The position numbers and the translations under genes are program-made. A stretch of DNA of 64,000 nucleotides. Source: Marsupella aquatica. Taxonomy: Eukaryota > Plantae > Marchantiophyta. This document shows, piece after piece, positions 1 to 64,000 of this stretch (position 1 is the first letter of the stretch; the number at the start of each line of letters is the position of its first letter). The notes under the pieces are model-generated. The model was not told the DNA's origin and made no database searches. It worked only from the letters and a program-made list of their open reading frames with translations. The DNA lies in assembly GCA_973895155.1 (NCBI GenBank), contig OZ316891.1, forward strand, positions 26,963,972-27,027,971. The letters are read 5' to 3'.

Positions 1-953
1 TCCCAGGATTGTACTGTTCATATTGAAGACTTGCACGGTCTCGAAACCAAGGCTGGGAAAAACTACCTATACGGTGCCTATCCCTCAACTTCAAGGCCAA
101 AGTCCCAAGGGAGGCAGGTAGAGTTGAGGAAGGTGCTGAAGGCCCAGCCGTAGTATTTACAGTCTGCTTATTCTTATGTGCAAGTTCCTCGTGTCTTGCA
201 ACTCCAAGTTTTATCCAGAAGCGGGCAATTGCTTCCAATAACAATCCAAACTCTATCTCTAGTAGGGACGGCTTGTATATTGCGTAGACATTGGACTTTC
301 GTTTCATCCAATTCTTCAGGAAATTGTCGGGATTGCTTTCTGTTTCGCCCTGGGCAGGAGATCAATCAGAGCACCATTAACAAGTCAGGAATAGCATTGT
401 CTTCATTACAAATTTTGCTGTACCATAACTATATCTAGCAATCTGCTAATATCAGGATCTGTCCAACGTGTAAACTTTTCCGGTTTTCCTTGAGTTTAAT
501 TTCCTCTATTCTTCACGGATCCACGTCTTATACTCCTAGTATTCTTATACACCTAGTATATCTTTCCTGAGTAATTTGAGCAACACTTACTGGAGAAGCA
601 CGCTGGTCATTTTGGAGAGTAGTGTTCGCCAACAACACGTGTGCCAGTGCACTGTAGAGGCGGCGAATCAGTTTTGGTTGTACAGGAACCATCTGCTCGA
701 CAGCATCAAGTCCCACCAGCCAATTTAGGCTCAATATGTTATTTTGTCCTGGTGGACTTTCATGCAGGTGTTTTCTAGACGGTGCCTAACCAACTTTATC
801 AACTCAAGGTTAAAATAATCCGAAGATAATGTATACTGGTGCGCCTAACCAACTTTATCAACTCAATGTTAAAATAATCCGAAGATAATGTATACTGGTG
901 CGCCTAACCAACTTTATCAACTTAATGTTAAAATAATCCGAAGATAATGGTTC

Positions 954-994
<41 letters not shown>

Positions 995-3900
995 AAACAT
1001 CCAGCAGACCAGGCATTGAAGGCTTGCGAAGGAGCATTGGTCACACTTCGAGAGTTCATCAATTGCCGACTCTATGTCCCCCCTCCCAAGTGCTGTTGTG
1101 AGAATTGGGTCAGGCACTATTGGCTCCTACAGTAATCACACAGATCAGGACAATTTATGTTCAAAGAAATGCTGTAGGTGTCAGATACGCAAAATTGAGA
1201 GAGGGTCTTAAGAAAATGTGAGGATGCCATACTGTCTAAACCACTTTGAAAAGCACTCTTTGTTTCCGCCGGAGGAAGTTGTGCCTAGAGCATCTTCATT
1301 ATTTAGTTGATGAGGTCTTGCTCGCTTTTAGCCCTATCTAGCTAAGTGAACTTATTTGTTGTGCGCTAGTTTGTATCAATGTTACTCAGCATTGACAAGT
1401 TAGACATTTCTACTGTGCACAATTCCTTATGGATCGAAAATGCTGCTTGTTAAAGCTAGGAGTACAGTCACGCAAAATAATATTCTAGAAAGCTGTTGTT
1501 TTCCTTTGCTCAAATTTCTCTCCTATGCCCTCCCGTGGTCACTGGATTTGAACGGATTCAACTGAAATTTGTCTTTTCCCCGTGCTTATCTGCCGACTGC
1601 ATCTATTGGTGTAGCTTTCCTGTCCACGAGGCATCAACGGGGAAGTGTTGCCCACTTGATTTCATTTTGTGCAGCTTGACATAGGGTACGAGAGGTGTGA
1701 CATTAGGTGCAAGAGGGCTTGAACAAGGAGCCTGAAGCTAGTGGCATTCTTATGCATGTGAAGGAAGGGACAAGGAGGATATAACAATGGTTGGACCTGC
1801 AGTTGATATAGCCATTCAAGCAAGAGATGGCAGAGCACGGATGTCTCAAGCTCCTCAACTCCACTCCAATCCCCAGTGTTGATCCTTACCTGTCATACAT
1901 GCACCCATTTATTGTATCTTGGGGTAACTTTGCCAGTAGCTGTTGGATCACCCGTATAACTAGAACATAAACCAAGACACATGTGGTTCAAATCATTTGG
2001 TTTGTAAATCATAAATATAGTGTATTTGTCCATGTTTGATGTATGGATCGCATTTTAATTTGTGATTCAAATCATTTGGTTTGTAAATCATAAATATAGT
2101 ATATTTGTCCATGTTTGATGTATGGATCCCATTTTAACTTGTGTTTCAAATCATTTGGTTTGTACATCATAAATATAGTATATTTGTCTATGTTTGATGT
2201 ATGGATCACATTTTAACTTGACGTAAATTTAACGTACTGTGATCAAGTGTCATACTGTCAAATTGTATATATTACTTGATGTAGATTTAACATAGGGTGA
2301 TCAATTGTCATGCTGCCAAATTGTATATATTACGAGTGATCAAGAGAATATGTCATTTCATCTGCCAACGATTTAAAGAGTCTCGGAGGACATAGAACTG
2401 CATACTTTAGCTCTTTGCACAGGCTCATCATCTATTGAGAGATTGAGGACTGTTGTAAATGCTGTCATGAATATCATAGCAATTTGTTCTCTCTTGTCAC
2501 GATCAAATTCGGTTCTCCTCATGAGATCCCTGGTTAACCAATCAAGAATCTGGGCAGCATGTGGGAACATCATTCATCAGTCAATGGATCCGTGTGTGCC
2601 AGGAGATAAATGTTTCCTAGATTTATGACATGAAACTCTCGACTGTGAATATGACTGGCTTAATGAAGTCGAACGAATGGATGGAGCGGCGACTAATACG
2701 GATGGCTTTCTTTCGAGCTCTCTTAATGCAAACTTGCCATTGTCAAACTAGCTATTGAAGGTGAACGATAGAGAGCATTTCATATCGCGACACTGGGGAC
2801 AATATCATCAGTGAGGAAGACCTTTGGTACAAATTGCAGGGACTGTTTCTCTGCTCCATAGAGTAGTTCATTTTGCCGGACCATGCTTTCAACAAGAGTT
2901 GGGTATGACTTAGTCCCTCCATGGGTCAAGTTTTTCCTCCGTTCCTCAGGTGGTACAAATACAACTTTCAGACTGCGAATATAGAGGTGGAATTTCTTCA
3001 CAAGTTGCTCTTGAGATTTTGTCTTAAAAGTCCCAGGCCTGTAGTAAGAAAGCACTCCATCAAAAAGATGATAGAGCTGGGGTCGAAGCTACTTTATTGA
3101 ATAGGGAAAATAGTGGTTATCAATAGCGAGCTCTGAAATGGGCAATCCACATGGAGCAAACGATTAGAAGCTTCTCTGCCAGATCTCTATGAATGTAGAC
3201 GGAAAAGCTCCGTCCTCTTACCGGTCCGTGCGAACTGCTTGTATTGCCTGTAAAAACAACACAACGTTATGATGAACCGCATGCCCGCAACAATCAATTT
3301 CAATCGCATTTTCTAATCCATTATGTTTGCGACATCCTATTTAATGTCTTGGACTGCTGGAATCACTGGATTGATGTTGACATGCTGTGCCATGAACAGG
3401 TGGAGGACAATGTTCTGGGCAATAAATGCAATCAAGTACTATCGCTTCGCTTTCTTTCAATAATTTAAAGTTCCCTTCTTTGGAGGTAGGATTTTCCGAA
3501 GGGACTGTACCCCTATTGGAGTATCATATGACCCAGAGTATAAAAAGAAGCAGGCGACGACAAGTCCCGTGCGACCTGAAAATCACATCCACAACTCCTA
3601 CGCTTTCTGTTATAAACAACAATGGCTGGAAACGCATTCTGTTTATACATCGCTGCAATAATTGCTTTGAACAGAAAGATAAAAACAATTGCAGCAACAG
3701 CATTGACGATGAATTTAGAGATCATATGCAAAATTGTGGGCTGCAGCCTCTATTTCTATTATTTCAAAACAACACACAAAGACTTCGATTCTCTAAGTTC
3801 CTTCTCATAAAAGAATTCTTGAAACAAAAATGCCGAAGGTCTCAACAGTGTGAAGGTAAGAAAATGATACACGATGGCTTTAAAGGGTGGGAAACGGGTG

Positions 3901-5321
3901 TAGATTAGGGCGGACGTGTGTTTGGCATGGATCCTTGTTTAAGTTTGGAAACCACCTGAAGTTGCCCTCTAGCCGTCCTACTAGACGCATCAAAAACTCA
4001 CTTTTTACCTTAGTTTGAATTCCATTTAGAAATGAGTAACCCATAGGAAAAAGTAGATAGGCTCATAAATGCTGGCAAAGGCATATCATCTCACCGATTC
4101 CTGAATGGCAGTGAACTGCAACCTGCCCCCACCCCATCATCAAGTCCATGGGACCTGCCCATCAATCCTCGTGTCACTTTTGATTCTTGAAAAGTTCACA
4201 TTTATTTCTTGAAAGCAATCATTTCATACATGTGAAGTAGAAACTCTGTTGCAAGTTATGATTTTTATCTGGGGAAATCTACCAACTTATGTCACTCAAC
4301 GTGGGGGGATTACCTTCTCCCCTGCAGCGATCTTGGAGTCCATGACATGACAAATAGATATCGCAAGTTTTGTATCCATGAACTCACTGCCTCTCCATGG
4401 AAAACTGAAGTAAACAACTGCACTTCAAGAAGCCAGGGTTAGATCCAGCACCATCTCTGCAAAAAACCACGACTTTCTTTCCAGCTCAATCAGACATATA
4501 GTCTTTCAGCCATCGACTCGTTATACTGGCCTAAATCGCAAGAGAGTGAACAAGTGACCGGTTATAGGAGTAGAAATTAGCAAGGTCTGAAAAACGTAAT
4601 TAGTGCTCCCCCTTCATAACGCGATTGATATACTCATTCGCTTACATGACATTTCATAATGAATAAGGAACTGCAGAGGAGGAGCTAAATTGTTTTAGTA
4701 AGGGTTTTATAGAGGAGGAGCTTAACTGTTGTCCTGTGTGAATAATTCTGGGTTGTACGCAAACCCAGTCTCAGGAAGGACTCCGTCTCCACACCCAGCA
4801 TGTTCACCCGGCTGTTGTAAATTGATAATCGCTACAATATTTTGACTGTGAAACTGACCACGAAGCAATGCCCATCAGCAAGTTCTCCTCAGACCAACAT
4901 ATTGACCTAAGAGCTTCAAAACCTTATGAACTGATCGGACGGCCTCTTATCATTCCCAAGCTCAGCATCACAATTTGTATGTTACTCATATCAGTCCTCT
5001 AGCACTGCAGGTTATTTCTAAATGCTCAGGGACCAGCTACACGAGAAGAACCTGGTGAAGGAGATGATGATCTTTTATGATACGATCAGATGGGCGAGCA
5101 CACGCCAATATGGAGTCGCCTATCCAATTTGAATGCAATCCAACTATGGCACCAGTTCCTTTCTGCTGAAGATAATTTTCACTGCGGCACTTATGGTTGG
5201 AACCGAACTCATGTAGGACGCATCTGAAAGAACCTCCAAATGAGTTGTATAGCGACACTGTGGCATTTTGCTGCACCACATCCACCAAGGAATTTGGCTT
5301 TAGAGAAGGTGTTGTACACAT
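1..5321 (-). CDS. PTPDC1: PTPDC1-like (cilia-associated) tyrosine/dual-specificity phosphatase, multi-exon, 3' end beyond window start
   Basis: Hand-spliced GT-AG exons with consistent phases: 5321-5052, 4853-4727, 4417-4314, 4122-4095, 3575-3511, 3247-3222, 3038-2822, 2549-2406, 1889-1797, 1126-992, 692-591, 349-<1. The translation includes GLHSNWIGDSILACARPS, IINLQQPGEHAGCG, P-loop VAVHCHSGIGRTG, AIQAVRTDRPG, RQNELLYG and LLEWLYQLQEPIV, collinear with PTPDC1 as I remember it. Additional upstream exons are not excluded. Confidence 0.88.
781..949. repeat. Intronic minisatellite, ~59-bp unit x3, followed by a (GA)n microsatellite at 959-990
   Basis: Unit GCCTAACCAACTTTATCAACTCAATGTTAAAATAATCCGAAGATAATGTATACTGGTGC repeated head to tail inside a PTPDC1 intron. 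Confidence 0.95.
1987..2340. repeat. Intronic minisatellites: 79-bp unit x3, then ~58-bp unit x2
   Basis: TTCAAATCATTTGGTTTGT starts at 1987, 2066 and 2145. TGATCAA(G/T)TGTCAT...AAATTGTATATATTAC occurs twice within 2240-2335. Confidence 0.92.
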
Positions 5322-6812
5322 AATCCAAATAAAAACGAGATGCCCGCATATGCCTGAAGGCAAATAAGGGATGCAGTTCTACAAATTTCCATCGTCACTT
5401 CAATATCTGCTCTCGTAATCAGCCTTGTTTGGTTCCTCTTTAAACCGATAGGAGATACTTTCTACGTGTTTCTCTCGTACATTTCAATGGATTTGAACTT
5501 CTACTCAGTAGATGGTGCACATTTTCAATACTTGGTATGTCCTGAATTTGTGAAGGGATTGGATGGCAACTTTATCGGCAGGCGGGGTCGGAAGGCAGTT
5601 CAAGACGTACCTGGGCAGCCCAGCTGTGGCGACGTCCCACGCCCCCATTCCCACTACGCTTAGAATGTCCAACTCCCATGATTCTCTAGCTTGAAACCAG
5701 AGGGCTTCATATGGGTTCGCCATCCTGATCGGATGCATTGTTCATTGCTTCTCTACCGTCCTTTTCCTTCGTTTCCTCCGTTTCCTTGCTGCTGCTGCTG
5801 CTGCTTCGTCTTCGTCTTCATATTAATTGTCATCTGCCCTGTCCCCACCTTGTACCTGTCTTACGGAGCCTGAGACACCTCCATAATGGCACCAAATTGT
5901 CTAATCCAGTACTTCCACCACCACTGTTCTGCCATTTTTTCCGAGCAATAGTACCGATGAGATCTCTAGAACTGATCTATTATAACATTCAACCAATGGC
6001 CTGAAATGTTTAACCCTCGGGAGCTATGTTGCTGTCCTACAAATTTCCTTTGCAAGTACCATCCTCGAGTCCAAGATAAATCCGAGAGCCATTATTGATC
6101 AATGTCATTCCAACCATGATTCCTAGGGATAGCCAGTTGTCAGACGACTCTCCAGCCTAGTTAGCCGCTGCAGAGATGGACAGAAACAAGAATGAAGTCA
6201 AGACCCTGATACTCTACAGCCACGATTTCTCAAAGCTTCCAACTTTCGCCTTGAGATGTGAAATGTAGCAATTGTTTCATATCTCATATCTAGATAGAAA
6301 GGCGCCCCTAAGTTGCTGAAGTTGCACTCTGGTTACGACATTTGGATGGTAGCTTTGCTGACGCGGAAGAGGAATGCGAAGAGAAGGGAAGACAAGAGAA
6401 GACTCGCAGAATTCAGAGGGAACAAAAGTACGACATTGGCATTGGCCCCATTTGTACAACAAGCTGGCATTCAAGGGATTGGAGTGCAAATAGCCCAAGG
6501 AAATGACTATCCCCTATTAAACTCGATTTCCATCAGTAGAAGCAGACCAATCTAGCCAGGTACGCTAGTACTTCTAAAATCTTTGGGACATAGTGATTTC
6601 TTGGTGGCATGGACTCACTGGCTGTTGATGGACTATATATTGCCCTGCATATTGTGGTCACCAGATTTGGCAAGAAAATGACTCTCATTCATTGGCTGTG
6701 GACAACAACTTCCATCATTCAGTCATTCTGGGTCTGGATGACAAAGAATCACCAATTGCATCGAAATTCTCTCCTCCACTATTCTCTAAGTGCAACAACT
6801 GTTGGGTGGACA

Positions 6813-6860
6813 ACCGGGACTTAGAAACAGAGGCAGACCGGGACTTAGAAACAGAGGCAG
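6813..6860. repeat. Perfect 24-bp tandem duplication
   Basis: ACCGGGACTTAGAAACAGAGGCAG x2. Confidence 0.95.
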
Positions 6861-9800
6861 GAAATCAATACTTACCCGGCTCTGAGCAGTCTCAACACAT
6901 TATGCAACTCTCTAAAGAAAAACCATCTGCCTCTGAATGAACTTGTTGTCTCAGCCGTCTGCATATAAGATAGTCGTCCCACAATTGTTGAAGATCAGAA
7001 AGACAATTCCTCAGAAAAGCCTCCACGCTGTAGGTAAATGAATAGGCAATGATGAATGCCAAAGAACAATAACAATGCTCCCCCACTGCTGAAGACGCTT
7101 GCAACCATCCCAGGGAGATCACATTGCTCCCAATTCTCTGAAAGTTCAAAGTCAAGAGAGAGCCGGAGAGGCCCTAAATCCTGCAATCAGCACAACAATC
7201 TCCACGAATGCCAAGAGGGTACTAATAAGTCGATGAAGCTCAGTCTCACAGAACCAAATGGATGGACTCTAGATTCAAGCCTTCCTCAAGTCTTGTAATC
7301 GAAACAGTAGAATGCCCATAGCATCATAGTTATCACATATGGGTGCAAATTGGTGCCAAACCAGCCTAGCAGATTCCCTCCAGCAGCGTGCTGGGATTCC
7401 CAGAGCCGGGACGGAGGCTCGGCAGTGCACATTGAATCCCTCAATCCGTCCCCTCTCCTCCCACCACTCCAGATTGGGAAAGGTCTGGGGCTCGAGAGCC
7501 ACAGGGTTGTGAAGGGGCAGGCGGTTATGTCATTGGAGATACAGTACTCTATGTCCATTTCCCTCATTTGTTGTCCATTTCCTCACAAATTTTGGAATAT
7601 AATAACAAAATTCAAGGCTCCTGATGGAATATCAAGCCAGGACTAACAGAGCGGTTTGCTATCAAGCCCCATGGATTTCCAAAGCTGGGATGGCTGACTC
7701 AAACGATCAAAACATTCTCTGATAGCAATCTTTATAGTTTGGAAATGTGACCTGTAAACAGGCTCATGGCCTTTTGTAGCCAATTTTCATTAGTTTATGG
7801 GATGGGAAGTCGCTACTCATACCCAAATTACTTTGGGCGTCTTTCACAAAAGCGTCTGTTGGGTTTATAGTATTGACTAATTTTGCGCTTGTTGGCAATG
7901 GAGCAAATTATCTTTAAAAAATACTCATTTTTTTGGGTAATCAATTGGACATCAGAGACATGCTGGACATATTTCAGCTTAAACAGAAATCTAAAGCTGT
8001 CCAAATAAATACACAGATCTGCCAAAAATTGGCATTTTACAATCCATTGGGGCACCTGGAAAAACTACTGGAGGATTCTCAAAAGAGAAGTGTCCTTCCA
8101 AATGCAATCACACAATGTGAATTCTGGGTGTAAAATGAGATAGCATGTTACACAGTCCATTGGAATGGAAAAACAAAACCCTTGATCCATTCGGACATAA
8201 TTTCTCCAAATGCAAATTATTATAATGTTCAAACCATGACATAGAGAACAATTTCCAATGCTATCCATACTTGTGGTATGTAAGTAATAACTTAGGACAA
8301 AAAAATGCTCTCTCATCTTGAATTGTAGAATTGAACTACGGTACCTAAAATTGTTATCAAGGTTGATATGAAAGGTTGCGACTCTTCCCTAGCCAATCAA
8401 AGCGCCAATAAATTTCATTCAATGTTTTAAAAAGCAGACAGAATCTACACATACAATTTACATTAAAACTGCTAATCAAAACCATGTTAGTCCTGGCAAG
8501 GCCAACTGAAAAGTTTACCCTCATTTATACTTATGACGCAAATGTATATCCGTTCCTTTGAAATTTTGTTCCATCGAGCAGTTTCTCCTGTCACCTAGGC
8601 ATCTCCCCTGTAACCCTAGGGGTAGTGGACATTTCAGCTACCTGGCTTCCCCTGTCACCCATTTGTTTCTCCCTGCACATAGATAGAGTGGCAGACATCA
8701 CTATTGTCAGTCTAGAGTCCTCACTTTGCTTGGGAATTAGACACAAATAGTCTTTTTGCAAGTGGGTCACTTTGGTGTAAGCAACAAACTGACCCTATGC
8801 TTCACTTTCTTGGTGTCAGGTAAAAGCACACTAAAATTTGTACCTGTTTCATTAGTGATCTCTACTGTGCACAAGAAATTTCCTTGATTTCAGCGCACTT
8901 AAATAGAGTATGAATAAATCGTATATGGGAAAAAGGGGCTCAAAGCATCTGATGTTGGCCAAGATGCTTGGACCAACCTGGGCCAACTTAGTTAGTGCCC
9001 CAATTAACTAAGGACTCCTTAAGTGTTACCCCCTCTTAATCTGTGACCAGAACTAAAACAAACCTTCTGACTGATCGGCTATGGTTTCCTAAGATTCATC
9101 AAGAGGGGCCAAATGGTCGAAACTAAGGCAACAAGACTCGTGCAGGTAGACAAGGGCTAAGGGAGCAGAGGATGATGCTCCTAGATGGGATGAGATGAGC
9201 ATCATTTAAACAACCCCTAGCCATATAAAAGGAGAGATGTCCAAGACTTGTCCCTTTTTCACATTTCTCTCCTCTAGGGTGAGACGTTGCACCACAATTT
9301 CAGGGAAAAAGGTACTTACAAATGATGAAACCTGGTCCAGGTTTTGTCATGGACGGTGGTTCTTTAAGAGCATCAATGATGAGATGATAACTAAATAGAC
9401 ACAAGGAAAAAAAAAAAGTCTTGCAGGAAAATGAAATCCCAAGCTATTTTCTGTTCATCATTGCCCGTCCTTTTTTTGTGTGCAGCCTCATTTTCATTTA
9501 TGCCCTTTAGTGTCACGTTCTACATGCTTCACTCTAGAGAATAGGCCCAATAGTAACTTTTTGATTTATTAGTTAGACTTTTCCATCCATGGGATTCCTT
9601 TTGCACCACATTCAGATTTTGGATCGCACATTTGGGGAAACAGAAAAGGTAGGGTCAGGGTGCAGGGCCGGTCGCCCAACTCAACCCCTTGCCTTGACCC
9701 TATTCCCTTGCCCTCTCTTAGTTGCAAGCCACCTCAACCACACTCTTTTTTAATCATTGATTCTACTCTCAACAACATTCCCTACTTTACAAAATACAGC

Positions 9801-10239
9801 ATGTTCTCCTCGAGCACGCTTCAGTTTTTGTCTTTTAGTGATCTATTAATGATTTTTGATCTTTTGTGTTTTATTGATCCCTTATGATTTGTACAATATC
9901 TTATAAAGTTAGTGTGGAACTTCAAGCCCGGATAAAGGAAGCCAAATACAACCTTTTTACATAAAGCGCCAAGCAGAGTACAAAAGAACAAACAAAAGAG
10001 GTCCAAAGGGGACAAAAACCACACTCAGAGCAAAGTCCCGATGTAGCTGTTGCTTGCGAAGTTTGGAAAGAAATTAAATTTCAAAGGGAAACCCCTAACA
10101 ACCCAGAAAGACAAAACAAAAGTAACCCTAGGTCCTCATCAAACCTAGCAAATGTGACAAAAGCTAATGATACACATCAATGTCAAAACTAAATCAGTAA
10201 ATCGGATGAGATTGTCCTCTATGGGGCGAGCTGCTGTGG

Positions 10240-10580
10240 AGGCACAGGGGCACCCATTGTGAGACATTGACAATAGATGGCCTGAGCTTGAGCATTTTGT
10301 AATGTCATTGAAATCCATTGACAAAAGTGAATGGTCATGAATATCACAAGCATCTTGCCAAAGAAGCCCATCAAACTGATGATGGAGATGCCCATATCAA
10401 GAGCAAGGGGGAGGAAGCTATCATATGAAACTTGTGCAACATATTTGGCCTCTTTTGTTGTTGCCGCTCGTGACGTCGCTGCCCTTGCCGTTGTCACTGC
10501 TGTCCGGATGATGCCTTGGCGCAAAGGGTTTGCCACCACTACATCTGCCAAAGTACGCTCACCATCACGGACATATGTCA
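10240..10580 (-). pseudogene. Remnant of the C-terminal restriction-like endonuclease domain of a CRE/RLE-type non-LTR retrotransposon
   Basis: Minus-strand peptide TLADVVVANP...AATSRAATTKEAKY...FLPLALDMG...QWISMTLQNAQAQAI fits the D-V-x-V...K-x-x-K-Y...F-x-P-x-A-x-E-x-x-G...I-S-x-x-L-Q pattern of CRE-clade elements. Confidence 0.7.
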
Positions 10581-11376
10581 AGAGAAAAACCTCTTTTCTT
10601 CTCTTTCCTTTCATTATACTTTGTTTCTCCCCTGATTTATTGAATTTTGGTGGAAGTTGTTGCAAAGAAACATGCTGAGAATAACACAATGATTACTTTT
10701 CAGTGTTATGATGACTTTTGTGTGAATTGGCTTGACACTTTTCACTTTCTCTTCTTCCTTTTTTAGTATTGCACTTGCTTCTTTTTCCTTGTTTGGTATT
10801 TTGACTCCTTTTTCTGTCCTTTCATTGTACTTTGTTTTGTCCTCATACATAAAGTTTTGGTGTAAGTTTCTTGCTTAAGAAAAAATCAGTTGGTTTGGGT
10901 GACTCGATACATGTGCCCTCTCCTCAATGCTCATGGCCTTATAAACTGTTGACCCCGCTTTTAAAGGCCTCCCACAAGTCAGTTTTTTAGTAGACATCTT
11001 CTAGAAGATTGTGAACCTCTTTCAAGAAATTGGCGATACTTTAAAGTAACTCTCATATTGACTTTGTTTTCTGACCGAAGTCACTCAAAATGCAAACTTA
11101 GCAAATAAAAACTGTTATAAGTAATTATATGGGGAGGGCTAGCATTATTTCTTCCTCACACTAAGAGTAAGCCATACCATCTCCCTCAAATATTTATGGA
11201 ATTTAATATATACTACTTGATTAAAAGAATCAAAATAATATATTGTGGTGGGCAAGATTAGAAAAGCTAAACTCTAGGACAGGAAATTTTTCAACAATTA
11301 GGAGGGTGCAAAAAATAATCAAGTTTCAATGGTGCAAAGATGTGCCTTACTTATAGGACACTAGTTCAGCTCCCGT

Positions 11377-12490
11377 TGTCGTGCCGAAACATTTCGGCTC
11401 GGGAATGGCTTTTATAGAGGCTGATGGGCGAGGCGTTGCTGGTCAGTCGCGGGTATGCTGACTCGGAAAGGCTGCTTGGTTGGTTGGAAATAAGGCTTGA
11501 TGTTTGGGTGACTTGTCGTCACCAGGTTTGGTGTTTGGGTGAGCCTCGCTGGTGGCAGCTGGCTCGGGCAGGAGAGTTGGTTTCGAAAGCTTTTTAAAGC
11601 TTGAGCTGCGGCTCATTGGGGTTCTGTTCTGTTCGGCTGTCTGTTGGGCTATCTGTTGGTTTGGCTGTGAGTTCAGCCGATTGATGCTGTTGTTCTGTCA
11701 CTTGTTGCTCGTTGCGAGTGATGGTTCATTGAGGTTGATCGAGGAGGTTTCAAGTCTGAGAGGTGATTCGGTTCGGTTTCGGTGTGAGCTTTGAGATTTG
11801 AGTCTTGGGCCTTCGTGCGTCAAGTCTCGTTGGTCCAGGCCTGAGTTCCTTACGAGCGCGCTAGATTGCGACTAGTCGAGTAGCTAGTCAATTTTGGAGT
11901 TTTGTGAGCTATGTGGGGAGAAATCAGATCAGGAAAAACACTCCAAACATACACGTGCTCAATAGTTACGTGGTTCGCCTCAAGGTCGGCTACGTCCACG
12001 GGAAGACCAAGCTTTATTAATGGTTATCTGTCTACTCAAGCATCACCATAGCTCTCATCTCTTGCTATATCCCTGTGTTCTCTCTTGAGAACTCTCTTGT
12101 GTGTTCTCACACCACATAGAAGTTGAAGAGATAAGGACCAATCTCTTCAACTAGGGTTTACTCTAACCCTAGTTAACATACTAACCATAGTTCAACCCAA
12201 GACTGAGTTAACTTTTACAAGCTAAGGAGGAGGGTTTTTTCGTCAGTTTTGAGTAGACAGCCACTCGAGGGGTTGAGCTTGACAAGTTAGAGGTAGCGGC
12301 CCGCCGTAGGGTCAGCTACCAGACTCTTGCGAGCAAGCTTACTCGAGGGCACCCATTGTAACCATTGAGATAAAAGTAAAAAACCTAAAGGAGTGAGAGT
12401 TCGCTCCAAAAAGTGTTTGTCACCTGTCCTAGTGACAGCCAGAAATGCGAAGTTTACCCAAGGAGCCCCTAACTTCTAGTCCTCGCAACA
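11377..12490. mobile_element. GC-rich TG...CA insertion (probable solo LTR) with 4-bp TSD
   Basis: Starts TGTCGTG, ends CGCAACA, flanked by CCGT/CTGT. The empty site can be reconstructed from the related terminus at 27838. Confidence 0.65.
11912..12219 (-). mobile_element. Copia-type solo LTR (308 bp)
   Basis: TG...CA ends with a perfect 5-bp TSD AGCTA. Contains ACGTGGTTCGCC...GGCTACGTCCACGGGAA, shared with the Copia LTR at 36417. Confidence 0.85.
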
Positions 12491-15400
12491 CTGTGCATTT
12501 CACAAAGGATGTTGTTGGGTAACAGATGTTGCATACAAGATGTTGTTAAGTAAAAGATGTGTTGTCTGAAACATGTCTTTGCTCAAGAGGTCGTTTAGTG
12601 AAAGATATCATTACACAAAAGATGTCGTTAAGGGTTGTTGCACAAAAAATGTCATTTACAAAAAAGACGATGTTGTGCAAAAGATATCGATATGTGAAAG
12701 ATGACATTGCGCAAAGGATGTCCGTGTAAAAAATGTTGTTACACAAATGAAGATCTTATATAAAAGTTGTTGCCATTTGTGATGGTCCCTTATATATGTA
12801 TCACTAAACCCTACCACCTTGGCCAAGAGTAGTTTGGCCCCCAACTCCTTGCTATTTCATTCAAACACATATTTGATTTTACCAAGTATGTTCGTTTTTA
12901 TAGAATGTACTCATTATTTCACGGGAATACCAAAGGGAGGGGCTTAGTACACTCTCATTGCATTATTTGTCCTATCAGTAATCACACTCATTTATTTAAA
13001 AATAGTAATGAGATTTATCATGATATAGAATATTATTATACTCATTATAGGTCATATTTTGATGCAAAAATTATTTGACAATATATTAGGTGGGATACGG
13101 AGAGTACATTGGGGAAGGGCCAATATAAATAAGATGATTGTCAGGAATTAGACCGAGAGTGTACTTGCAAGTATAATGAATACATCAAGTGGAAGTACTG
13201 TAGCTAGCTGCAAGTACATAGCTGACGAGGACCAGGAACGATTCTTCCCCTTCCATTTTTTGTCATGACTTGTTTTTTAATTACCCTTTTAAAGCTTTTC
13301 TTTCCTTATTTTCAAAAAATTCTATATTTTGAAAGACCAACACTCTAAAAAGTGGCGGTATCTTATATTATAATTTTTAATTGAAATAAAAATATAAGTA
13401 GGACAAGTAACCTACAATACCTAGTCCCCAAGAATATATGCTATTAGCCCCAACTACCCGTTCTTTGAACATGAATAGTGGGGAGGCCAATAAAAATATC
13501 ACCAAAATATAATTTTTATTCACATGTTTTGAAAGTTAATGAAATGATAAAAAAAATATCATGCATCTCATCATTTTAATAATCATACATAACATACCAT
13601 AGTACTCTTTTCTATGCACATCCCACTTTCAGTTTTTCTATTTCACATCCCACTTATGCACATATAATATGGTGGTGCCATAGAGATCAATTTTTAATAT
13701 AAATAAAAATCATAATAAAATACGTCATGATTATCATTTGACATGACATACATCATAGATATCAATTTTCTCATCCACATGATGAGCCATGGAGTTACTG
13801 TCTAGAGGCTTCACTCTAGAAACCTAGACCCCAACTCTAGCTTGTAGTTGGAGATTTATAAGTAAGATGAGTCTAGAGTATAATTTTTGACGTATAGCCA
13901 TATAAATTTATACATGTAGACCCTTGCCTACAGCCTAAGGCACAGGTTACGATCTCACATGAGCCTATAACCACAAGCCCACTTCTAAAAATCATCGAGC
14001 ATGGGCCCGGGCACACTACAAAAACTCCTCCGAGCATCGGTCGTCAAAGCATATATGGCTCCGTTGCTAAGAAGCTGGGCAAGGGTTCACTGGTGCAATT
14101 TGTCAAGCATGGGTCAGCTGCTAAAATTCGCCAAGCAAGGGTCAGCCAGCAACATTGCTCACATTAGCCTGGAAGCATGGGTTTGTTTGGGTTTGTTTTG
14201 GAACAAAGCATTTTTGACACTTATCTTCTTCCTTTTTTTAGGATTGCAGTTGCTTTTCTTTTTCCTTGTTTGGTGTTTGTCCTCCTTGGACCACTTTTTC
14301 TTTCCTTTCATTGAACTTTGTTCTTTCCTGATTTATAAATTTCTGTCGAAGTTTCTCATTTTTGTTGCCCTATTTTGAACCACAATTTGTTTGCGCAACT
14401 CAGACAGATACTTTAATTAATTGGAATGTTAAGTTACTTACCTGGTGAATTGAGTTTGTTTGATGATATATATCCATCTGGACGGTGTTTTATGTCTCAT
14501 CAGCCAATACTTTTATTCGCACTCGTATTGCACATGATAGCAGCCTGTAATATGCTGTTGCCAGCCTTGTTTTATATCTAGCCTGTCCCATTTACGCTTC
14601 AATTTTTAATATGTTTTGGAAACATTCCAAACAATTTCTTGGAAAGGATACACCTGAAAAAGAATACCCTTGTTTACACACCTATTTGAAGAAAATTACT
14701 CTAGTACATCTTTGCCCAGATACTTTTGGATCCACAACTAAACTTCAATAGACCCTCAATGTCGGACAAGGTACTCAGATGGACCACCGAAACCTGCATG
14801 CATGGATCATCTTGAAATGTTCACAAGAGTGCCCTCTGGACACTATTCGCAAACTTTTTCTTAGTATGAATGCTGGTCTTTTGTGGCATCAACAAGTGTT
14901 TGATCTAGCATGATCTGTGGGTATGGGATTCAATTATAAAAAACGATAGGCACCACGTGCTATCCAAAGTAATGATTTTTTGTACTTTTAAGAAGTAAAT
15001 CAAGTGGTTACCAAAAACAAGAATAATAATTATTTGTACATTTTATCAACTAAAACAGGTCACTCGGTTAAAGTTCAAAACAATTACATGTATATGTTCT
15101 CTTGATAAACTAGGGGTACCTTACTGAGGTCATTATTACTCATGCTATCCTACAATACATCATGTAAACCCAGTAGCCTAAGGTCAAACACTCTGGTCTA
15201 TTCACTCAAACATAATTTTCTATTAGATGAGATTGTTGACCATGTCAATTTGGCAGCCAAATCTTTCATCCTGGCAGCCTTGCTGGGTTGGAAAAATTGC
15301 TGACTTGCTGTTTGACTCAATGGTCTTGCCAAGCTGGAAATATATACTCGGCTAACCCTGCTGAGTCATGTTTGCAACTCGGTTTTCGCCCCCTTCAATC

Positions 15401-16290
15401 ATCTTCAGGGCCTTGCTGAGCAGAAAAGTTCTACATACAAACAATCAATCAGAGCAACTGATAAATGATTGGGTTGCAACACTCCTGGTCATGCAAGATT
15501 GGTGTTGCCTTTGCTTTTGCAGGATGATAAGGGCTTTGGCACCTTACCACCCAGTTTCGCCAGGACATCTGATCAACACTACAAGTTTGGTGCTGAATAT
15601 TGATGCACCTCTAGTTGGACGAGAGCACCCAAAGGGCTTTGTAGCCCTGAAACATGTTAAAGAGCACTTGCTGCTGTGGAGACAGAATATAACCAGGAAA
15701 TAGGACTTGCAATTTAGGATCCTATTTGTTCCCATCTAGTGATTGAATAACCCTCTAGGAGAAATTTGGGGTACATAGTCTTGGGTGAAATCTCAATTTT
15801 TGAAACTCACAGGAACATTTTTTGGGATTCTGCATTGAAGTGATGGGTTTTGATATTCAAATTTTGTTGTATGTTTCTCCCAACGTTGCAATCTGTTGCC
15901 TGTGAGATGTTTGCTTCAAGTCTGCTGTTCTTGGAGCTTTGACATGACATAAATGACTCTAAACTTAGTGACTAAAACACGCCAAAGCTAAGAAAGGGCT
16001 GTATTTAAAAGACCCTACCACAAACTTGAAAAGACTTCCACTAGACTTTTATGCCAAGTTCAAACAACGCCAAGTACACTTGCAAAAGTTATGATGTTAT
16101 AAACTTACTAGCTTGGACAACCATTCTTTGAACATGAATGGAGATGAGGATAAAAAAAGTGTGAACCCCTCGATCTGACAGCAGTTGACCCGTAGTTGAC
16201 CAAAGCTTTGTCAAGTAATTGAAGAAGAGCTAGCCATGTCACTATAGCTCTCAACCCTTGATGACAGCAGCTGATCTCTTCACAGGCGGC

Positions 16291-16642
16291 TGTTAGGCAT
16301 GTATTCTTAGGTCTAGGGTTATGATTATAAACCATAGTTAAGGCTAACCTTAGTTGCAGACTTGGTTAGGTTAGTCATGAATGTTACACTATATCCAAAG
16401 CGATGTTTGCTTGGATAGGAGGAACTCAGGCTCATTGTTACAGAGCCAATTGAGAGATAAGGAGATCTTGTATTGCGGAGACTCATTATGGCCGACAGGC
16501 CTAGGGTGCAATAAGGTTCTCGTGTGTTCCCGTGGATGTAGGCGGGAGCTAAGGTGAACCACGTACATCTCTTTGTGTCAACTACTTAAATGTGCGTTAG
16601 ATGATCATGGGTTGTCGTTGTGAATGTCATCTTTGCTCAACA
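16291..16642 (+). mobile_element. Copia-type solo LTR related to the full-length element at 36417-42906
   Basis: Starts TGTTAGGCAT, ends TGCTCAACA. Both ends and the internal GTGTGTTCCCGTGGATGTAG...GTGAACCACGTA match the reverse complement of the Copia LTR. Decayed TSD GCGGC/ACAGC. Confidence 0.85.
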
Positions 16643-18044
16643 ACAGCCTCCCTAATTTATCGACTCTCTTCACATGTGGCTGCTATTCCATCAAATCTCT
16701 TCACAAGCGGCCCTATTTTCAAATGCGGTGCACTACTCCAGCCCGTCCCCATTTTTCACACCCACCCTTAATTTGATTATCACCCCCCAAGTACTTGAAC
16801 GTAAATAGAGACCAAAACAAAAAAGAATCATGCACTGAAAAACTTTGGTCCTTATTTAGAATTACTGTCTAGAGTAGATATAGTTTTGTATTGCGCCTTA
16901 TTAGTTAAGATTTCAAAGTTGTAAGCCAAGGATGTACACTAGCTCAAGTCATTCTAGTATCCAACAAGTCCTAAAGGTATGTTGCCCAGCTCATCTGGGA
17001 CACATGTCAGCCACTAAATTTTATGGAAAAGTTATGTTGATTAGGATAAGAGTGTACACTTGTCACCCCTCCCCCCAGTTTGGGAAAGTTATATTGACTA
17101 GGCTATCATTGGACACATGTCACTCTCTGGATAGTTTGGAAAACGTATGTTCGCCAGCTGACATTAGACACATTTCCACCTCCAGATAGTTTGGAAAGTG
17201 TTCTGTGCATGATAGTCATTTGACATAACTTTCAGCCTACGTGTTCTTTTTAGACAATATTGGACCCACTAAAATGATGGGAATTGTTGAGTTTTTCAAT
17301 CATATTCTGCCTGTGAAGCGAGCAACCGAACACGTTATGGCCGCATTTTTAGAGGCAAAATTAGCTACTGTAGATTCCAACTCACTAAAATATATTGCCC
17401 AATTGTGCAAGAGTGGGCTAGAATAGTTGGCTAGATTTTCTATGTCGGTTGGTCAGTTTTCCACCTAGCCACAGTCCCCATTGACCAAAACCCACGTAGG
17501 GCAGCAATTTTTTAGAGGCAAAATTAGCTAGATTCCATCTCACTTAAAACATAGTGTCCACTTTTGGCAAAACCGGGCTAGATTTTCTATGTCTCTTCGC
17601 GAGTTTCCCATTAGCCAAAAACCCACCTAGGGACAGACTCAGTTTCCCACTTAGGAGAATCCCCATTAGCCAGAACCCACTTAGGGAAAGTCTAGCCTAG
17701 ACAGATCAAATGGTCAAATATGGGGAGATTTAACCGTCACTGTTTTACTAGAGTAGCTCATTAGATATGGAATCTTCTTAACACCTTCTTCTTTACACAA
17801 GTGGCGGTCAAGAAAAACCTTAACGCATTACTCTCAGTGAGAGGAATTCGTCCCACCGAAGGTTGAAAATAGCTTCTACAGTAGTTTCCCTTCCCTAGCA
17901 GGAGAGAGAACTCAGCCCTACAGGCTCACGTGACGCACATAACTCAGAGTTTTCAGTGATTTTGTCGTAATAGCTAAGTGCTGCACGCAAACCAACGAGG
18001 TGGCAGTTATTGTCCAGATTGACTCTGAAAGTCTGAAACAAGTT

Positions 18045-18118
18045 TGCTATGTGTGCTAAAATAGCAATTTCGGTCTAGTAGCCCTGCTATGTGTGCTAAA
18101 ATAGCAACTTCGGTCTAG
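18045..18118. repeat. 40-bp-period tandem duplication
   Basis: TGCTATGTGTGCTAAAATAGCAA(T/C)TTCGGTCTAG twice. Confidence 0.9.
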
Positions 18119-18739
18119 AAGCAGTTTTGGTCAAATCATGAAACGGAGCTGTTAGTTACTGCGTTCGGTCAACACACCATGACACTGAAGCTTTTCAGAA
18201 TGAGATGCTCTTATTACAGCAATACCCATGAATGCCATGATCACCAGTTACAGAACTACAGTGTAATGTTATGGGAATATACTCTGAAATAATGTTCGCT
18301 TGGTGTCCGGTGGCGGGTGGCACTTCTGACGAGTCATCAGAGCATCTTGTCAAACTTTTTTGTGTGGTGTCCACTGTCGACACTGCATATTTTCAATGAT
18401 TACTTGAGTTGCGATTAGTAGACTGTTTAGTCAACGGGAGTTTACATCTACTTTTAATGATTGGATTAGATGGTTATTATCCGATGTAAATATGTAATGC
18501 TAGTGAACACTGAAAAGCTCGTGACAAACTCGAGGGCCAACTTCATTGCCATTATTGTCATTTCTAACGTTGGGCACGCTTACCATCGTGCACCACGCAG
18601 ATATAGTATGCTAGTGATATTATGTTCTTGGGATGGGCCGGCTGTAATGCTACTGTAGTGGTATAATATATGTGAAAGATATCATCCTCGTCATAACTAA
18701 TTCCCTTTGTGGCGTATCTGTAAAGGTTGAGAAACCAAC

Positions 18740-18993
18740 TGGCTGTGCTTAGTTGGCCAGAGGATGAGCCTAGAACTAGAGATCCAAGGTTCAATCCCCA
18801 CATGCAAGGGTGAGTGTGTGTGGTGTAGTGTTGTGAGTACTAGAGTAGTAGTTTTTCCTTAGCCCTGGCTGGTTAGCTTTGGGTTCTGGTTCAATCTTCC
18901 TGGACCTGGGTATTTGTGGGCTACCCTACGGAGGTGCATGCTCCTGATGTCTATCCTCTGTTGGATGGATTTCAAATTTCAAGACAAAAAGAA
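18740..18993 (+). mobile_element. Possible tRNA-derived SINE upstream of the MATE gene
   Basis: A-box-like GTGCTTAGTTGG and B-box-like GGTTCAATCC at tRNA-like spacing, a GT-rich body and an A-rich end. No convincing TSD. Confidence 0.35.
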
Positions 18994-19693
18994 ATCATTG
19001 TCATTATTATAATATCAATCTCCCTGTATCTTAATTGTTGCCAACAGCTATGCACTGTGATTAAGTTGCCTTTAGGAGGAATATATAATAGTCGGCCTCA
19101 GCCATGGCTCCATCGCCTACTTACACGCACATGGGAGAACAAAGGCATGATATTCGTGTTCTTCCGCGTGACGGAGCTGGCTGCATGTCCGTGACGTACA
19201 TGCGAGCTCAGAATTAAGTCTACTTTTGTCACATGCTCTGCAAATCAGCTCCGGTCTGTGGTGTTCTTTCAGTTTGCGTGGTAAAGTCTGCCCTTCGCAA
19301 CCGAAAACAAACAAAAAATAACAGATCTCTTGATGACCCAATGCTGTTGTAAAGCGCTGGACGAGCTGTAAGTAATAAGGTTGTATTTGCGTCATGGTAT
19401 ACAACCTGTGCAGCTGCAATCGGAATTGATTATAGCTTTACTAGCCTAGATCAGATTTGTACCGTGAGCTGCGCAGCCACGGCAATTCTGATGCTTTAAA
19501 TTCTGCAACGAAGGACACAGGCGCTACGACAGTGCTGGGCTCCAGAAGGCCACAACCCACTGGAGATGCAGGGATAACGCCCCCTTCCAATCATTTGTAG
19601 AAGGGGATTCACAATTGTAAGTGAGAGCTGGGAAGGCAGAGCGAAGGTGTTTTACACTGCAATTTGAGTGCTGCATGCCCGAGATCAGTGACA

Positions 19694-22600
19694 ATGAGTT
19701 ATCAAGCTCGAGAAGTTGGAGAATGGCGGAAGGCTTCGATGTGGGTGGAAATCGGGATGCAAGTCTCAATAGCTTGGCCCATGATTCTGACCAGTCTGGT
19801 TGCATACGGGATCATAGTTTCTTCGATCATGTTTGTGGGTCACTTGGGAGAGCTGGAGCTGTCCAGCGCATCATTTGCCAACTCTTTGGCGAGCATCACG
19901 GGACTCACTGTGATGGTAAGTTAACGATCTATGTACATCTTCTTCCTTAGTTAGCGAGGATTCATTTCATACCGATTCTCTCAAATTGCCATGCCAAATC
20001 TCTCCAACATAGAAACAAGTTCCGGCCTCTTTGAAGAATGGGCCTCATCTATGCAGTGGCCTGGCGGGCCTTGCTTGTGAGATCGTTCAGGCCTTCGTGA
20101 GGAACTCGTGAGCCTCCAGAATGGCAAGCTTAATTCTGAATTTGGTTAAAATTTCTCTCCAAGATCCTTGAGCCTTGTGATTGAGGTAGATCGAGCATCT
20201 GATTGACTTCATCATAACAGCTAGTCCAGCTGTTGACATGTTACCTTTGATCTCGTATGTGCAGCAAGGGTTAGGGAGCGCGCTGGAAACATTATGTGGA
20301 CAGGCTTTTGGGGCTAAGAGCTACCATCTGCTGGGCAAGTACTTGCAAGCTGCCGCTGTTGTGGAAGTGGTGATCGGCATTCCAATCAGCGTTGTGTGGT
20401 GGTATATGGACACCATACTCATCTCGTTGGGGCAAGATCCAGCCATTGCCACAATGTCTGGAGTGTACCTTCGAACAATGATTCCAGCTCTGTTCGCAGC
20501 TGCTATCACTCAGCCCCTCATCAAATATCTTCAGACCCAGAGCGTAGTTTTGCCGATGATGGTCTGCTCTGTCGTTACGTTTGTGATTCACGTTCCCATT
20601 GCCTACTTCCTAGTTTTCAAGACGACATTCGGAGGTTTTCGCGGAGGTGCAATTGCAGTTGACATATCGTATTGGGGTCTGCTGCTCCAACTCATCGGCT
20701 ACACCGTATGGAGGAACCGAGCTAGTGCGGGACACAAGACATGGAATGGCTTCAGTGCAGATGCCTTTAGTTTTGTCTTCCCTTTCCTGAGGCTGGCCGT
20801 GCCATCCACTCTAATGCTATGGTAAGTCGTCCCGTTTGTCAATGTTTGTAGACATTGCTTACACTCATGTTGAATTCTGAACATTTTTGCTTGCATCCGA
20901 AGCAATCGACGACTGTAGTTCAAGTTCCAGACAGATACCAAATGGCTTACAGATCAGGACATTAGTGGCGCCACCCCACAATCATGAATTGCGGTGGTCA
21001 CTTCACGGTTAAATGATTGCATTACCAAGATTTTGTGTGATCTGGTTAGGATTGGTAGTCTGTAAAAATCTGGATCCCTGTGCAGCATGCAGTTCTGGGG
21101 GTTCGAGATTCTCACCTTCCTTTCCGGGCTACTTCCCAACCCACAGCTGCAGCTCTCATTTCTTTCCATCATGTATGATTTCAACTCATCTCTTCCAGTG
21201 AATCTCTCGCATCTTATTGGTAATTGTTCATATTTCATTGCTCGCCAAATTTATTCCTCCTTGAAGACTGATTTATTGGGTACAAGTTTGGACGACTTAG
21301 AATTCTCGAGTTGATCATGATACAATTGTTTGCAGTGTGCAAGAGTTCATGGAATACTTGCTTCATGTAAATTCCTACTGAAGTCTTTTACATACTCTAC
21401 TTGTCTTGCAGGCTCAATACGGGCGGCCTGATATTTACCATACCATTTGGATTAAGTGCAGCTGCAAGGTTTACTCTCTTATTCACCTTTTGTGTTCTTG
21501 GTCTCAATAGATGTGCAGTTACCGTTTACTCTCTTGTCTACCTTTCGTGTTCACGGTCTCAAGAGATGTACAGTCACTTGTACAATTCGGGTTTTATTAC
21601 TTACGGTAGGGCTCTGCTCCCCCGTAAATTGTTAATTCGGTGAGTCAATTCGTATGGCTACATCTGTGTTGACCATAAGAACATATTTCCCCGTACTCAC
21701 GCCAAGACCAATGTGGCATTCTGGAAGGCCAACCATGTACACCTTCGTGAGCTCATTCGGCCAACTTATGCCCAGTCTTTCGTGAGGTAGCAGTACACTC
21801 ATCTGTCGCCAGGCCTGATCTGACGCTTCTCTTCATCTTCGCCCTTATGTTTTCCGGGGGCTAACAATCTTCCTTGTTGCGCAGTACAAGAGTGGCCAAC
21901 GAGCTTGGAGCTCATAATCCAGATGCTGCAAAGTCAGCGGTACGCGTAGCTGTGGGGATTTCAGCGGTTCAAGTGGCAATCGTCGGATCAAGCGTTTTGA
22001 TCTTCGGCAATTTGTGGACAAGGTCTTTCAGTAACGCTGAAGAAGTGATAGAATACACCTCCTCAGGAATACGGCTTCTTGCCTTGACCGCTTTTTTTGA
22101 TGGCGTTCAAGGAGTTCTATCAGGTCAGGTCAGTGAATGCATGCACTCGCGTAGTAGCGTGACATGTACCCCACTCGGTCTATGTCCTCAGTAAGCACGT
22201 TTTGACGATGCAAACGAGTTTTCTTTACTCTTCGTGTGGTAGGAATCTTAGGTTAGCTCCCAGTTCATCAACTGGAAAACAATAGATGCATCAAGGAACT
22301 CAGGTCCGAGAATATCGGTCTAGTCAAGGGAACGTGTCTGTAAAAGGAGCTTGCCTAGGAATATAACCAAATTAATTAAGATAATCCACTCCCGTAAAGC
22401 TGAACAGTACTTTGATAGGAAAAATAAGACTTTTCGTGACTGTAAGAAGCTTCCCTAGGAATTGGTAATTGATCTAGAAAGAAACATAGCCAACAAACCT
22501 AGCAGCTTAAACTATGAAAGCTCTGTGCAGGTGTGGGAAGGGGGTGTGGACGGCAAGACCTTTGTGCAACTGTGAACGTCGCATCCGTCTATGGAGTTGG

Positions 22601-23895
22601 ACTGCCTGCTGGTCTCCTGCTAGGATTTGTTTTCCACTATGGCGCTAAGGTAGCAGCTGAAATTATTCACAAATTTCCTTTGCTTACTCTGGCTGAGCTG
22701 CCTAGACTCACGAAGTTTCTTCTCTGTTGACAGCAAGCGACATTCAAGATATTCGTGCAATGCATCAGAAGTTGAAAACAAGATGTACTAGTAGTATAAA
22801 TGGTTGAGGCATATCTATGAAATTCAGTTTTAAAATGACTGGTAGAAGAGGAGTACTCCCTAACGTTTGCAATGTTTAACACATTCCAATTCCTGATTGC
22901 AGGGGCTATACATAGGAAGTCAGACTGGTCTGTTCGCTTACACTTGTAGCGTTGTAATTGTAATACTCACAACCAATTGGGTCAAAACGGTGAGCAAAAC
23001 TCCTCCCATTTCTGAAGCATTAATCGGGCAAGATAATTTGTCTTCTGAGAGTCCCTATGCAAGTTATCTGTCGATCTCATCTAGGAGTAGCCCAACGAGT
23101 TGCTTTAATATTATAGGCACTGTTCTCCACATGAAACTAGAATTTCAAACCCTGGATTTCACTTCCAATTAATTGTCCTGCAGTCAAAGGGAGTGAAACC
23201 GTAAAGCAGAATACGACTGTATGCCTAAGAAATCCTATATCTAGGAATGTAGTCAACCTAAAACTTTGATCTCAACAAATCTTGAATAGTTACAGGATTT
23301 CAAGTAGAAAAGGAATAGGAAATGAAGCCAGTTATGACTAAGTCGATCTGTGTTGGAAGGTGTCACAGCTCCGGTAACACATGTAATGTGCACAAAATGT
23401 GGCTATCGCTAACCAATCAAAACCCGCCGTCAACAAGAATCACCTGCTTGTCAATTGAACCCGCTAGTACAGCTTCATCAATGTAGAGCATTTCTGAGCT
23501 CGAGATGATTACTTTGCTGGGTGTTATTTAAACACCGTATTGCAACGTCCGACGAAGCCTGGTCTTGCTTGACCAAACAACCTTCCTCTAAAGTCGTCCA
23601 AGAAACTGAGTTCTGTGTCGCATTCCACAACTTTGCCAACAGGAACTTAATTAGCAAACCTCTGGTTGTGGCAAATTGGACAGTTGGTAGACTCAAGACT
23701 GTTGACTAATCTCTGAAAGTTCACCAAAGTTCTACTTTAGTATCCCGTTAGAATTCAATTTGAAATGAACCACCATTGGAATGTCACTCTCGAGTATGTG
23801 TACTGAATTTTGTTGTTTTGATGGATGCTTAACAGGCAGATCAGATTCAAGATCGGCTATCTGAATCCAGAGTACCACTGCTGCTGCCAGAGTGA
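19694..23895 (+). CDS. MATE/DTX family efflux transporter, 8 exons
   Basis: Exons 19694-19915, 20265-20821, 21086-21172, 21412-21468, 21885-22123, 22531-22649, 22903-22989, 23836-23895, all GT-AG and in phase. Motifs MFVGHLGELELSSAS, GLGSALETLCGQAFGAK, LRLAVPS, STRVANELGA, DGVQGVLSGVGRGCGRQ. The last exon is the least certain; an alternative acceptor lies at 23184. Confidence 0.95.
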
Positions 23896-26354
23896 ACATT
23901 TTTCAACTTCAGGTATTTATACCACCAGCTATACAGCATTATTCAAAAGCTGGGTTGTAGCATACAGCTCGTGGGTGCTTACAGAGCAGGTTGCTCTTAT
24001 TTTTTCGGATCATTAAAATGACCTATTTAGAGAAGTGTTAGTTAGGTATATTTTTAAAAGCCAATGGCCTTATCATATGGTCATTCAAGGACCTCCCTCT
24101 CAATTTTTCCAGGAAGGAGCTCATATTATTGTTGTCGCCTCACATGGTGTGAAGGAGGGTCTTGATTTGTGACCGACATGGAATGCCTATTCAATAGCCA
24201 GTAAGAGTAACCGCCCAAGTAGTTCCCGTAACTATCTTGGGCAGAAGCTCTTCTCCAATCAGTCGTTCATTCTCCTTGCTACAGGTTTCCTACTAACACG
24301 CAAACCAACAGTCAAAAATCAAGAGCGCTCGTACCTAGCAATGTACTGCACTGTCCTCGTCAAATCTGGTTCAAACAATATGTAAACGCGGTGCATATCC
24401 CTCTTCTTGAGCCCTCGGAAGATGTGCACCTTCAAGAGCTTTTCGTGGGATTAGGTCTCCAATGCTACAATTGAGATTCCCTTCCATCACACCGTCATTC
24501 CATGTCCACTCTGTTTCTCGTTACTCCTCCATTCACGCCCATACGGCCTATCAAAAAAACTTCTATCAACGCTTTACTCCCCTCCTTCCACAGACCTCGC
24601 CCAATGACAGGCCTTTGTCAAAATTCTTGCTCCCCCCCCCCCCCCCCTTCCTTATTCCACTCCGAGCCCACATGATCTACTCTCCCGTTTCCTGTAAATC
24701 ACCCAGGAGTAGGGAATTGTCGGTTAGCATGTCAAGTCGGTGATCTTAAGCACTCAGCTCGAGCACTCTCTTCTGCATGCTGCATTGTTCACAACTCCCT
24801 CGCATTGGCACTGCTCTCCGAAGGGCGGTTCACAACTCCCTCGCATTTGCATTGCTCTCCGAAGGGCATAGAAGAACAACAGATTTACTAAAAAAGCGTC
24901 AACAAATTCCAGAGAGGACCAGTGAAGATCTAAGGAAACTCTCCCATGAACAGCTCCCATAACTGAAAACCTACACGGAAAGGAAGCTCGAGTTTGCAGT
25001 AATCTCTAAGGGCCAATACTCAGCGTGGCTAAACTCCATCGTGACAATACGAGTAGCCTTTAAGGTCTGGGCCTTTCTGTGCACAGTAACAGCTCTAAAC
25101 GTGATACTCAAGGTGAAGTGAATATTGGACGCCTCCATTTAGTCCATTTAGTGTGACAGCATTGGGCATCTGATTTCACCCAGATAGTGGGGCAGCGCCC
25201 CAAACTGCTCTGTTCGAGAGAAATCAAGGTGATCCTAGCGTGACTTCACTCTACCTTGAGAGATATGACTATCCTTCAATTCCGGGCCCTTCTGGACCCG
25301 AAACAACTCTGAGAGATGACTCAGAATTCTCATTTCCTCGGTTGAGATTTACTCGGTTGAGATTTACAAAGGCTTGAGGGAGAAAAGACTCCTAAATGAT
25401 GTCAGTCATTGACTAATATATCAGCGATTTATATTATGATGTAGTCGACCCCTCACCCTTGTCTAGTGTGACAATCGAAATTGAGTGTAAGTGACCCTCC
25501 TATGTTGCTCACTTGTGAGCTGTACCAAGCTTTTCAGTTAGCCAGAGGGGTAGCCTTTTGGGATTCTGATCCTGGAGTTTTCCCTTGTTGCCCCCCCACT
25601 CCTTTTGTTATTGGTTCTCTTGCCTTCGCAATCTGTCTCCCGGTTGGTGCCTTTGTTTTTTGGAGGTGTGAAATACATAATGGGAGTACTTTTCCCTTCA
25701 TTTCTAGAATGGGTCTCAAGCTTTAAAACCTCCCCAAGAAAACAAAGAATATGTGTCATCCAGAATAGATCGGAGGTACCTTTCCCACTTGCTCCGCAAT
25801 GGATCTCAACCCTTAAAAGTCATGTAAAACCTCCTTGAGATAACAATTACTTGTGGACCATGTCCTTGTGTGTGCCTAAATGCTCGTAAGCAAGCTAATT
25901 GGGGTCTGAAGCTAGAGATATTGTATGCTCCAAGGAAACAAGAGATAAGGCTAGCAAGGCAAACCCCTGGTACAAGTAAAGGAAACATTATTGATAGCAG
26001 TCGTCCCATTAATTCCACATTATGCTCCACATACTCAAGAATCCAGAATATTAACATCAGTACACACTATTGAGCCACAAATTTGCAACATTTGTAATTC
26101 TCAGATACATTGATCATTGAAAACTTGTAGGATTATACAAACAGAGTGCAAAATAAGGATGAAAATCTTTCCTGGAAATCAGGATAGTACAAATCTTTAT
26201 CAGGTGAGAATGGTAGCCCCCAAGCAATTTGAAAGAAGAGTCAAACACATTTCATGTTGTGCACAAACTTATTCACAATCCCCAGGATCCACATTATCCA
26301 AAACAGAGCTCCTACTTGGATCACTACTAGTCTTCCAGTTGTTTAACTTGGCCA

Positions 26355-26456
26355 ACTCATCTACATATCGCCAAACACTATCAACCTCATCATCTATAAC
26401 CATGGACTCATCTACATATTGCCAAACACTATCAACCTCATCATCTATAACCATGG
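26355..26456. repeat. 51-bp tandem duplication
   Basis: ACTCATCTACATAT(C/T)GCCAAACACTATCAACCTCATCATCTATAACCATGG x2. Confidence 0.95.
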
Positions 26457-27837
26457 ACAATATATGTTCTTTTGAACTCTTCAGTCCAACTGGGGACCTT
26501 TACCCTCCCACGTCAAAGCCACAAGTGCCTCGTCTATCAGTTTTGCAGACCTTTCAGTGTAGGAAGAAACGCAAAGGCCTTATATGAAGTCACCACTAAA
26601 GATTCTTTGATTTCACTCCAAAGACAAAACCCCTGATCATCAGAAAACCAATCCATGGTCCTATCCCTGAAGCAATCACCACCATCGTATGCAGAACTCA
26701 TGCCCAAATGTTTTGCGAAGAACAATAAAAACACCAAAATGAGACTCTGAATATGATCAAGGCAAAGTACTTTACTCCAGATTGTACTCATCTTTATTGG
26801 TTCAGGCTCCGATTAGTTGTTGACTGCCCAACATTGGCATCAACAAGTGAAAACTCTTAATCCAAACACACACCCGGCCCTGCTTTATCGTCCAGTCTTC
26901 TCTTCAACGATCAGCTTTGCTTTCTGGAATGCCTCTCCAAAGAGTCCTTTGGACTTTTTTGGTAAGACTATGGAGAGTGCCCCTATCTTCCACCCCAACT
27001 ATGAATCAGCCACAATACTCTCCAGCCTCAAAAGAACTCCTATCACAAATTGTCCAATCTATGACAATTATATCCTTAGGTTTTGTTAGAAAATTTCCAG
27101 AATGGCTTTCATAAACCCAACTGACAATCTGCTTGATCATTCAAATGCTAATTATCCAGAACTAGGATCAATCTTTGGGTAGCAAAGTCTCAGCATTGTT
27201 TTTTGGAATACATCCTCCGAAGACATGAGGGGAACATATGCAAGGTCATTTGGAATTTTTGCTTTAAACTCCACTCGACAAAAGACATCCAGAATGATCG
27301 AGCTTACATACGTGAATCCAACAATCAAATAAAAATAATAACATGGCCTCTAATGTTAGTTAGGTCGCTAGCCAAAACCAAGAGGATGAGCCACTTTACT
27401 CTCCCCAATGCCAGAGTATATCAATTACTGTGAACGAAAGGCAGTGACTCCACCCGACTCAACAGAATCGAGTCCCTTTATCTCTCTGATATGGAGTGGA
27501 GTAAACTTTGGAACTCGCTGTGGTTGTCAGATCTCCCCACGAAATCTCGTACATTTATCTGAAGAGTGATCCCACAAGGGCTTTTCACTAATGTCCGGGC
27601 ACCTAAGATGGGTAAGAGTGATGGAACCTGTGGTCTGTGCACTAACGTTCCTGAGACCATTCCACATATTCTTCACATGCAAGCTAGCGAGAAAAGGTTG
27701 GGAACTGGTCGCCAGAACTTTTCCATATCTGATCACCTGGCCTGCTTGTGATCTGGAATCTCTGATGGAGGCCTTTTCTGGACACACTCTTGCCCGCTCC
27801 CTGATAGTTTTCATGGTTTATCAAGTACTATAGAATA

Positions 27838-29683
27838 CTAGCTCAGTACCCGTGCATTGCAAAAAAGATGTCATGTTGCCCAAGATGTTGTTAAGAAAAT
27901 AAATGTCGTGTCCTCTAAGATGTCGTTAAGACAAAAATATGTTGTGTTGCCCAAGATGTCGTTAAGAAAGAAAATGTCGTGTCGCCCAACTGAAGATGTC
28001 ATGAAGAAAAAAATGTCATGTCGCCCAATGTGTCATTAATAAAGAAAAAAGATATCGTGTCACCCAAGATGTTGTTAAGAAAAAAGATGTTGTGACACCC
28101 AAGATGTACTTAAGAAAAATGATATTGTGTCACCCAAGATGTCCTTTTAAAACAAAAGATATCATGTCAACCAAGATATTGTTAAGAAAAAGAATGTTGT
28201 GGCACCCAATATGTCCTTAAGAAAAGAAATGCCACATTGCCCAAGATGTCGTTAAGTAAAAAAGACGTTGTTAAGACAAAAGTTGCATAAAAGATGGTGT
28301 GGTGAGAAAAAGATGTTGAGGTGAAAATAGATGTTGAGGTGAGAAAAAGGAGTTGAAGTGAGAAAAAGATGTCAAGGAGAGAAATGTTGAGGTGAGAAAA
28401 AGATGTTGAGGTGAACAAAGATGTTAATGAGAAAAAGAGATGTTGAGCTAAGAAAAAGAAGTAGAGCAAAAACTCCCGCAAAAACTATGTCAAAGAGAGA
28501 AAAGATGACGATGTGAGAAAAATATGTGAAGATGAGGAAAAGATGTTGAGGGTGAGGGAAAGATGTTGTGGTGAGATAAAGATGTCAAGGTGAGAAACAG
28601 GTAGGATGTCGAGGTGAAAACAAATGTCAATGAGAAAAAGAGATGTTGAGGTGAGACAAAGAAGTCAAGGTGAAGAAAAGATGTCGAGGAAAGAAAAAAC
28701 ATGGTGAGGTGAGAAAAAGACGTTTAGGAGAGAAAATATGTCGAGGGTGAGGGAAAGATGTTGTGGTGAGATAAAGATGTCAAGGTGAGAAAAGATGTCA
28801 AGTCAGGTGAGAAAATATATCGAGGAGAGAAACAAAAATCAAGGACCTAAACGATGTTGAGGGTGAAAAAAAATTGTCGTGAGATAAATATGTCCATGTG
28901 AGAAAAAATGGCAAGATGAGAAAAATATGTCAAGGCAAGGTAGAGTTGTTGTGGTGGTGTGCAACAACTCGTGCACTGCACATAGAAATTGGAGACTGAG
29001 ATAATAGTCGCCGTAACATAGAGTCCAAGCACAACCAAGAGACAGAAAAAATTATGTTTTTATTTTAAATTTTAGAGAAATTAATATCATACATTTATTA
29101 TTTATACTCGAGTCTAATTTTCAAAACTTTAAAGTTATTATCCAACTCTTTAAGTCTCAATTTTAATAATTAGTTTTTAATTAATTTTCAATTAATGTTT
29201 TTTTATCTTGGTTGGGTTTGGGTAGGCTATGGGTAGCTTGGGCAGAGGTAATTCACATTAGTAGAGATATGGATGGATCCTATAGTTGCAGAAAAACAAA
29301 TTTTTACTTAAGACCTAGGATTGTTCCCATTTTTTCTTGATTTTATAAATAATACCATATCCATTTGTAGAGGATATGGTATATAGTGACTTATGATACT
29401 CTTGCATACAAGTTAGGTACCTTTTTTGTCTTTTGTTTCCATCGTTAGATTCTTTTTTGTGTGAAAAGTGCATGCAACAGGGTTAGTTACGTTTTTTGTT
29501 TTGTGTGTCCACCAATTGATTACTGTTTGTGTGAAAAGATTTCTTGTACTTTTTGGTTCACTCTATATTTCATTTGCTTTTGGTTTTATCCCTTATCTGT
29601 ATTGATTACTATTTTTGTTGGCACTGTATTTTTGAATGACTACCACTGTATAAAAAGGCGCAACCTTTTATTATAGAAGTTAA
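27838..29683 (-). mobile_element. Non-autonomous, possibly composite Helitron with a long degenerate minisatellite
   Basis: Minus-strand 3' end TGCAATGCACGGGTACTGAGCTAG|T. Inserted between A and T with no TSD; removal restores the LINE codons AAT A|TT TGG CTT GCT AGG AAT (N-I-W-L-A-R-N). A canonical 5' motif TCTCTACTA lies internally at 29267 (minus). AAGATGT-core repeats of about 19-28 bp span 27860-28940. Confidence 0.8.
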
Positions 29684-30302
29684 TTTGGCTTGCTAGGAAT
29701 GACTGTATTTAACAATGGTAGAAAGAGAAGTTTTGATCTGCTGAAGATCTTTACAAAGATAATTGATCAACTCCATGGATTGTGTGAGGACTCTGGCCCC
29801 TGCAATTGGTGCACACGGCTGCTGAGGACCAAGGAGGAAACTATTAAGGATTGCCTGAAATGGGTTTCTTGGGCGGAGGCACAGTTCGTCGTCTCTCTTT
29901 GCTTTATGACATCTGTTCTAAGTCTTATCTCGTCTATTGGACCGAGGTCCACTTTACTTTGCCTTTCGGCTGTTCCCTGGTTGGGATGCTTTGGGTAGAA
30001 TAGGCCTATCGGGTAGTTACTTGAGCCTCGGTGGTGCTGTGTTTGTGGCATGTCATCGCCCTTGGGCTTCTTCCCCGGGTTCTTTTAGAGGCCACGTTGG
30101 AACGTATTGGGGTTCTTTAGTGGGTTCTGTTGTTGTTGGCCCGTTCGGCTTCTGCCTGCCCTCACTGGGCCTCTATGTTGCCTATTTTGGCCCCATTTCC
30201 CATAGGGTTTTGCAGGTTTTTTGTGGAAAAAAAAGAAAAACAAATCTGAAAAGCCTTGTTTAAAAGAATGGACGTAGGAAGAAGAACGGTCATTCATCAA
30301 CA

Positions 30303-30707
30303 TCATCAGTTATCAGTTTTGATGCTAAAAACATTTTGAATCTCAACTGAGTAGCTAGGATGGGGCCTTTGCACCTATGCGCATCTCAGTTGGGCAGCTG
30401 GGATTGACTCAATCTCAACTGACCTCGCTTAGATAGGCATATGGACCAAAAAATGGGGCGGAAAAAATATGTAAAAATTTGAGAAAAAAATTGAACAAAA
30501 ATTGGAACTTTTTGGTGTTCGTACCGCCAATCTCAACTGAACTAGCCAAGATGGGGTGTACGAACACCCTATAGTGAAAAAAATCCCTTAAATTTTTATA
30601 AATAAATAAATAAATCCAGTTTTTTTGTGCCGCGACTCAACGGTCTCTTTGAGATGAGGTGGCAATTGATATGAGGTAGACTGATGGAAATGACTGATAA
30701 CTGATGA
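30303..30707. mobile_element. MITE-like segment bounded by a perfect 15-bp inverted repeat
   Basis: TCATCAGTTATCAGT (30303-30317) and ACTGATAACTGATGA (30693-30707). A third near-copy CATCAGTTATTAGTCA lies at 30861. No TSD seen. Confidence 0.45.
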
Positions 30708-30899
30708 GATTACTTATCTTCGTTCATCATCTTCTTTGAACTCAGATTTGAGCTCTAGTACCTCGTCATCGAGTAGCGCGTCCAGCTAATAGTCATCAAC
30801 CAGCTACTCTGATTCAGACTCCCAAGATGGCAAGCAAAGAAAGAGAGAGGGGAGGCAATCCATCAGTTATTAGTCATTGATATTAGTGGCCCCACCTTT

Positions 30900-31370
30900 T
30901 TTGTGGCAATCTCGGAGACCTCCCCAAGATCCCGACATTTGTTTTTGGCAATCTTGGAAAGGCTCTTTAAGATCTTGACATTTGTTTTTGGCAATCTAGG
31001 AGAGGCCTTCTGAGATTGCGACACCATTTGAGGACTATCATGGAAAGCTCTCCAAGAACACATGCACTTTTGGCACAATCTCAAAGAGCCTCTTTGACTT
31101 TTAGCCTCATTGATGATTGAGCACCTTGGAGATACTGAGTCACTTTGCTAACCATCTCGGAGTGCCTCTTTGAGATACCAAGTCACTCCGAGGAGTCACT
31201 ATGCTGACCATCTTGGAGAGCCTTTTTGAGTTAACTTTTCGTTCCAATTTTGAGACCATCTTGGAGAGTCTCTCCAAGATGCCTAGTGACTTTGCTAACC
31301 ATCTCGGAGAGCCTTTCCAAGTTTTTGTTTAGTTTCTGAGACCATCTCAAAGAACCTTTCTGAGATACAG
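30900..31370. repeat. Array of palindromic ATCTTGGAGAGCCTCTCCAAGAT-like repeats (left of Ulp1)
   Basis: Many degenerate copies, e.g. ATCTTGGAGAGTCTCTCCAAGAT at 31258. The arms ATCTTGGAGA and TCTCCAAGAT are reverse complements. Confidence 0.85.
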
Positions 31371-31519
31371 ATACCAAAATTTGCAAGTGATACACAAAGC
31401 TAGGATTACAATACTAAAGACATCACATTGAGTTTTCATATAAATTACATTGCCAATGTACACAACAACACTAGCTTACTTCTACATTGCAACCTTTTGT
31501 AAAGCTAACTCCTATCGTT

Positions 31520-33300
31520 CACCCCTTTATTTTGTTATCTGATATGTGCACAGGTCATAAATAACCTTCTTTCACAAGTTGCCTATTGGAATGCCATCAA
31601 AATCTATAGGAGCACCTTCACTTATCCACTTTAAATAGTTAAGGATAAATACCCCACAATTTACACTATCTACTTGTGTTGGAATGCATGACACTAAAGT
31701 TCTAAGCCACTTGTATGCACCTAGTGAGGGCAATCCTCTTTGACCTACTTCATCCTTGATACATTTACCTCTAGAGTATACAGGATATATTGGTTTTGAG
31801 TGCTCCAACATGCTCCTGATTTCTCCTCAAGCGGATCTAGGAACAACAATTCTTTTCCATGTAAATTGACCACTGCCAACCCCCAATGCTTCCTGTTTTC
31901 CTGGTGGATAGGGACCGATATCTTGTCATAATCAAATATTTTCTTGTTTTGGTCCATCAAGAAAAATTGGCAAAATAGTAGGTTGGCATTGAAAGCATTA
32001 TGTAGAATGTTGTGATGAAAAAATACACTTTGAAAATCCTATAGACCTTTCTCTAAACTACAACAAGGCCAAGTATGCATTGATGATATGTGAATGTAGC
32101 CATTGAGCTGATGTTGTTCCTCCAGACAAGCATCTCATTGTGCCCTAGTCAACTTGTAGTCTACAAAGTTGAACATTACTTCCTCATCTGAGAGGTCTAT
32201 GGATAGACATGTGGATGCTATGTCGGAAAATCCCTGTGAGCAGAGTACTTCATCAAATGATCAAGGCATTTGGGTAATTCCACCACGTGTTGCATAAGAG
32301 GGAACTTCAGCTTATTAGGCATCATCTTCATCTGAGCTAGATGTCACCAAATAAGGATGAGCTATCTCGTCACTATCACTTTTATTGTAGTCTACCTCTA
32401 CTGCTCTATCATCTACAAATCTAGATTTGTATCTCTTTGTGTACTTCTCAGCAACACCCCTGAGCCGTTTGAAGGGGCGTAAATCAACACTCACTTTTGT
32501 GTAAGTTGGAAGGCAATATCTTTCTAGAGAGAAAGTTTTGGAAGCTTCCTCCCATGCTTGACAGACTTGGTCCTTGTTCACTGTGTGCCATTGTTTGAGC
32601 TCGATGTTCCTGTAGTGAACTACCTAGATTGGTTAAGTAGACAGTTTAGGGTAATGCCATAATAATGTGGAACTTCAAATTTCTATTGATCAATCCTCAC
32701 CATGGCACAAGTAAAAGTGCAAACTACCTACAACAACTATGGGTTCTTGGATTCAGTGGTTAGTCACAATCCTGAGCATCCCCACCCTTGCCTTCTAGCC
32801 CATCCTCCTCCAAATGAGCCTCAATGACAAGCTTCTTTCGCCCTTCAGACTTCTTAGTCTCCTTGGCCTCCTTCTTAGTCTCCTCCTTGCCCTCCTCCTT
32901 ATTCTCCTTTTCCTTGGCCTCCTGCTTTGAAAGGAGTGTCGCCACCATATTCGCTATTGAGTTGCCGAAGTACTCATGTACTTCCATCCCAAAATACGAG
33001 TCGCCCACAATTATTGGCAGCTTTGTAGATAGCACCAAAGTGGGCATTCCAAGAAAATATTATATCATTGGGACTACTGTGATGTGCTCTATGATGCATT
33101 GCAATGTTGCAAGCGACAAGGTACCTGCCAATTTGTCTCTCGCTACATCATCTTCCTTTGTAAAGTTTGATAGAGCATTGCTCTTCGTTGGGCACAAGTC
33201 ACCAATAATTGGCTTCATATGTAGCTTTAGGAGGGTCACTTGTGTACCCTTCATGGCAAATATATCCAAATGCAAATATTGAGTCTATCGCATCACGCAA
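31520..33300 (-). pseudogene. Disrupted Ulp1/SENP-like (C48) cysteine protease ORF, probably DNA-transposon-borne
   Basis: WLHSHIINAYL, IFDYDKISVPIHQENRKHWGLAVVNL...LFLDPL and IPTQVDSVNCGVFILNY supply the His-Asp-(Gln)-Cys catalytic motifs. Broken by frameshifts and stops, with upstream fragments to ~33275. Confidence 0.8.
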
Positions 33301-33329
33301 TATTTGCACTTATTAGAAACACTAATAAC

Positions 33330-33503
33330 TTAGAGAGGCTCTACATATCTTGGGGAGCCTCTCCAAGATCGATCCTACCTATCTAGGAGAGCCTCTTCCC
33401 CTCCAAGATTAATCTTCCCTATCTAGGAGAGCCTCTCCAAGATCTATCCTACCTATTTTGGAGAGCCTTACTACCTAGTATCCTACCTAGTATCTTGGAG
33501 AGA
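33330..33503. repeat. Second array of the same palindromic repeat (right of Ulp1)
   Basis: ATCTTGGGGAGCCTCTCCAAGAT and ATCTAGGAGAGCCTCTCCAAGAT, about 35-40 bp period. Confidence 0.85.
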
Positions 33504-36500
33504 GTCACGGAACTCGACTACCTTAACACTTAGCTCCGGCATCGCTGACTTCGACGTCGAGCTCCCTTATGGTCCAGGCCCGGATAGGCCATACGGGGAG
33601 GACTTAGCATGGGGAGACTTGTGGGCAATGAGACATGGCACTAGCGAAGGCAAGGAGCCAAGCTGGTGACACACACTAAGGACTTAGACTAGCTGAGGGC
33701 TGGTCGGGCTCAAGGTCGACCGTCCGGACCCTCAAACAGACTTTGAGTTCTGAGGGCTTGAGTGAGAGCTCCTCTTGGGCCCAAGGCCAATGGAGTTGAC
33801 GCCATGAGCAGCGGACGCTTCGGGCGCAAGTTATGGCCCGATCCGGGTTGGGCCAATCGGAGGGCCCAAGTGGCGATGAGATCTGAGGGCCTGGGCATGA
33901 GCACTAGGTCGGCCCAATCACAACAGGCTAAGGCACTCCGCTTGCGGACGCCTAACAAGAAAGTTATGGGCATTATTAGTTGGTGGCGGTCCCAGATATG
34001 CGAGATAGGGTCTGGGTTGGGGTCCAAAAGTTTGGGGACCAAAGTTGGTCCGGGGGTGGCAGGTCTCTAGAAGCATATATGAGGGGAGTGGTGTCTCCCT
34101 AGGGGCTAAGGGCAAGCCAAAGTCGTGAGCCAAGACGGTCGCGACACTGAGGGAAGTCCGTTGGAGGACTTCTTGGGTGCATAGGTCTACGTCCTCCTAA
34201 GCTCAGCTGGGTCTGGGGGTGCTGTAGTTACTTTAGGTTTGCAGGTGTTATCTCGCTTGCTTGCCAAATCCTGTCGAAATAGCAGCCAAGCCGCGTTCAG
34301 TCTCTCGAGGGAGCTTGCGTTGGGGAGGCAAGACCAAGTAGGCATGGAGGTTGAGTTCCAAGGGCACTTGGCCCCTAGACCATTAGTGGGGCGAGAACCG
34401 AGAGTCAGCTGCTAAAGTTGGGACCGTTTTGGTCTTGGCGTGTAGGGACAAGCTTTAGGACAAGCTACGCTATTTGGGTCATGAGCATGTCCTGGGTCAG
34501 GGTGTTCAGTTGGTGATGGATAGGTACGAGGGAGAACTCGGGTTACGTCCAAGGAAGGAGCTGTTCCAGATGAACAATGGGCGTCGGTTCTGGTTCCGGC
34601 TTATGGCATCGGGAGGACCTATCGTTGACCTACTTACCAATGTCTGCTTGATTTAGGATGCTAGACTTGGGGAGTTCTAGATCCTAAAGGGTTACTTACC
34701 GAGGTGTTTGGTTGCTTTTGCAGACTATGGGGACCATTGAGTAGCGGTCGTGTTGGAGAGCAAGTGCGGCTTCGTATGGGAGGGGCTGTTGGGGTGCAAG
34801 GGATGTCCACTAAGGTGCTTGCTCGAGGTATTCCGTGGAGGCGTTCGGGCACCAAGGGCACTCCCTGGGGAATCACTTAGAGTAAAACCCCTAAAACACG
34901 TGAGAACAAACCAATGGAATTTGAAAAAATAAATTTAAAAATAAATTCAATTAAATATACCCTTGTACCATTTATAACATGACTTTGACAATTCTTAAAT
35001 ACCTTCATGAACATAAAAACTAATTTTTTTACCAAAATTGGATTTTTAAATGCCTTTAGTATAAGTTTTTGATTATAATTATTACTCTAACAAGATTAAA
35101 AATAACCTTCATTTGTTCGCACCCCATTCTAATAATCCAACGAGTGATTCCCCAAGGAGGGCACTTATGCGTGGGTGCCTGGATTGGTGAGGGCGTTGGG
35201 TGGCAAGGTCCACCACTATCATGCCCATGGTTTCTCGCTACTAAGAATTTGGCATACCCATCCGGGTAAAGCAATGTCTGATACTCCTCCAATGCCGTCA
35301 GCAACAGCTTCTTCACCCTATCTACATTGGTCAATGAAGATGTTTGCACAATGTTTATGCTTATCCTGCATACAACAAGCAAAAAATGAGCATCAACTAA
35401 GGACCTGAAGGAAAGGTGGAACTTGGAAGGTGCACATGCGGAGCTGACTTGTGCTCATCGTTGAGCGTTTGGTCCCGTCCTTGCTTGGATCGGGCTTGTG
35501 CATTGAGACCTGAGAGGGTTGGAATCAAAGCAAGAGAGACTCCGCCTTCGAATGAATCTCAACTCAATCATTCTCGACCTTGCCATGATTAGAACCCTCC
35601 ATTGAGCTCTTCTAGGTTTAGGGTGGCTTGTGCGGTGCTTGCGGGTGACAGTTTTCACTCAACGGGAATGGGCGACGGGAATAGGGATCTGAGGCCTGCG
35701 GGAGGAGTTACAATAATGAGCTGAGGATTGATAAAGTGGAACAAAATGCAGACATTTGGAGTTGGGCGGAGAGGCTACTTTGCACGGTTGATAAGGATGT
35801 GACAACTGCTTGGGAGTGAACTTCGGTCGGGGATTAGCTACAGTGCGCGACTGAATCAGGGCGCTACATGCAGGCTGCAGTTGAGGTCACTAAACCCCTT
35901 TGAATGTAAGGGGAAGCGGAGGGGATTGAGGGAGCGGGACGTGGATTGCAACCCCGGACTGTCACCGTGAGATTGAAGAGTAAGGTAAAGTTCTCGGTTC
36001 TCCTTGGCCTCTCTTCCCCTCATTGGACTTGCATTGGAAAATTGTGACGATTAGAGCATGGGAGATTCTCAGGTTGACTACTATGGCTCGTCGGGGATCC
36101 CTGGTCGACGAATTGAGGAGCGCGGAGCTAGACTCGCAGGATACAGGGGCTCCCTTCCTACTTCAGGTCATCCGCCTCAGGCGGCTGTGGTGCAGCTGGG
36201 AGAGGGCTCTATTGGGGCTGCGGGGAGCGCTGGCCGGGGCTGTGGTGGTGGAGCAAGGCCACCAGAGATCTATTCGGCCCAGGATGCTCGCTCGGGAAGG
36301 GGCGCCTTGCAAGGGGGAATTGTTGCTGGACATTCTAACTGGGGTGCGGAGCCCTCAAGAGAACTGGGGGACGCATGTGCAATGGACGCTGAGGCTTTTC
36401 ACGAAGAAGAGCACTTTGTTGAGCATAGACGACGATCGCAACGGCAAGCCCATGAACCATCCAACGCACAATAGTCGACACAAGAGATACGTGGTTCACC

Positions 36501-36675
36501 TCCTTGAGGCTACGTCCACGGGAACACACAAGAGAGCTTTACTGAACTCTAAGCCCGTCGGCTATACCGAGTCTCCACAGTGTAAGCTCTCCCTATCTCT
36601 CAAGTGGCTCCATAACAATGAGCCTTGGTTCTTCATCTCCAAGCACACATGCCTCTTATGATATAGTGTGTAACT

Positions 36676-36800
36676 TAGTTGTACCTAACCACATAGTTGT
36701 ACCTAATCACGTAGTTGTACCTAACCACATAGTTGTACCTAATCACGTAGTTGTACCTAACCACGTAGTTGTACCAACCCACGTTGTTGTACCAACCACG
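36676..36800. repeat. 18-bp tandem array within the Copia LTR (also at ~42745-42869)
   Basis: About 7 copies of TAGTTGTACCTAA(C/T)CAC(A/G). Confidence 0.93.
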
Positions 36801-37069
36801 TCATACCTAACCTAGACGTAAGAGTAAATACCCAACAATCTTCCCCTTGACTCTGGTCTAGGGGAGAGTAATACTGCCAATGTATATGATCCCTCAGCGG
36901 GAAGTTCTGGACAAAAACCAAACCGGTTTCCCTCTCTAACTAGAGCAAACCATAAGTAAGCCGTAGCCTAATACATAGGAATGAGGAAGAGCATATATCA
37001 GTAATTACAATGAATGTTAAGAAAACTCTACATGTGATGCAATTGCAAAACCTGCAATACGTCACGGTG

Positions 37070-40000
37070 TCTAGAGAAACTCTCCAAAGGAATCACTTTG
37101 GTAAATGCGTCAGCCGGGTTGAGTTTACCATCAATCTTGACTAGCTCAAACAAATTATCAGACACAGCCTGCCTGATAAAACGTCAATGTGCTTCACTCT
37201 GCTGTCCATCACCTGGTTCACAGCAAGGTGGAGCGCACTTTGACTATCACAATGGAGCTTCACATTCCCCTGTGGCAATCCCATTTCAGTGATAAGTCTA
37301 TCCAACCAAATCGCTTCCTTTGCTGCTTCCGCAGCTGCAACATACTCCGCTTCTGTAGTAGACTGAGCAATACACTTCTGCAAAGTAGACCTCCAACTTA
37401 TGCATCCACCGCCAAGTGTGAACACGTATCCTGTTGTTGATCTCCTTCGGTCCAAATCTTGTCCATAGTCAGAATCAACATAGCCAATCAATGATTTAGC
37501 ATTCTTTGCATTCGCATCAAATAAAAGACCATGATCCACGGTACCCTTCAAGTACCTGATAATCCACTTCACTGCTTCCCAGTGTACCTTCCCTGGATTC
37601 GACATGTACCTGCTCATCTTGCCCGTAGCCATGGCAAGATCAGGTCTAGTGCAAGTCATCAAATACATGAGACTCCCCACTGCCTTGTCATATGGAACCT
37701 TTGACATCAACCCCTTCTCTGTGTCATCCGTAGGACAGAACGTTGATGATAACTTGAAGTGTGGAGCCAACGGGGTACTTACTGGCTTGCTATTCCCCAT
37801 GTTGAACCTTGCAATTACCTTCCTCGCATAACTGCTCTGCGTCAACCATAGCTTGCCGCCTCCAAGTCCCTAGTGATCTCCATACCCAAAATCCTCTTAG
37901 CTGGCCCTAAGTCCTTCATCTTAAACTCTGCACTAAGCAGTGCCTTGAGCTTAACAATCTCAGACCTATCCTTGGCTGCAATTAGCATATCATCCACATA
38001 AAGTACTAAAACAATGAACCCAAAGACAACATTCTTTACCGGTTTCAAATACACACAAGGGTCAAATACACTTCTGTGAAAACCTTGTGACCGAATCCAA
38101 TCGTCAAACCGCTTGTTCCACTGTCTTGGTGACTGCTTCAACCCATACAAGGATTTCAGCAATCTGCAAACCAATTCCTCCTGTCCTCTCTTCACAAAAC
38201 CTAGCGGTTGTCTCATGAAGATCACCTCTTCCAATGTGCCATAGAGGAAAGCTGTGACAACATCCATCTGATCTAGCAGTAGACCAAACATTACAACAAG
38301 TACACACAATAGTCGTATTGTAGAGTACTTAGCAATTGGTGAGAAGACCTCATTGTAATCCACACCTTTCTCTTGTGTGAATCCCTTTGCTACCAATCTA
38401 GCCTTGTAGACCTTCGATCCACCTCCTATGGAATTATCCTTCAGCTTGTAAATCCACTTGCTGTCCACCACTTGCTGACCCTTAGGCAGCTTAACAAGCT
38501 CCCAAGTTTTGTTGTCCTTTAGTGACTGCATCTCCGTTTGCATTGTTGTAGTCCACTTCTGCTTCTCCTTTGAAGCACTTGCCTCATGAAATGAAGAAGG
38601 TTCCCCTTCTTCCAAAATTAACGCATCACCCTCATCATCAGCTGTAAAATCATCCTCTTGCAGTTGAGATGAATCAACCCACTGTCCATACCTTGGTAGA
38701 GCGCGTACAGTGCGACCAGATGTTCTTCTAGCCGATGACTCCGGTTGATCTGCGTGTGCTGGTACAATTTGAAGCTCAACAGCATCCACTTGCTGCTCAC
38801 CAGCATCAACAAACTCCTCTGGTTCCTCTGGCACAGGAACCAGCTCCATAATTGGAGCAACTTCTTCTCTCCGGTCATGCACCTCATAACCAATCTCCCC
38901 CTCAATGAGATCCGGGATAGGAGATTTTCCTTTGTCAGTACGGGAGACTTGAGTATTCTCCCCCTCCTTCAATAATCTGGATTCATTGAAGGAAACATCC
39001 CTACTGACAACGAGCTTACAGGCAATAGGATCCCATAGCCTATAGGCTTTCACACCACTCTGGTACCCAAGAAAAACACATTTCCTGGAGGTAGGATCCA
39101 ACTTGGTCCTATTCTGCTTCGGTGTGAGAGCATATGCATCACTTCCAAAAACTACCAAGCCATGATAGTCTGTTTGCCGCTTATAGCGCATCTCAAACGG
39201 CGTTTTGAAATTGATAGCACTAGAAGGAGAAAGATTTACCAAATAAGCTGCGGTATTGATAGCTTTTGCCCAAAATTCTTGTGGTAAACCTGATTGGCTC
39301 AACATACTCCGTGATCGCTCCAACAGTGTCCGATTGAGCCTCTCAGCGACACCATTCTGCTGCGGAGTATAAACTGTGGTGAGATGGCGAGTTATCCCCT
39401 GTTTTAAACAGTACTCTTCAAATTCCATTGAAGTGTACTCCCCGCCGTTGTCTGACCTCAGAATCTTCACCCTTGTATCCAAACACTTGATCGTGTTTCC
39501 AGTCTGATTCTCCACCTGGGCCTTCCACTTCTTAAAAATGGACAAGACATCAGACTTATGCATCATGAAATAAATCCACACAAATCTTGAGTAATCATCA
39601 ATAAATGATACATAGTACAACTTTCCAGAGTGTGAGGGAGTCGGGGATGGACCCCACACGTCACTATGTATGTACTCAAGAACCGCTTTGGAACGATGAG
39701 TTCCAACACCAAAAGCACGACGATGCTGCTTTCCAAGAATGCAATGCTCACAAAACTCTAATTTACAAGATTGCAAATCAGAAATGAGTCCATTCTTCCG
39801 TAAGATAGCCAAACCCTTCTCACTCATGTGGCCTAGCCGTGAATGCCACAGTTGAGTCATCTCCTCGTGAGACTTGGTTACATTGGCCTCTCCACATACA
39901 GTATTGCCCTATAACACATACAAATTCTTTTGTCTACTCCCCTTCAAAATCACTGTCTCTCCCGACCTGACTTAAAGTTCACCATCAATAATGCTCCATT

Positions 40001-41330
40001 GATGACCATTTGAATCCAACACACCGAGTGAAATCAGATTCTTACGCATGCCAGGTACATACCTGACTCCGGACACTGTGCGCACAGCGCCATCAAACAT
40101 TTGAATCTTCACAGACCCAATTCCCTCAATTTGACAGGAGTGATCATTTCCCATCAGAATTGAACCGTTTGAAACAGAGTAAGAACTGAAAAACTCACGA
40201 ATGTAACAAATATGAAAAGAGCAAGCACAATCAAGAATCCACACATCATCTGCTCTCCTAGATGACGTGCACAGGGCATACCCCCGGCTTCATAAAACAT
40301 ACTCATCATTGAGTAAATCAGCTTCTCCATCAGCCCTAGCCACATTTGCCGATGAAGTTTCCGCTGCCTTTCCCTTATAGTCTCGCTTGAAGTGTCCAAC
40401 TTGGTTGCACTTCCAACATGTCACCTGCCTCCTCTGAGGGGATTTACCCTTGGACTTAGATCTGGATTTAGATCTAAACTGGGTTCTACGGTCCCCAGTT
40501 GGTCGCTGCATACTCCTCCCACGGTTAACATTGAGGGCAGCACCAGATGATGAAGGCTGTGACGTGATGTGCATCTTCTGCTGAAGATCATCACTAAGCA
40601 GAGAACTTACCACGTCATTGTATGAAATGGTATCCCTATCACAATGCAACAACACTCGTGATAGGGACTGGTAAGATGGAGGCAATGAACTAAGAAGCTG
40701 CAGAGCCTTCGTCTCATCATTCAAAGTCTCCCCAAGGTTTTCCAAGTCAACGACCATGTCGTTGAAAGCATCCACATGGTCTTGCAACTTCGTACCAGAT
40801 TCCTTCATCCTGAAACTCATCAGTTTGTAGGAAGTGTAGAGCCGGTTCGACAACTCCTTGCGGTGATATTTGCTCTGCAATTCCGCAAACAAGGACATGC
40901 AATCCTTATGTGCACCCAACTGCTTGATGATGGGAGGCATGAGATAGAGTGTAACACACCACACTCCCTGCTCCTGCATGCGGTCCCATTGTTTCTCATC
41001 AACATCGTCTTCACGAGGGCTCAGCAGTTGGCCCATCACTGACGCATAAAGCACTCCCTTCACCTGCTTCTCCCATAGCAAGTAGTCAGAGCGCCCATCA
41101 TACTTTGTCACTTCATACTTGGGTCCCCCAAGCTTGAAAGTCCCCATCTTCTTCTTTGGCACTACCGTGAGCTCCAGTAGTAGTACTGCTTCCTCCACCA
41201 CACGCCGCACCGGTGATGGTATCGGTGTCACGTGCTCTTCCTCCTGCTCCTCTCTCTGCCCGTGAAACCTCCACGGTGATCCTCGTGCTTCAAGTTCCAC
41301 GTCTTCGAAAAACTCCTCCGAATCACTCAT
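37070..41330 (-). pseudogene. Copia Gag-PR-INT-RT-RNase H polyprotein, disabled
   Basis: Gag knuckle CWKCNQVGHFKRDY (last Cys lost), protease WILDCACSFHI, LWHSRLGH/CEHC, integrase IHSDVWGP...RSDNGGEY...NGVAER, RT KARLVAKGF...LYVDDML, RNase H GYVDSD...STTEAEY. In-frame stops at 40290, 39972 and ~39911; frameshifts at ~37860 and ~37180. Confidence 0.95.
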
Positions 41331-42906
41331 ATGAGAAAATCACAAAAAATGTTGTTTTTCACAACTTCTCAAAAAACTCGAAACTCAACACCGCCGCGTA
41401 GCCCACAAAGCTAGGAGTCCAATACTGAAAACCGAAATCAAAATCGAAATTTGACGGAAAAGTTATTCAAATTTTGGTCGAGGTGGGTAAAACCTTGGGA
41501 AACTCCCCCGTTTTGACCACCTCAGGGAATAACCGAAATACCAAGTACAACCCATTGTCAGAATTGCGATGTGATTGGTGCGCTGCGTTGCCAACTTCAA
41601 TGGCTACGACCTCGCCGAAAAATAACCAAAAAAGTTACCGTTCGGCGAATGAAATCTTTGTCGGACGGTCAAAAAATAGCTCTCTGGTTTTTTGGAATAT
41701 TCTATGACCCTTGTACAGGCCCTGTGGGAATTTTGGAAGAACAATTGAGGGGCTGACATGTGTCCTCGAACCCCCAAAACCCCCCTACCACCCTTCGTCG
41801 TCGAAATCTGGTCGCGTGCGCAGAAAATACACACGGCAGAATGTACCCCTCGACACCAAACGCAAGATATCTCACTCAGGTTTTAACGAAATCAAGATCC
41901 GATTTCAGATTTGGAAACTAGACTCCGAGGCAATGAAGATCGATATAAGAAGCACCCAAAACGAGGAAAGAACGAGGGAGAAAAAAATTGGTAAAGATGA
42001 CAGATTTCTCTCAATTGCCATAGCCAATTTCGAATTAGATTTTCAAAGAGAAAAAAATGGTACCTTGTCAACAACGAATGTTGATCAATTGCACTTGGTG
42101 CCGTCACCAAGTCCAACAAGGTAATTGATTTTGCTTAGCCTTCCTCTTTGCATCAAAGAGCCAATCCTGGACTCAAAAACAATCGTCTTGCCTCAATCTC
42201 TCCGTTGAGTCAAAACACTTGACGCTTCTCCCTCCGAGTCGATTGCCAACTTTCTTCACAAAATCCAGAACGACGAAAACTTAGATCTCTCTGCACCACG
42301 AGCTCCGTTCAACAATTTCTTCACACCGTTAGAAAGCTCTTGCCCTGATCTATCCGTTGAGCCCATAAACTCCAAGTTCCATGCGATGGAACTCTGGAAA
42401 ATCCACCAACACTCAACGCTGGAAAAACCGTCATGAAATCCCGTCACGAACACACGTCACCTCCCAAGCATGCTCTGATACCAATTGTTGAGCATAGACG
42501 ACGATCGCAACGGCAAGCCCATGAACCATCCAACGCACAATAGTCGACACAAGAGATACGTGGTTCACCTCCTTGAGGCTACGTCCACGGGAACACACAA
42601 GAGAGCTTTACTGAACTCTAAGCCCGTCGGCTATACCGAGTCTCCACAGTGTAAGCTCTCCCTATCTCTCAAGTGGCTCCATAACAATGAGCCTTGGTTC
42701 TTCATCTCCAAGCACACATGCCTCTTATGATATAGTGTGCAACTTAGTTGTACCTAACCACATAGTTGTACCTAATCACGTAGTTGTACCTAACCACATA
42801 GTTGTACCTAATCACGTAGTTGTACCTAACCACGTAGTTGTACCAACCCACGTTGTTGTACCAACCACGTCATACCTAACCTAGACATAAGAGTAAATAC
42901 CCAACA

Positions 42907-44319
42907 CACCTCACTGATCCTAGGAAGACTGATAATGAAGAGGTGGAATCGGAGGAATGCATTAGGATTCTTAAAGACATTGCTCTTCGATCAAAAGGGG
43001 GATGGGAGAAAAAGCTATACACTACTGTGGAATGGAATCTGCCGGAGGCTGCCATGAACGTCAAGAAACTTTACAACTGTGCACTTCTTTGCTACTTTAC
43101 GGGCAAAACCCCGCTCCTATCTGTCTTTCGGGAGTGGGTCGAAGATGTGATGATGAGCCATGGGAATTGGCCGGTCCTGCAAGTCAAATATGTGGGAAAA
43201 AGTTTTTACATGATAGTCTTTGAACACCCAGACCATCGGGACCTGGCGCTGCAATTGGCCCCCTGGTTTATGGAACGCCGCTTTGTGTACACATTTGCGT
43301 GGGACCCATCATTTGACGTGAAAAGTGAGAGCTTCACTAAACTCCCAGTATGGATCGAAATTCCGTTCCGTGCCCTTACACTCGAAGGGTGCAGGCGCAA
43401 GATAGCTAGCTCGCTGGGACAACTGCTATACTATATTCAAGGAGACCAATTTAGCTCGTATCCCCACGATCGCGCCTGCATCTTATGGGACACAGATAAA
43501 GAAGTACCGGCCAGTGTGAAAGTAAGAATCCGTGAGGACATTGTAGTCTGGCAACCTATTACATTTCGCAACATCCCCTACCACTACTACAAATGTAATC
43601 AAAAGGGACACCTGGCGCAGAATTGCAGTGTGGAGATGAAGGCTACAGAAAGTGTGCTAGAAGATAATGAACAGCTTGATGAGAAGGATGACGAAAGGCA
43701 CTCAGAGGCGGATCCTGAGGAAGTAATTTGGGCTAGGGACAACGCGGCTGTGAGAGCGGCTTTTGGTGCTGCTGCGGTGCCCCACACTGAGGTGCCCTGC
43801 TCGGTGGAAGGTGAAATTGCGCAGGTTGAGATGGTTATGTGCCACCCCTTGCCTTTGGGGGAAAAGATTCTGTCTTATGAGATGATCCAACAAAGGAGCA
43901 AAGCTACACCAACCCCTCCTGCACCTAGAGAGCAGCACCGGACTGCTGTGATTCCACTACTGGAGGGATGTGGGAACCGGCTGGCCGAACTTGCCCCCCT
44001 TCCGCTTAGTACGAGCCTTTGTGTCCATTCTGGTCCCGGCCCTCCCCTGGTGGTGCGGGCACCTCAGAGTTGCTCCCCTGTGACACACCTGCGAGTTGGG
44101 ACTGCTAAACACGATGTTGTTATGAGTGAGATGGGAGAGGAAGGAACATTCTCATTTCATGATGACTCTGACGCGGAGATGTTTGAATACGAGGCATACA
44201 TTTCGAACAACAAACTAAAGGCTCGTGCTCGGAAACAGGAACTGCGTACACCTCCCACTGAGAAGAATGACAAAGCTAAAGGAATAGCTAAGAAACAACG
44301 ATCACTTAAATTCTTATGA
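42907..44319 (+). CDS. LINE ORF1 (DUF4283-like region plus degenerate zinc knuckle), C-terminal part
   Basis: APWFMERRFVYTFAWDPSF...LPVWIEIP...RACI...YYKCNQKGHLAQNC. In frame with 36058-36416 across the Copia TSD (EEEH|LTDPRK). Confidence 0.85.
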   Translation, partial: HLTDPRKTDNEEVESEECIRILKDIALRSKGGWEKKLYTTVEWNLPEAAMNVKKLYNCALLCYFTGKTPLLSVFREWVEDVMMSHGNWPVLQVKYVGKSFYMIVFEHPDHRDLALQLAPWFMERRFVYTFAWDPSFDVKSESFTKLPVWIEIPFRALTLEGCRRKIASSLGQLLYYIQGDQFSSYPHDRACILWDTDKEVPASVKVRIREDIVVWQPITFRNIPYHYYKCNQKGHLAQNCSVEMKATESVLEDNEQLDEKDDERHSEADPEEVIWARDNAAVRAAFGAAAVPHTEVPCSVEGEIAQVEMVMCHPLPLGEKILSYEMIQQRSKATPTPPAPREQHRTAVIPLLEGCGNRLAELAPLPLSTSLCVHSGPGPPLVVRAPQSCSPVTHLRVGTAKHDVVMSEMGEEGTFSFHDDSDAEMFEYEAYISNNKLKARARKQELRTPPTEKNDKAKGIAKKQRSLKFL

Positions 44320-44626
44320 GGCTTCATGTCTGATGCAGGAGGCACAAAAGGACTGTTGAGTGACTCCAGGGACAAAGCGACACTCACGCTGCTGATAGGG
44401 AATAAGGGTGATCATTCGCGTTTGACCCCCCTGCTCCCCTTATGATTTGTGGCGTTGTATCTGACTCCCAGATGGGGGTTGCTCCTTCTCTGACGGCAAG
44501 CAGATCGAGGAGCGCTGGGGTCAGCGGGCTGTCCCCGGGAGGATGCATCCGCCTTTAGACCATTGGGGGGGAGGGGGGCCTCTGAGGTGATATGCGACAT
44601 ATTCTATATCATCTTCATTACAAGGA

Positions 44627-46587
44627 ATGGTGGAGCTGTATAGAATTGCTTCATGGAATGTATGCGGACTTTGTGACACGAACAGGAAACACGTAGTCAA
44701 AAATTGGGTGCAATCTTTAAAATCACCTCTAGGAATTCTGGCACTTCAAGAGGTCAAGGCGGACCAATTTCGACTAGAAGTGGCGATGAGAGCGATTCTC
44801 CCTGATTACCAATGCTTCTCATCGGAGCCTGATGAAGGGAGAGGCGGCACAGCACTGCTCGTTCATCCTGCTCTGAAGGTTGTAGGATCGGGCACACTGG
44901 ACCTGGGCAGGGCTGTCTGGGTTATTGTAGAGGGGGAATCAGGGAGATTTGGGGTTGCTTGCATCTACGCTCCTAACTCACCTCGACTAAGGGCGTTGAT
45001 GTGGAACGATCTCAAGATGGGGCTACCACAGGAAAAGTGGATCATTTGCGGAGACTTCAATATGACAGAATGCCGAAGTGACTCTACTGGGGCTTCCCCT
45101 TTAATTTGTGGCAAAGAAGCAGAATTCTAGAGATTTCTAAAGATGCGATTTGACCTGGTGGATGTGTGGGATGTTAAAGGCGCAGCAGCGGGACCTATGT
45201 TTACGTGGAGGAGAACTCGGGACGGGGAGTGGATGCAGTCCCGGCTGGACAAATTCTATGTAAGTGAACAAGGATGGTGGATTGGAGAAATTAAGGAGCT
45301 TATCCATGATGGGGGATCTGCCTTGTCGGATCATGACCCTGTGATTTTGATAATGCGACTCTCTGAGAGGCCTCTGGAGGAAGGGAGAGGTCACTTCAGA
45401 TTTTTCATGGCTAACCCGGCTCTTCTGAGGAGAGTGGAGGACGTGCGGCTATTGGAGGCGGCTTGGATGCAGGATCGGGAAAGATTTGTGGACCCGCACA
45501 TCCGGTTTGCACGGGCTAGGAGCAGGCTAAGGAGGACCTACATTAAATTCCAAGCCAAGCCCAAAGAATCTGAGGAGGAGATGGCATTCTTAAGGGCGCG
45601 TTTGAGGACTCTTAAGACGTCTATTCTTGACTCACATTTGGAGAGCCATATGGTGGAATACATGGAAGCAGAAGACTCACTACATGCAGCAGAGATAGAA
45701 GAAGCTCATAGGGGTCGGCGTCTAGCGCGGGTTAAGTGGCTCGGGGAAGGAGATGAATCCACCAGATTCTTTTTCGCCACTGTGAAGGCAAAGCGCTCTA
45801 GGGAGACCATGTCCTCTCTGACAAAGAGTGACGGTAGCTCTATCACGGACCCCCAAAAAATTATAGAAGAAGTGGAAACCTTCTGTGCAACACTCTACTC
45901 GCCCCCAGACTATCCCAGGCTGAGAAAGCGGAGCAATTACTTGCCCGGGAGCGGCTTCTACGTCACACTCACTTTGCATTATCAGCCTTAGAAATTGAGA
46001 AGATGGATGCACTTCCAACTGCGCTGGAGGTGAAGGAGGTCTTATGGCTCCTCCCCAAGGACAAGTCCCCTAGACCAGATGGATTGACAGCAGAAGTGTA
46101 TAGGACGTGCTGGGAGTTCCTTGGCGAGGATCTTGTGGAGATGATCCAGGCCTTTTGGCTCATGGGAGAGCTTGACCCTGACATCTGCAATGGAATCATC
46201 AAGCTCATCCCTAAGAAACCTGAGAAGTGCTATATGAAAGACTGGCACCCACTCACAATGCTGAACACGGTCTATAAGGGGTTTAATTCTCTCCCGAATG
46301 ACGACTTGGTTGGGATTACTGCTCTTTGTGGGAGACTTGGCTTGAGATCAATCGGGGATGGCTGGTCTAGAGAGGACGATGGTTGGAGAGACCTGCCACT
46401 AAGATGGCAGACAATGAGAGGTTTCACATCTGAGCACAGGAGACTGGCTCTTGAATTCTTAGAGCTCCTTTGGAGCTCAAGTGCTTGCAGGTTTGACTGC
46501 TTCCTCTATGCCAAACAGTGGCGGTGGGTAGACAAGCCTGAGAATTTGAAGGACTTCAAGATTGCTAATTGCCGCGTCTACCAATTT
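44627..46587 (+). pseudogene. LINE ORF2: APE endonuclease and start of RT, followed by an internal deletion
   Basis: IASWNVCGL, LALQEVK, IYAPN, ICGDFN, SRLDKFY, LSDHDPV, EGDESTRFFF, KSPRPDG, WHPLTMLNTVYK, then a jump to the post-RT sequence GFNSLP. Stop at 45130 and a frameshift near 45915. Confidence 0.9.
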
Positions 46588-49500
46588 ATTTATTTATTTA
46601 TTTTATTTTTTTAATTAAAATTTTGATTTTATTCCGCATGAACCCCACGGATAGGGGGGACCAGCAGGCCAAACGGCAGCAGAAGCCACAAAGGGCAAAA
46701 GAGTGATAGGAGTCCAAGATAGTCAAGGACATCAGATCTCACAGATGTTGAATACTAGTATGAATCAAGTTTTCACTGTCACTCAGACAGTTGTATCTAA
46801 TCAACTCAAGAGTAAAGCAGAATCAAAATAGTGCCAGTGCAAGGGGACGAATGTCTTGTCAGGAGTATGGTCCTAAGGCTCATCAGTCAACCAAGCCTGC
46901 AAGGGTAAAAAGAGTGGGGGAAGTCAAGCAACTCGGAATGCCGTAATAAGATCAAGGGCAGGCATAAGAGCGAAAATTCCTAATCCTAAAGATATAAAGT
47001 AGGCCTATGATCAAGGACACAAAGGAAGCTAAGTAAACCATTAACTAAGAGCTTCTGTGGCCTAAAAAGGATCAAAGTGCCGGGTGTCCTCCTGCAGCAC
47101 CGCCATCCAGGATGGATTCAATCCTCCTAACCCCACTCCTGAGAATTCGGATGCGTTCTGTCTCTATCAGTCCCTTAGCACCTGAGAGGCGTCGATGTTT
47201 GCGGCTTAACAAAGAAGTAGACAGCACCGAAGTGGATGTGGTAACCGCATTCAAGTGGTCCAAAATCTCATAGATCACCAGCAATTGATCAAAGATTCTG
47301 TGTCGAGTTTTGTCAAAGGTTTGAGCATTACGGGCTAGCCAAATGCACCACAGGATCTGGTAAACCGTGTAAATCCGAAGAGAGTGAATAGGCAGTTTCC
47401 CTGCAGCGGAAAAAATTAGAGTGAATAAACTTGGTGATCCATCGCAGAGTGCACCCTCCATCCATCCGTGGACCTCCAGCCAACAGCAACAAGCATGACG
47501 GCATGAAAAGAAAATGTGAGGAATAGTTTCAATCGTCCCAGCACATAAGCCACAGCAGCCATCCGACTTGCCAATCCGTAGAGCACGGGAGCCAGAGAAC
47601 AAGCCTTGCGCAATAATCCGCCCAAGAAAGACCTTAGCACGGGTAGAGAGGTCAGAAGCCCACACAGTGTTCCACACTCTATTCCAATCCTCCTCCGGTA
47701 AATTTTCCCCCCAGATCCGGTTCAGCTGGGCGGAGTTAGTGCCTTTTAGGCGAAGCAACTCATAAGCACGTGCATTCGTTAAGTCAAAACGATTCATTCT
47801 CTCCTCCCGATCCAACCAGCGCCACATGCAGGTACGAGAAGCAGTAGCAGAAGCATCTCCCTCACAGGGAGAGCCACGGATCACACCAGCAAGAGAGAGG
47901 CATAAAGTCCTGTTGGGAAGCGTAAGGCCTCTCAGACGAGGTAGACGTAATTCAACATTTTTCCAAGTGCTATCAATTGTAGACCAAAAGTCCTGAATTC
48001 TCCTGATACCCAGAGAACCAAACGTTCTTGTTAGCAGCACAATATCAATCTCCGGTAAATTGTAGAATCCTTGTAGACAGCGGATAGTATCCTCAAATCC
48101 CCAGTGGCCAGGGATATGATCAGCCTCAGTAGGACAGAAAATCAAATTTGATCTCATTCTCTCCCAGGCACTCCACAACTGATTCGTATACGTAAGTCTC
48201 CCAAAGCTACGGGGGGTACAGAGTAGCAACTTGTCAGCCATAGAGTAAGAGCTTCGACGTATAGCCTTGTAGTTCCGCCATTTGGTAAGTCGAAGGTTTT
48301 CCGCGAACATGCAAGCCCATTCAGATTCAGGATGGTCCAAAGCGCCAGTAAACCACTTACACAGAAGGGCATCAGAGTGACTCTTGAAGTCCTTTAGGCC
48401 AAGTCCACCGTCAGATTTGGGTCGAGTCATCTTATCCCAAGCCACAAGTGGGATGCGTCTTCCACCCAGCGGGTTCGAACCCCACAGAAAAATTCTGTTT
48501 AAAGCAATCAGCTTTTTAGTCAAAGCAGCGGGAGAGAGTAGGAACATCATGTGATAGACCGGGATGGCCTGAAGCACATGCTTGATTAACAGTAGACGAC
48601 CTGTGAAGGAAAGAAAGCGAGTGGACCAGGATGCAAGACGTGCACTAATCCGGTCTAAGCAAAAGCAATGTAGTTGCTTCTCAGAAAGATTGGATCCAAA
48701 AGGTCCACCCAAATATCTGTGCACAGTGCCAGCAGGGCTGATTGTACAGCCAGTGTCCTGTAGCCAGCCAGGGATCTCTTCAAGTGCCAGGGGGATGATG
48801 GTTGATTTAGCCAGGTTGAGTTTAGCACCCGTAGCACACTCATAGCAGGTAATAGTGTTTCTGGCTTGCTCAAAAGCTATCACATCAGCAGGGATAAAGA
48901 GGCCCAGATCGTCAGCAAACAACCTAAAACAGAGGGTGAGGAAGGGGAGATTTTGAGTCCCTGCAAACGACCAGCAACAATCTCCGCCTGGCAGAAATCC
49001 ATTAGGGGCTGAGTAGAGATAGCAAATAGAAGTGGGGAGAGGGGGCACCCCTGCCGGACTCCTCTGCACATGTGAATATCAGCAGACCAAAGACCATTGA
49101 CAAGAACTTTAGAGCAAGAGTTGCTTAAGAGGGACCGTACCAAGAGAATGAAATGTGAACTAAGACCTAGAAGGTTCATAGTCTCCCAGATGTAGAGATG
49201 GTCAACCCTATCAAAAGCTTTCTCAAAGTCAAGTTGCAAAAAGAGGGATGGGGTCTGCGTATATTCAATCCAGTCGCTTGCCAACCAAGTAAGCGAGATA
49301 TTCTCCAAAATGTGTCGACCGGGAATGAAACCGGTCTGCTGTGGACTAATCATACGGGGCAGCAGCACCATCAGTCGTCGAGCAAGTAGCTTAGCCAAAA
49401 TCTTGTAGGTAATGGTAAGCATCGTCAGCGGCCTCCAGTCGCTCAGGCGCCGCTTGTCAGTCTTTTTGGGGATAAAGCGGATCACTCCATCCTTGATGCC

Positions 49501-49836
49501 ATAAGAAATATGACCAGTCCTCCAAAAGGCACAGATCATATCATAGAAATCAGCTTTCACAAAATCCCAAGAGGCCCTCAAGACCTCGGCAGTCATACCA
49601 TCCACTCCAGGCGCCTTGTCATTGGGTAGCATGAGCAGAGTATCATGTACCTCCTGTAAGGTAGGTAACATATCTAGACTTCTGTTCTCAGTGGCAGACG
49701 GGGAGAAATGAGTGTGTTCGCAAAACCTCCGACGAGCAGATCTCATCTCCATAAGTTCCACAGCACTTTGTTCAGGTGGAGAGTACAGTGATTCACAGAA
49801 TGTCTGAACCTCCTTGATAATCATATTTTCATCCCT
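46588..49836 (-). mobile_element. 5'-truncated L1-type LINE inserted antisense in the host LINE; RT and zinc finger with one frameshift
   Basis: (TTTA)n/poly-T tail at ~46584-46612. ORFs 48880-49896 (KAPGVDG, WRPLTML, LDFEKAFDRV, GVRQGCPLSP) and 47072-49069 (FADD, YLG, GGLG, CGLCAGTIETIPHIFFSC). Likely short TSD AATTT. Confidence 0.93.
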
Positions 49837-49841
49837 AATTT

Positions 49842-50474
49842 TTGAGGCCACAAATCTCAGTTTTCTCTCGGTGGAACCACATTTGGTCTGTGGCACGCTC
49901 TGAGAGCGACTGGGGCTCTGTCTGGTCTCAGCTTTGGAGTTCTGACTTGCCGGCTAGAGGCAAGACGTTTATCTGGTGCATTATTGTAGGTGGCCTTTTT
50001 ACTGGTGCGCGGGCACTACATTTGGAGATGAGCAACGGGGACTGTAAGCTCTGCTGTGGCACGGTGGAGACCATCCCTCACCTATTCATCTTCTACGTCC
50101 ATGCTGATTGCTGTTGGCGGTTATGTCAATCATTCCTGTGTGTACTCTGTTTGCCGTTTGGGCAAGGTTTGCTGCCTTTGCTAGATGCTGCTTTCAGGAA
50201 AGACCCTGCCCATGTTGCAAAGCTTTTTATCTTGTATCAGATCTTATGGTCTATTTGGCTTGGCCGGAACACGCACATGTTCCAGGCTGGTGGCAGTAGA
50301 GTCTTTGACTTGGGCCTGGTTCTCTCGGAGACGGCTGATAACCTTGATGCGGCTAGCCGGGGGCTTCCTCCGGGCTGGAAAGGTACCCGCATCCTTAGAG
50401 CCAAAACATGGATTGATGCCCTTCGTAGGAACTGGATACGACACGGCTGCGGCCGTATCACATCTGGCTTATGA
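49842..50474 (+). pseudogene. C-terminal zinc-finger part of the host LINE ORF2
   Basis: WSQLWSSDLPARGKTFIW...CKLCCGTVETIPHLF...YQILWSIWLGRN; continues RVYQF from 46587. Confidence 0.9.
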
Positions 50475-51072
50475 GCTGCTTGCCGTAGGGGCTGCTTTCA
50501 GTGCTTCTCTTATTGTATTGGGCCTTTTCACACTCTTGCTTTGGCCCCCATGTGCTTGTTTTCACATTGTTGCTTTGGTCCCCTTGTTGATTGGGGTCCT
50601 GGTTTGTGGCCTGTTTGGCTGTCTGTTTGCCCTGGTCATGGGGCTTTTCGCGGCCGCCATTATCTTTATAAAAAATCAAGGAAGAAGCAACAAATGTGTG
50701 GTAGAGTGGTTAGATTGTTAAATGATAATTTAATGACTTGAATTTGTTCCCGTGAGAGTGCTTCTCCAAAGAATTGATGTCAATCAACAAACAAAGTTAC
50801 TGATTAAAGAAATGTAGGGAAAATGGACTAGTAAGAATATCCTTTCAATTGGTCAATGGGGTAAGTTGAGGTAGATTGACAATCCCCAACAGATCAATAG
50901 GACCCTGGCTTTTTAAGATTCAGAATACAACAGAGCTTAAACCATAGCCAAATTCAGAATGAACATTCTACATTAATTAGAAATTGGAATGAATATCATG
51001 AATAGGTAGCAATCCAGGAAATTCTTTCAGGTCAATAAAGTATGATAGTTGTCACACCATTCTAGATGCTAT

Positions 51073-52834
51073 TGTAGTATATAGTGCTAGTTGAGTATGT
51101 ATGTTTTGTATGTGTGCTATTGGAGTTGATAGGGTTTGATTAGGTTTGTGTGGGAGAGTAGTTCTCCCTTGTGAGGCATCAAAAGGTCATCTTTTGATGT
51201 TGAGCCTTGGAGAGAGAGGAGCTCGAGTGTGGCTATGGTGGTTGTGAGCTCCGCTTGTGTAACGTGGAATCCTTGAGTAGTGCAAGGTGCGTTGGCTTGA
51301 CATACGTGTGTGATCGGATTGGTGCGGATCGATGGGGTATTGTTGACCGGAATTGTTGTGTTGATTTCTGAGAAGATTACATCGAAAGATCTAAGCTTCA
51401 AACTTTGTTGTGCGGATTGTGCAAACATAAGTTCATTCAAGATTTGATTGACGGTTTGTGGTACCTCGGATCGTGTTGTGTTGCTTGATTGGATCGTTGG
51501 TAGCTCGATCGTTTGAGAAAATCTGAAGTGGGGATCCAAGGTCTGATCTTCATTTTTGTTCAAACATTCTACTGCCGTGTTGTGACCGGTTTTTGGACAT
51601 AGCATGTTGGCAATTTGAAGGAGGCGTCGGTGGTGCGGATCAAAGTTGGCGAGAGGTGCTTGGGCTTCTGATCAGCGTTGTGCACTCAATTTGCTGTTTT
51701 ACGAAGAGACTGAGTCTTGATGTTGCAAAGTTGAGTCAATTAAGGTACTGCATGTTTGACTGTGCATTTTTTGTGACAAAACAGAGGTGAAAATATTGCG
51801 GGATTGACACGATTGTGCTATGCTGACAAACTGTATGTTGCAAAGTCTGATTGCCTCAGGTGTTCTTGTGAAGAAAGTGACTGTCGATAGTCGTGTATGT
51901 TGCCAAATTTGAGGCGTGGTCCATTGCGGAAGGGTTTGGCTAGGCGCTACGGTTAGGGTGGACAGTGTTGTACTACATTTTTGTGAGGGAAATTGGGACT
52001 CAAATGTTGTGAGATTGAACCGTTGTTGTTTTTGACCGACTGTACGCTGCCGTAGCCAATGTGCAATTTTGTGTGAAGAAAGCGGAGAAGTTGAGTTTGA
52101 ATGTTGCAAAATCTGAACCTAGTTTTGGCATAGCAAAGCGTTGCGAACGTGAAGGGCTCACTCTTTGGCTCATCTCGGTGTTTCGAGGCTTCAAGGCAAC
52201 TAATGGTAACTCGGGATGAGGGGCGGAGCACGAGTGGGCGGGCCAGCAAGCTGGTATGTGAAGAATAGTTTGCAAGGTGGTGAATTTGAAGCAGCCGATT
52301 TGGTGCATAACACAAGTGAGAGGTCACTTTCCCACACGCTGAACTATGTGGTTCTTATGAGCTTGTGTGTACACACACTCCTTTCTACATTGTTGTTAAA
52401 GAAATGAATACTTAGGAATTTTATACACATTCTCATTTGTTTATAGTGTCATTCTGGGTCAAATCATAAGGTCTTTCAAGGTTTTTGATGCTTCTAAATC
52501 TATCTAGATGCATGGATTGAATCAATTTTGCATGGGTTCTTAGCAATGACATTGAACATTGAGAGGCCTATTATGAAGGCCATATATTGAACATTATGAA
52601 CATTGTTTGATCGATGTGTGATCACTCTTGGTGTGGGGAGTTATTGTTTATCTCTTTTTGTTGATTGGATCCTCTCCACACATGTTTCCTGTTTATGCAC
52701 CATGTTAGTTTGGTGTGGGCGCTTGATTCCATAGGAGTGATTTGAGTTTGCAACTAGACATTCTAGTTGTGCTGCATATTTCTCTTCTGGCAATGTTGGA
52801 GTGATGTCCAACACATCATGGTGAGTGCTTGTGG
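51073..52834 (+). mobile_element. Candidate 5' LTR and PBS of the methyltransferase-bearing retroelement
   Basis: GT-rich non-coding stretch ending ACATCA (52818) and immediately followed by TGGTGAGTGCTTGTGG, about 270 bp upstream of Gag. The left boundary is a guess (TG at 51073 or 51195) and no second LTR is in the window. Confidence 0.4.
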
Positions 52835-53085
52835 TGCTGGCAAGGACAGATTGCCCTTAGGGTTAGCACATAGATTAGGTTAGATTGGTCATCACAAATT
52901 CTTTTGGTGCTGTTGGGCTACCCGATGGACAACGGACCGGTTTCACTCAAAGTGGGGTGCAATTTTGGCCAGCAGTATTGGTAGCAGGCAGCAGTGCTGC
53001 TTCACACAGTGATCCAGACAAAGATTTGGTTACCAATTCTCCTCATCACCAGGTGGTTGCACCATTGCTGTGGGATATGGAGGAG

Positions 53086-54140
53086 ATGTATGGGGCCACA
53101 AAGGGCCCAAGGAGGTTCTCTGGTGTAGTTGGCACCATTGACTTAGATGATTTCATCCAAGAGTTTGATACGTGGTGCAACATGTAGACATTGCATAATG
53201 CCACATTGTTCACACCTTTCATGGCATGGAAGGGATTGTTTGGCATTTGGAGAGGCCACCCATGGACGATTACCATGAGTTTTGGAAGGCTCATTTGCTA
53301 GACATTGAGGCATGGAGACACCATTGGTCACCCAATTATGTATCCATCACCTATGGCACAAGTGCAAGTGCCCAACCTATTGCTGTTGTTGTTGCTGTTG
53401 CTACTACTATAGCTTCCTCTAGCAGCACTAGTCAGACTAGCACCTCAACAACATCCACGACCAGCACCTTAGCAACATCCACTTCCACTACTACCGGTGT
53501 TGTAGTGTCAGGCGCTACAGTTGTGCCAACATTTAACCCTATGGTGGAGTTCTTTGAGGCATTGCGCCAAAACTACTAGGGTGTGAGAACAGATAAGTTG
53601 AAGGGTTTGCAAGAGTTTCAGCGTAAGACTGAAGAGAGTCTACGTGGGACATACACCTGTATGAAGAAATTGATTAACGTCACGAAGGGAGTGACAAAGG
53701 CCCAGGCAGTCCAATTTTGGTATGCCATTGTGGATAGGGAGTTGTTGCGTAGAGTGAGGGATGCCACTCTACTTAGGGATTCAGATCCCACATTGGCAGT
53801 TGTTTTTGCATTTTCTAAGCGCATTGAGCTCAATATGGTGAATGAGAAGGTGGTGACTTCCGGATTTACCAAGGAAGCACCAAAGGCTGCATCTACATCC
53901 ACACCATAGCCTACTGCACGGAAGAGCTAGAGGAAGAAGTCCACTACACGAGAGTCTACCAGCGAGAGACCTGTGCCCTCTTATGTTGGATAGCAATCAA
54001 GATGTTGGACCTGTGATGGGGATCATGCACAAAGATATTGCCCAGATCATAGAGTATCAGGGGGAGCATCAACGCCTGATTAGCGACATTGTGATCATTG
54101 TGGAGCTCCTGGACACACCAAGGATAGGTGTTTCTCACTC
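53086..54140 (+). pseudogene. Retrotransposon Gag with two zinc knuckles
   Basis: PRRFSG...DLDDFIQEFDTW; KLKGLQEFQRKTEESLRGTYTCMKKL (gag major-homology-like); CWTCDGDHAQRYC (54003-54041) and CDHCGAPGHTKDRC (54090-54131). Several stops and frameshifts. Confidence 0.85.
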
Positions 54141-54989
54141 CACCCTAAGTTACGAAGGGGAGGATCCCGTACACATGATCAGGGAAGAGGAGGAGGAGGT
54201 AGAGGTGGTGGACGTGGCTGTGGCATGCCACATGTAGGGAGACAGGGAGGTGATGTGCCCTTGTTGTAGCCATAGATCCAAAGGATGCTAAGATTGTTCA
54301 ATTGGAGCAACAGCTAGCTGCCATGGCTAGTTCCCAGGCGAGACCTACTTTGGGTGATGAGACATCTACATCCTATGGACTTTCCACATCCCATGGTTGT
54401 TCCATAGCTTATGGAGCTGATGGAGACCTTGCCACCATGGGATTCATGTGTGGCACTGCACACATTGATGCATCAGCAACTTTGACACGGGAAGCAACAA
54501 AAGCTCTTGAACCTAGAGGGGCTGTTGTGGAGTTGGATCCTCAGAGAGGGGATGCTCGTTGTCAGACAAAGCTTCTCGAGTCTTTCATAGTGTCAGAGAT
54601 AGTGCAAACTACCTCTATGAACCCGGTTTGGAAAAACCCTAGTGGGGGTAAGTTGGCAAAATCAGGTAGTGATGCAGTAGGGATGACAGGTACCCTGTTG
54701 GGGGCGGCTACTGCCATAGTGCGCACCCCATTATTTTGAGCAACAAACATGCTGAACTTGGGAGTTGGTCCTCCATGAGTGTTCAGATTGGCAGCTACAC
54801 TCTGTGAGGACACTCCAGTTGTTGCTTCCTATGCAGAAGCAGTTTGCAGTGTTGAAGCAATGAAGACCATGCTACCTACTGCTACTAGTGAGACATGGCA
54901 TGCAGCATCAGCAAGGTTGGTGGATTTACCAACACGTCCTGCATTTGAGAGGACGTGTCATTGGATAATCGGAGTGGTATGTTCTGATT

Positions 54990-55340
54990 AGTTGGGGCCT
55001 TTTGGAACAGTATATCAGCCAGAGAGAGTGTTGGTGGATACTGGTGCTCAACCCTTGATGTTGGGTAAGTCTGCCATATATACATGGATTGGGATTGCGT
55101 CCAGAGGATTTGGAGGATTGTCCCTTTCCCATTCAGACTTCATTTGGGGGACCTACACCTACACATCATACCACCAGGAGACCACTTGATTTGAGGATTT
55201 AGGAAGGTCATGCAACACATAGCTCACAGATACAGGCGCGAGCTATTTTGACTAAGGCAGAGTCATATGATGTATTGGTGGGATGTACAATGCTCTACCC
55301 CATGGGATTTATTCTTGATTTTTGGGATGAATCAGTGTCA
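54990..55340 (+). pseudogene. Retropepsin-type aspartic protease
   Basis: RVLVDTGAQPLML (DTG at 55037) and downstream SYDVLVG...GFILDFW (~55263-55327). Confidence 0.8.
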
Positions 55341-55739
55341 TATAGACTTGATTGACAATCAAGATGCTCAATTGAGCAAGTTGCCAGTGCAATTTAGTGG
55401 ACCTGTGGGAGGCCCTAATTCACACTATTGTCTTTGGCCGCATTCAGTGGTGTGATTACTGGACCTGATGATTTGATTGAAGATAATGCACATGCAACAG
55501 ATGTTCCACCATTGGAGGAGTCACATGAGGAGCAGATCATGCAAGATTACCTGTTGGCAGTGTGGCGCCACCAGTGTGGGGCACTAGACAGGCCTTGCTA
55601 CAGGCAACGACACGATTGGTACATGATGCATGGCGTCATGCTTTTACACCATAGTCAAGAGTAGAGCAGTGTCTTGCAGATGGACCAGTGACTCTTTCAC
55701 CATTGGATACCACTCCTATTGCTTGGCAGTATCCACCGG

Positions 55740-56665
55740 AGGGTATTGGCTTGTTGGATCTATTTGGTGTGATTAGCACTGGATTGGCTAGACATCACTT
55801 CTTGGCGGGGCCGTCAAGATGACCAGATGTCCGTACGGTACGGACACCAAATTTTGTCAAATTTTTTCTCAATTTTTATGGACACTGATGATCCTCGCTA
55901 CCCCTTATCAGCATGCACTACCTGTTGATATTTCATTGCTAGGGGCGGATCATTTGCATCATTTTGGCCCCATTAATTTGGTGATTGCTGGTTGGCCATG
56001 TCAGAGCCAATCTAGAGCTGGCATTGGTCATGGACTTCATGATCCACGCTCTGCATTGTTTTGGGAGATGTTATGGGTGCTATGTCATCTCCAGCTACAT
56101 TAGACATAATCTCCAACATACATTTTGGAGAATGTGCCATTGTTAGTTGATGATCATTGTTGGATTGTTGCTAGTGTTCACCAAGTGAGGTCTTGGATTG
56201 GACCTGTTGTGTTATTGGATGTTGCATGTGTGGGTTCTCGTGCACATCATCCACGCTTGTGGTGGACTAATTTGATCCCATGTGAGGTGCTAAAGTGCGC
56301 ATTTGACAACATTCCACGCTCAATAGCCTTAGTGGAGGATGATATTTTGGACCCAGGACGTCGTGCACAGGGTGTGACCCAACCTGACAGACCTCCATTG
56401 GCAATGGTCAATGTCGTTGGGCGTCCATGTTGTGGATTACCCACTCTTTTAAGTCACTCTGCTTCATATGCATTCAAAGCAGGTGGCTCTGGACTTGTGT
56501 GGGACACAGCTCTCTAGCAGTTAGTGGAACCTACTGTTGATGAGAGGGAGCGTGCTATGGGATTTTTGACAGGCACCACTGCAATTGCCTTGGTGTCAGA
56601 GAGTTCACGTGGCTAGGTCCTTGGTCAAGCAATGGATTTGAATTGCTTGACTTGGATTATCAGCT
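55740..56665 (+). pseudogene. C5 cytosine DNA methyltransferase domain embedded in the retroelement polyprotein
   Basis: Ordered motifs: I LLDLFGVISTGL (55751); IV LVIAGWPCQ (PC at 55996-56001) followed by SRAG...GLHDPRSALF; VI YILENV (ENV at 56128); VIII GSRAHHPRLWW; IX EPTVDERERAMGF (~56527); X VLGQAMDL (56617). Contains in-frame stops. Confidence 0.92.
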
Positions 56666-56875
56666 TGGGAGTAGCTGAATAGTTGCGGATGCGCTCTGCT
56701 GGTGTTACTAATCGTCCATTAGTGAACTTGCGGTCCATTAAGACAGTGTTGACCACAACTGGGGGCAAGCAAATAGTCCATGGACCTATGGCAGGATTGG
56801 CCAAGGCTGGACAGATTGTTGAGCAGGAAAGGACTGCTCAATCTATTGCCAAATAGCAATCATCGGCTATCTCTT

Positions 56876-57000
56876 CTTTTTTAATTTTTAATTTTTTAAT
56901 TTTTCATTTATTCCGCTTGAACCCCACGGAGAGGGAATCAGCAGGCCCACATGCAAAAGAGGCCCTTAGAGGCAAAAGAGAACAAGGCAGACCGGTCAAA
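56876..57000 (-). mobile_element. LINE 3' end (poly-A tail) of the same family as the LINE at 46588
   Basis: Poly-T run then TTTATTCCGCTTGAACCCCACGGAGAGGG...CAGCAGGCC, matching TTTATTCCGCATGAACCCCACGGATAGGG...CAGCAGGCC at ~46628. Confidence 0.85.
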
Positions 57001-57200
57001 AGTCTATTTGAGCAAATGAAAGTTCCCTACCAACAGTGCATCTTGGTGCCTTATCTACAGTCAAAATAGGTGAAAACTTTGAGGTTTAAAGAGTTTACTA
57101 GATCTCTTCACTATTCACTGTCCAGTCCGTAGGTCTATTTCAACTTCTAACAGTCACTACTCGTCTTACTTGCTCCCTTAAAAGTAGGAAGTGCTGACAG

Positions 57201-57913
57201 GGTTGAAGAAGCATGTGTCATTCTTTGAGTTTATTCTAAAGCGAACAAAACAGGAAGAACCAAAGCGACATTGGACAACTCTCATCAATTATTGGAATGA
57301 CATTGTAGATACTCTACAGGGTGAGCAGGTGCAATATGAACCTGAAGGTGCACACAACTTGGAATACGGGTTTTGGCCTTTATCAATATGGAGAGAGCAC
57401 GTTCCACCAGAATATCAAAATGTGGCATGTGAGTTGGAGGCAACAGTGGATTATGTGGGACCAGCAAAAGATAAACCTCCTGAGAGTTTTAACCCTAGGG
57501 TTGATGTTGTGAAGGGCTGTTATGTGTTGGTACGGCCGGACGACTCAAACCTGGATGATTATCCCATCCATATGGGGTTAGTTGTTATAGATGTGGTAGA
57601 AGGACCAGTGAATGAACAAAACCTTCTTACTCATGTATGTGGCGTTGAGTGGTTTAGACCATTTATGGCAAAGAAGCAACATGGTCAATCAGACTGGCAG
57701 CCAAGAGAGCGGTGGGCAGATTCTTGGGATAAGAAATGGGAACGTGATCCAACTCCAATATACAAGGAAGCTGAGACAATAGATGTTTCCTCTGCCTTGT
57801 GGTGTTTCAAAGCACGCAAAGGACCAGTGACAGGGCTGGTAGGAATTCCAAAGAATGTTGCTGCCAAGGCAAGAGACTATCTCTTGACATGCATAGCAAG
57901 TGACAAATCCTAG
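57201..57913 (+). CDS. Uninterrupted terminal exon of an unknown Trp-rich protein, probably the C-terminus of a DNA-transposon protein
   Basis: 240-codon open frame preceded by the acceptor-like GCTGACAG. Motifs GFWP..W, FNPRVDV..G.YVLVRP, VEWFRP and W..SW..KW. It sits between LINE fragments. Confidence 0.5.
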
Positions 57914-58008
57914 ACAATAATGAAGCATGTAGTTTAGCATACAGTTTAAAAGGCAACTCAGAATAGTAGTAGCCAGAGAACTCAAGTTTAGACAAGTCTT
58001 ATCGTCTA

Positions 58009-58543
58009 AGTTAGTTAGTTGGTTAGTTTATTTAAGATATAATATTAGTTAGTGGGGCCTTAGTTTGGTGATATTAAGGCATGATATTATTGACATTCAA
58101 ATGAATGTCCAGTAGACATTGTAATATACAACAATCCTATTAATAAATAATAATTATAGTTACACCTTCAAGTGAACTCAACTTTCAATGATTTCTGATT
58201 TTATATGGTTCCATGCCTGATTGAGTCAAAGCAATAGAAACTAACTAATTAAAGGGTGATACTATGATTGTAGGTCACGCACCCTGGTGCGTGTCAATCT
58301 TTTTTTGTATTCAACCCTATAGTAATTAAATAGACAAGTTAGTTAGTTAGTTGGTTAGTTTATTTAAGATATAATATTAGTTAGACAGTGGGGCCTTAGT
58401 TTGGTGATATTAAGGCATGATATTATTGACATTCAAATGAATGTCCACTTAAGTAGACATTGTAATATACAACAATCCTATTAATTGTTGTAAAGGGTGG
58501 TCAATCTTTTTTGTATTCAACCCTATAGTAATTAAATAGACAA
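58009..58543. repeat. Interleaved direct duplications (~135 bp and ~44 bp)
   Basis: 58009-58144 recurs at ~58341-58485 with small indels. TCAATCTTTTTTGTATTCAACCCTATAGTAATTAAATAGACAA occurs at ~58294 and 58501. Confidence 0.9.
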
Positions 58544-59391
58544 TTGAAACAATGAATGACAGTTTAATTAAGGATTTGTGCATGGATCAAGAGGTACTTG
58601 ATGTCATTTAGTGATGCATTGTTATAAAGATGTAGTTATAAAGATCTTGCAACAAAACATTTGAAGTTTTTGACTATCCCACCAAATGTTGAAGAGGTTG
58701 ATCATTCATTAACTTATAATATTTAGATAAAATTGGAATTAATCTAATACTTCAGTATTCCTTAAATTGGGGTTTTACGTTCTGTTTCTATATGCTTCAA
58801 TGCTACAGTTAATCGTTTTTGTTTCTTGTCAGAGAGGGAAGTAGTCCCTACCAGCACAACCGTGATGTGATCCATGCTCTCTAAAATTACTTGCATCGGA
58901 TCAAGAAGACCTTAGCTTTTGTTGAGAGGTCTGAAGACCACATCCCCTTCCACATTGAGCTCCATTCAGTCTCATTAAGTGTCACACTCCAAATGCGATT
59001 CAGCCTTTCCCAATCATAACCTTTAGATCGTAGTGTGACGCCGCTGGTATTGAGTAATTCGGTCTAACCGCACTTAGCACGCGCGTTAGGGGTATCTTAG
59101 GCTGTTATTATTAGCATAACGACAATACTTAGGTAGCCATTATAAGTAGGAAATCCTTAGTCAATAAAGGGAATCCATGTTTGGGCTGCCAGCAGGTCGC
59201 CATTCGCATGCCCGGGTTGTGAGCGTGTAATGGGTCCTTTTTCCCCCTCCCTCGGGTCTGTATAACGAACTCTGGGGGCGGCCACTCACACGAGCTGACC
59301 CGGACTGGAGAAGGGGCCGGTACACTGTGAGCATGAAAGGCTCGACCTATAAGTGACGAGGAGGCGTCGGGCGATCGACGAACTCTCAGGG

Positions 59392-59398
59392 TATAAAA
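59392..59398 (+). promoter_or_regulatory. TATA box typical of an LTR promoter
   Basis: TATAAAA followed by GGGGG and a pyrimidine-rich leader, 100 bp before ATG 59498. Confidence 0.55.
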
Positions 59399-59497
59399 GG
59401 GGGCCGATCCTTTGCAGTGCACCAAGCTCTCCAGTCCACGCGCCAGCTTCGATCCCAACTCTCTCGCTTTTCCTTAGTCACCTGCTATCTCCTCTGA

Positions 59498-62046
59498 ATG
59501 TTGCACACGATCCTTTCCAGTTCGGCCATACAATTCTGGACTCAGTTCCTGTCTATTGGAGGACACTTGGCCGACTCATTGAAACATGCCAACCCACGCC
59601 GTTCTGAGATCGAATGCGAATACGAGAGAGCCATCCGCCTAGCAGACCGCCACCACTATCTCCTTAACTTTGAGTACCCGTCCCAGAGCAAGCTTTACCG
59701 ACCCGAGGAGGTATCAGGGTACTTTTTTGACGGAAGCAAATACATCGGCTTCTGGGAGGCACTGCTTCGCCTTTCGGACGAGGTCTTCAATATTCCGGGC
59801 ACGATCGACTTACAGAGGCACCACTTTGACCACATCAATGGCGAGTTCAACACTACCCGGTCGATAGGACCATCTCCACTTGCGTCGAAGAACCTCCACC
59901 GGCACTTGCAAAACTTCATGGCAACTCTACCATCAACGACCAGTGCCGGCCAACCCGTACCCGCACCTACACCTCCTCGGCCTCAGCCAAGCCGGTCCCC
60001 GCCACCGGTTCCACCACCTCTCCGAGTACGATCCATGGTGAATGCGGTACATATCAGCTCCAAAGACGAGGAGACTCACCCTCCTCTGAATCAATGACCA
60101 CGGGGTACGAACAACCCCACACCACCCCAGCAAGCCCGAGGGGACAACACGGTAACGCTAGCGGCCCCAACACCAATACTCACGGCAATCGTGCTACCAC
60201 CACCTGACCGAGAAGATGGAGAGATGTCCCCTTCTTCTAGTCACCCCGGGAATCAGTCTCGAGGTAGGGAGCCCGTAGCCGTATCCGGGTTGCCTTTGGC
60301 CACGGTTGCGGTAGCCAAGTTGACCATGCATCGCATGGGGGACAACGTTCACAAGAACATCCTCCACCCCAAGCATGCATGCTATCTGAAGACCCAGGGG
60401 TTTGAGCACCTCGCCTCCCTCCCTTGGAACGGGAGCAGGTATTACGGGCAGGATATGATGGAGTTCATTCAGAACTTCGACGAGGCCCGTCAACAAACCC
60501 AAGCACACGGGAGAGTGATGTGTCTCGATGAGGCACGTCTGAAGATGATTTTTGGCTTACCCGAGGGGATAAACTAGGTAGAGTCGCGGGCTCCCGGGGG
60601 CAAGGGAGCTAAATACCAGTCATCTAGCTTCCCGACCGAAGGGGTAGTGGACAATGGGTTCTTAATGAGGACGTGCCTCATCCTGGAGGTAGCAGAACGC
60701 CTAGAGTTCCAGCGGTATGCCCTCCACATGATGGAACCTAGAGGAGAAATATCGGCCGCTCAGGTCATCCAGGTGGAGAACTATCGGCCCAGGAAGTGGG
60801 CGTCCTTCTTTTTCAAGAAGTTCCACGAGGAGATGGAGCGGAGAAGGAAGACTTTGTACCTTGGTGGGAGGGCGTACTTTGCTAGCCACGTCAAAATCAT
60901 CCTCGAGTGGTACGCTCATTTCGACCGCCAAAGCCTCCCGCGGCTCAATGAGCCCAAGCTAACCCTGCCAAAATGGGTGTTCCCAGCCCAAGTAAGGCGA
61001 CGGCAGCCCAAGGCCCAAAGTCTGCAACTGCAAGTCCTGCTACCCCGGCCTCGCCGCTGCCGCCCAGCCAGGCATACCCATTGACGTCATCGCGACCTTA
61101 GACGCGATCAATCGGGACAATGTCGTGGAAGCCGGGCCGGATGAAGCCATACCCGAAGCAGATACCACGGTGGCTAGGGAGATTCCACCACCCCCCCATG
61201 GTGGCATAGGAGAACCACCCACCTCTAGTGGAACCAGCCCCTTCGACCGACTTACCTCAAGGGTTGGATATGTCCACTCCTACTCCCGCACGGGTTGAAG
61301 TCTGCCCGTGCCCGAATTGGGAGGGACACAGTCTAGACCATCCGAAACTCTTTGCGTCGGGCACATTTCTGAACGGGTTGTTGGGAGATTTCTCGCAACA
61401 GATCTCTCGAGACACCGGGGAATACATGGCCCGGAGGGTGGCCTACTTCTTCAACCAGAAGTTGGTTGCGGCAGTAAGGGCAGGACATGCGCAGGCAGAG
61501 ACCGCGCAGAGAATAGAGCAATATCGGGTTGAGTCTGCCTACCTGAAGGACAAAGTGGCAACCCTAGAGGCTGAACTCCAGCAACTACGGCCTCAGGTAA
61601 TGGCCACAAAGGACCAGGTCACCGAAGCTAGAGCCCAAGCAGCGTTGGCAGTACAGGCCGGGCTCAAAAAGGATGCCGAGATTGCGCGGCTCCAAACCAA
61701 GATTGACGGTTTGCAGGGGCAAGCCGTCAGTTGGCAAAAGGATCTGGAGGAAGCTGACTGCAGGTCTCAGCGGGACACAGCTAAGATTGACGCTCTAAAG
61801 GCAGAGGTGGCACGGCTTCAAGGAGAAGCCACGAAACAGGCCTAGTTGGTGGACAAGCTGACGAGCGACACCCAGCAACTGGAGGAAGCATGCCAGGAGG
61901 CCGCGGAAGAGGCAGACGCGGCAAAGCGGGAAAACGAATCTCTGCTGGACCAGGGCCAGCTACTCAAGCAGGACGCCGACAGGCTCAGAAGGCAGCGGGA
62001 TAGCCGTTCCCACTCAGGCGGCTCTGGCAAGCGTGCCAGGCATTAG
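59498..62046 (+). pseudogene. ~850-codon ORF of unknown function: Pro-rich linkers, plant-transposon-protein/PMD-like core, C-terminal coiled coil
   Basis: ORFs 59498, 60191 and 60647 share one frame separated by single stops; 61228 and 61846 share another. Core MMEFIQNFD...GRVMCLDEARLKMIFGLPEG; heptad-rich LKDKVATLEAELQQL...KIDALKAEVARLQ. Confidence 0.7.
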
Positions 62047-64000
62047 CGGCGGAGTAGGATTAGAGTAGAGTTAGGAATAGCTTAATTAGGCTATAGGGAC
62101 AAGCAACTGCCCTAAGTAGCACAGCACTACCATGCTGTACAACCTGCATAGATTAGGATCTTCTAATAAGACAAGTCGTTTTCCGGCCTGACAGCCAACT
62201 TAGTTAGGACCTTAGCTAGCGAATCTTCGGGCGCAAGGGCACTCCGTTCCTCGGCCCTTAGTATTTAGTGCACCCCTCGGTAGAGGCAGGGGGTTTTTAG
62301 TCTCAGTGTTGGACATCCGCAATATGTGCGGGGAGTCCCGACCTCTAGGAGTGAAAGAGTACCGAGGGGAGGGTATGGGACTAAGCTTGTTGGGCGAGCG
62401 CGGAGCCGGGCTCCGTTGTAGTGTACACCCTTGGCTTTGGACCTGTTCATTCCCGAGCTTTCGGGTCCACTAAGTGTATGCATATGTCTCCTATGTAGTA
62501 AAATCCTTCCCCATTATTTCCTTCGTGTAAATCGAGATTGTATGCTTGCGCGTGTATGTATGTGTGAATCTTGTGTATAGGTGCCAACGCTCGGCCGAAC
62601 GCACTACCCAAGTCGGGCACGGGGTGCAGCTTGCGGGTAGTGGTTGCGAGCCTGGGTTGAGTACCCATATCATCGAATCCGGATCGAAGGCAGACAACAC
62701 GAAGGCTTAGAAGCCCGTAAGCCGGGGTCGATCCTGTTATCGATTAAGGTACGTTTCGGCGGTGGAACACAAACCATACCTAGGAGGTGTCCGTATATAA
62801 CCATAGGCGCACTTAGCGCTAGTTTACGTGAGTTAGGTGCATTTCGAGCATCCCTCCCTGCCCAAACACTCATTTTGACGAAGGATGTGCCTGTCTAAGC
62901 CGAAGCCCAGGTTAAGGCCTAGGCTGACGACGTGACACGCAGCATCTCGTACACCCTCAGATTTGTTGTGGCAAATCTCCTCATCTCAGTCTTGGTGTCA
63001 TTCCATCTCCAAAGTCGAGCATCAACACCAGATTCCCTGCCTCCAACAGTAGAACAACAGATCACATTGTATAGAGCAGTACATTGGACACGGCCGACAG
63101 AGGTGAGTCCTCTCATTCTTTGCAATATCCTGGAGATATCTTTCAAGTCCTGGTTCTCAGTAGACCATAGATCTTTTACTTTCCTCATTCCTAAACTATC
63201 AAAAGTTCTAATGATTTCCATTGAGCATTCTTCTGGTAGTTCATAGAACCCCTGCATACTCCTTACCAAATCTTCAAAACTCCAATGCCCAGGTATTGTG
63301 CCCTTGCCTGGGAAAAAGATCAGTTGCTCTCTAGCCATCTTCCATGCATTCCATAGTTTCCCTGTATAGACAAGTTTCCCAAAGTGCCTGGGAGTGCTCA
63401 ATAGTATTTTGTCACTCAAGGAGTACCAGCTTCTTCTCACCGTCTTATAGTACGTTGCGCCATTTGGTTAACCTGAGATTCTCAGCATACATTTGAGTCC
63501 ACTTAGAGCAAGGGTCATCTAATGCTCCAGTGAACCACTTGCATAGCAAAGAGTCAGAATGGCTCCTTGAGTCCAAGCTCGCCCTCCAGCTTTGGTCTAG
63601 TCATCTTCTCCCATGCCACTAGAGGAATCCTTCTTCCCCCTTGCAGATTAGTTCCCCATAAGAATGTCCTATTAAGTTTCATCAACTTCTTAGCTAGTAC
63701 CTTAGAGGATCAAATAAACATCATATGGTAGATAGGGATTGCATGTAAAACATGTTTAATCAGCATCAGCCTTCCTATGAAGGATAGAAATTGTGACGAC
63801 CAGGATATATGACAGTCGGGCACCTATTCTGTCTAGGCATAAATTATGTAATTGTGTCTCTAGAATTTCTACTCCAAAGGGAGCACCCAGATATTTTTGT
63901 ACCTCTCCCTTTTCGCTAATTTTGCATCCAGTGTCCCTGAGGCAATCAGGGATCTCATCCATAGTGAAGGGGATAATGATTGATTTTTTCAAATTCAATT

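Follow-up and report, generated by a model that had tools for sequence, protein, structure and literature searches.

The window, i.e. the whole stretch of 64,000 nucleotides from Marsupella aquatica (contig OZ316891.1) analysed here, contains at 51050-56862 the decayed 5' half of a Ty3/Gypsy element, the first open reading frame of which (ORF1) encodes Gag, zinc knuckles, a protease and a DNMT3-like methyltransferase. Inspection of the sequence placed all four parts on the plus strand in the order given by the preliminary description. The content which that description had assigned to 53086-56860 was borne out, while the true start of the element lies further upstream at a terminal repeat opening with TGTCA at 51050. 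This likely 5' terminal repeat, the part of the LTR termed A (51050-51381, +), contains an internal hairpin (51177-51199). Its local alignment to the A repeat of L040 scores 121.5 compared to a mean of 92.6 in 200 shuffles (sd 8.7, max 117.5), a match that is weak yet above all shuffles, and the TGTCA opening is common to it and all A repeats of relatives (L-labels denote relative loci and P-labels relative proteins, the repeat evidence coming from relatives in short-read metagenome assemblies). A predicted self-priming primer-binding site at 51379-51390 (+) pairs with 51189-51200 over 12 bp including one G-U pair; the minimum free energy fold closes the 51379-51390 stem, a comparable site is found in 15 of 5000 shuffles, and the counterpart stem in L040 comprises 16-17 bp (z=-2.7). 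The leader (51391-53076, +), for which an Rfam search gave no match, resembles at 52888-53076 the extension found at the N-terminus of two models from Marchantia (P0015, P0051).

The Gag capsid-like domain (53077 to ~53900, +) is broken across frames 1 and 3 and shows 46-69% identity to Marchantia ORF1 N-termini. The homologous Marchantia region supports the Gag assignment (0.95 against Retrotrans_gag clusters), whereas a Pfam scan of the broken frames of the window copy itself gave no hit for Gag, the knuckles or the protease. Two CCHC zinc knuckles lie at 54003-54135 (+), as judged from the sequence and from zf-CCHC matches in the relatives P0096, P0029 and P0484, the one at 54090 being complete (CDHC..GH..C) and the one at 54003 (CWTC..H..C) being one residue short. 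The aspartic protease (VLVDTGAQP...YDVLVG; 55019-55346, +) carries its DTG at 55037 and a frameshift near 55079; its assignment is supported by intact relatives matching Asp_protease_2 and gag-asp_proteas, mostly weakly. The DNMT3-like C5 methyltransferase with linear motifs I-X, dead here, occupies 55745-56700 (+). Comparison with relatives reveals a deletion of ~47 codons, removing motif II, with foreign filler DNA in its place (55790-55905, +), a site at which the loose ends of other copies, in contigs from sequencing runs, carry the normal sequence. With 20 in-frame stops and five frame changes in addition to the loss of motif II, the copy is dead, as had been proposed. Many related sequences lie over 50500-56860 in contigs of four runs; their depth is not a measure of copy number, and none of the pieces reaches across this whole interval. 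ORF1 ends at the conserved in-frame stop TAG CAA TCA (56854-56862, +), which has a CARYYA context and is a predicted site of readthrough into the reverse transcriptase (RT). An L1-type LINE is inserted after this stop on the minus strand (56877-64000), being itself interrupted by further insertions (~57000-58890, 59040-62930) and extending beyond the end of the window; its pieces 56886-56980, 58896-59033 and 62934-63998 match a LINE at 46600-48820 in the same order. The window copy shows no RT because the LINE was inserted just past the ORF1 stop, and a genuine 3' truncation was therefore rejected as the sole explanation.

The C5 methyltransferase of the preliminary description is real, matching PF00145 with E=2e-8 (34 bits, cut-off 22). 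All of the motifs reported, i.e. I, IV, VI, VIII, IX and X, are present, two of them with substitutions: motif I (55760) reads FG-V and motif VIII (H-P-R) has its first Arg replaced by His. Motif IV (WPCQ) is located at 55993, motif VI (ENV) at 56128, motif IX (ERERAM) at 56542 and motif X (GQAMD) at 56626. The family's enzyme is of the DNMT3 type, having the linear motif order I-X, the catalytic Cys, Glu and Arg residues and the DNMT3 fold: the best match of the family profile is DNMT3A (E=2e-24; DRM2 2e-9, M.HhaI 3e-7), and the predicted structure of an intact relative's methyltransferase (pLDDT 89) matches DNMT3A with a TM score of 0.73. Among 60 family proteins the motif IV Cys is present in 55, the motif VI Glu in 58 and each of the two motif VIII Arg residues in 55, the remainder being mostly gaps, and many algal-type relatives have GWEC in place of GWPC. 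DNMT dN/dS is ~0.16 between the lineages of the window, L001 and L006 (dN 0.26-0.29; dS 1.65-1.87, near saturation), the sequences thereby showing purifying selection on the DNMT between lineages; the RT rows for L025, which carry a frameshift, were disregarded in the same alignment analysis. The CpG ratio of ORF1 is 0.30 in the window, 0.27 in L001 and 0.29 in L076, but 0.60 in L006 and 0.82 in L033, with 0.50-0.57 in the Copia and LINE sequences of the window, the depletion thus being uneven across the family.

The element belongs to a family present in several bryophytes. At E<=0.001 we obtained 60 proteins among 2669 candidates, 15 being named Marchantia polymorpha, one Calypogeia and two Sphagnum, and the relatives from these three genera are collinear with the window from Gag through DNMT; fragments were found in M. 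paleacea, and methyltransferase fragments in Riccia. Full relatives read Gag-PR-DNMT-RT-RH-INT-PHD, and intact ORF1s of 1280-1330 aa exist. The 80 loci surveyed for domain order correspond to 59 distinct loci; the protease lies just upstream of the DNMT in 64/80, confirming that both adjoin elsewhere, the RT just downstream in 43/80 (40 of the 50 with room), and 14/80 continue into RH-INT-PHD. The Gypsy-like layout suspected before can be assigned to the Ty3/Gypsy superfamily, as the relatives show the PR-RT-RH-INT order and Ty3 Pol is the best PDB match (E=3e-86). Their integrase has the rve and H2C2 domains and keeps D-D-E; among the full-length relatives scanned a PHD but no Chromo domain was found. 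A Copia identity was rejected by domain order and RT, and a DIRS/Ngaro identity by the presence of the DDE integrase and the absence of a recombinase from the full-length proteins scanned. The DNMT and RT trees, which omit 16 near-identical cluster members and contain neither host DNMT3 nor reference Gypsy RT, divide alike, by architecture. In these trees without host DNMT3 the methyltransferase groups with transposon DNMTs, and domain scans found no DUF3444, the host plant DNMT3 domain, in the element enzyme, both arguing against the host pseudogene considered in the preliminary description. The 583 clusters obtained at E<=1e-30 are an upper bound, the family profile including some integrase columns. 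A metagenome scan queried with the decayed ORF yielded 248 stretches, none of them confirmed, and viral contigs gave only two distant DNMT matches, both without retroelement domains.

Our literature search found no report of a Gag-PR-DNMT family in land plants. The family most likely represents the branch of KnitGypsy-Dnmt3 (de Mendoza 2018) in land plants and not a new capture, because Gag, PR and DNMT follow each other in the same order in Klebsormidium and Closterium. KnitGypsy-Dnmt3 of Klebsormidium nitens likewise combines an intronless DNMT3-type domain within a Gypsy polyprotein with DIRS-like split repeats, A-coding-B-A-B (PMC5890265). The K. nitens protein GAQ93235.1, presumably a KnitGypsy-Dnmt3 copy, has knuckle, protease and DNMT in the order of the window and falls among the DNMT-before-RT tree rows; Klebsormidium is placed on the family's side of a DNMT tree with weak support (78), this tree having no outgroup, no Klebsormidium RT counterpart and four off-frame rows omitted. 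The family differs from KnitGypsy-Dnmt3 in its land-plant hosts and, in the window's lineage, in the in-frame stop separating the DNMT from the RT, which share one ORF in KnitGypsy-Dnmt3 (PMC5890265) as in L076, L078-L080 and P0431; the sections describing KnitGypsy-Dnmt3 hold no analysis of termini, duplications, priming or integration route. SymbioDIRS-Dnmt3 is likewise a retrotransposon that has split direct repeats and carries a DNMT3-type domain (PMC5890265), but it is a tyrosine recombinase element, while the family has a DDE integrase, TG..CA ends and 4-bp duplications. The Tcn1/Tf1-Sushi and Chlamyvir chromoviruses (PMC6317226) share the Ty3/Gypsy RT and, for Tcn1/Tf1, predicted self-priming, and the Chlamydomonas elements Gypsy-7a_cRei and REM1 (PMC9940879) share the PHD finger; both groups resemble the family in having non-seed plant and algal hosts, whereas in the relevant sections of these sources their paired LTRs are ordinary and no DNMT is described. 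EpiLTRs and DAM-LTRs are LTR elements with methyltransferases as well, their DNMT, however, being sister to DNMT4 and located at the pol end with DAM and chromodomain, and their authors set it apart from streptophyte Gypsy-DNMT3 (bioRxiv 10.64898/2026.05.21.726589). Host plant DNMT3 (Yaari et al. 2019, PMC6453930) has the linear motif order and DNMT3-type fold in common with the element enzyme but carries a C-terminal DUF3444, while the latter forms part of an ORF that also encodes Gag and protease.

Two features extend the preliminary description. One is a conserved in-frame stop, TAG-CAA, which in the sequences compared parts the DNMT from the RT, which would place synthesis of the methyltransferase at Gag level. 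TAR-CAA is found in 36/37 aligned Sphagnum-type loci, the 29 distinct ones comprising 19 with TAG, nine with TAA and one with TAC; L001 reads TAG CAA CCA followed in the same frame by a stop-free RT ORF of 766 aa, and L033 reads TAG TAG CCA. P0007 and P0067 (75% identical) share the ORF1 end point of the window, and most intact Gag-PR-DNMT proteins stop 78-164 residues past motif X. CARYYA is a readthrough signal (PMC4132726), from which the Sphagnum-type context CAACCC, with an ATG 6 nt past the stop, differs by one base. The stop is absent in a second sub-lineage (L076, L078-L080) and in P0431, P0536 and P0541; Gag-level expression is therefore not required.

The other feature is the splitting of the repeats, which relatives show as A-coding-B-A-B or A-coding-B; their ends are TG..CA and their target duplications 4 bp long. 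The coding region was not found between a pair of complete direct LTRs; the enzymes are Gypsy-type, the ends non-canonical. A-coding-B-A-B copies with exact duplications are L040 (AAGG) and L072 (AAAG), A-coding-B copies with duplications are L080 (GCCA) and L062 (TTGA), the rearranged L029 has CACA, and L021 shows a one-base mismatch; exact 4-bp duplications thus occur in five of the six distinct loci for which both ends are available, all being relatives of the window copy. B begins directly after a G-rich tract and A ends at the self-priming site, the A|B junction joining both predicted cDNA ends, while the B|A junction reads (G)ACA-NN-TGTCA in 7/7 junctions inspected and is palindromic. 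A1/A2 and B1/B2 show equal divergence (92/94% and 84/86%), as would be expected if both are copied in one cycle.

Domain order, bryophyte and streptophyte-algal membership, catalytic residues, selection, stop, repeat layout, ends and duplications together support a model, to which we assign a probability of roughly 0.6, according to which the window holds the dead copy, broken up by a LINE, of a Ty3/Gypsy element of streptophytes that produces its DNMT at Gag level via a leaky stop, frees it by the protease, methylates its cDNA and integrates from a circle. The protease would cut the methyltransferase free inside the particle, the freed enzyme would methylate new cDNA, and the methylated cDNA would likely circularise, after which the integrase would insert it by way of a palindromic site within the LTR. 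ORF1 (~1280-1330 aa) is probably the major product, with RT-RH-INT-PHD arising from occasional readthrough. That RT-RH-INT is instead expressed by reinitiation, splicing or a subgenomic RNA, the methyltransferase still being made at Gag level, is quite unlikely: the ATG past the Sphagnum-type stop would suit such a route but is absent there in L001 and the window, the gene models joining ORF1 to RT across the stop (P0012, P0014 and P0043; Marchantia, Sphagnum) are automated predictions, and TAA in 9/29 distinct loci, though suggestive, fits G-to-A decay of TAG. In unbroken copies the RT is in frame with ORF1, and TAG-CAA is kept in three lineages (window, L001, Sphagnum-type) despite differing surroundings. 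Methylation of cDNA or host DNA by the element enzyme, as previously proposed, is what we infer; that the DNMT methylates new cDNA, probably at CG, and the new copy arrives pre-marked, is slightly favoured. A different role of the DNMT, i.e. nucleic-acid binding in the particle, RNA methylation or action on host chromatin or rival elements, appears rather unlikely. It would agree with GWEC replacing GWPC in many algal-type relatives, uneven CpG depletion, Gag-level amounts exceeding the need of two cDNA copies and the inactivity of the Klebsormidium relative in yeast, a result termed inconclusive by its authors (PMC5890265); the nearly invariant catalytic Cys, Glu and Arg, the predicted full DNMT3A-like domain fold and the parallel SymbioDIRS-Dnmt3 of Symbiodinium, which methylates CG de novo in yeast (PMC5890265), argue against it. 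Given a dead window copy without visible RT, one might suspect the chance insertion of a retrocopied host DNMT3 into a defunct Gag-PR element, but this reading has a negligible probability and was rejected owing to collinear intact relatives: dozens of loci from several genera carry the same fusion at the same place, ORFs of 1280-1330 aa are found intact, the DNMT tree divides in the same manner as the RT tree, and the element enzyme lacks DUF3444.

For replication, reverse transcription is likely self-primed, as in Tf1/Tcn1. We lean slightly towards a true LTR consisting of B+2 nt+A, which would run from the polypurine tract to the primer site, with the cDNA ends being joined and the integrase cutting GACA-NN-TGTC: a two-LTR circle cut at this site would yield A-coding-B-A-B, and A-coding-B would derive from a one-LTR circle or B-B recombination. 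A two-LTR circle has two equal sites, however, and many A-B-A-coding-B copies would therefore be expected, contrary to the finding of B upstream of 0/20 5' ends. Precisely this is accounted for if an extra template switch or unusual processing generates a linear A/B-ended cDNA, which would produce A-coding-B-A-B only and, by ordinary integration, the 4-bp duplications typical of Gypsy integrases. We regard this route as possible rather than probable, as the A|B junction exactly joins the primer-site end to the tract-side start, A-coding-B copies with duplications are the expectation for a one-LTR circle, and standard priming routes do not copy the last B. The broader claim of an ancient green-lineage Ty3/Gypsy clade with DNMT3 at capsid stoichiometry by readthrough, pre-methylated cDNA and circle integration cutting an LTR palindrome is tentative, at somewhat below even odds.

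Land plants 'such as tracheophytes' have been stated, in the section concerned, to lack methylase-encoding transposons (PMC6338049); bryophytes do have them. What role retrotransposon DNMTs play has not been settled since 2018, the hosts described being difficult to manipulate. With its near-intact copies of ORF1 (Mp4g09160, Mp5g06330, Mp5g06860, MpVg00370, MpVg00540), Marchantia polymorpha makes this question accessible in a genetic model for which methylation mutants exist. To our knowledge, integrases as a rule use linear cDNA ends. If true, the circle route would depart from this rule and place a retroviral-type integrase on a route that is otherwise known from elements with a recombinase, and annotation relying on paired LTRs would presumably miss such elements.

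Three-frame translation of window positions 52800-57100 shows, collinear on the plus strand, a Gag-like region, two zinc knuckles (54003 and 54090), a protease (VLVDTGAQP, 55037) and, downstream of it, a C5-methyltransferase (DNMT) with motifs I, IV, VI, VIII, IX and X, as the preliminary description had read them. With X substituted for its five stops, the frame 55900-56853 matches PF00145 at E=2e-8, scoring above the family cut-off. The copy is dead, as had also been stated: it carries 20 stops and 5 frame changes, motif II is missing together with about 47 codons (55790-55905), and the methyltransferase shows the substitutions FGG to FGV and first Arg to His in motif VIII. Filler DNA inside the methyltransferase (55796-55900) includes a short palindrome and matches 30474-30505 over 31 nt; it may be a remnant of some other repeat. 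5' of the first Gag ATG, an ATG-less open frame (52879-53076) matches N-terminal extensions of relatives, and a non-AUG or spliced start is possible. RT is absent from the window because a minus-strand LINE begins directly past ORF1, the Gag-to-DNMT frame, and extends with nested insertions to the window end and beyond; the 3' half of the element may lie beyond 64000.

Elsewhere, the window contains a host MATE transporter exon as a gene fragment (20190-20825; PF01554, E=3e-26), a degenerate, strongly strand-skewed array of 35-bp and 19-bp repeats (27858-28949), two L1-type LINEs in opposite orientation (42880-50474) and a further LINE 3' fragment (49839-50474). A minus-strand Copia element (36416-42902) is a recent insertion, its near-identical LTRs, 6069 bp apart and with 18-bp tandem repeats, being 100% identical over the stretches compared. 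The MATE fragment, the Copia element and the L1-type LINEs are in keeping with a land-plant genome. Pfam searches gave no match for a 241-aa ORF nested in the LINE that follows ORF1 (57188-57913) and no specific match for a GC-rich insertion with several ORFs (59040-62930), which splits the ORF of that LINE and includes a coiled-coil ORF (61210-61845).

Searching longer proteins yielded 60 matches among 2669 candidates, which align with the window from Gag through the methyltransferase end, the best at 75% identity, and which comprise 15 Marchantia polymorpha models, Calypogeia fissa, two Sphagnum species and unnamed assemblies. A further search, with the best 120 of its 186 matches listed, also found M. 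paleacea and Riccia sorocarpa, and cluster look-ups added full-length ORFs of 1280-1332 aa. The nearest named relatives of the window element are bryophytes. One family member labelled as a bacterial MAG protein (P0158, Obscuribacterales) is probably mis-binned eukaryotic DNA. Among the best 80 of 99 loci of a metagenome scan (59 distinct), the protease lies 5' of DNMT in 64/80, showing both to be neighbours in other genomic copies, RT lies 3' of DNMT in 43/80 (40 of the 50 that extend far enough), and 14/80 continue into RH-INT-PHD. The relatives' RT is Ty3-like and their integrase keeps D-D-E, which, with RT following DNMT, bears out the suggested Gypsy-like layout. We consider the family identity secure (probability about 0.95) and the observation real; the proposed Gag-PR-DNMT LTR family in land plants has gained collinear bryophyte relatives, and what had been described as no standard land-plant component represents the land-plant form of a kind already known from algae.

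DNMT3A is the best match to the family profile (E=2e-24, versus 2e-9 for DRM2 and 3e-7 for M.HhaI), and a structure predicted for an intact relative (pLDDT 89) matches DNMT3A-DNA structures with a TM of 0.73. Catalytic residues are near-invariant over the 60 proteins (Cys in 55, Glu in 58, two Arg in 55 each). Between lineages the DNMT dN/dS is about 0.16, at a dS that approaches saturation; dead sibling copies give 0.5-0.6. Many algal-type relatives (P0396-P0534) have G-W-E-C in place of G-W-P-C in motif IV and ENT or ENA in motif VI.

Klebsormidium nitens (GAQ93235.1) and Closterium (GJP34393.1) share the Gag-knuckle-PR-DNMT order. The chlorophyte Scenedesmus (P0407, KAF8056149.1) instead shows RT-RH-DNMT-INT-PHD, as do Hariotina (P0269/P0271; assigned by DNMT clade and Pfam content) and many unnamed proteins. 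This second order is the commoner one among cluster representatives; no description of it was found in the portions of literature covered. DNMT and RT trees both separate the two orders with a support of 99 (FastTree), weakening to 78 with more rows. Vertical descent from streptophyte algae is a fitting possibility; the trees contain no outgroup.

ORF1 ends at an in-frame stop (TAG CAA TCA, 56854, plus strand), and most intact Gag-PR-DNMT proteins terminate 78-164 residues past motif X. The metagenome locus L001 has TAG CAA CCA at the equivalent place, followed by an in-frame, stop-free 766-aa RT-RH-INT ORF, and TAR CAA CCC is found in 36/37 aligned Sphagnum-type loci, which group with an S. 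troendelagicum protein in the tree; the codon in 29 distinct ones is TAG (19), TAA (9) or TAC (1). CARYYA 3' of a stop is a plant-virus readthrough signal (available text of PMC4132726), yet several points argue against reading this stop as a readthrough site: the Sphagnum-type context is one base off CARYYA, these copies have an ATG 6 nt 3' of the stop, the context differs in locus L033, and another sub-lineage (L076, L078-L080) has no stop between DNMT and RT. Because the stop lies between DNMT and RT, DNMT would fall, with Gag, before the point at which Gag and Pol output is usually controlled, and its predicted output is high.

Complete relatives lack an ordinary LTR pair, having a terminal repeat split into parts A and B. 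Loci L040 and L072 show an A-coding-B-A-B layout, with 3' B-A-B also in L028 and L038; L080 and L062 show A-coding-B. Complete relatives start with TGTCA and end with (G)ACA, and exact 4-bp duplications are present in 5/6 distinct loci with both ends. B starts directly past a G-rich tract and A stops at a site able to pair with part of A itself (L040: 16-17 bp), from which we infer that the LTR as defined by reverse transcription is B+2 nt+A. The window pairing site has 12 bp, matched in 15/5000 shuffles, and the window's 5' A repeat at 51050 is a weak match above shuffles; self-priming is known for Tcn1 and Tf1 (available text of PMC6317226). The two predicted cDNA ends meet at the A|B junction, and the palindrome-like B|A junction, (G)ACA-NN-TGTCA in 7/7 junctions listed, provides the ends of the integrated copy. 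Within an element, A and B pairs have diverged equally (92/94%, 84/86%). On these sequence features, the simplest reading would be a circular form being cut inside the LTR and then integrated. Against this, the mirror form is seen at 0/20 5' ends, which the circle route leaves unexplained, and B-B recombination could equally yield A-coding-B. Less secure than the family identity is the full mechanism, in which readthrough, methylation of the cDNA and integration from a circle are combined.

In the accessible parts of the literature, KnitGypsy-Dnmt3, a Gypsy element of Klebsormidium, is described as having DIRS-like repeats (de Mendoza et al. 2018, PMC5890265); in yeast, KnitGypsy-Dnmt3 showed no activity and the Symbiodinium counterpart SymbioDIRS-Dnmt3 methylated CG (PMC5890265). 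Retrotransposon DNMT3 of streptophytes is mentioned, land plants not being named in the text covered (PMC12344493; bioRxiv 10.64898/2026.05.21.726589), and land plants "such as tracheophytes" are said to lack elements of this kind (PMC6338049). The covered portions of 10.1101/363937, 10.1101/2021.02.12.428880, PMC6453930, PMC11982613, PMC9985172, PMC6317226 and PMC9940879 do not mention them. Within this coverage no paper was found to deal with copies in bryophytes, with the stop or with how the element integrates; bryophyte sequences may be present in Repbase, in subscription papers, in figures or in the supplementary DNMT tree of the preprint. The surprise is moderate; the family makes Marchantia a place to study what retrotransposon DNMTs do, and its integration signature is unusual.

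Follow-up and report, generated by a model that had tools for sequence, protein, structure and literature searches.

The window analyzed here, a 64,000-nt stretch of Marsupella aquatica DNA (GCA_973895155.1, contig OZ316891.1, 26,963,972-27,027,971, forward strand), contains a LINE open reading frame interrupted by a 3,904-bp unit (Table 1). This unit was confirmed as one exact insertion by taking it out together with one flanking 5-mer, which left an empty site with an open minus-strand frame (...RVYEMLRSKGYDWERL...). The restored frame aligned without a gap at the junction to a LINE copy elsewhere in the window (47618-48271, minus strand; 50% identity over 218 amino acids; E, 2e-65), and also aligned to a further copy at 27386-27565. 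A preliminary description of this DNA had claimed exact borders, a rejoined LINE ORF, and a 5-bp target site duplication (TSD). The borders and the frame stood up to the paralog alignment, but the TSD proved imperfect, because the flanking 5-mers CGTAG and CGCAG agree at 4 of 5 positions, the mismatch being C/T in a CAG/CTG context.

As expected of a solo long terminal repeat (LTR), the unit has TG...CA ends with a short inverted repeat (TGTGACGCCG versus the reverse complement TGTCACGTCG, 8 of 10 positions), and its 5-bp TSD, with the empty site confirmed against a paralogous LINE, falls in the 4- to 6-bp range. Base composition separates the unit from its flanks in both GC content (0.52 to 0.59 versus 0.32 to 0.42) and observed/expected CpG (0.74 to 0.91 versus 0.25 to 0.34). 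The high CpG value fits a young insertion as well as it fits protection from methylation.

Table 1. Features of the inserted unit and its flanks (positions in the window)
Feature	Position	Strand	Remarks
Interrupted LINE ORF, downstream half (SKGYDWERLNRIW...)	58887..59033	-	ORF calls and empty-site alignment
Left target site duplication, CGTAG	59029..59033	.	4/5 positions match right copy
Inserted unit	59034..62937	+	3,904 bp; TGTGACG...CGTGACA; removal restores LINE ORF
5' terminal inverted repeat arm, TGTGACGCCG	59034..59043	+	8/10 versus reverse complement of 62928-62937
Upstream cluster, 6 TTAG-core motifs (CTTAG-like)	59073..59161	+	Candidate cis element
TATA box, TATAAAAG	59392..59399	+	TATAAA at 59392, about 100 nt 5' of ORF ATG
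ORF part 1, 528 codons	59498..61084	+	N-terminal conserved region, proline-rich linker, core domain; TGA 60095-60097, TAG 60575-60577
Conserved N-terminal region (FW.QF ... FFDGSK ... EALLRL ... F.IPG)	59534..59836	+	P0039 alignment; P0011 match
Core domain, 224 aa, contains ...LKMIFGLPEG...	60326..60997	+	Predicted VANC21-like (DUF1985/PMD-like) fold
Zone with two reading-frame changes	61085..61209	+	Poorly conserved linker; placed to zone only
ORF part 2, 278 codons	61210..62046	+	Coiled coil and GKRAR; TAG 61843-61845; final stop 62044-62046
Downstream cluster, 10 TTAG-core motifs	62059..62301	+	Just past stop codon; candidate cis element
AATAAG	62165..62170	+	Sole poly(A)-signal-like hexamer 3' of ORF on + strand; putative function
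3' terminal inverted repeat arm, CGACGTGACA	62928..62937	+	Partner of 59034..59043 arm
Right target site duplication, CGCAG	62938..62942	.	Flank of inserted unit
Interrupted LINE ORF, upstream half (...RVYEMLR)	62938..63467	-	ORF calls and empty-site alignment

Within the unit, 65% of the length is taken up by one ORF (59498-62046; 2,549 nt, ~850 codons) lying between the only TATA box, about 360 to 390 bp from the 5' end, and the only poly(A)-like signal, in agreement with the earlier account of a single decayed sense ORF of this size right after a TATA box. The copy in the window is dead, with three in-frame stops and at least two frameshifts. Two frame changes fall between about 61084 and 61210 (frames 59498.., 60996..61298, and 61210..), and they could be placed only to a zone because the linker is poorly conserved. 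The long coiled coil also noticed earlier spans about 61486-62019 and is followed by a C-terminal GKRAR (62026-62040); this tail gave many weak Pfam matches to coiled-coil families.

A family search across 1.84 billion representatives returned 36 matches at an E value of ≤1e-3, 13 of them at ≤1e-10. The relative P0039 is intact (906 aa) and collinear with the ORF from the N terminus to the ...GKRAR tail; it is 32% identical to part 1 over 533 columns (E, 4e-75), and its C-terminal coiled coil aligns with that of part 2, both proteins ending in GKRAR. Three others (P0031, P0047, and P0048) have the same kind of start as the ORF's N-terminal region. The leafy liverwort Calypogeia fissa has several family proteins, making the family multicopy there, and some are split between neighboring gene models, a common state of transposon copies. 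Relatives of 414 to 906 aa sit on contigs of 2.5 to 4.5 kb, as would fit a stand-alone coding unit. No significant Pfam match (E ≤ 0.01), gag and pol included, was found in the 22 relatives scanned, and there were no fused forms of 1,587 to 4,530 aa, a negative that carries little weight. The alignments support membership of the ORF in a real, conserved, unnamed protein family rather than a chance frame.

The core domain had been likened from its sequence to plant transposon accessory proteins, and structure prediction had been proposed for 60300-60950. The AlphaFold2 model of the core (pLDDT, 88.9) had a single clear match in a set of 48,161 solved chains, 9lnk_A (found with VIA), with a Z of 8.1 and an rmsd of 4.1 over 202 of 224 residues, the next best chain reaching a Z of 2.3. 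A core model of the relative P0017, which is 27% identical to the window copy, matched the same chain (Z, 7.5; rmsd, 4.2; 192 residues; next best, 2.2), although the two models were built on the same 33-sequence alignment and are therefore not fully independent. The matched chain, alone at Z ≥ 5, comes from a structure of VANC21 with its target DNA; VANC21 is the anti-silencing, DNA-binding protein of the Arabidopsis transposon VANDAL21. A Z of 7.5 to 8.1 is in the range that the structure tool calls common as a best match, so the argument for a shared fold draws on the gap to rank 2 and the coverage of the whole domain, not on Z alone. A language-model search of the ESM Atlas independently pointed the same way, with DUF1985 sets making up 16 of 30 named matches at 0.90 and one PMD cluster also at 0.90.

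Sequence identity between the core and VANC21 is 9 to 11%, and Pfam recognized no PMD, DUF1985, or other HMM of that kind at E ≤ 1 in the window pieces and no DUF1985 (PF09331) or PMD (PF10536) at E ≤ 1 in the 33 rows of alignment A1, where the closest hit was Transposase_32 (E, 0.059). Foldseek returned no PDB structure at E < 3, and VANC21 was not among the PDB sequences reached by a profile search at E ≤ 10. VANC is reported to carry DUF1985 and to bind short motifs arrayed in the noncoding parts of its transposon (PMC5735166), and VANC, which has a coiled coil, is described as structurally homologous to MAIN and PMD (PMC13547354; bioRxiv 10.1101/2024.09.27.615353). The PMD domain was found in 57% of Ogre extra ORFs in one report (PMC6317226), and another describes PMD-A as encoded by Gypsy elements only (PMC5418596). 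The earlier guess of anti-silencing now has a structural basis, because the core has a VANC21/DUF1985/PMD-like predicted fold; we infer this function for the ORF protein from the model.

Two clusters of TTAG-core motifs, with CTTAG enriched in each of the two noncoding arms, flank the ORF as candidate cis elements. CTTAG occurs 10 times in the 1,355 nt of noncoding arms, against 2.16 ± 1.40 expected from dinucleotide shuffles (0 of 500 reached 10), a count that overstates significance because the word was picked after k-mer ranking. The arms hold 7.4 per kb, the ORF 0.39, and the remainder of the window 0.98. Words containing TAG are also disfavored inside an ORF.

No paired LTRs, primer binding site (PBS), gag, or pol had been seen in the unit, nor did the searches made here find any. 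Terminal direct repeats of ≥14 nt were absent from 59034-62937, and the first 600 nt aligned to the last 891 nt no better than chance (best local score, 20, versus 20.5 ± 2.2 in 100 shuffles), so the short terminal repeats of a TRIM/LARD-like element, named in the preliminary description as evidence that would count against it, were not found. No PBS of the initiator tRNA-Met type was detected within the unit at ≤2 mismatches, and Pfam found no gag, pol, integrase, or transposase in its ORFs. A TRIM, LARD, or other complete nonautonomous LTR element was rejected for want of terminal direct repeats and an initiator tRNA-Met PBS. Inside the unit, neither a nested TSD nor another pair of ends could be seen. 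Elsewhere in the window, blastn found no second copy, tblastn with 50 family proteins found no matches, and no Ty3/gypsy pol was present; scans of the metagenome, viral, and prokaryote-genome collections returned no loci.

The most economical reading of the unit is a solo LTR, to which we assign a probability of about 0.6; it is favored because it explains all observed features without a new mechanism. The fuller statement, that this insertion with retroviral-integrase-type ends is a solo LTR from a large retrotransposon of the Ty3/gypsy type and holds a decayed gene with a predicted VANC21-like core, has roughly even odds. A 5-bp TSD was recorded for 93.4% of 13,863 plant LTR elements in a survey that allowed LTRs of up to 6 kb (PMC6317226), and rice Retrosat2 and RIRE8 are reported with LTRs of >3.2 kb ending TGTCACACCC...GGGCGTGACA (PMC3485330). 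Full-length family members would carry the 3.9-kb unit at both ends of a PBS-gag-pol-polypurine tract (PPT) core, and unequal recombination between the two LTRs would leave one copy with the target duplication. The putative promoter and poly(A) signal within the unit are the TATAAA at 59392 and the AATAAG at 62165. A promoter about 360 to 390 bp from the 5' end would place the ORF in R/U5 as the first gene on the element RNA, and each LTR, whether paired or solo, would be a complete transcription unit in itself. The solo-LTR reading implies an R/U5 of about 3.5 kb, which would be unusual. In the published cases described in PMC7264820, plant LTR elements have their accessory ORFs in the internal region; an Ogre ORF1-like 5' accessory ORF could have joined the LTR if the PBS shifted downstream of it.

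The encoded protein may enter the nucleus (C-terminal GKRAR), form oligomers by way of its coiled coil, and bind to short motifs within the DNA of family copies, with the CTTAG clusters of both arms as candidate sites. It could then act as VANC and the PMD proteins MAIL1 and MAIN do, countering DNA methylation or Polycomb silencing. The boldest extension, which we regard as speculative and rather unlikely, is a bryophyte retrotransposon lineage whose LTR is itself the gene. Every LTR, paired or solo, would run from TATA box through ORF to poly(A) signal and encode a nuclear protein with a coiled coil and the PMD/VANC fold, which would bind CTTAG arrays in the LTR arms and strip DNA methylation or Polycomb silencing from copies of the family. 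The solo LTRs left by recombination would then spread functional anti-silencing genes rather than inert scars, and the PMD/DUF1985 fold would have been in retrotransposons before the origin of angiosperms.

A doubtful competitor is a stand-alone mobile unit that never had paired LTRs, a nonautonomous element or a new class moved by an integrase-type (DDE) enzyme from elsewhere with the VANC-like gene as its sole cargo. The 3,904-bp unit lacks terminal repeats, PBS, and PPT, the contigs of its relatives are roughly of unit size (2.5 to 4.5 kb), and no gag-pol fusions were found among them; assemblers, however, also turn LTRs into short contigs. VANC itself is described as cargo of DNA transposons (PMC5735166), but standard reverse transcription cannot copy DNA that lacks terminal redundancy, and the solo LTR covers each observed feature with no new mechanism. 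Nor is any DNA transposon superfamily of plants known to pair TG...CA ends and a 5-bp TSD with an imperfect inverted repeat of just 10 bp.

Two further origins were considered. In an improbable one, the unit is a deletion derivative of an Ogre/Tat-like element that lost gag-pol and the repeated LTR parts, and the ORF is an ordinary internal 5' accessory ORF. The PMD-type extra ORFs of Ogre are placed upstream of gag (PMC6317226; PMC7264820), and a TATA box only about 360 to 390 bp from the 5' end suits a short LTR. A full 5' LTR and the 3' LTR end would have to share sequence, however, and the comparison of 600 nt with 891 nt stayed at chance level, with no direct repeat of ≥14 nt at the ends and no PBS 3' of the putative short LTR; at least two precisely placed deletions would also be required. 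Still less probable is a one-off capture, in which an ordinary LTR took up a gene of the host or another transposon and the ORF does nothing for the element. Plant LTR elements are known to capture genes (PMC7264820), and PMD-C is described as host genes captured by MULEs (PMC5418596), but the ORF fills 65% of the unit between its only TATA box and only poly(A)-like signal, the interior shows neither a nested TSD nor a further pair of ends, and the relatives in C. fissa are multicopy, some split into adjacent gene models.

To our knowledge, accessory ORFs are common in plant LTR retrotransposons, and a function is known for almost none. Those found described in the literature are located between the LTRs; in this case an LTR-like unit encloses a complete conserved gene, and the gene's sole structural relative, VANC21, is a transposon protein with demonstrated anti-silencing activity. 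If the LTR reading is true, each solo LTR in the family is a potential gene and more than a promoter, and anti-silencing of the VANC/PMD kind would operate in retrotransposons of early-diverging land plants. This would bear on whether PMD arose in transposons or host genes (PMC5418596) and could supply liverwort epigenome studies with a module made of a protein and its motif. A unit that was never paired would represent a novel type of TG...CA element and be of greater consequence.

Solo LTRs from large Ty3/gypsy elements of plants (Ogre/Tat and the Tekay-type Retrosat2 and RIRE8, with LTRs of >3.2 kb) resemble the unit in their TG...CA ends, short and imperfect inverted repeat, 5-bp TSD, and length of several kilobases, and the reported 3' end of Retrosat2 and RIRE8 matches its ...CGTGACA (PMC3485330). 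The unit differs in holding a gene of about 850 codons over 65% of its length, with no paired copies in the window, and whereas Ogre/Tat and Tekay-type families have an extra ORF (ORF0, ORF1) between the LTRs, this ORF is inside the TSD-bounded unit.

VANC21, the only structural match of the core, is likewise transposon encoded; its likeness to the window protein is one of predicted fold, which makes DNA binding and demethylation putative. VANC21 has a modeled coiled coil (PMC13547354), as the ORF has a predicted one, and motif clusters are reported in the noncoding parts of its element (PMC5735166), comparable to the candidate CTTAG clusters. The two differ in sequence (9 to 11% identity, with no DUF1985 HMM match in the window family) and in reported range, VANC being described as dicot specific (PMC13547354) whereas the named relatives of the ORF are from a liverwort. 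The carriers differ as well: VANDAL21 is Mutator-like, whereas the unit is not a MULE because it has LTR-type ends and a 5-bp TSD. A VANDAL-type carrier, with a TSD of about 9 bp, was rejected on the 5-bp TSD, the TG...CA ends, and the lack of a transposase in the unit.

The plant mobile domain (PMD, PF10536) occurs in extra ORFs of Ogre and other Gypsy elements and in the host proteins MAIN, MAIL1, and MAIL2. The likeness is to a retrotransposon-associated accessory protein, structurally homologous to DUF1985/VANC, with one PMD cluster at 0.90 in the ESM Atlas; the ...L..IFGLP.G of the core may resemble the PMD LLGLP motif. The window family differs in having no PF10536 match at E ≤ 1, and the Ogre ORF is internal. 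A PMD survey reports the domain as ubiquitous in angiosperms (PMC5418596).

The sag gene of mouse mammary tumor virus (MMTV) lies within U3, upstream of the LTR promoter, whereas the window ORF follows its TATA box, and the two proteins are unrelated. In both, a coding gene resides within the LTR, if the unit is one, so that every LTR carries it.

The preliminary description had placed an insertion with exact ends inside a LINE ORF, and this was confirmed. Removing the element and one flanking 5-mer restored an unbroken minus-strand frame (...TTNLRVYEMLRSKGYDWERLNRIW...), in which 108 of 218 residues were identical to a second LINE copy in the window (47618-48271, minus strand; E = 2e-65), with no gap at the junction. 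A third LINE copy (27386-27565) could also be aligned to the rejoined frame. Because the frame aligns to other LINE copies without a gap at the junction, the borders of the element are exact. Its first 10 and last 10 bases form an inverted repeat at 8 of 10 positions. A 5-bp TSD had also been claimed; flanking 5-mers are present (CGTAG on the left, CGCAG on the right), but the copies are imperfect, agreeing at four of five positions, with a C/T difference in a CAG/CTG context as the sole mismatch. The GC content of the element is 0.52-0.59 versus 0.32-0.42 in its surroundings, and its observed/expected CpG ratio is 0.74-0.91 versus 0.25-0.34 in the flanks, so that the element is either much younger than its host LINE or has undergone less methylation-driven decay. 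CpG depletion in the flanks is strong on both sides (0.34 at 56033-59033 and 0.25 at 62938-64000).

Elsewhere in the window, a Ty1/copia element lies on the minus strand at 36000-42500, followed at 42880-50500 by plant LINE copies, nested or head to head, among which the one at 47618-48271 shares 50% identity with the LINE that the element interrupts. A MatE frame probably represents a host-gene exon, and five open frames without a Pfam match at E ≤ 0.001 are probably more decayed transposon ORFs.

Coordinates of the element, its gene, and other features of the window
Feature	Position	Strand	Remarks
Element	59034-62937		5' TGTGACG, 3' CGTGACA
TTAG-core cluster	59073-59161		6 sites, upstream of TATA box
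TATA box	59392		TATAAAAG
ORF start ATG	59498		
In-frame stops in ORF	60095, 60575, 61843		TGA, TAG, TAG
ORF final stop	62044-62046		
TTAG-core cluster	62059-62301		10 sites, shortly after stop codon
AATAAG	62165	as ORF	lone poly(A)-like hexamer downstream of ORF
MatE open frame	20190-20825	plus	MATE efflux transporter, E = 2.7e-26
copia pol	37141-39908	minus	gag_pre-integrs, rve, RVT_2
copia gag	40290-41339	minus	Retrotran_gag_2, zf-CCHC
Initiator-tRNA-Met PBS of copia element	42472-42483	minus	TGGTATCAGAGC; only exact match in window
LINE DUF4283	42880-44319	plus	
LINE Exo_endo_phos	44591-45130	plus	
LINE RVT_1 + zf-RVT	47072-49953	minus	
Further zf-RVT piece	49839-50474	plus	
Open frames, 178-286 aa	35984-36661(+), 57188-57913(+), 45131-46614(+), 50185-50721(+), 51117-51671(-)		

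The protein-coding gene earlier recognized inside the element proved to be real. A search with the first 528 ORF codons, with X in place of stops (P0001), recovered 36 relatives at E ≤ 1e-3, 13 of them at E ≤ 1e-10, among 1.84 billion representatives, and the top-scoring cluster included an intact, collinear protein of 906 aa (P0039). This protein is 32% identical to the window ORF over 533 columns spanning the N-terminal region, linker, and core (E = 4e-75) and 27% identical in the C-terminal coiled coil, and both end in ...GKRAR. The named relatives are entries from the leafy liverwort Calypogeia fissa, called "unnamed protein product," which lie on several large contigs and are in some cases broken into neighboring gene models; the remaining relatives come from metagenomes and from assemblies whose contigs measure 2.5-4.5 kb. 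In the architecture of the family, a conserved N-terminal region is followed by a proline-rich linker, a core of ~220 aa, a linker, a long coiled coil, and a basic tail. The ORF is a member of a real, conserved, multicopy family that so far has no name.

At E ≤ 0.01, Pfam matched none of the 22 relatives scanned, save for one sub-threshold DUF6935 match; other matches were coiled-coil noise, and a Transposase_32 match, seen in just one of the 33 rows of the family alignment, A1, was not significant (E = 0.059). A transposase or integrase was rejected as the product of the ORF, which has neither such a Pfam domain nor such a fold match. Word-index protein searches at near lengths gave no match with P0001 and three with A1, two of them already known; the same type of search with A1 for fusion proteins of 1,587-4,530 aa found none, which is weak evidence. 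With family proteins as queries, metagenome contigs yielded pattern matches and no relative (P0047 and P0046), viral contigs one tblastn-positive stretch and no locus (P0047) or nothing (P0039), and prokaryote genome contigs nothing (P0047).

The element's copy of the gene is dead: besides the in-frame stops, its frame shifts twice between about 61084 and 61210. All three stops fit C-to-T changes (caa TGA, aac TAG, and gcc TAG), as does the mismatch between the TSD copies.

Two C. fissa family copies, P0051/P0015 (CAM6101869/70) and P0052/P0050 (CAM6101879/80), are >90% identical and lie ~10 gene models apart on a single 14.8-Mb contig, each split into an N-terminal model of 171 aa and a model of 377-428 aa. 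At the two loci, the N-terminal and C-terminal models follow each other in opposite order, so that accession order by itself suggests inverted copies with a common break; the same reversal led us to reject the idea that the pair represents both LTRs of a single element.

The preliminary description had likened the core to plant transposon accessory proteins and had proposed structure prediction as a check. An AlphaFold2 model of the window core (60326-60997), built from an alignment of 32 relatives, reached a pLDDT of 88.9 and a pTM of 0.84. Against the PDB, Foldseek gave no match at E < 3. When 48,161 representative chains were searched exhaustively with VIA-align, only one clear match emerged, 9lnk_A, titled "VANC21 in complex with its target DNA," VANC21 being the anti-silencing protein of Arabidopsis VANDAL21. 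The chain scored Z 8.1 over 202 aligned residues, at an rmsd of 4.1. Residues 1-218 of the model pair with residues 300-544 of this chain at 9% identity, and the runner-up scored Z 2.3. For the relative P0017, which shares 27% identity with the window core, the model (pLDDT 78.2) also had 9lnk_A as its only match above Z 2.2 (Z 7.5, rmsd 4.2, 192 residues aligned). VIA-align cautions that top Z values of 7-8 are common; the VANC21 match carries weight because other scores were nearly absent, the whole domain was covered, and the result recurred with P0017, the two models being not fully independent since both used the same 33-sequence alignment.

ESM Atlas, a different kind of method, agrees with the structural match, and the likeness to accessory proteins is supported at the level of the predicted fold. 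For P0039 residues 325-535, DUF1985 sets accounted for 16 of 30 named matches (0.90) and one PMD cluster was matched (0.90); for window query 60290-60574, the rank-29 cluster (0.87) had DUF1985 in 28% of its members. Neither PF09331 (DUF1985) nor PF10536 (PMD) matched the window ORF pieces, the 22 relatives, or the 33 A1 rows, and the A1 profile matched no PDB sequence at E ≤ 1, VANC21 included, and beyond that threshold only an unrelated LAP2 chain (E = 1.3). The core is not filed in either Pfam family, as the relationship is undetectable by sequence profile. From the predicted models, we say that the core would work like a VANC/PMD fold, from which it probably descends.

Paired LTRs, a PBS, gag, and pol had been reported as missing from the element, and repeat, PBS, and Pfam searches were likewise all blank. 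No terminal direct repeat of at least 14 nt was found in the element, and a Smith-Waterman comparison of its first 600 nt with its last 891 nt scored 20, versus 20.5 ± 2.2 in 100 shuffles. Short terminal direct repeats of a TRIM- or LARD-like element, which would have spoken against the earlier reading, are absent; such structures are excluded, and a unit free of paired repeats stands. The element contains no initiator tRNA-Met PBS, its ORFs have no gag, pol, or integrase domain in Pfam, and no Ty3/gypsy pol was found anywhere in the window. No second copy was found within the window by blastn, and all 46 tblastn matches of 50 family proteins to the window fell inside the element. Rfam had no match across 58500-63500 at E ≤ 0.1, a hammerhead ribozyme being absent, so the element is not a retrozyme. 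A MULE or VANDAL carrier was ruled out by the 5-bp TSD.

We read the element as a solo LTR, with a probability of roughly 0.6. Its TG...CA ends, short inverted repeat, 5-bp TSD, and several-kb size fit this reading, as do the promoter inside it and the poly(A)-like signal. PMC6317226 reports 5-bp TSDs in 93.4% of 13,863 plant LTR elements, and LTRs of >3.2 kb with a 3' end ...GGGCGTGACA are on record in PMC3485330. Relatives on contigs of 2.5-4.5 kb have no gag or pol domains, and the shortness of these contigs and the missing fusions fit a discrete ORF-bearing unit, LTR or stand-alone alike; a stand-alone unit seems unlikely to us. A deletion derivative of a larger element is quite improbable, as the two ends of the element have no sequence in common, and we give equally little credence to a one-off capture or another origin.

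If the element is an LTR, the promoter position would place the ORF in R/U5. A primer binding site shifted beyond an Ogre-like 5' ORF may have been the origin, from which a single round of reverse transcription would put the ORF in both LTRs. Accessory ORFs sit within plant LTR elements' internal region according to the review PMC7264820, in which "in the LTR," "within the LTR," and "inside the LTR" never occur, and no accessory ORF inside a plant LTR was found in a literature search largely confined to open-access journals. The preliminary interpretation, a protein-encoding LTR or an integrase-mobilized element without LTRs, is partly supported: a real gene with a VANC-like predicted structure is present, in a unit that is probably an LTR.

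When k-mers of the 1,355-nt noncoding arms were ranked against the ORF, CTTAG/CTAAG came out on top. CTTAG occurs 10 times in the arms versus 2.16 ± 1.40 in 500 dinucleotide-preserving shuffles (0 of 500 reach 10), a density of 7.4 per kb versus 0.98 per kb in the remaining window, for a word that was selected after data inspection and against a background of ORFs that disfavor TAG-containing words. CTTAG is a candidate cis partner of the protein, a lead rather than a result.

According to PMC5735166, the VANC proteins that Arabidopsis VANDAL transposons encode contain both DUF1985 and DUF287. Their binding sites are short motifs (YAGTATTAY in the case of VANC21), which pile up in the noncoding parts of the proteins' own elements, where DNA methylation is lost through the VANC proteins. 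PMC13547354 presents the host PMD protein MAIN as a structural homologue of VANC, models VANC oligomerization via a coiled coil, and calls VANC dicot-specific. The PMD-C proteins MAIL1, MAIN, and MAIL2 counteract silencing by Polycomb and are found in association with particular DNA motifs, and the PMD-C fold is similar to DUF1985, as stated in bioRxiv 10.1101/2024.09.27.615353. In PMC5418596, the only elements that encode PMD-A clades are angiosperm Gypsy retrotransposons, and in PMC6317226 PMD occurs in 57% of Ogre extra ORFs. From this literature, a VANC/PMD-fold accessory protein would be expected of a large plant Ty3/gypsy element; the novelty in this case lies in how far the protein has diverged, in its having liverwort relatives, and in where it sits.
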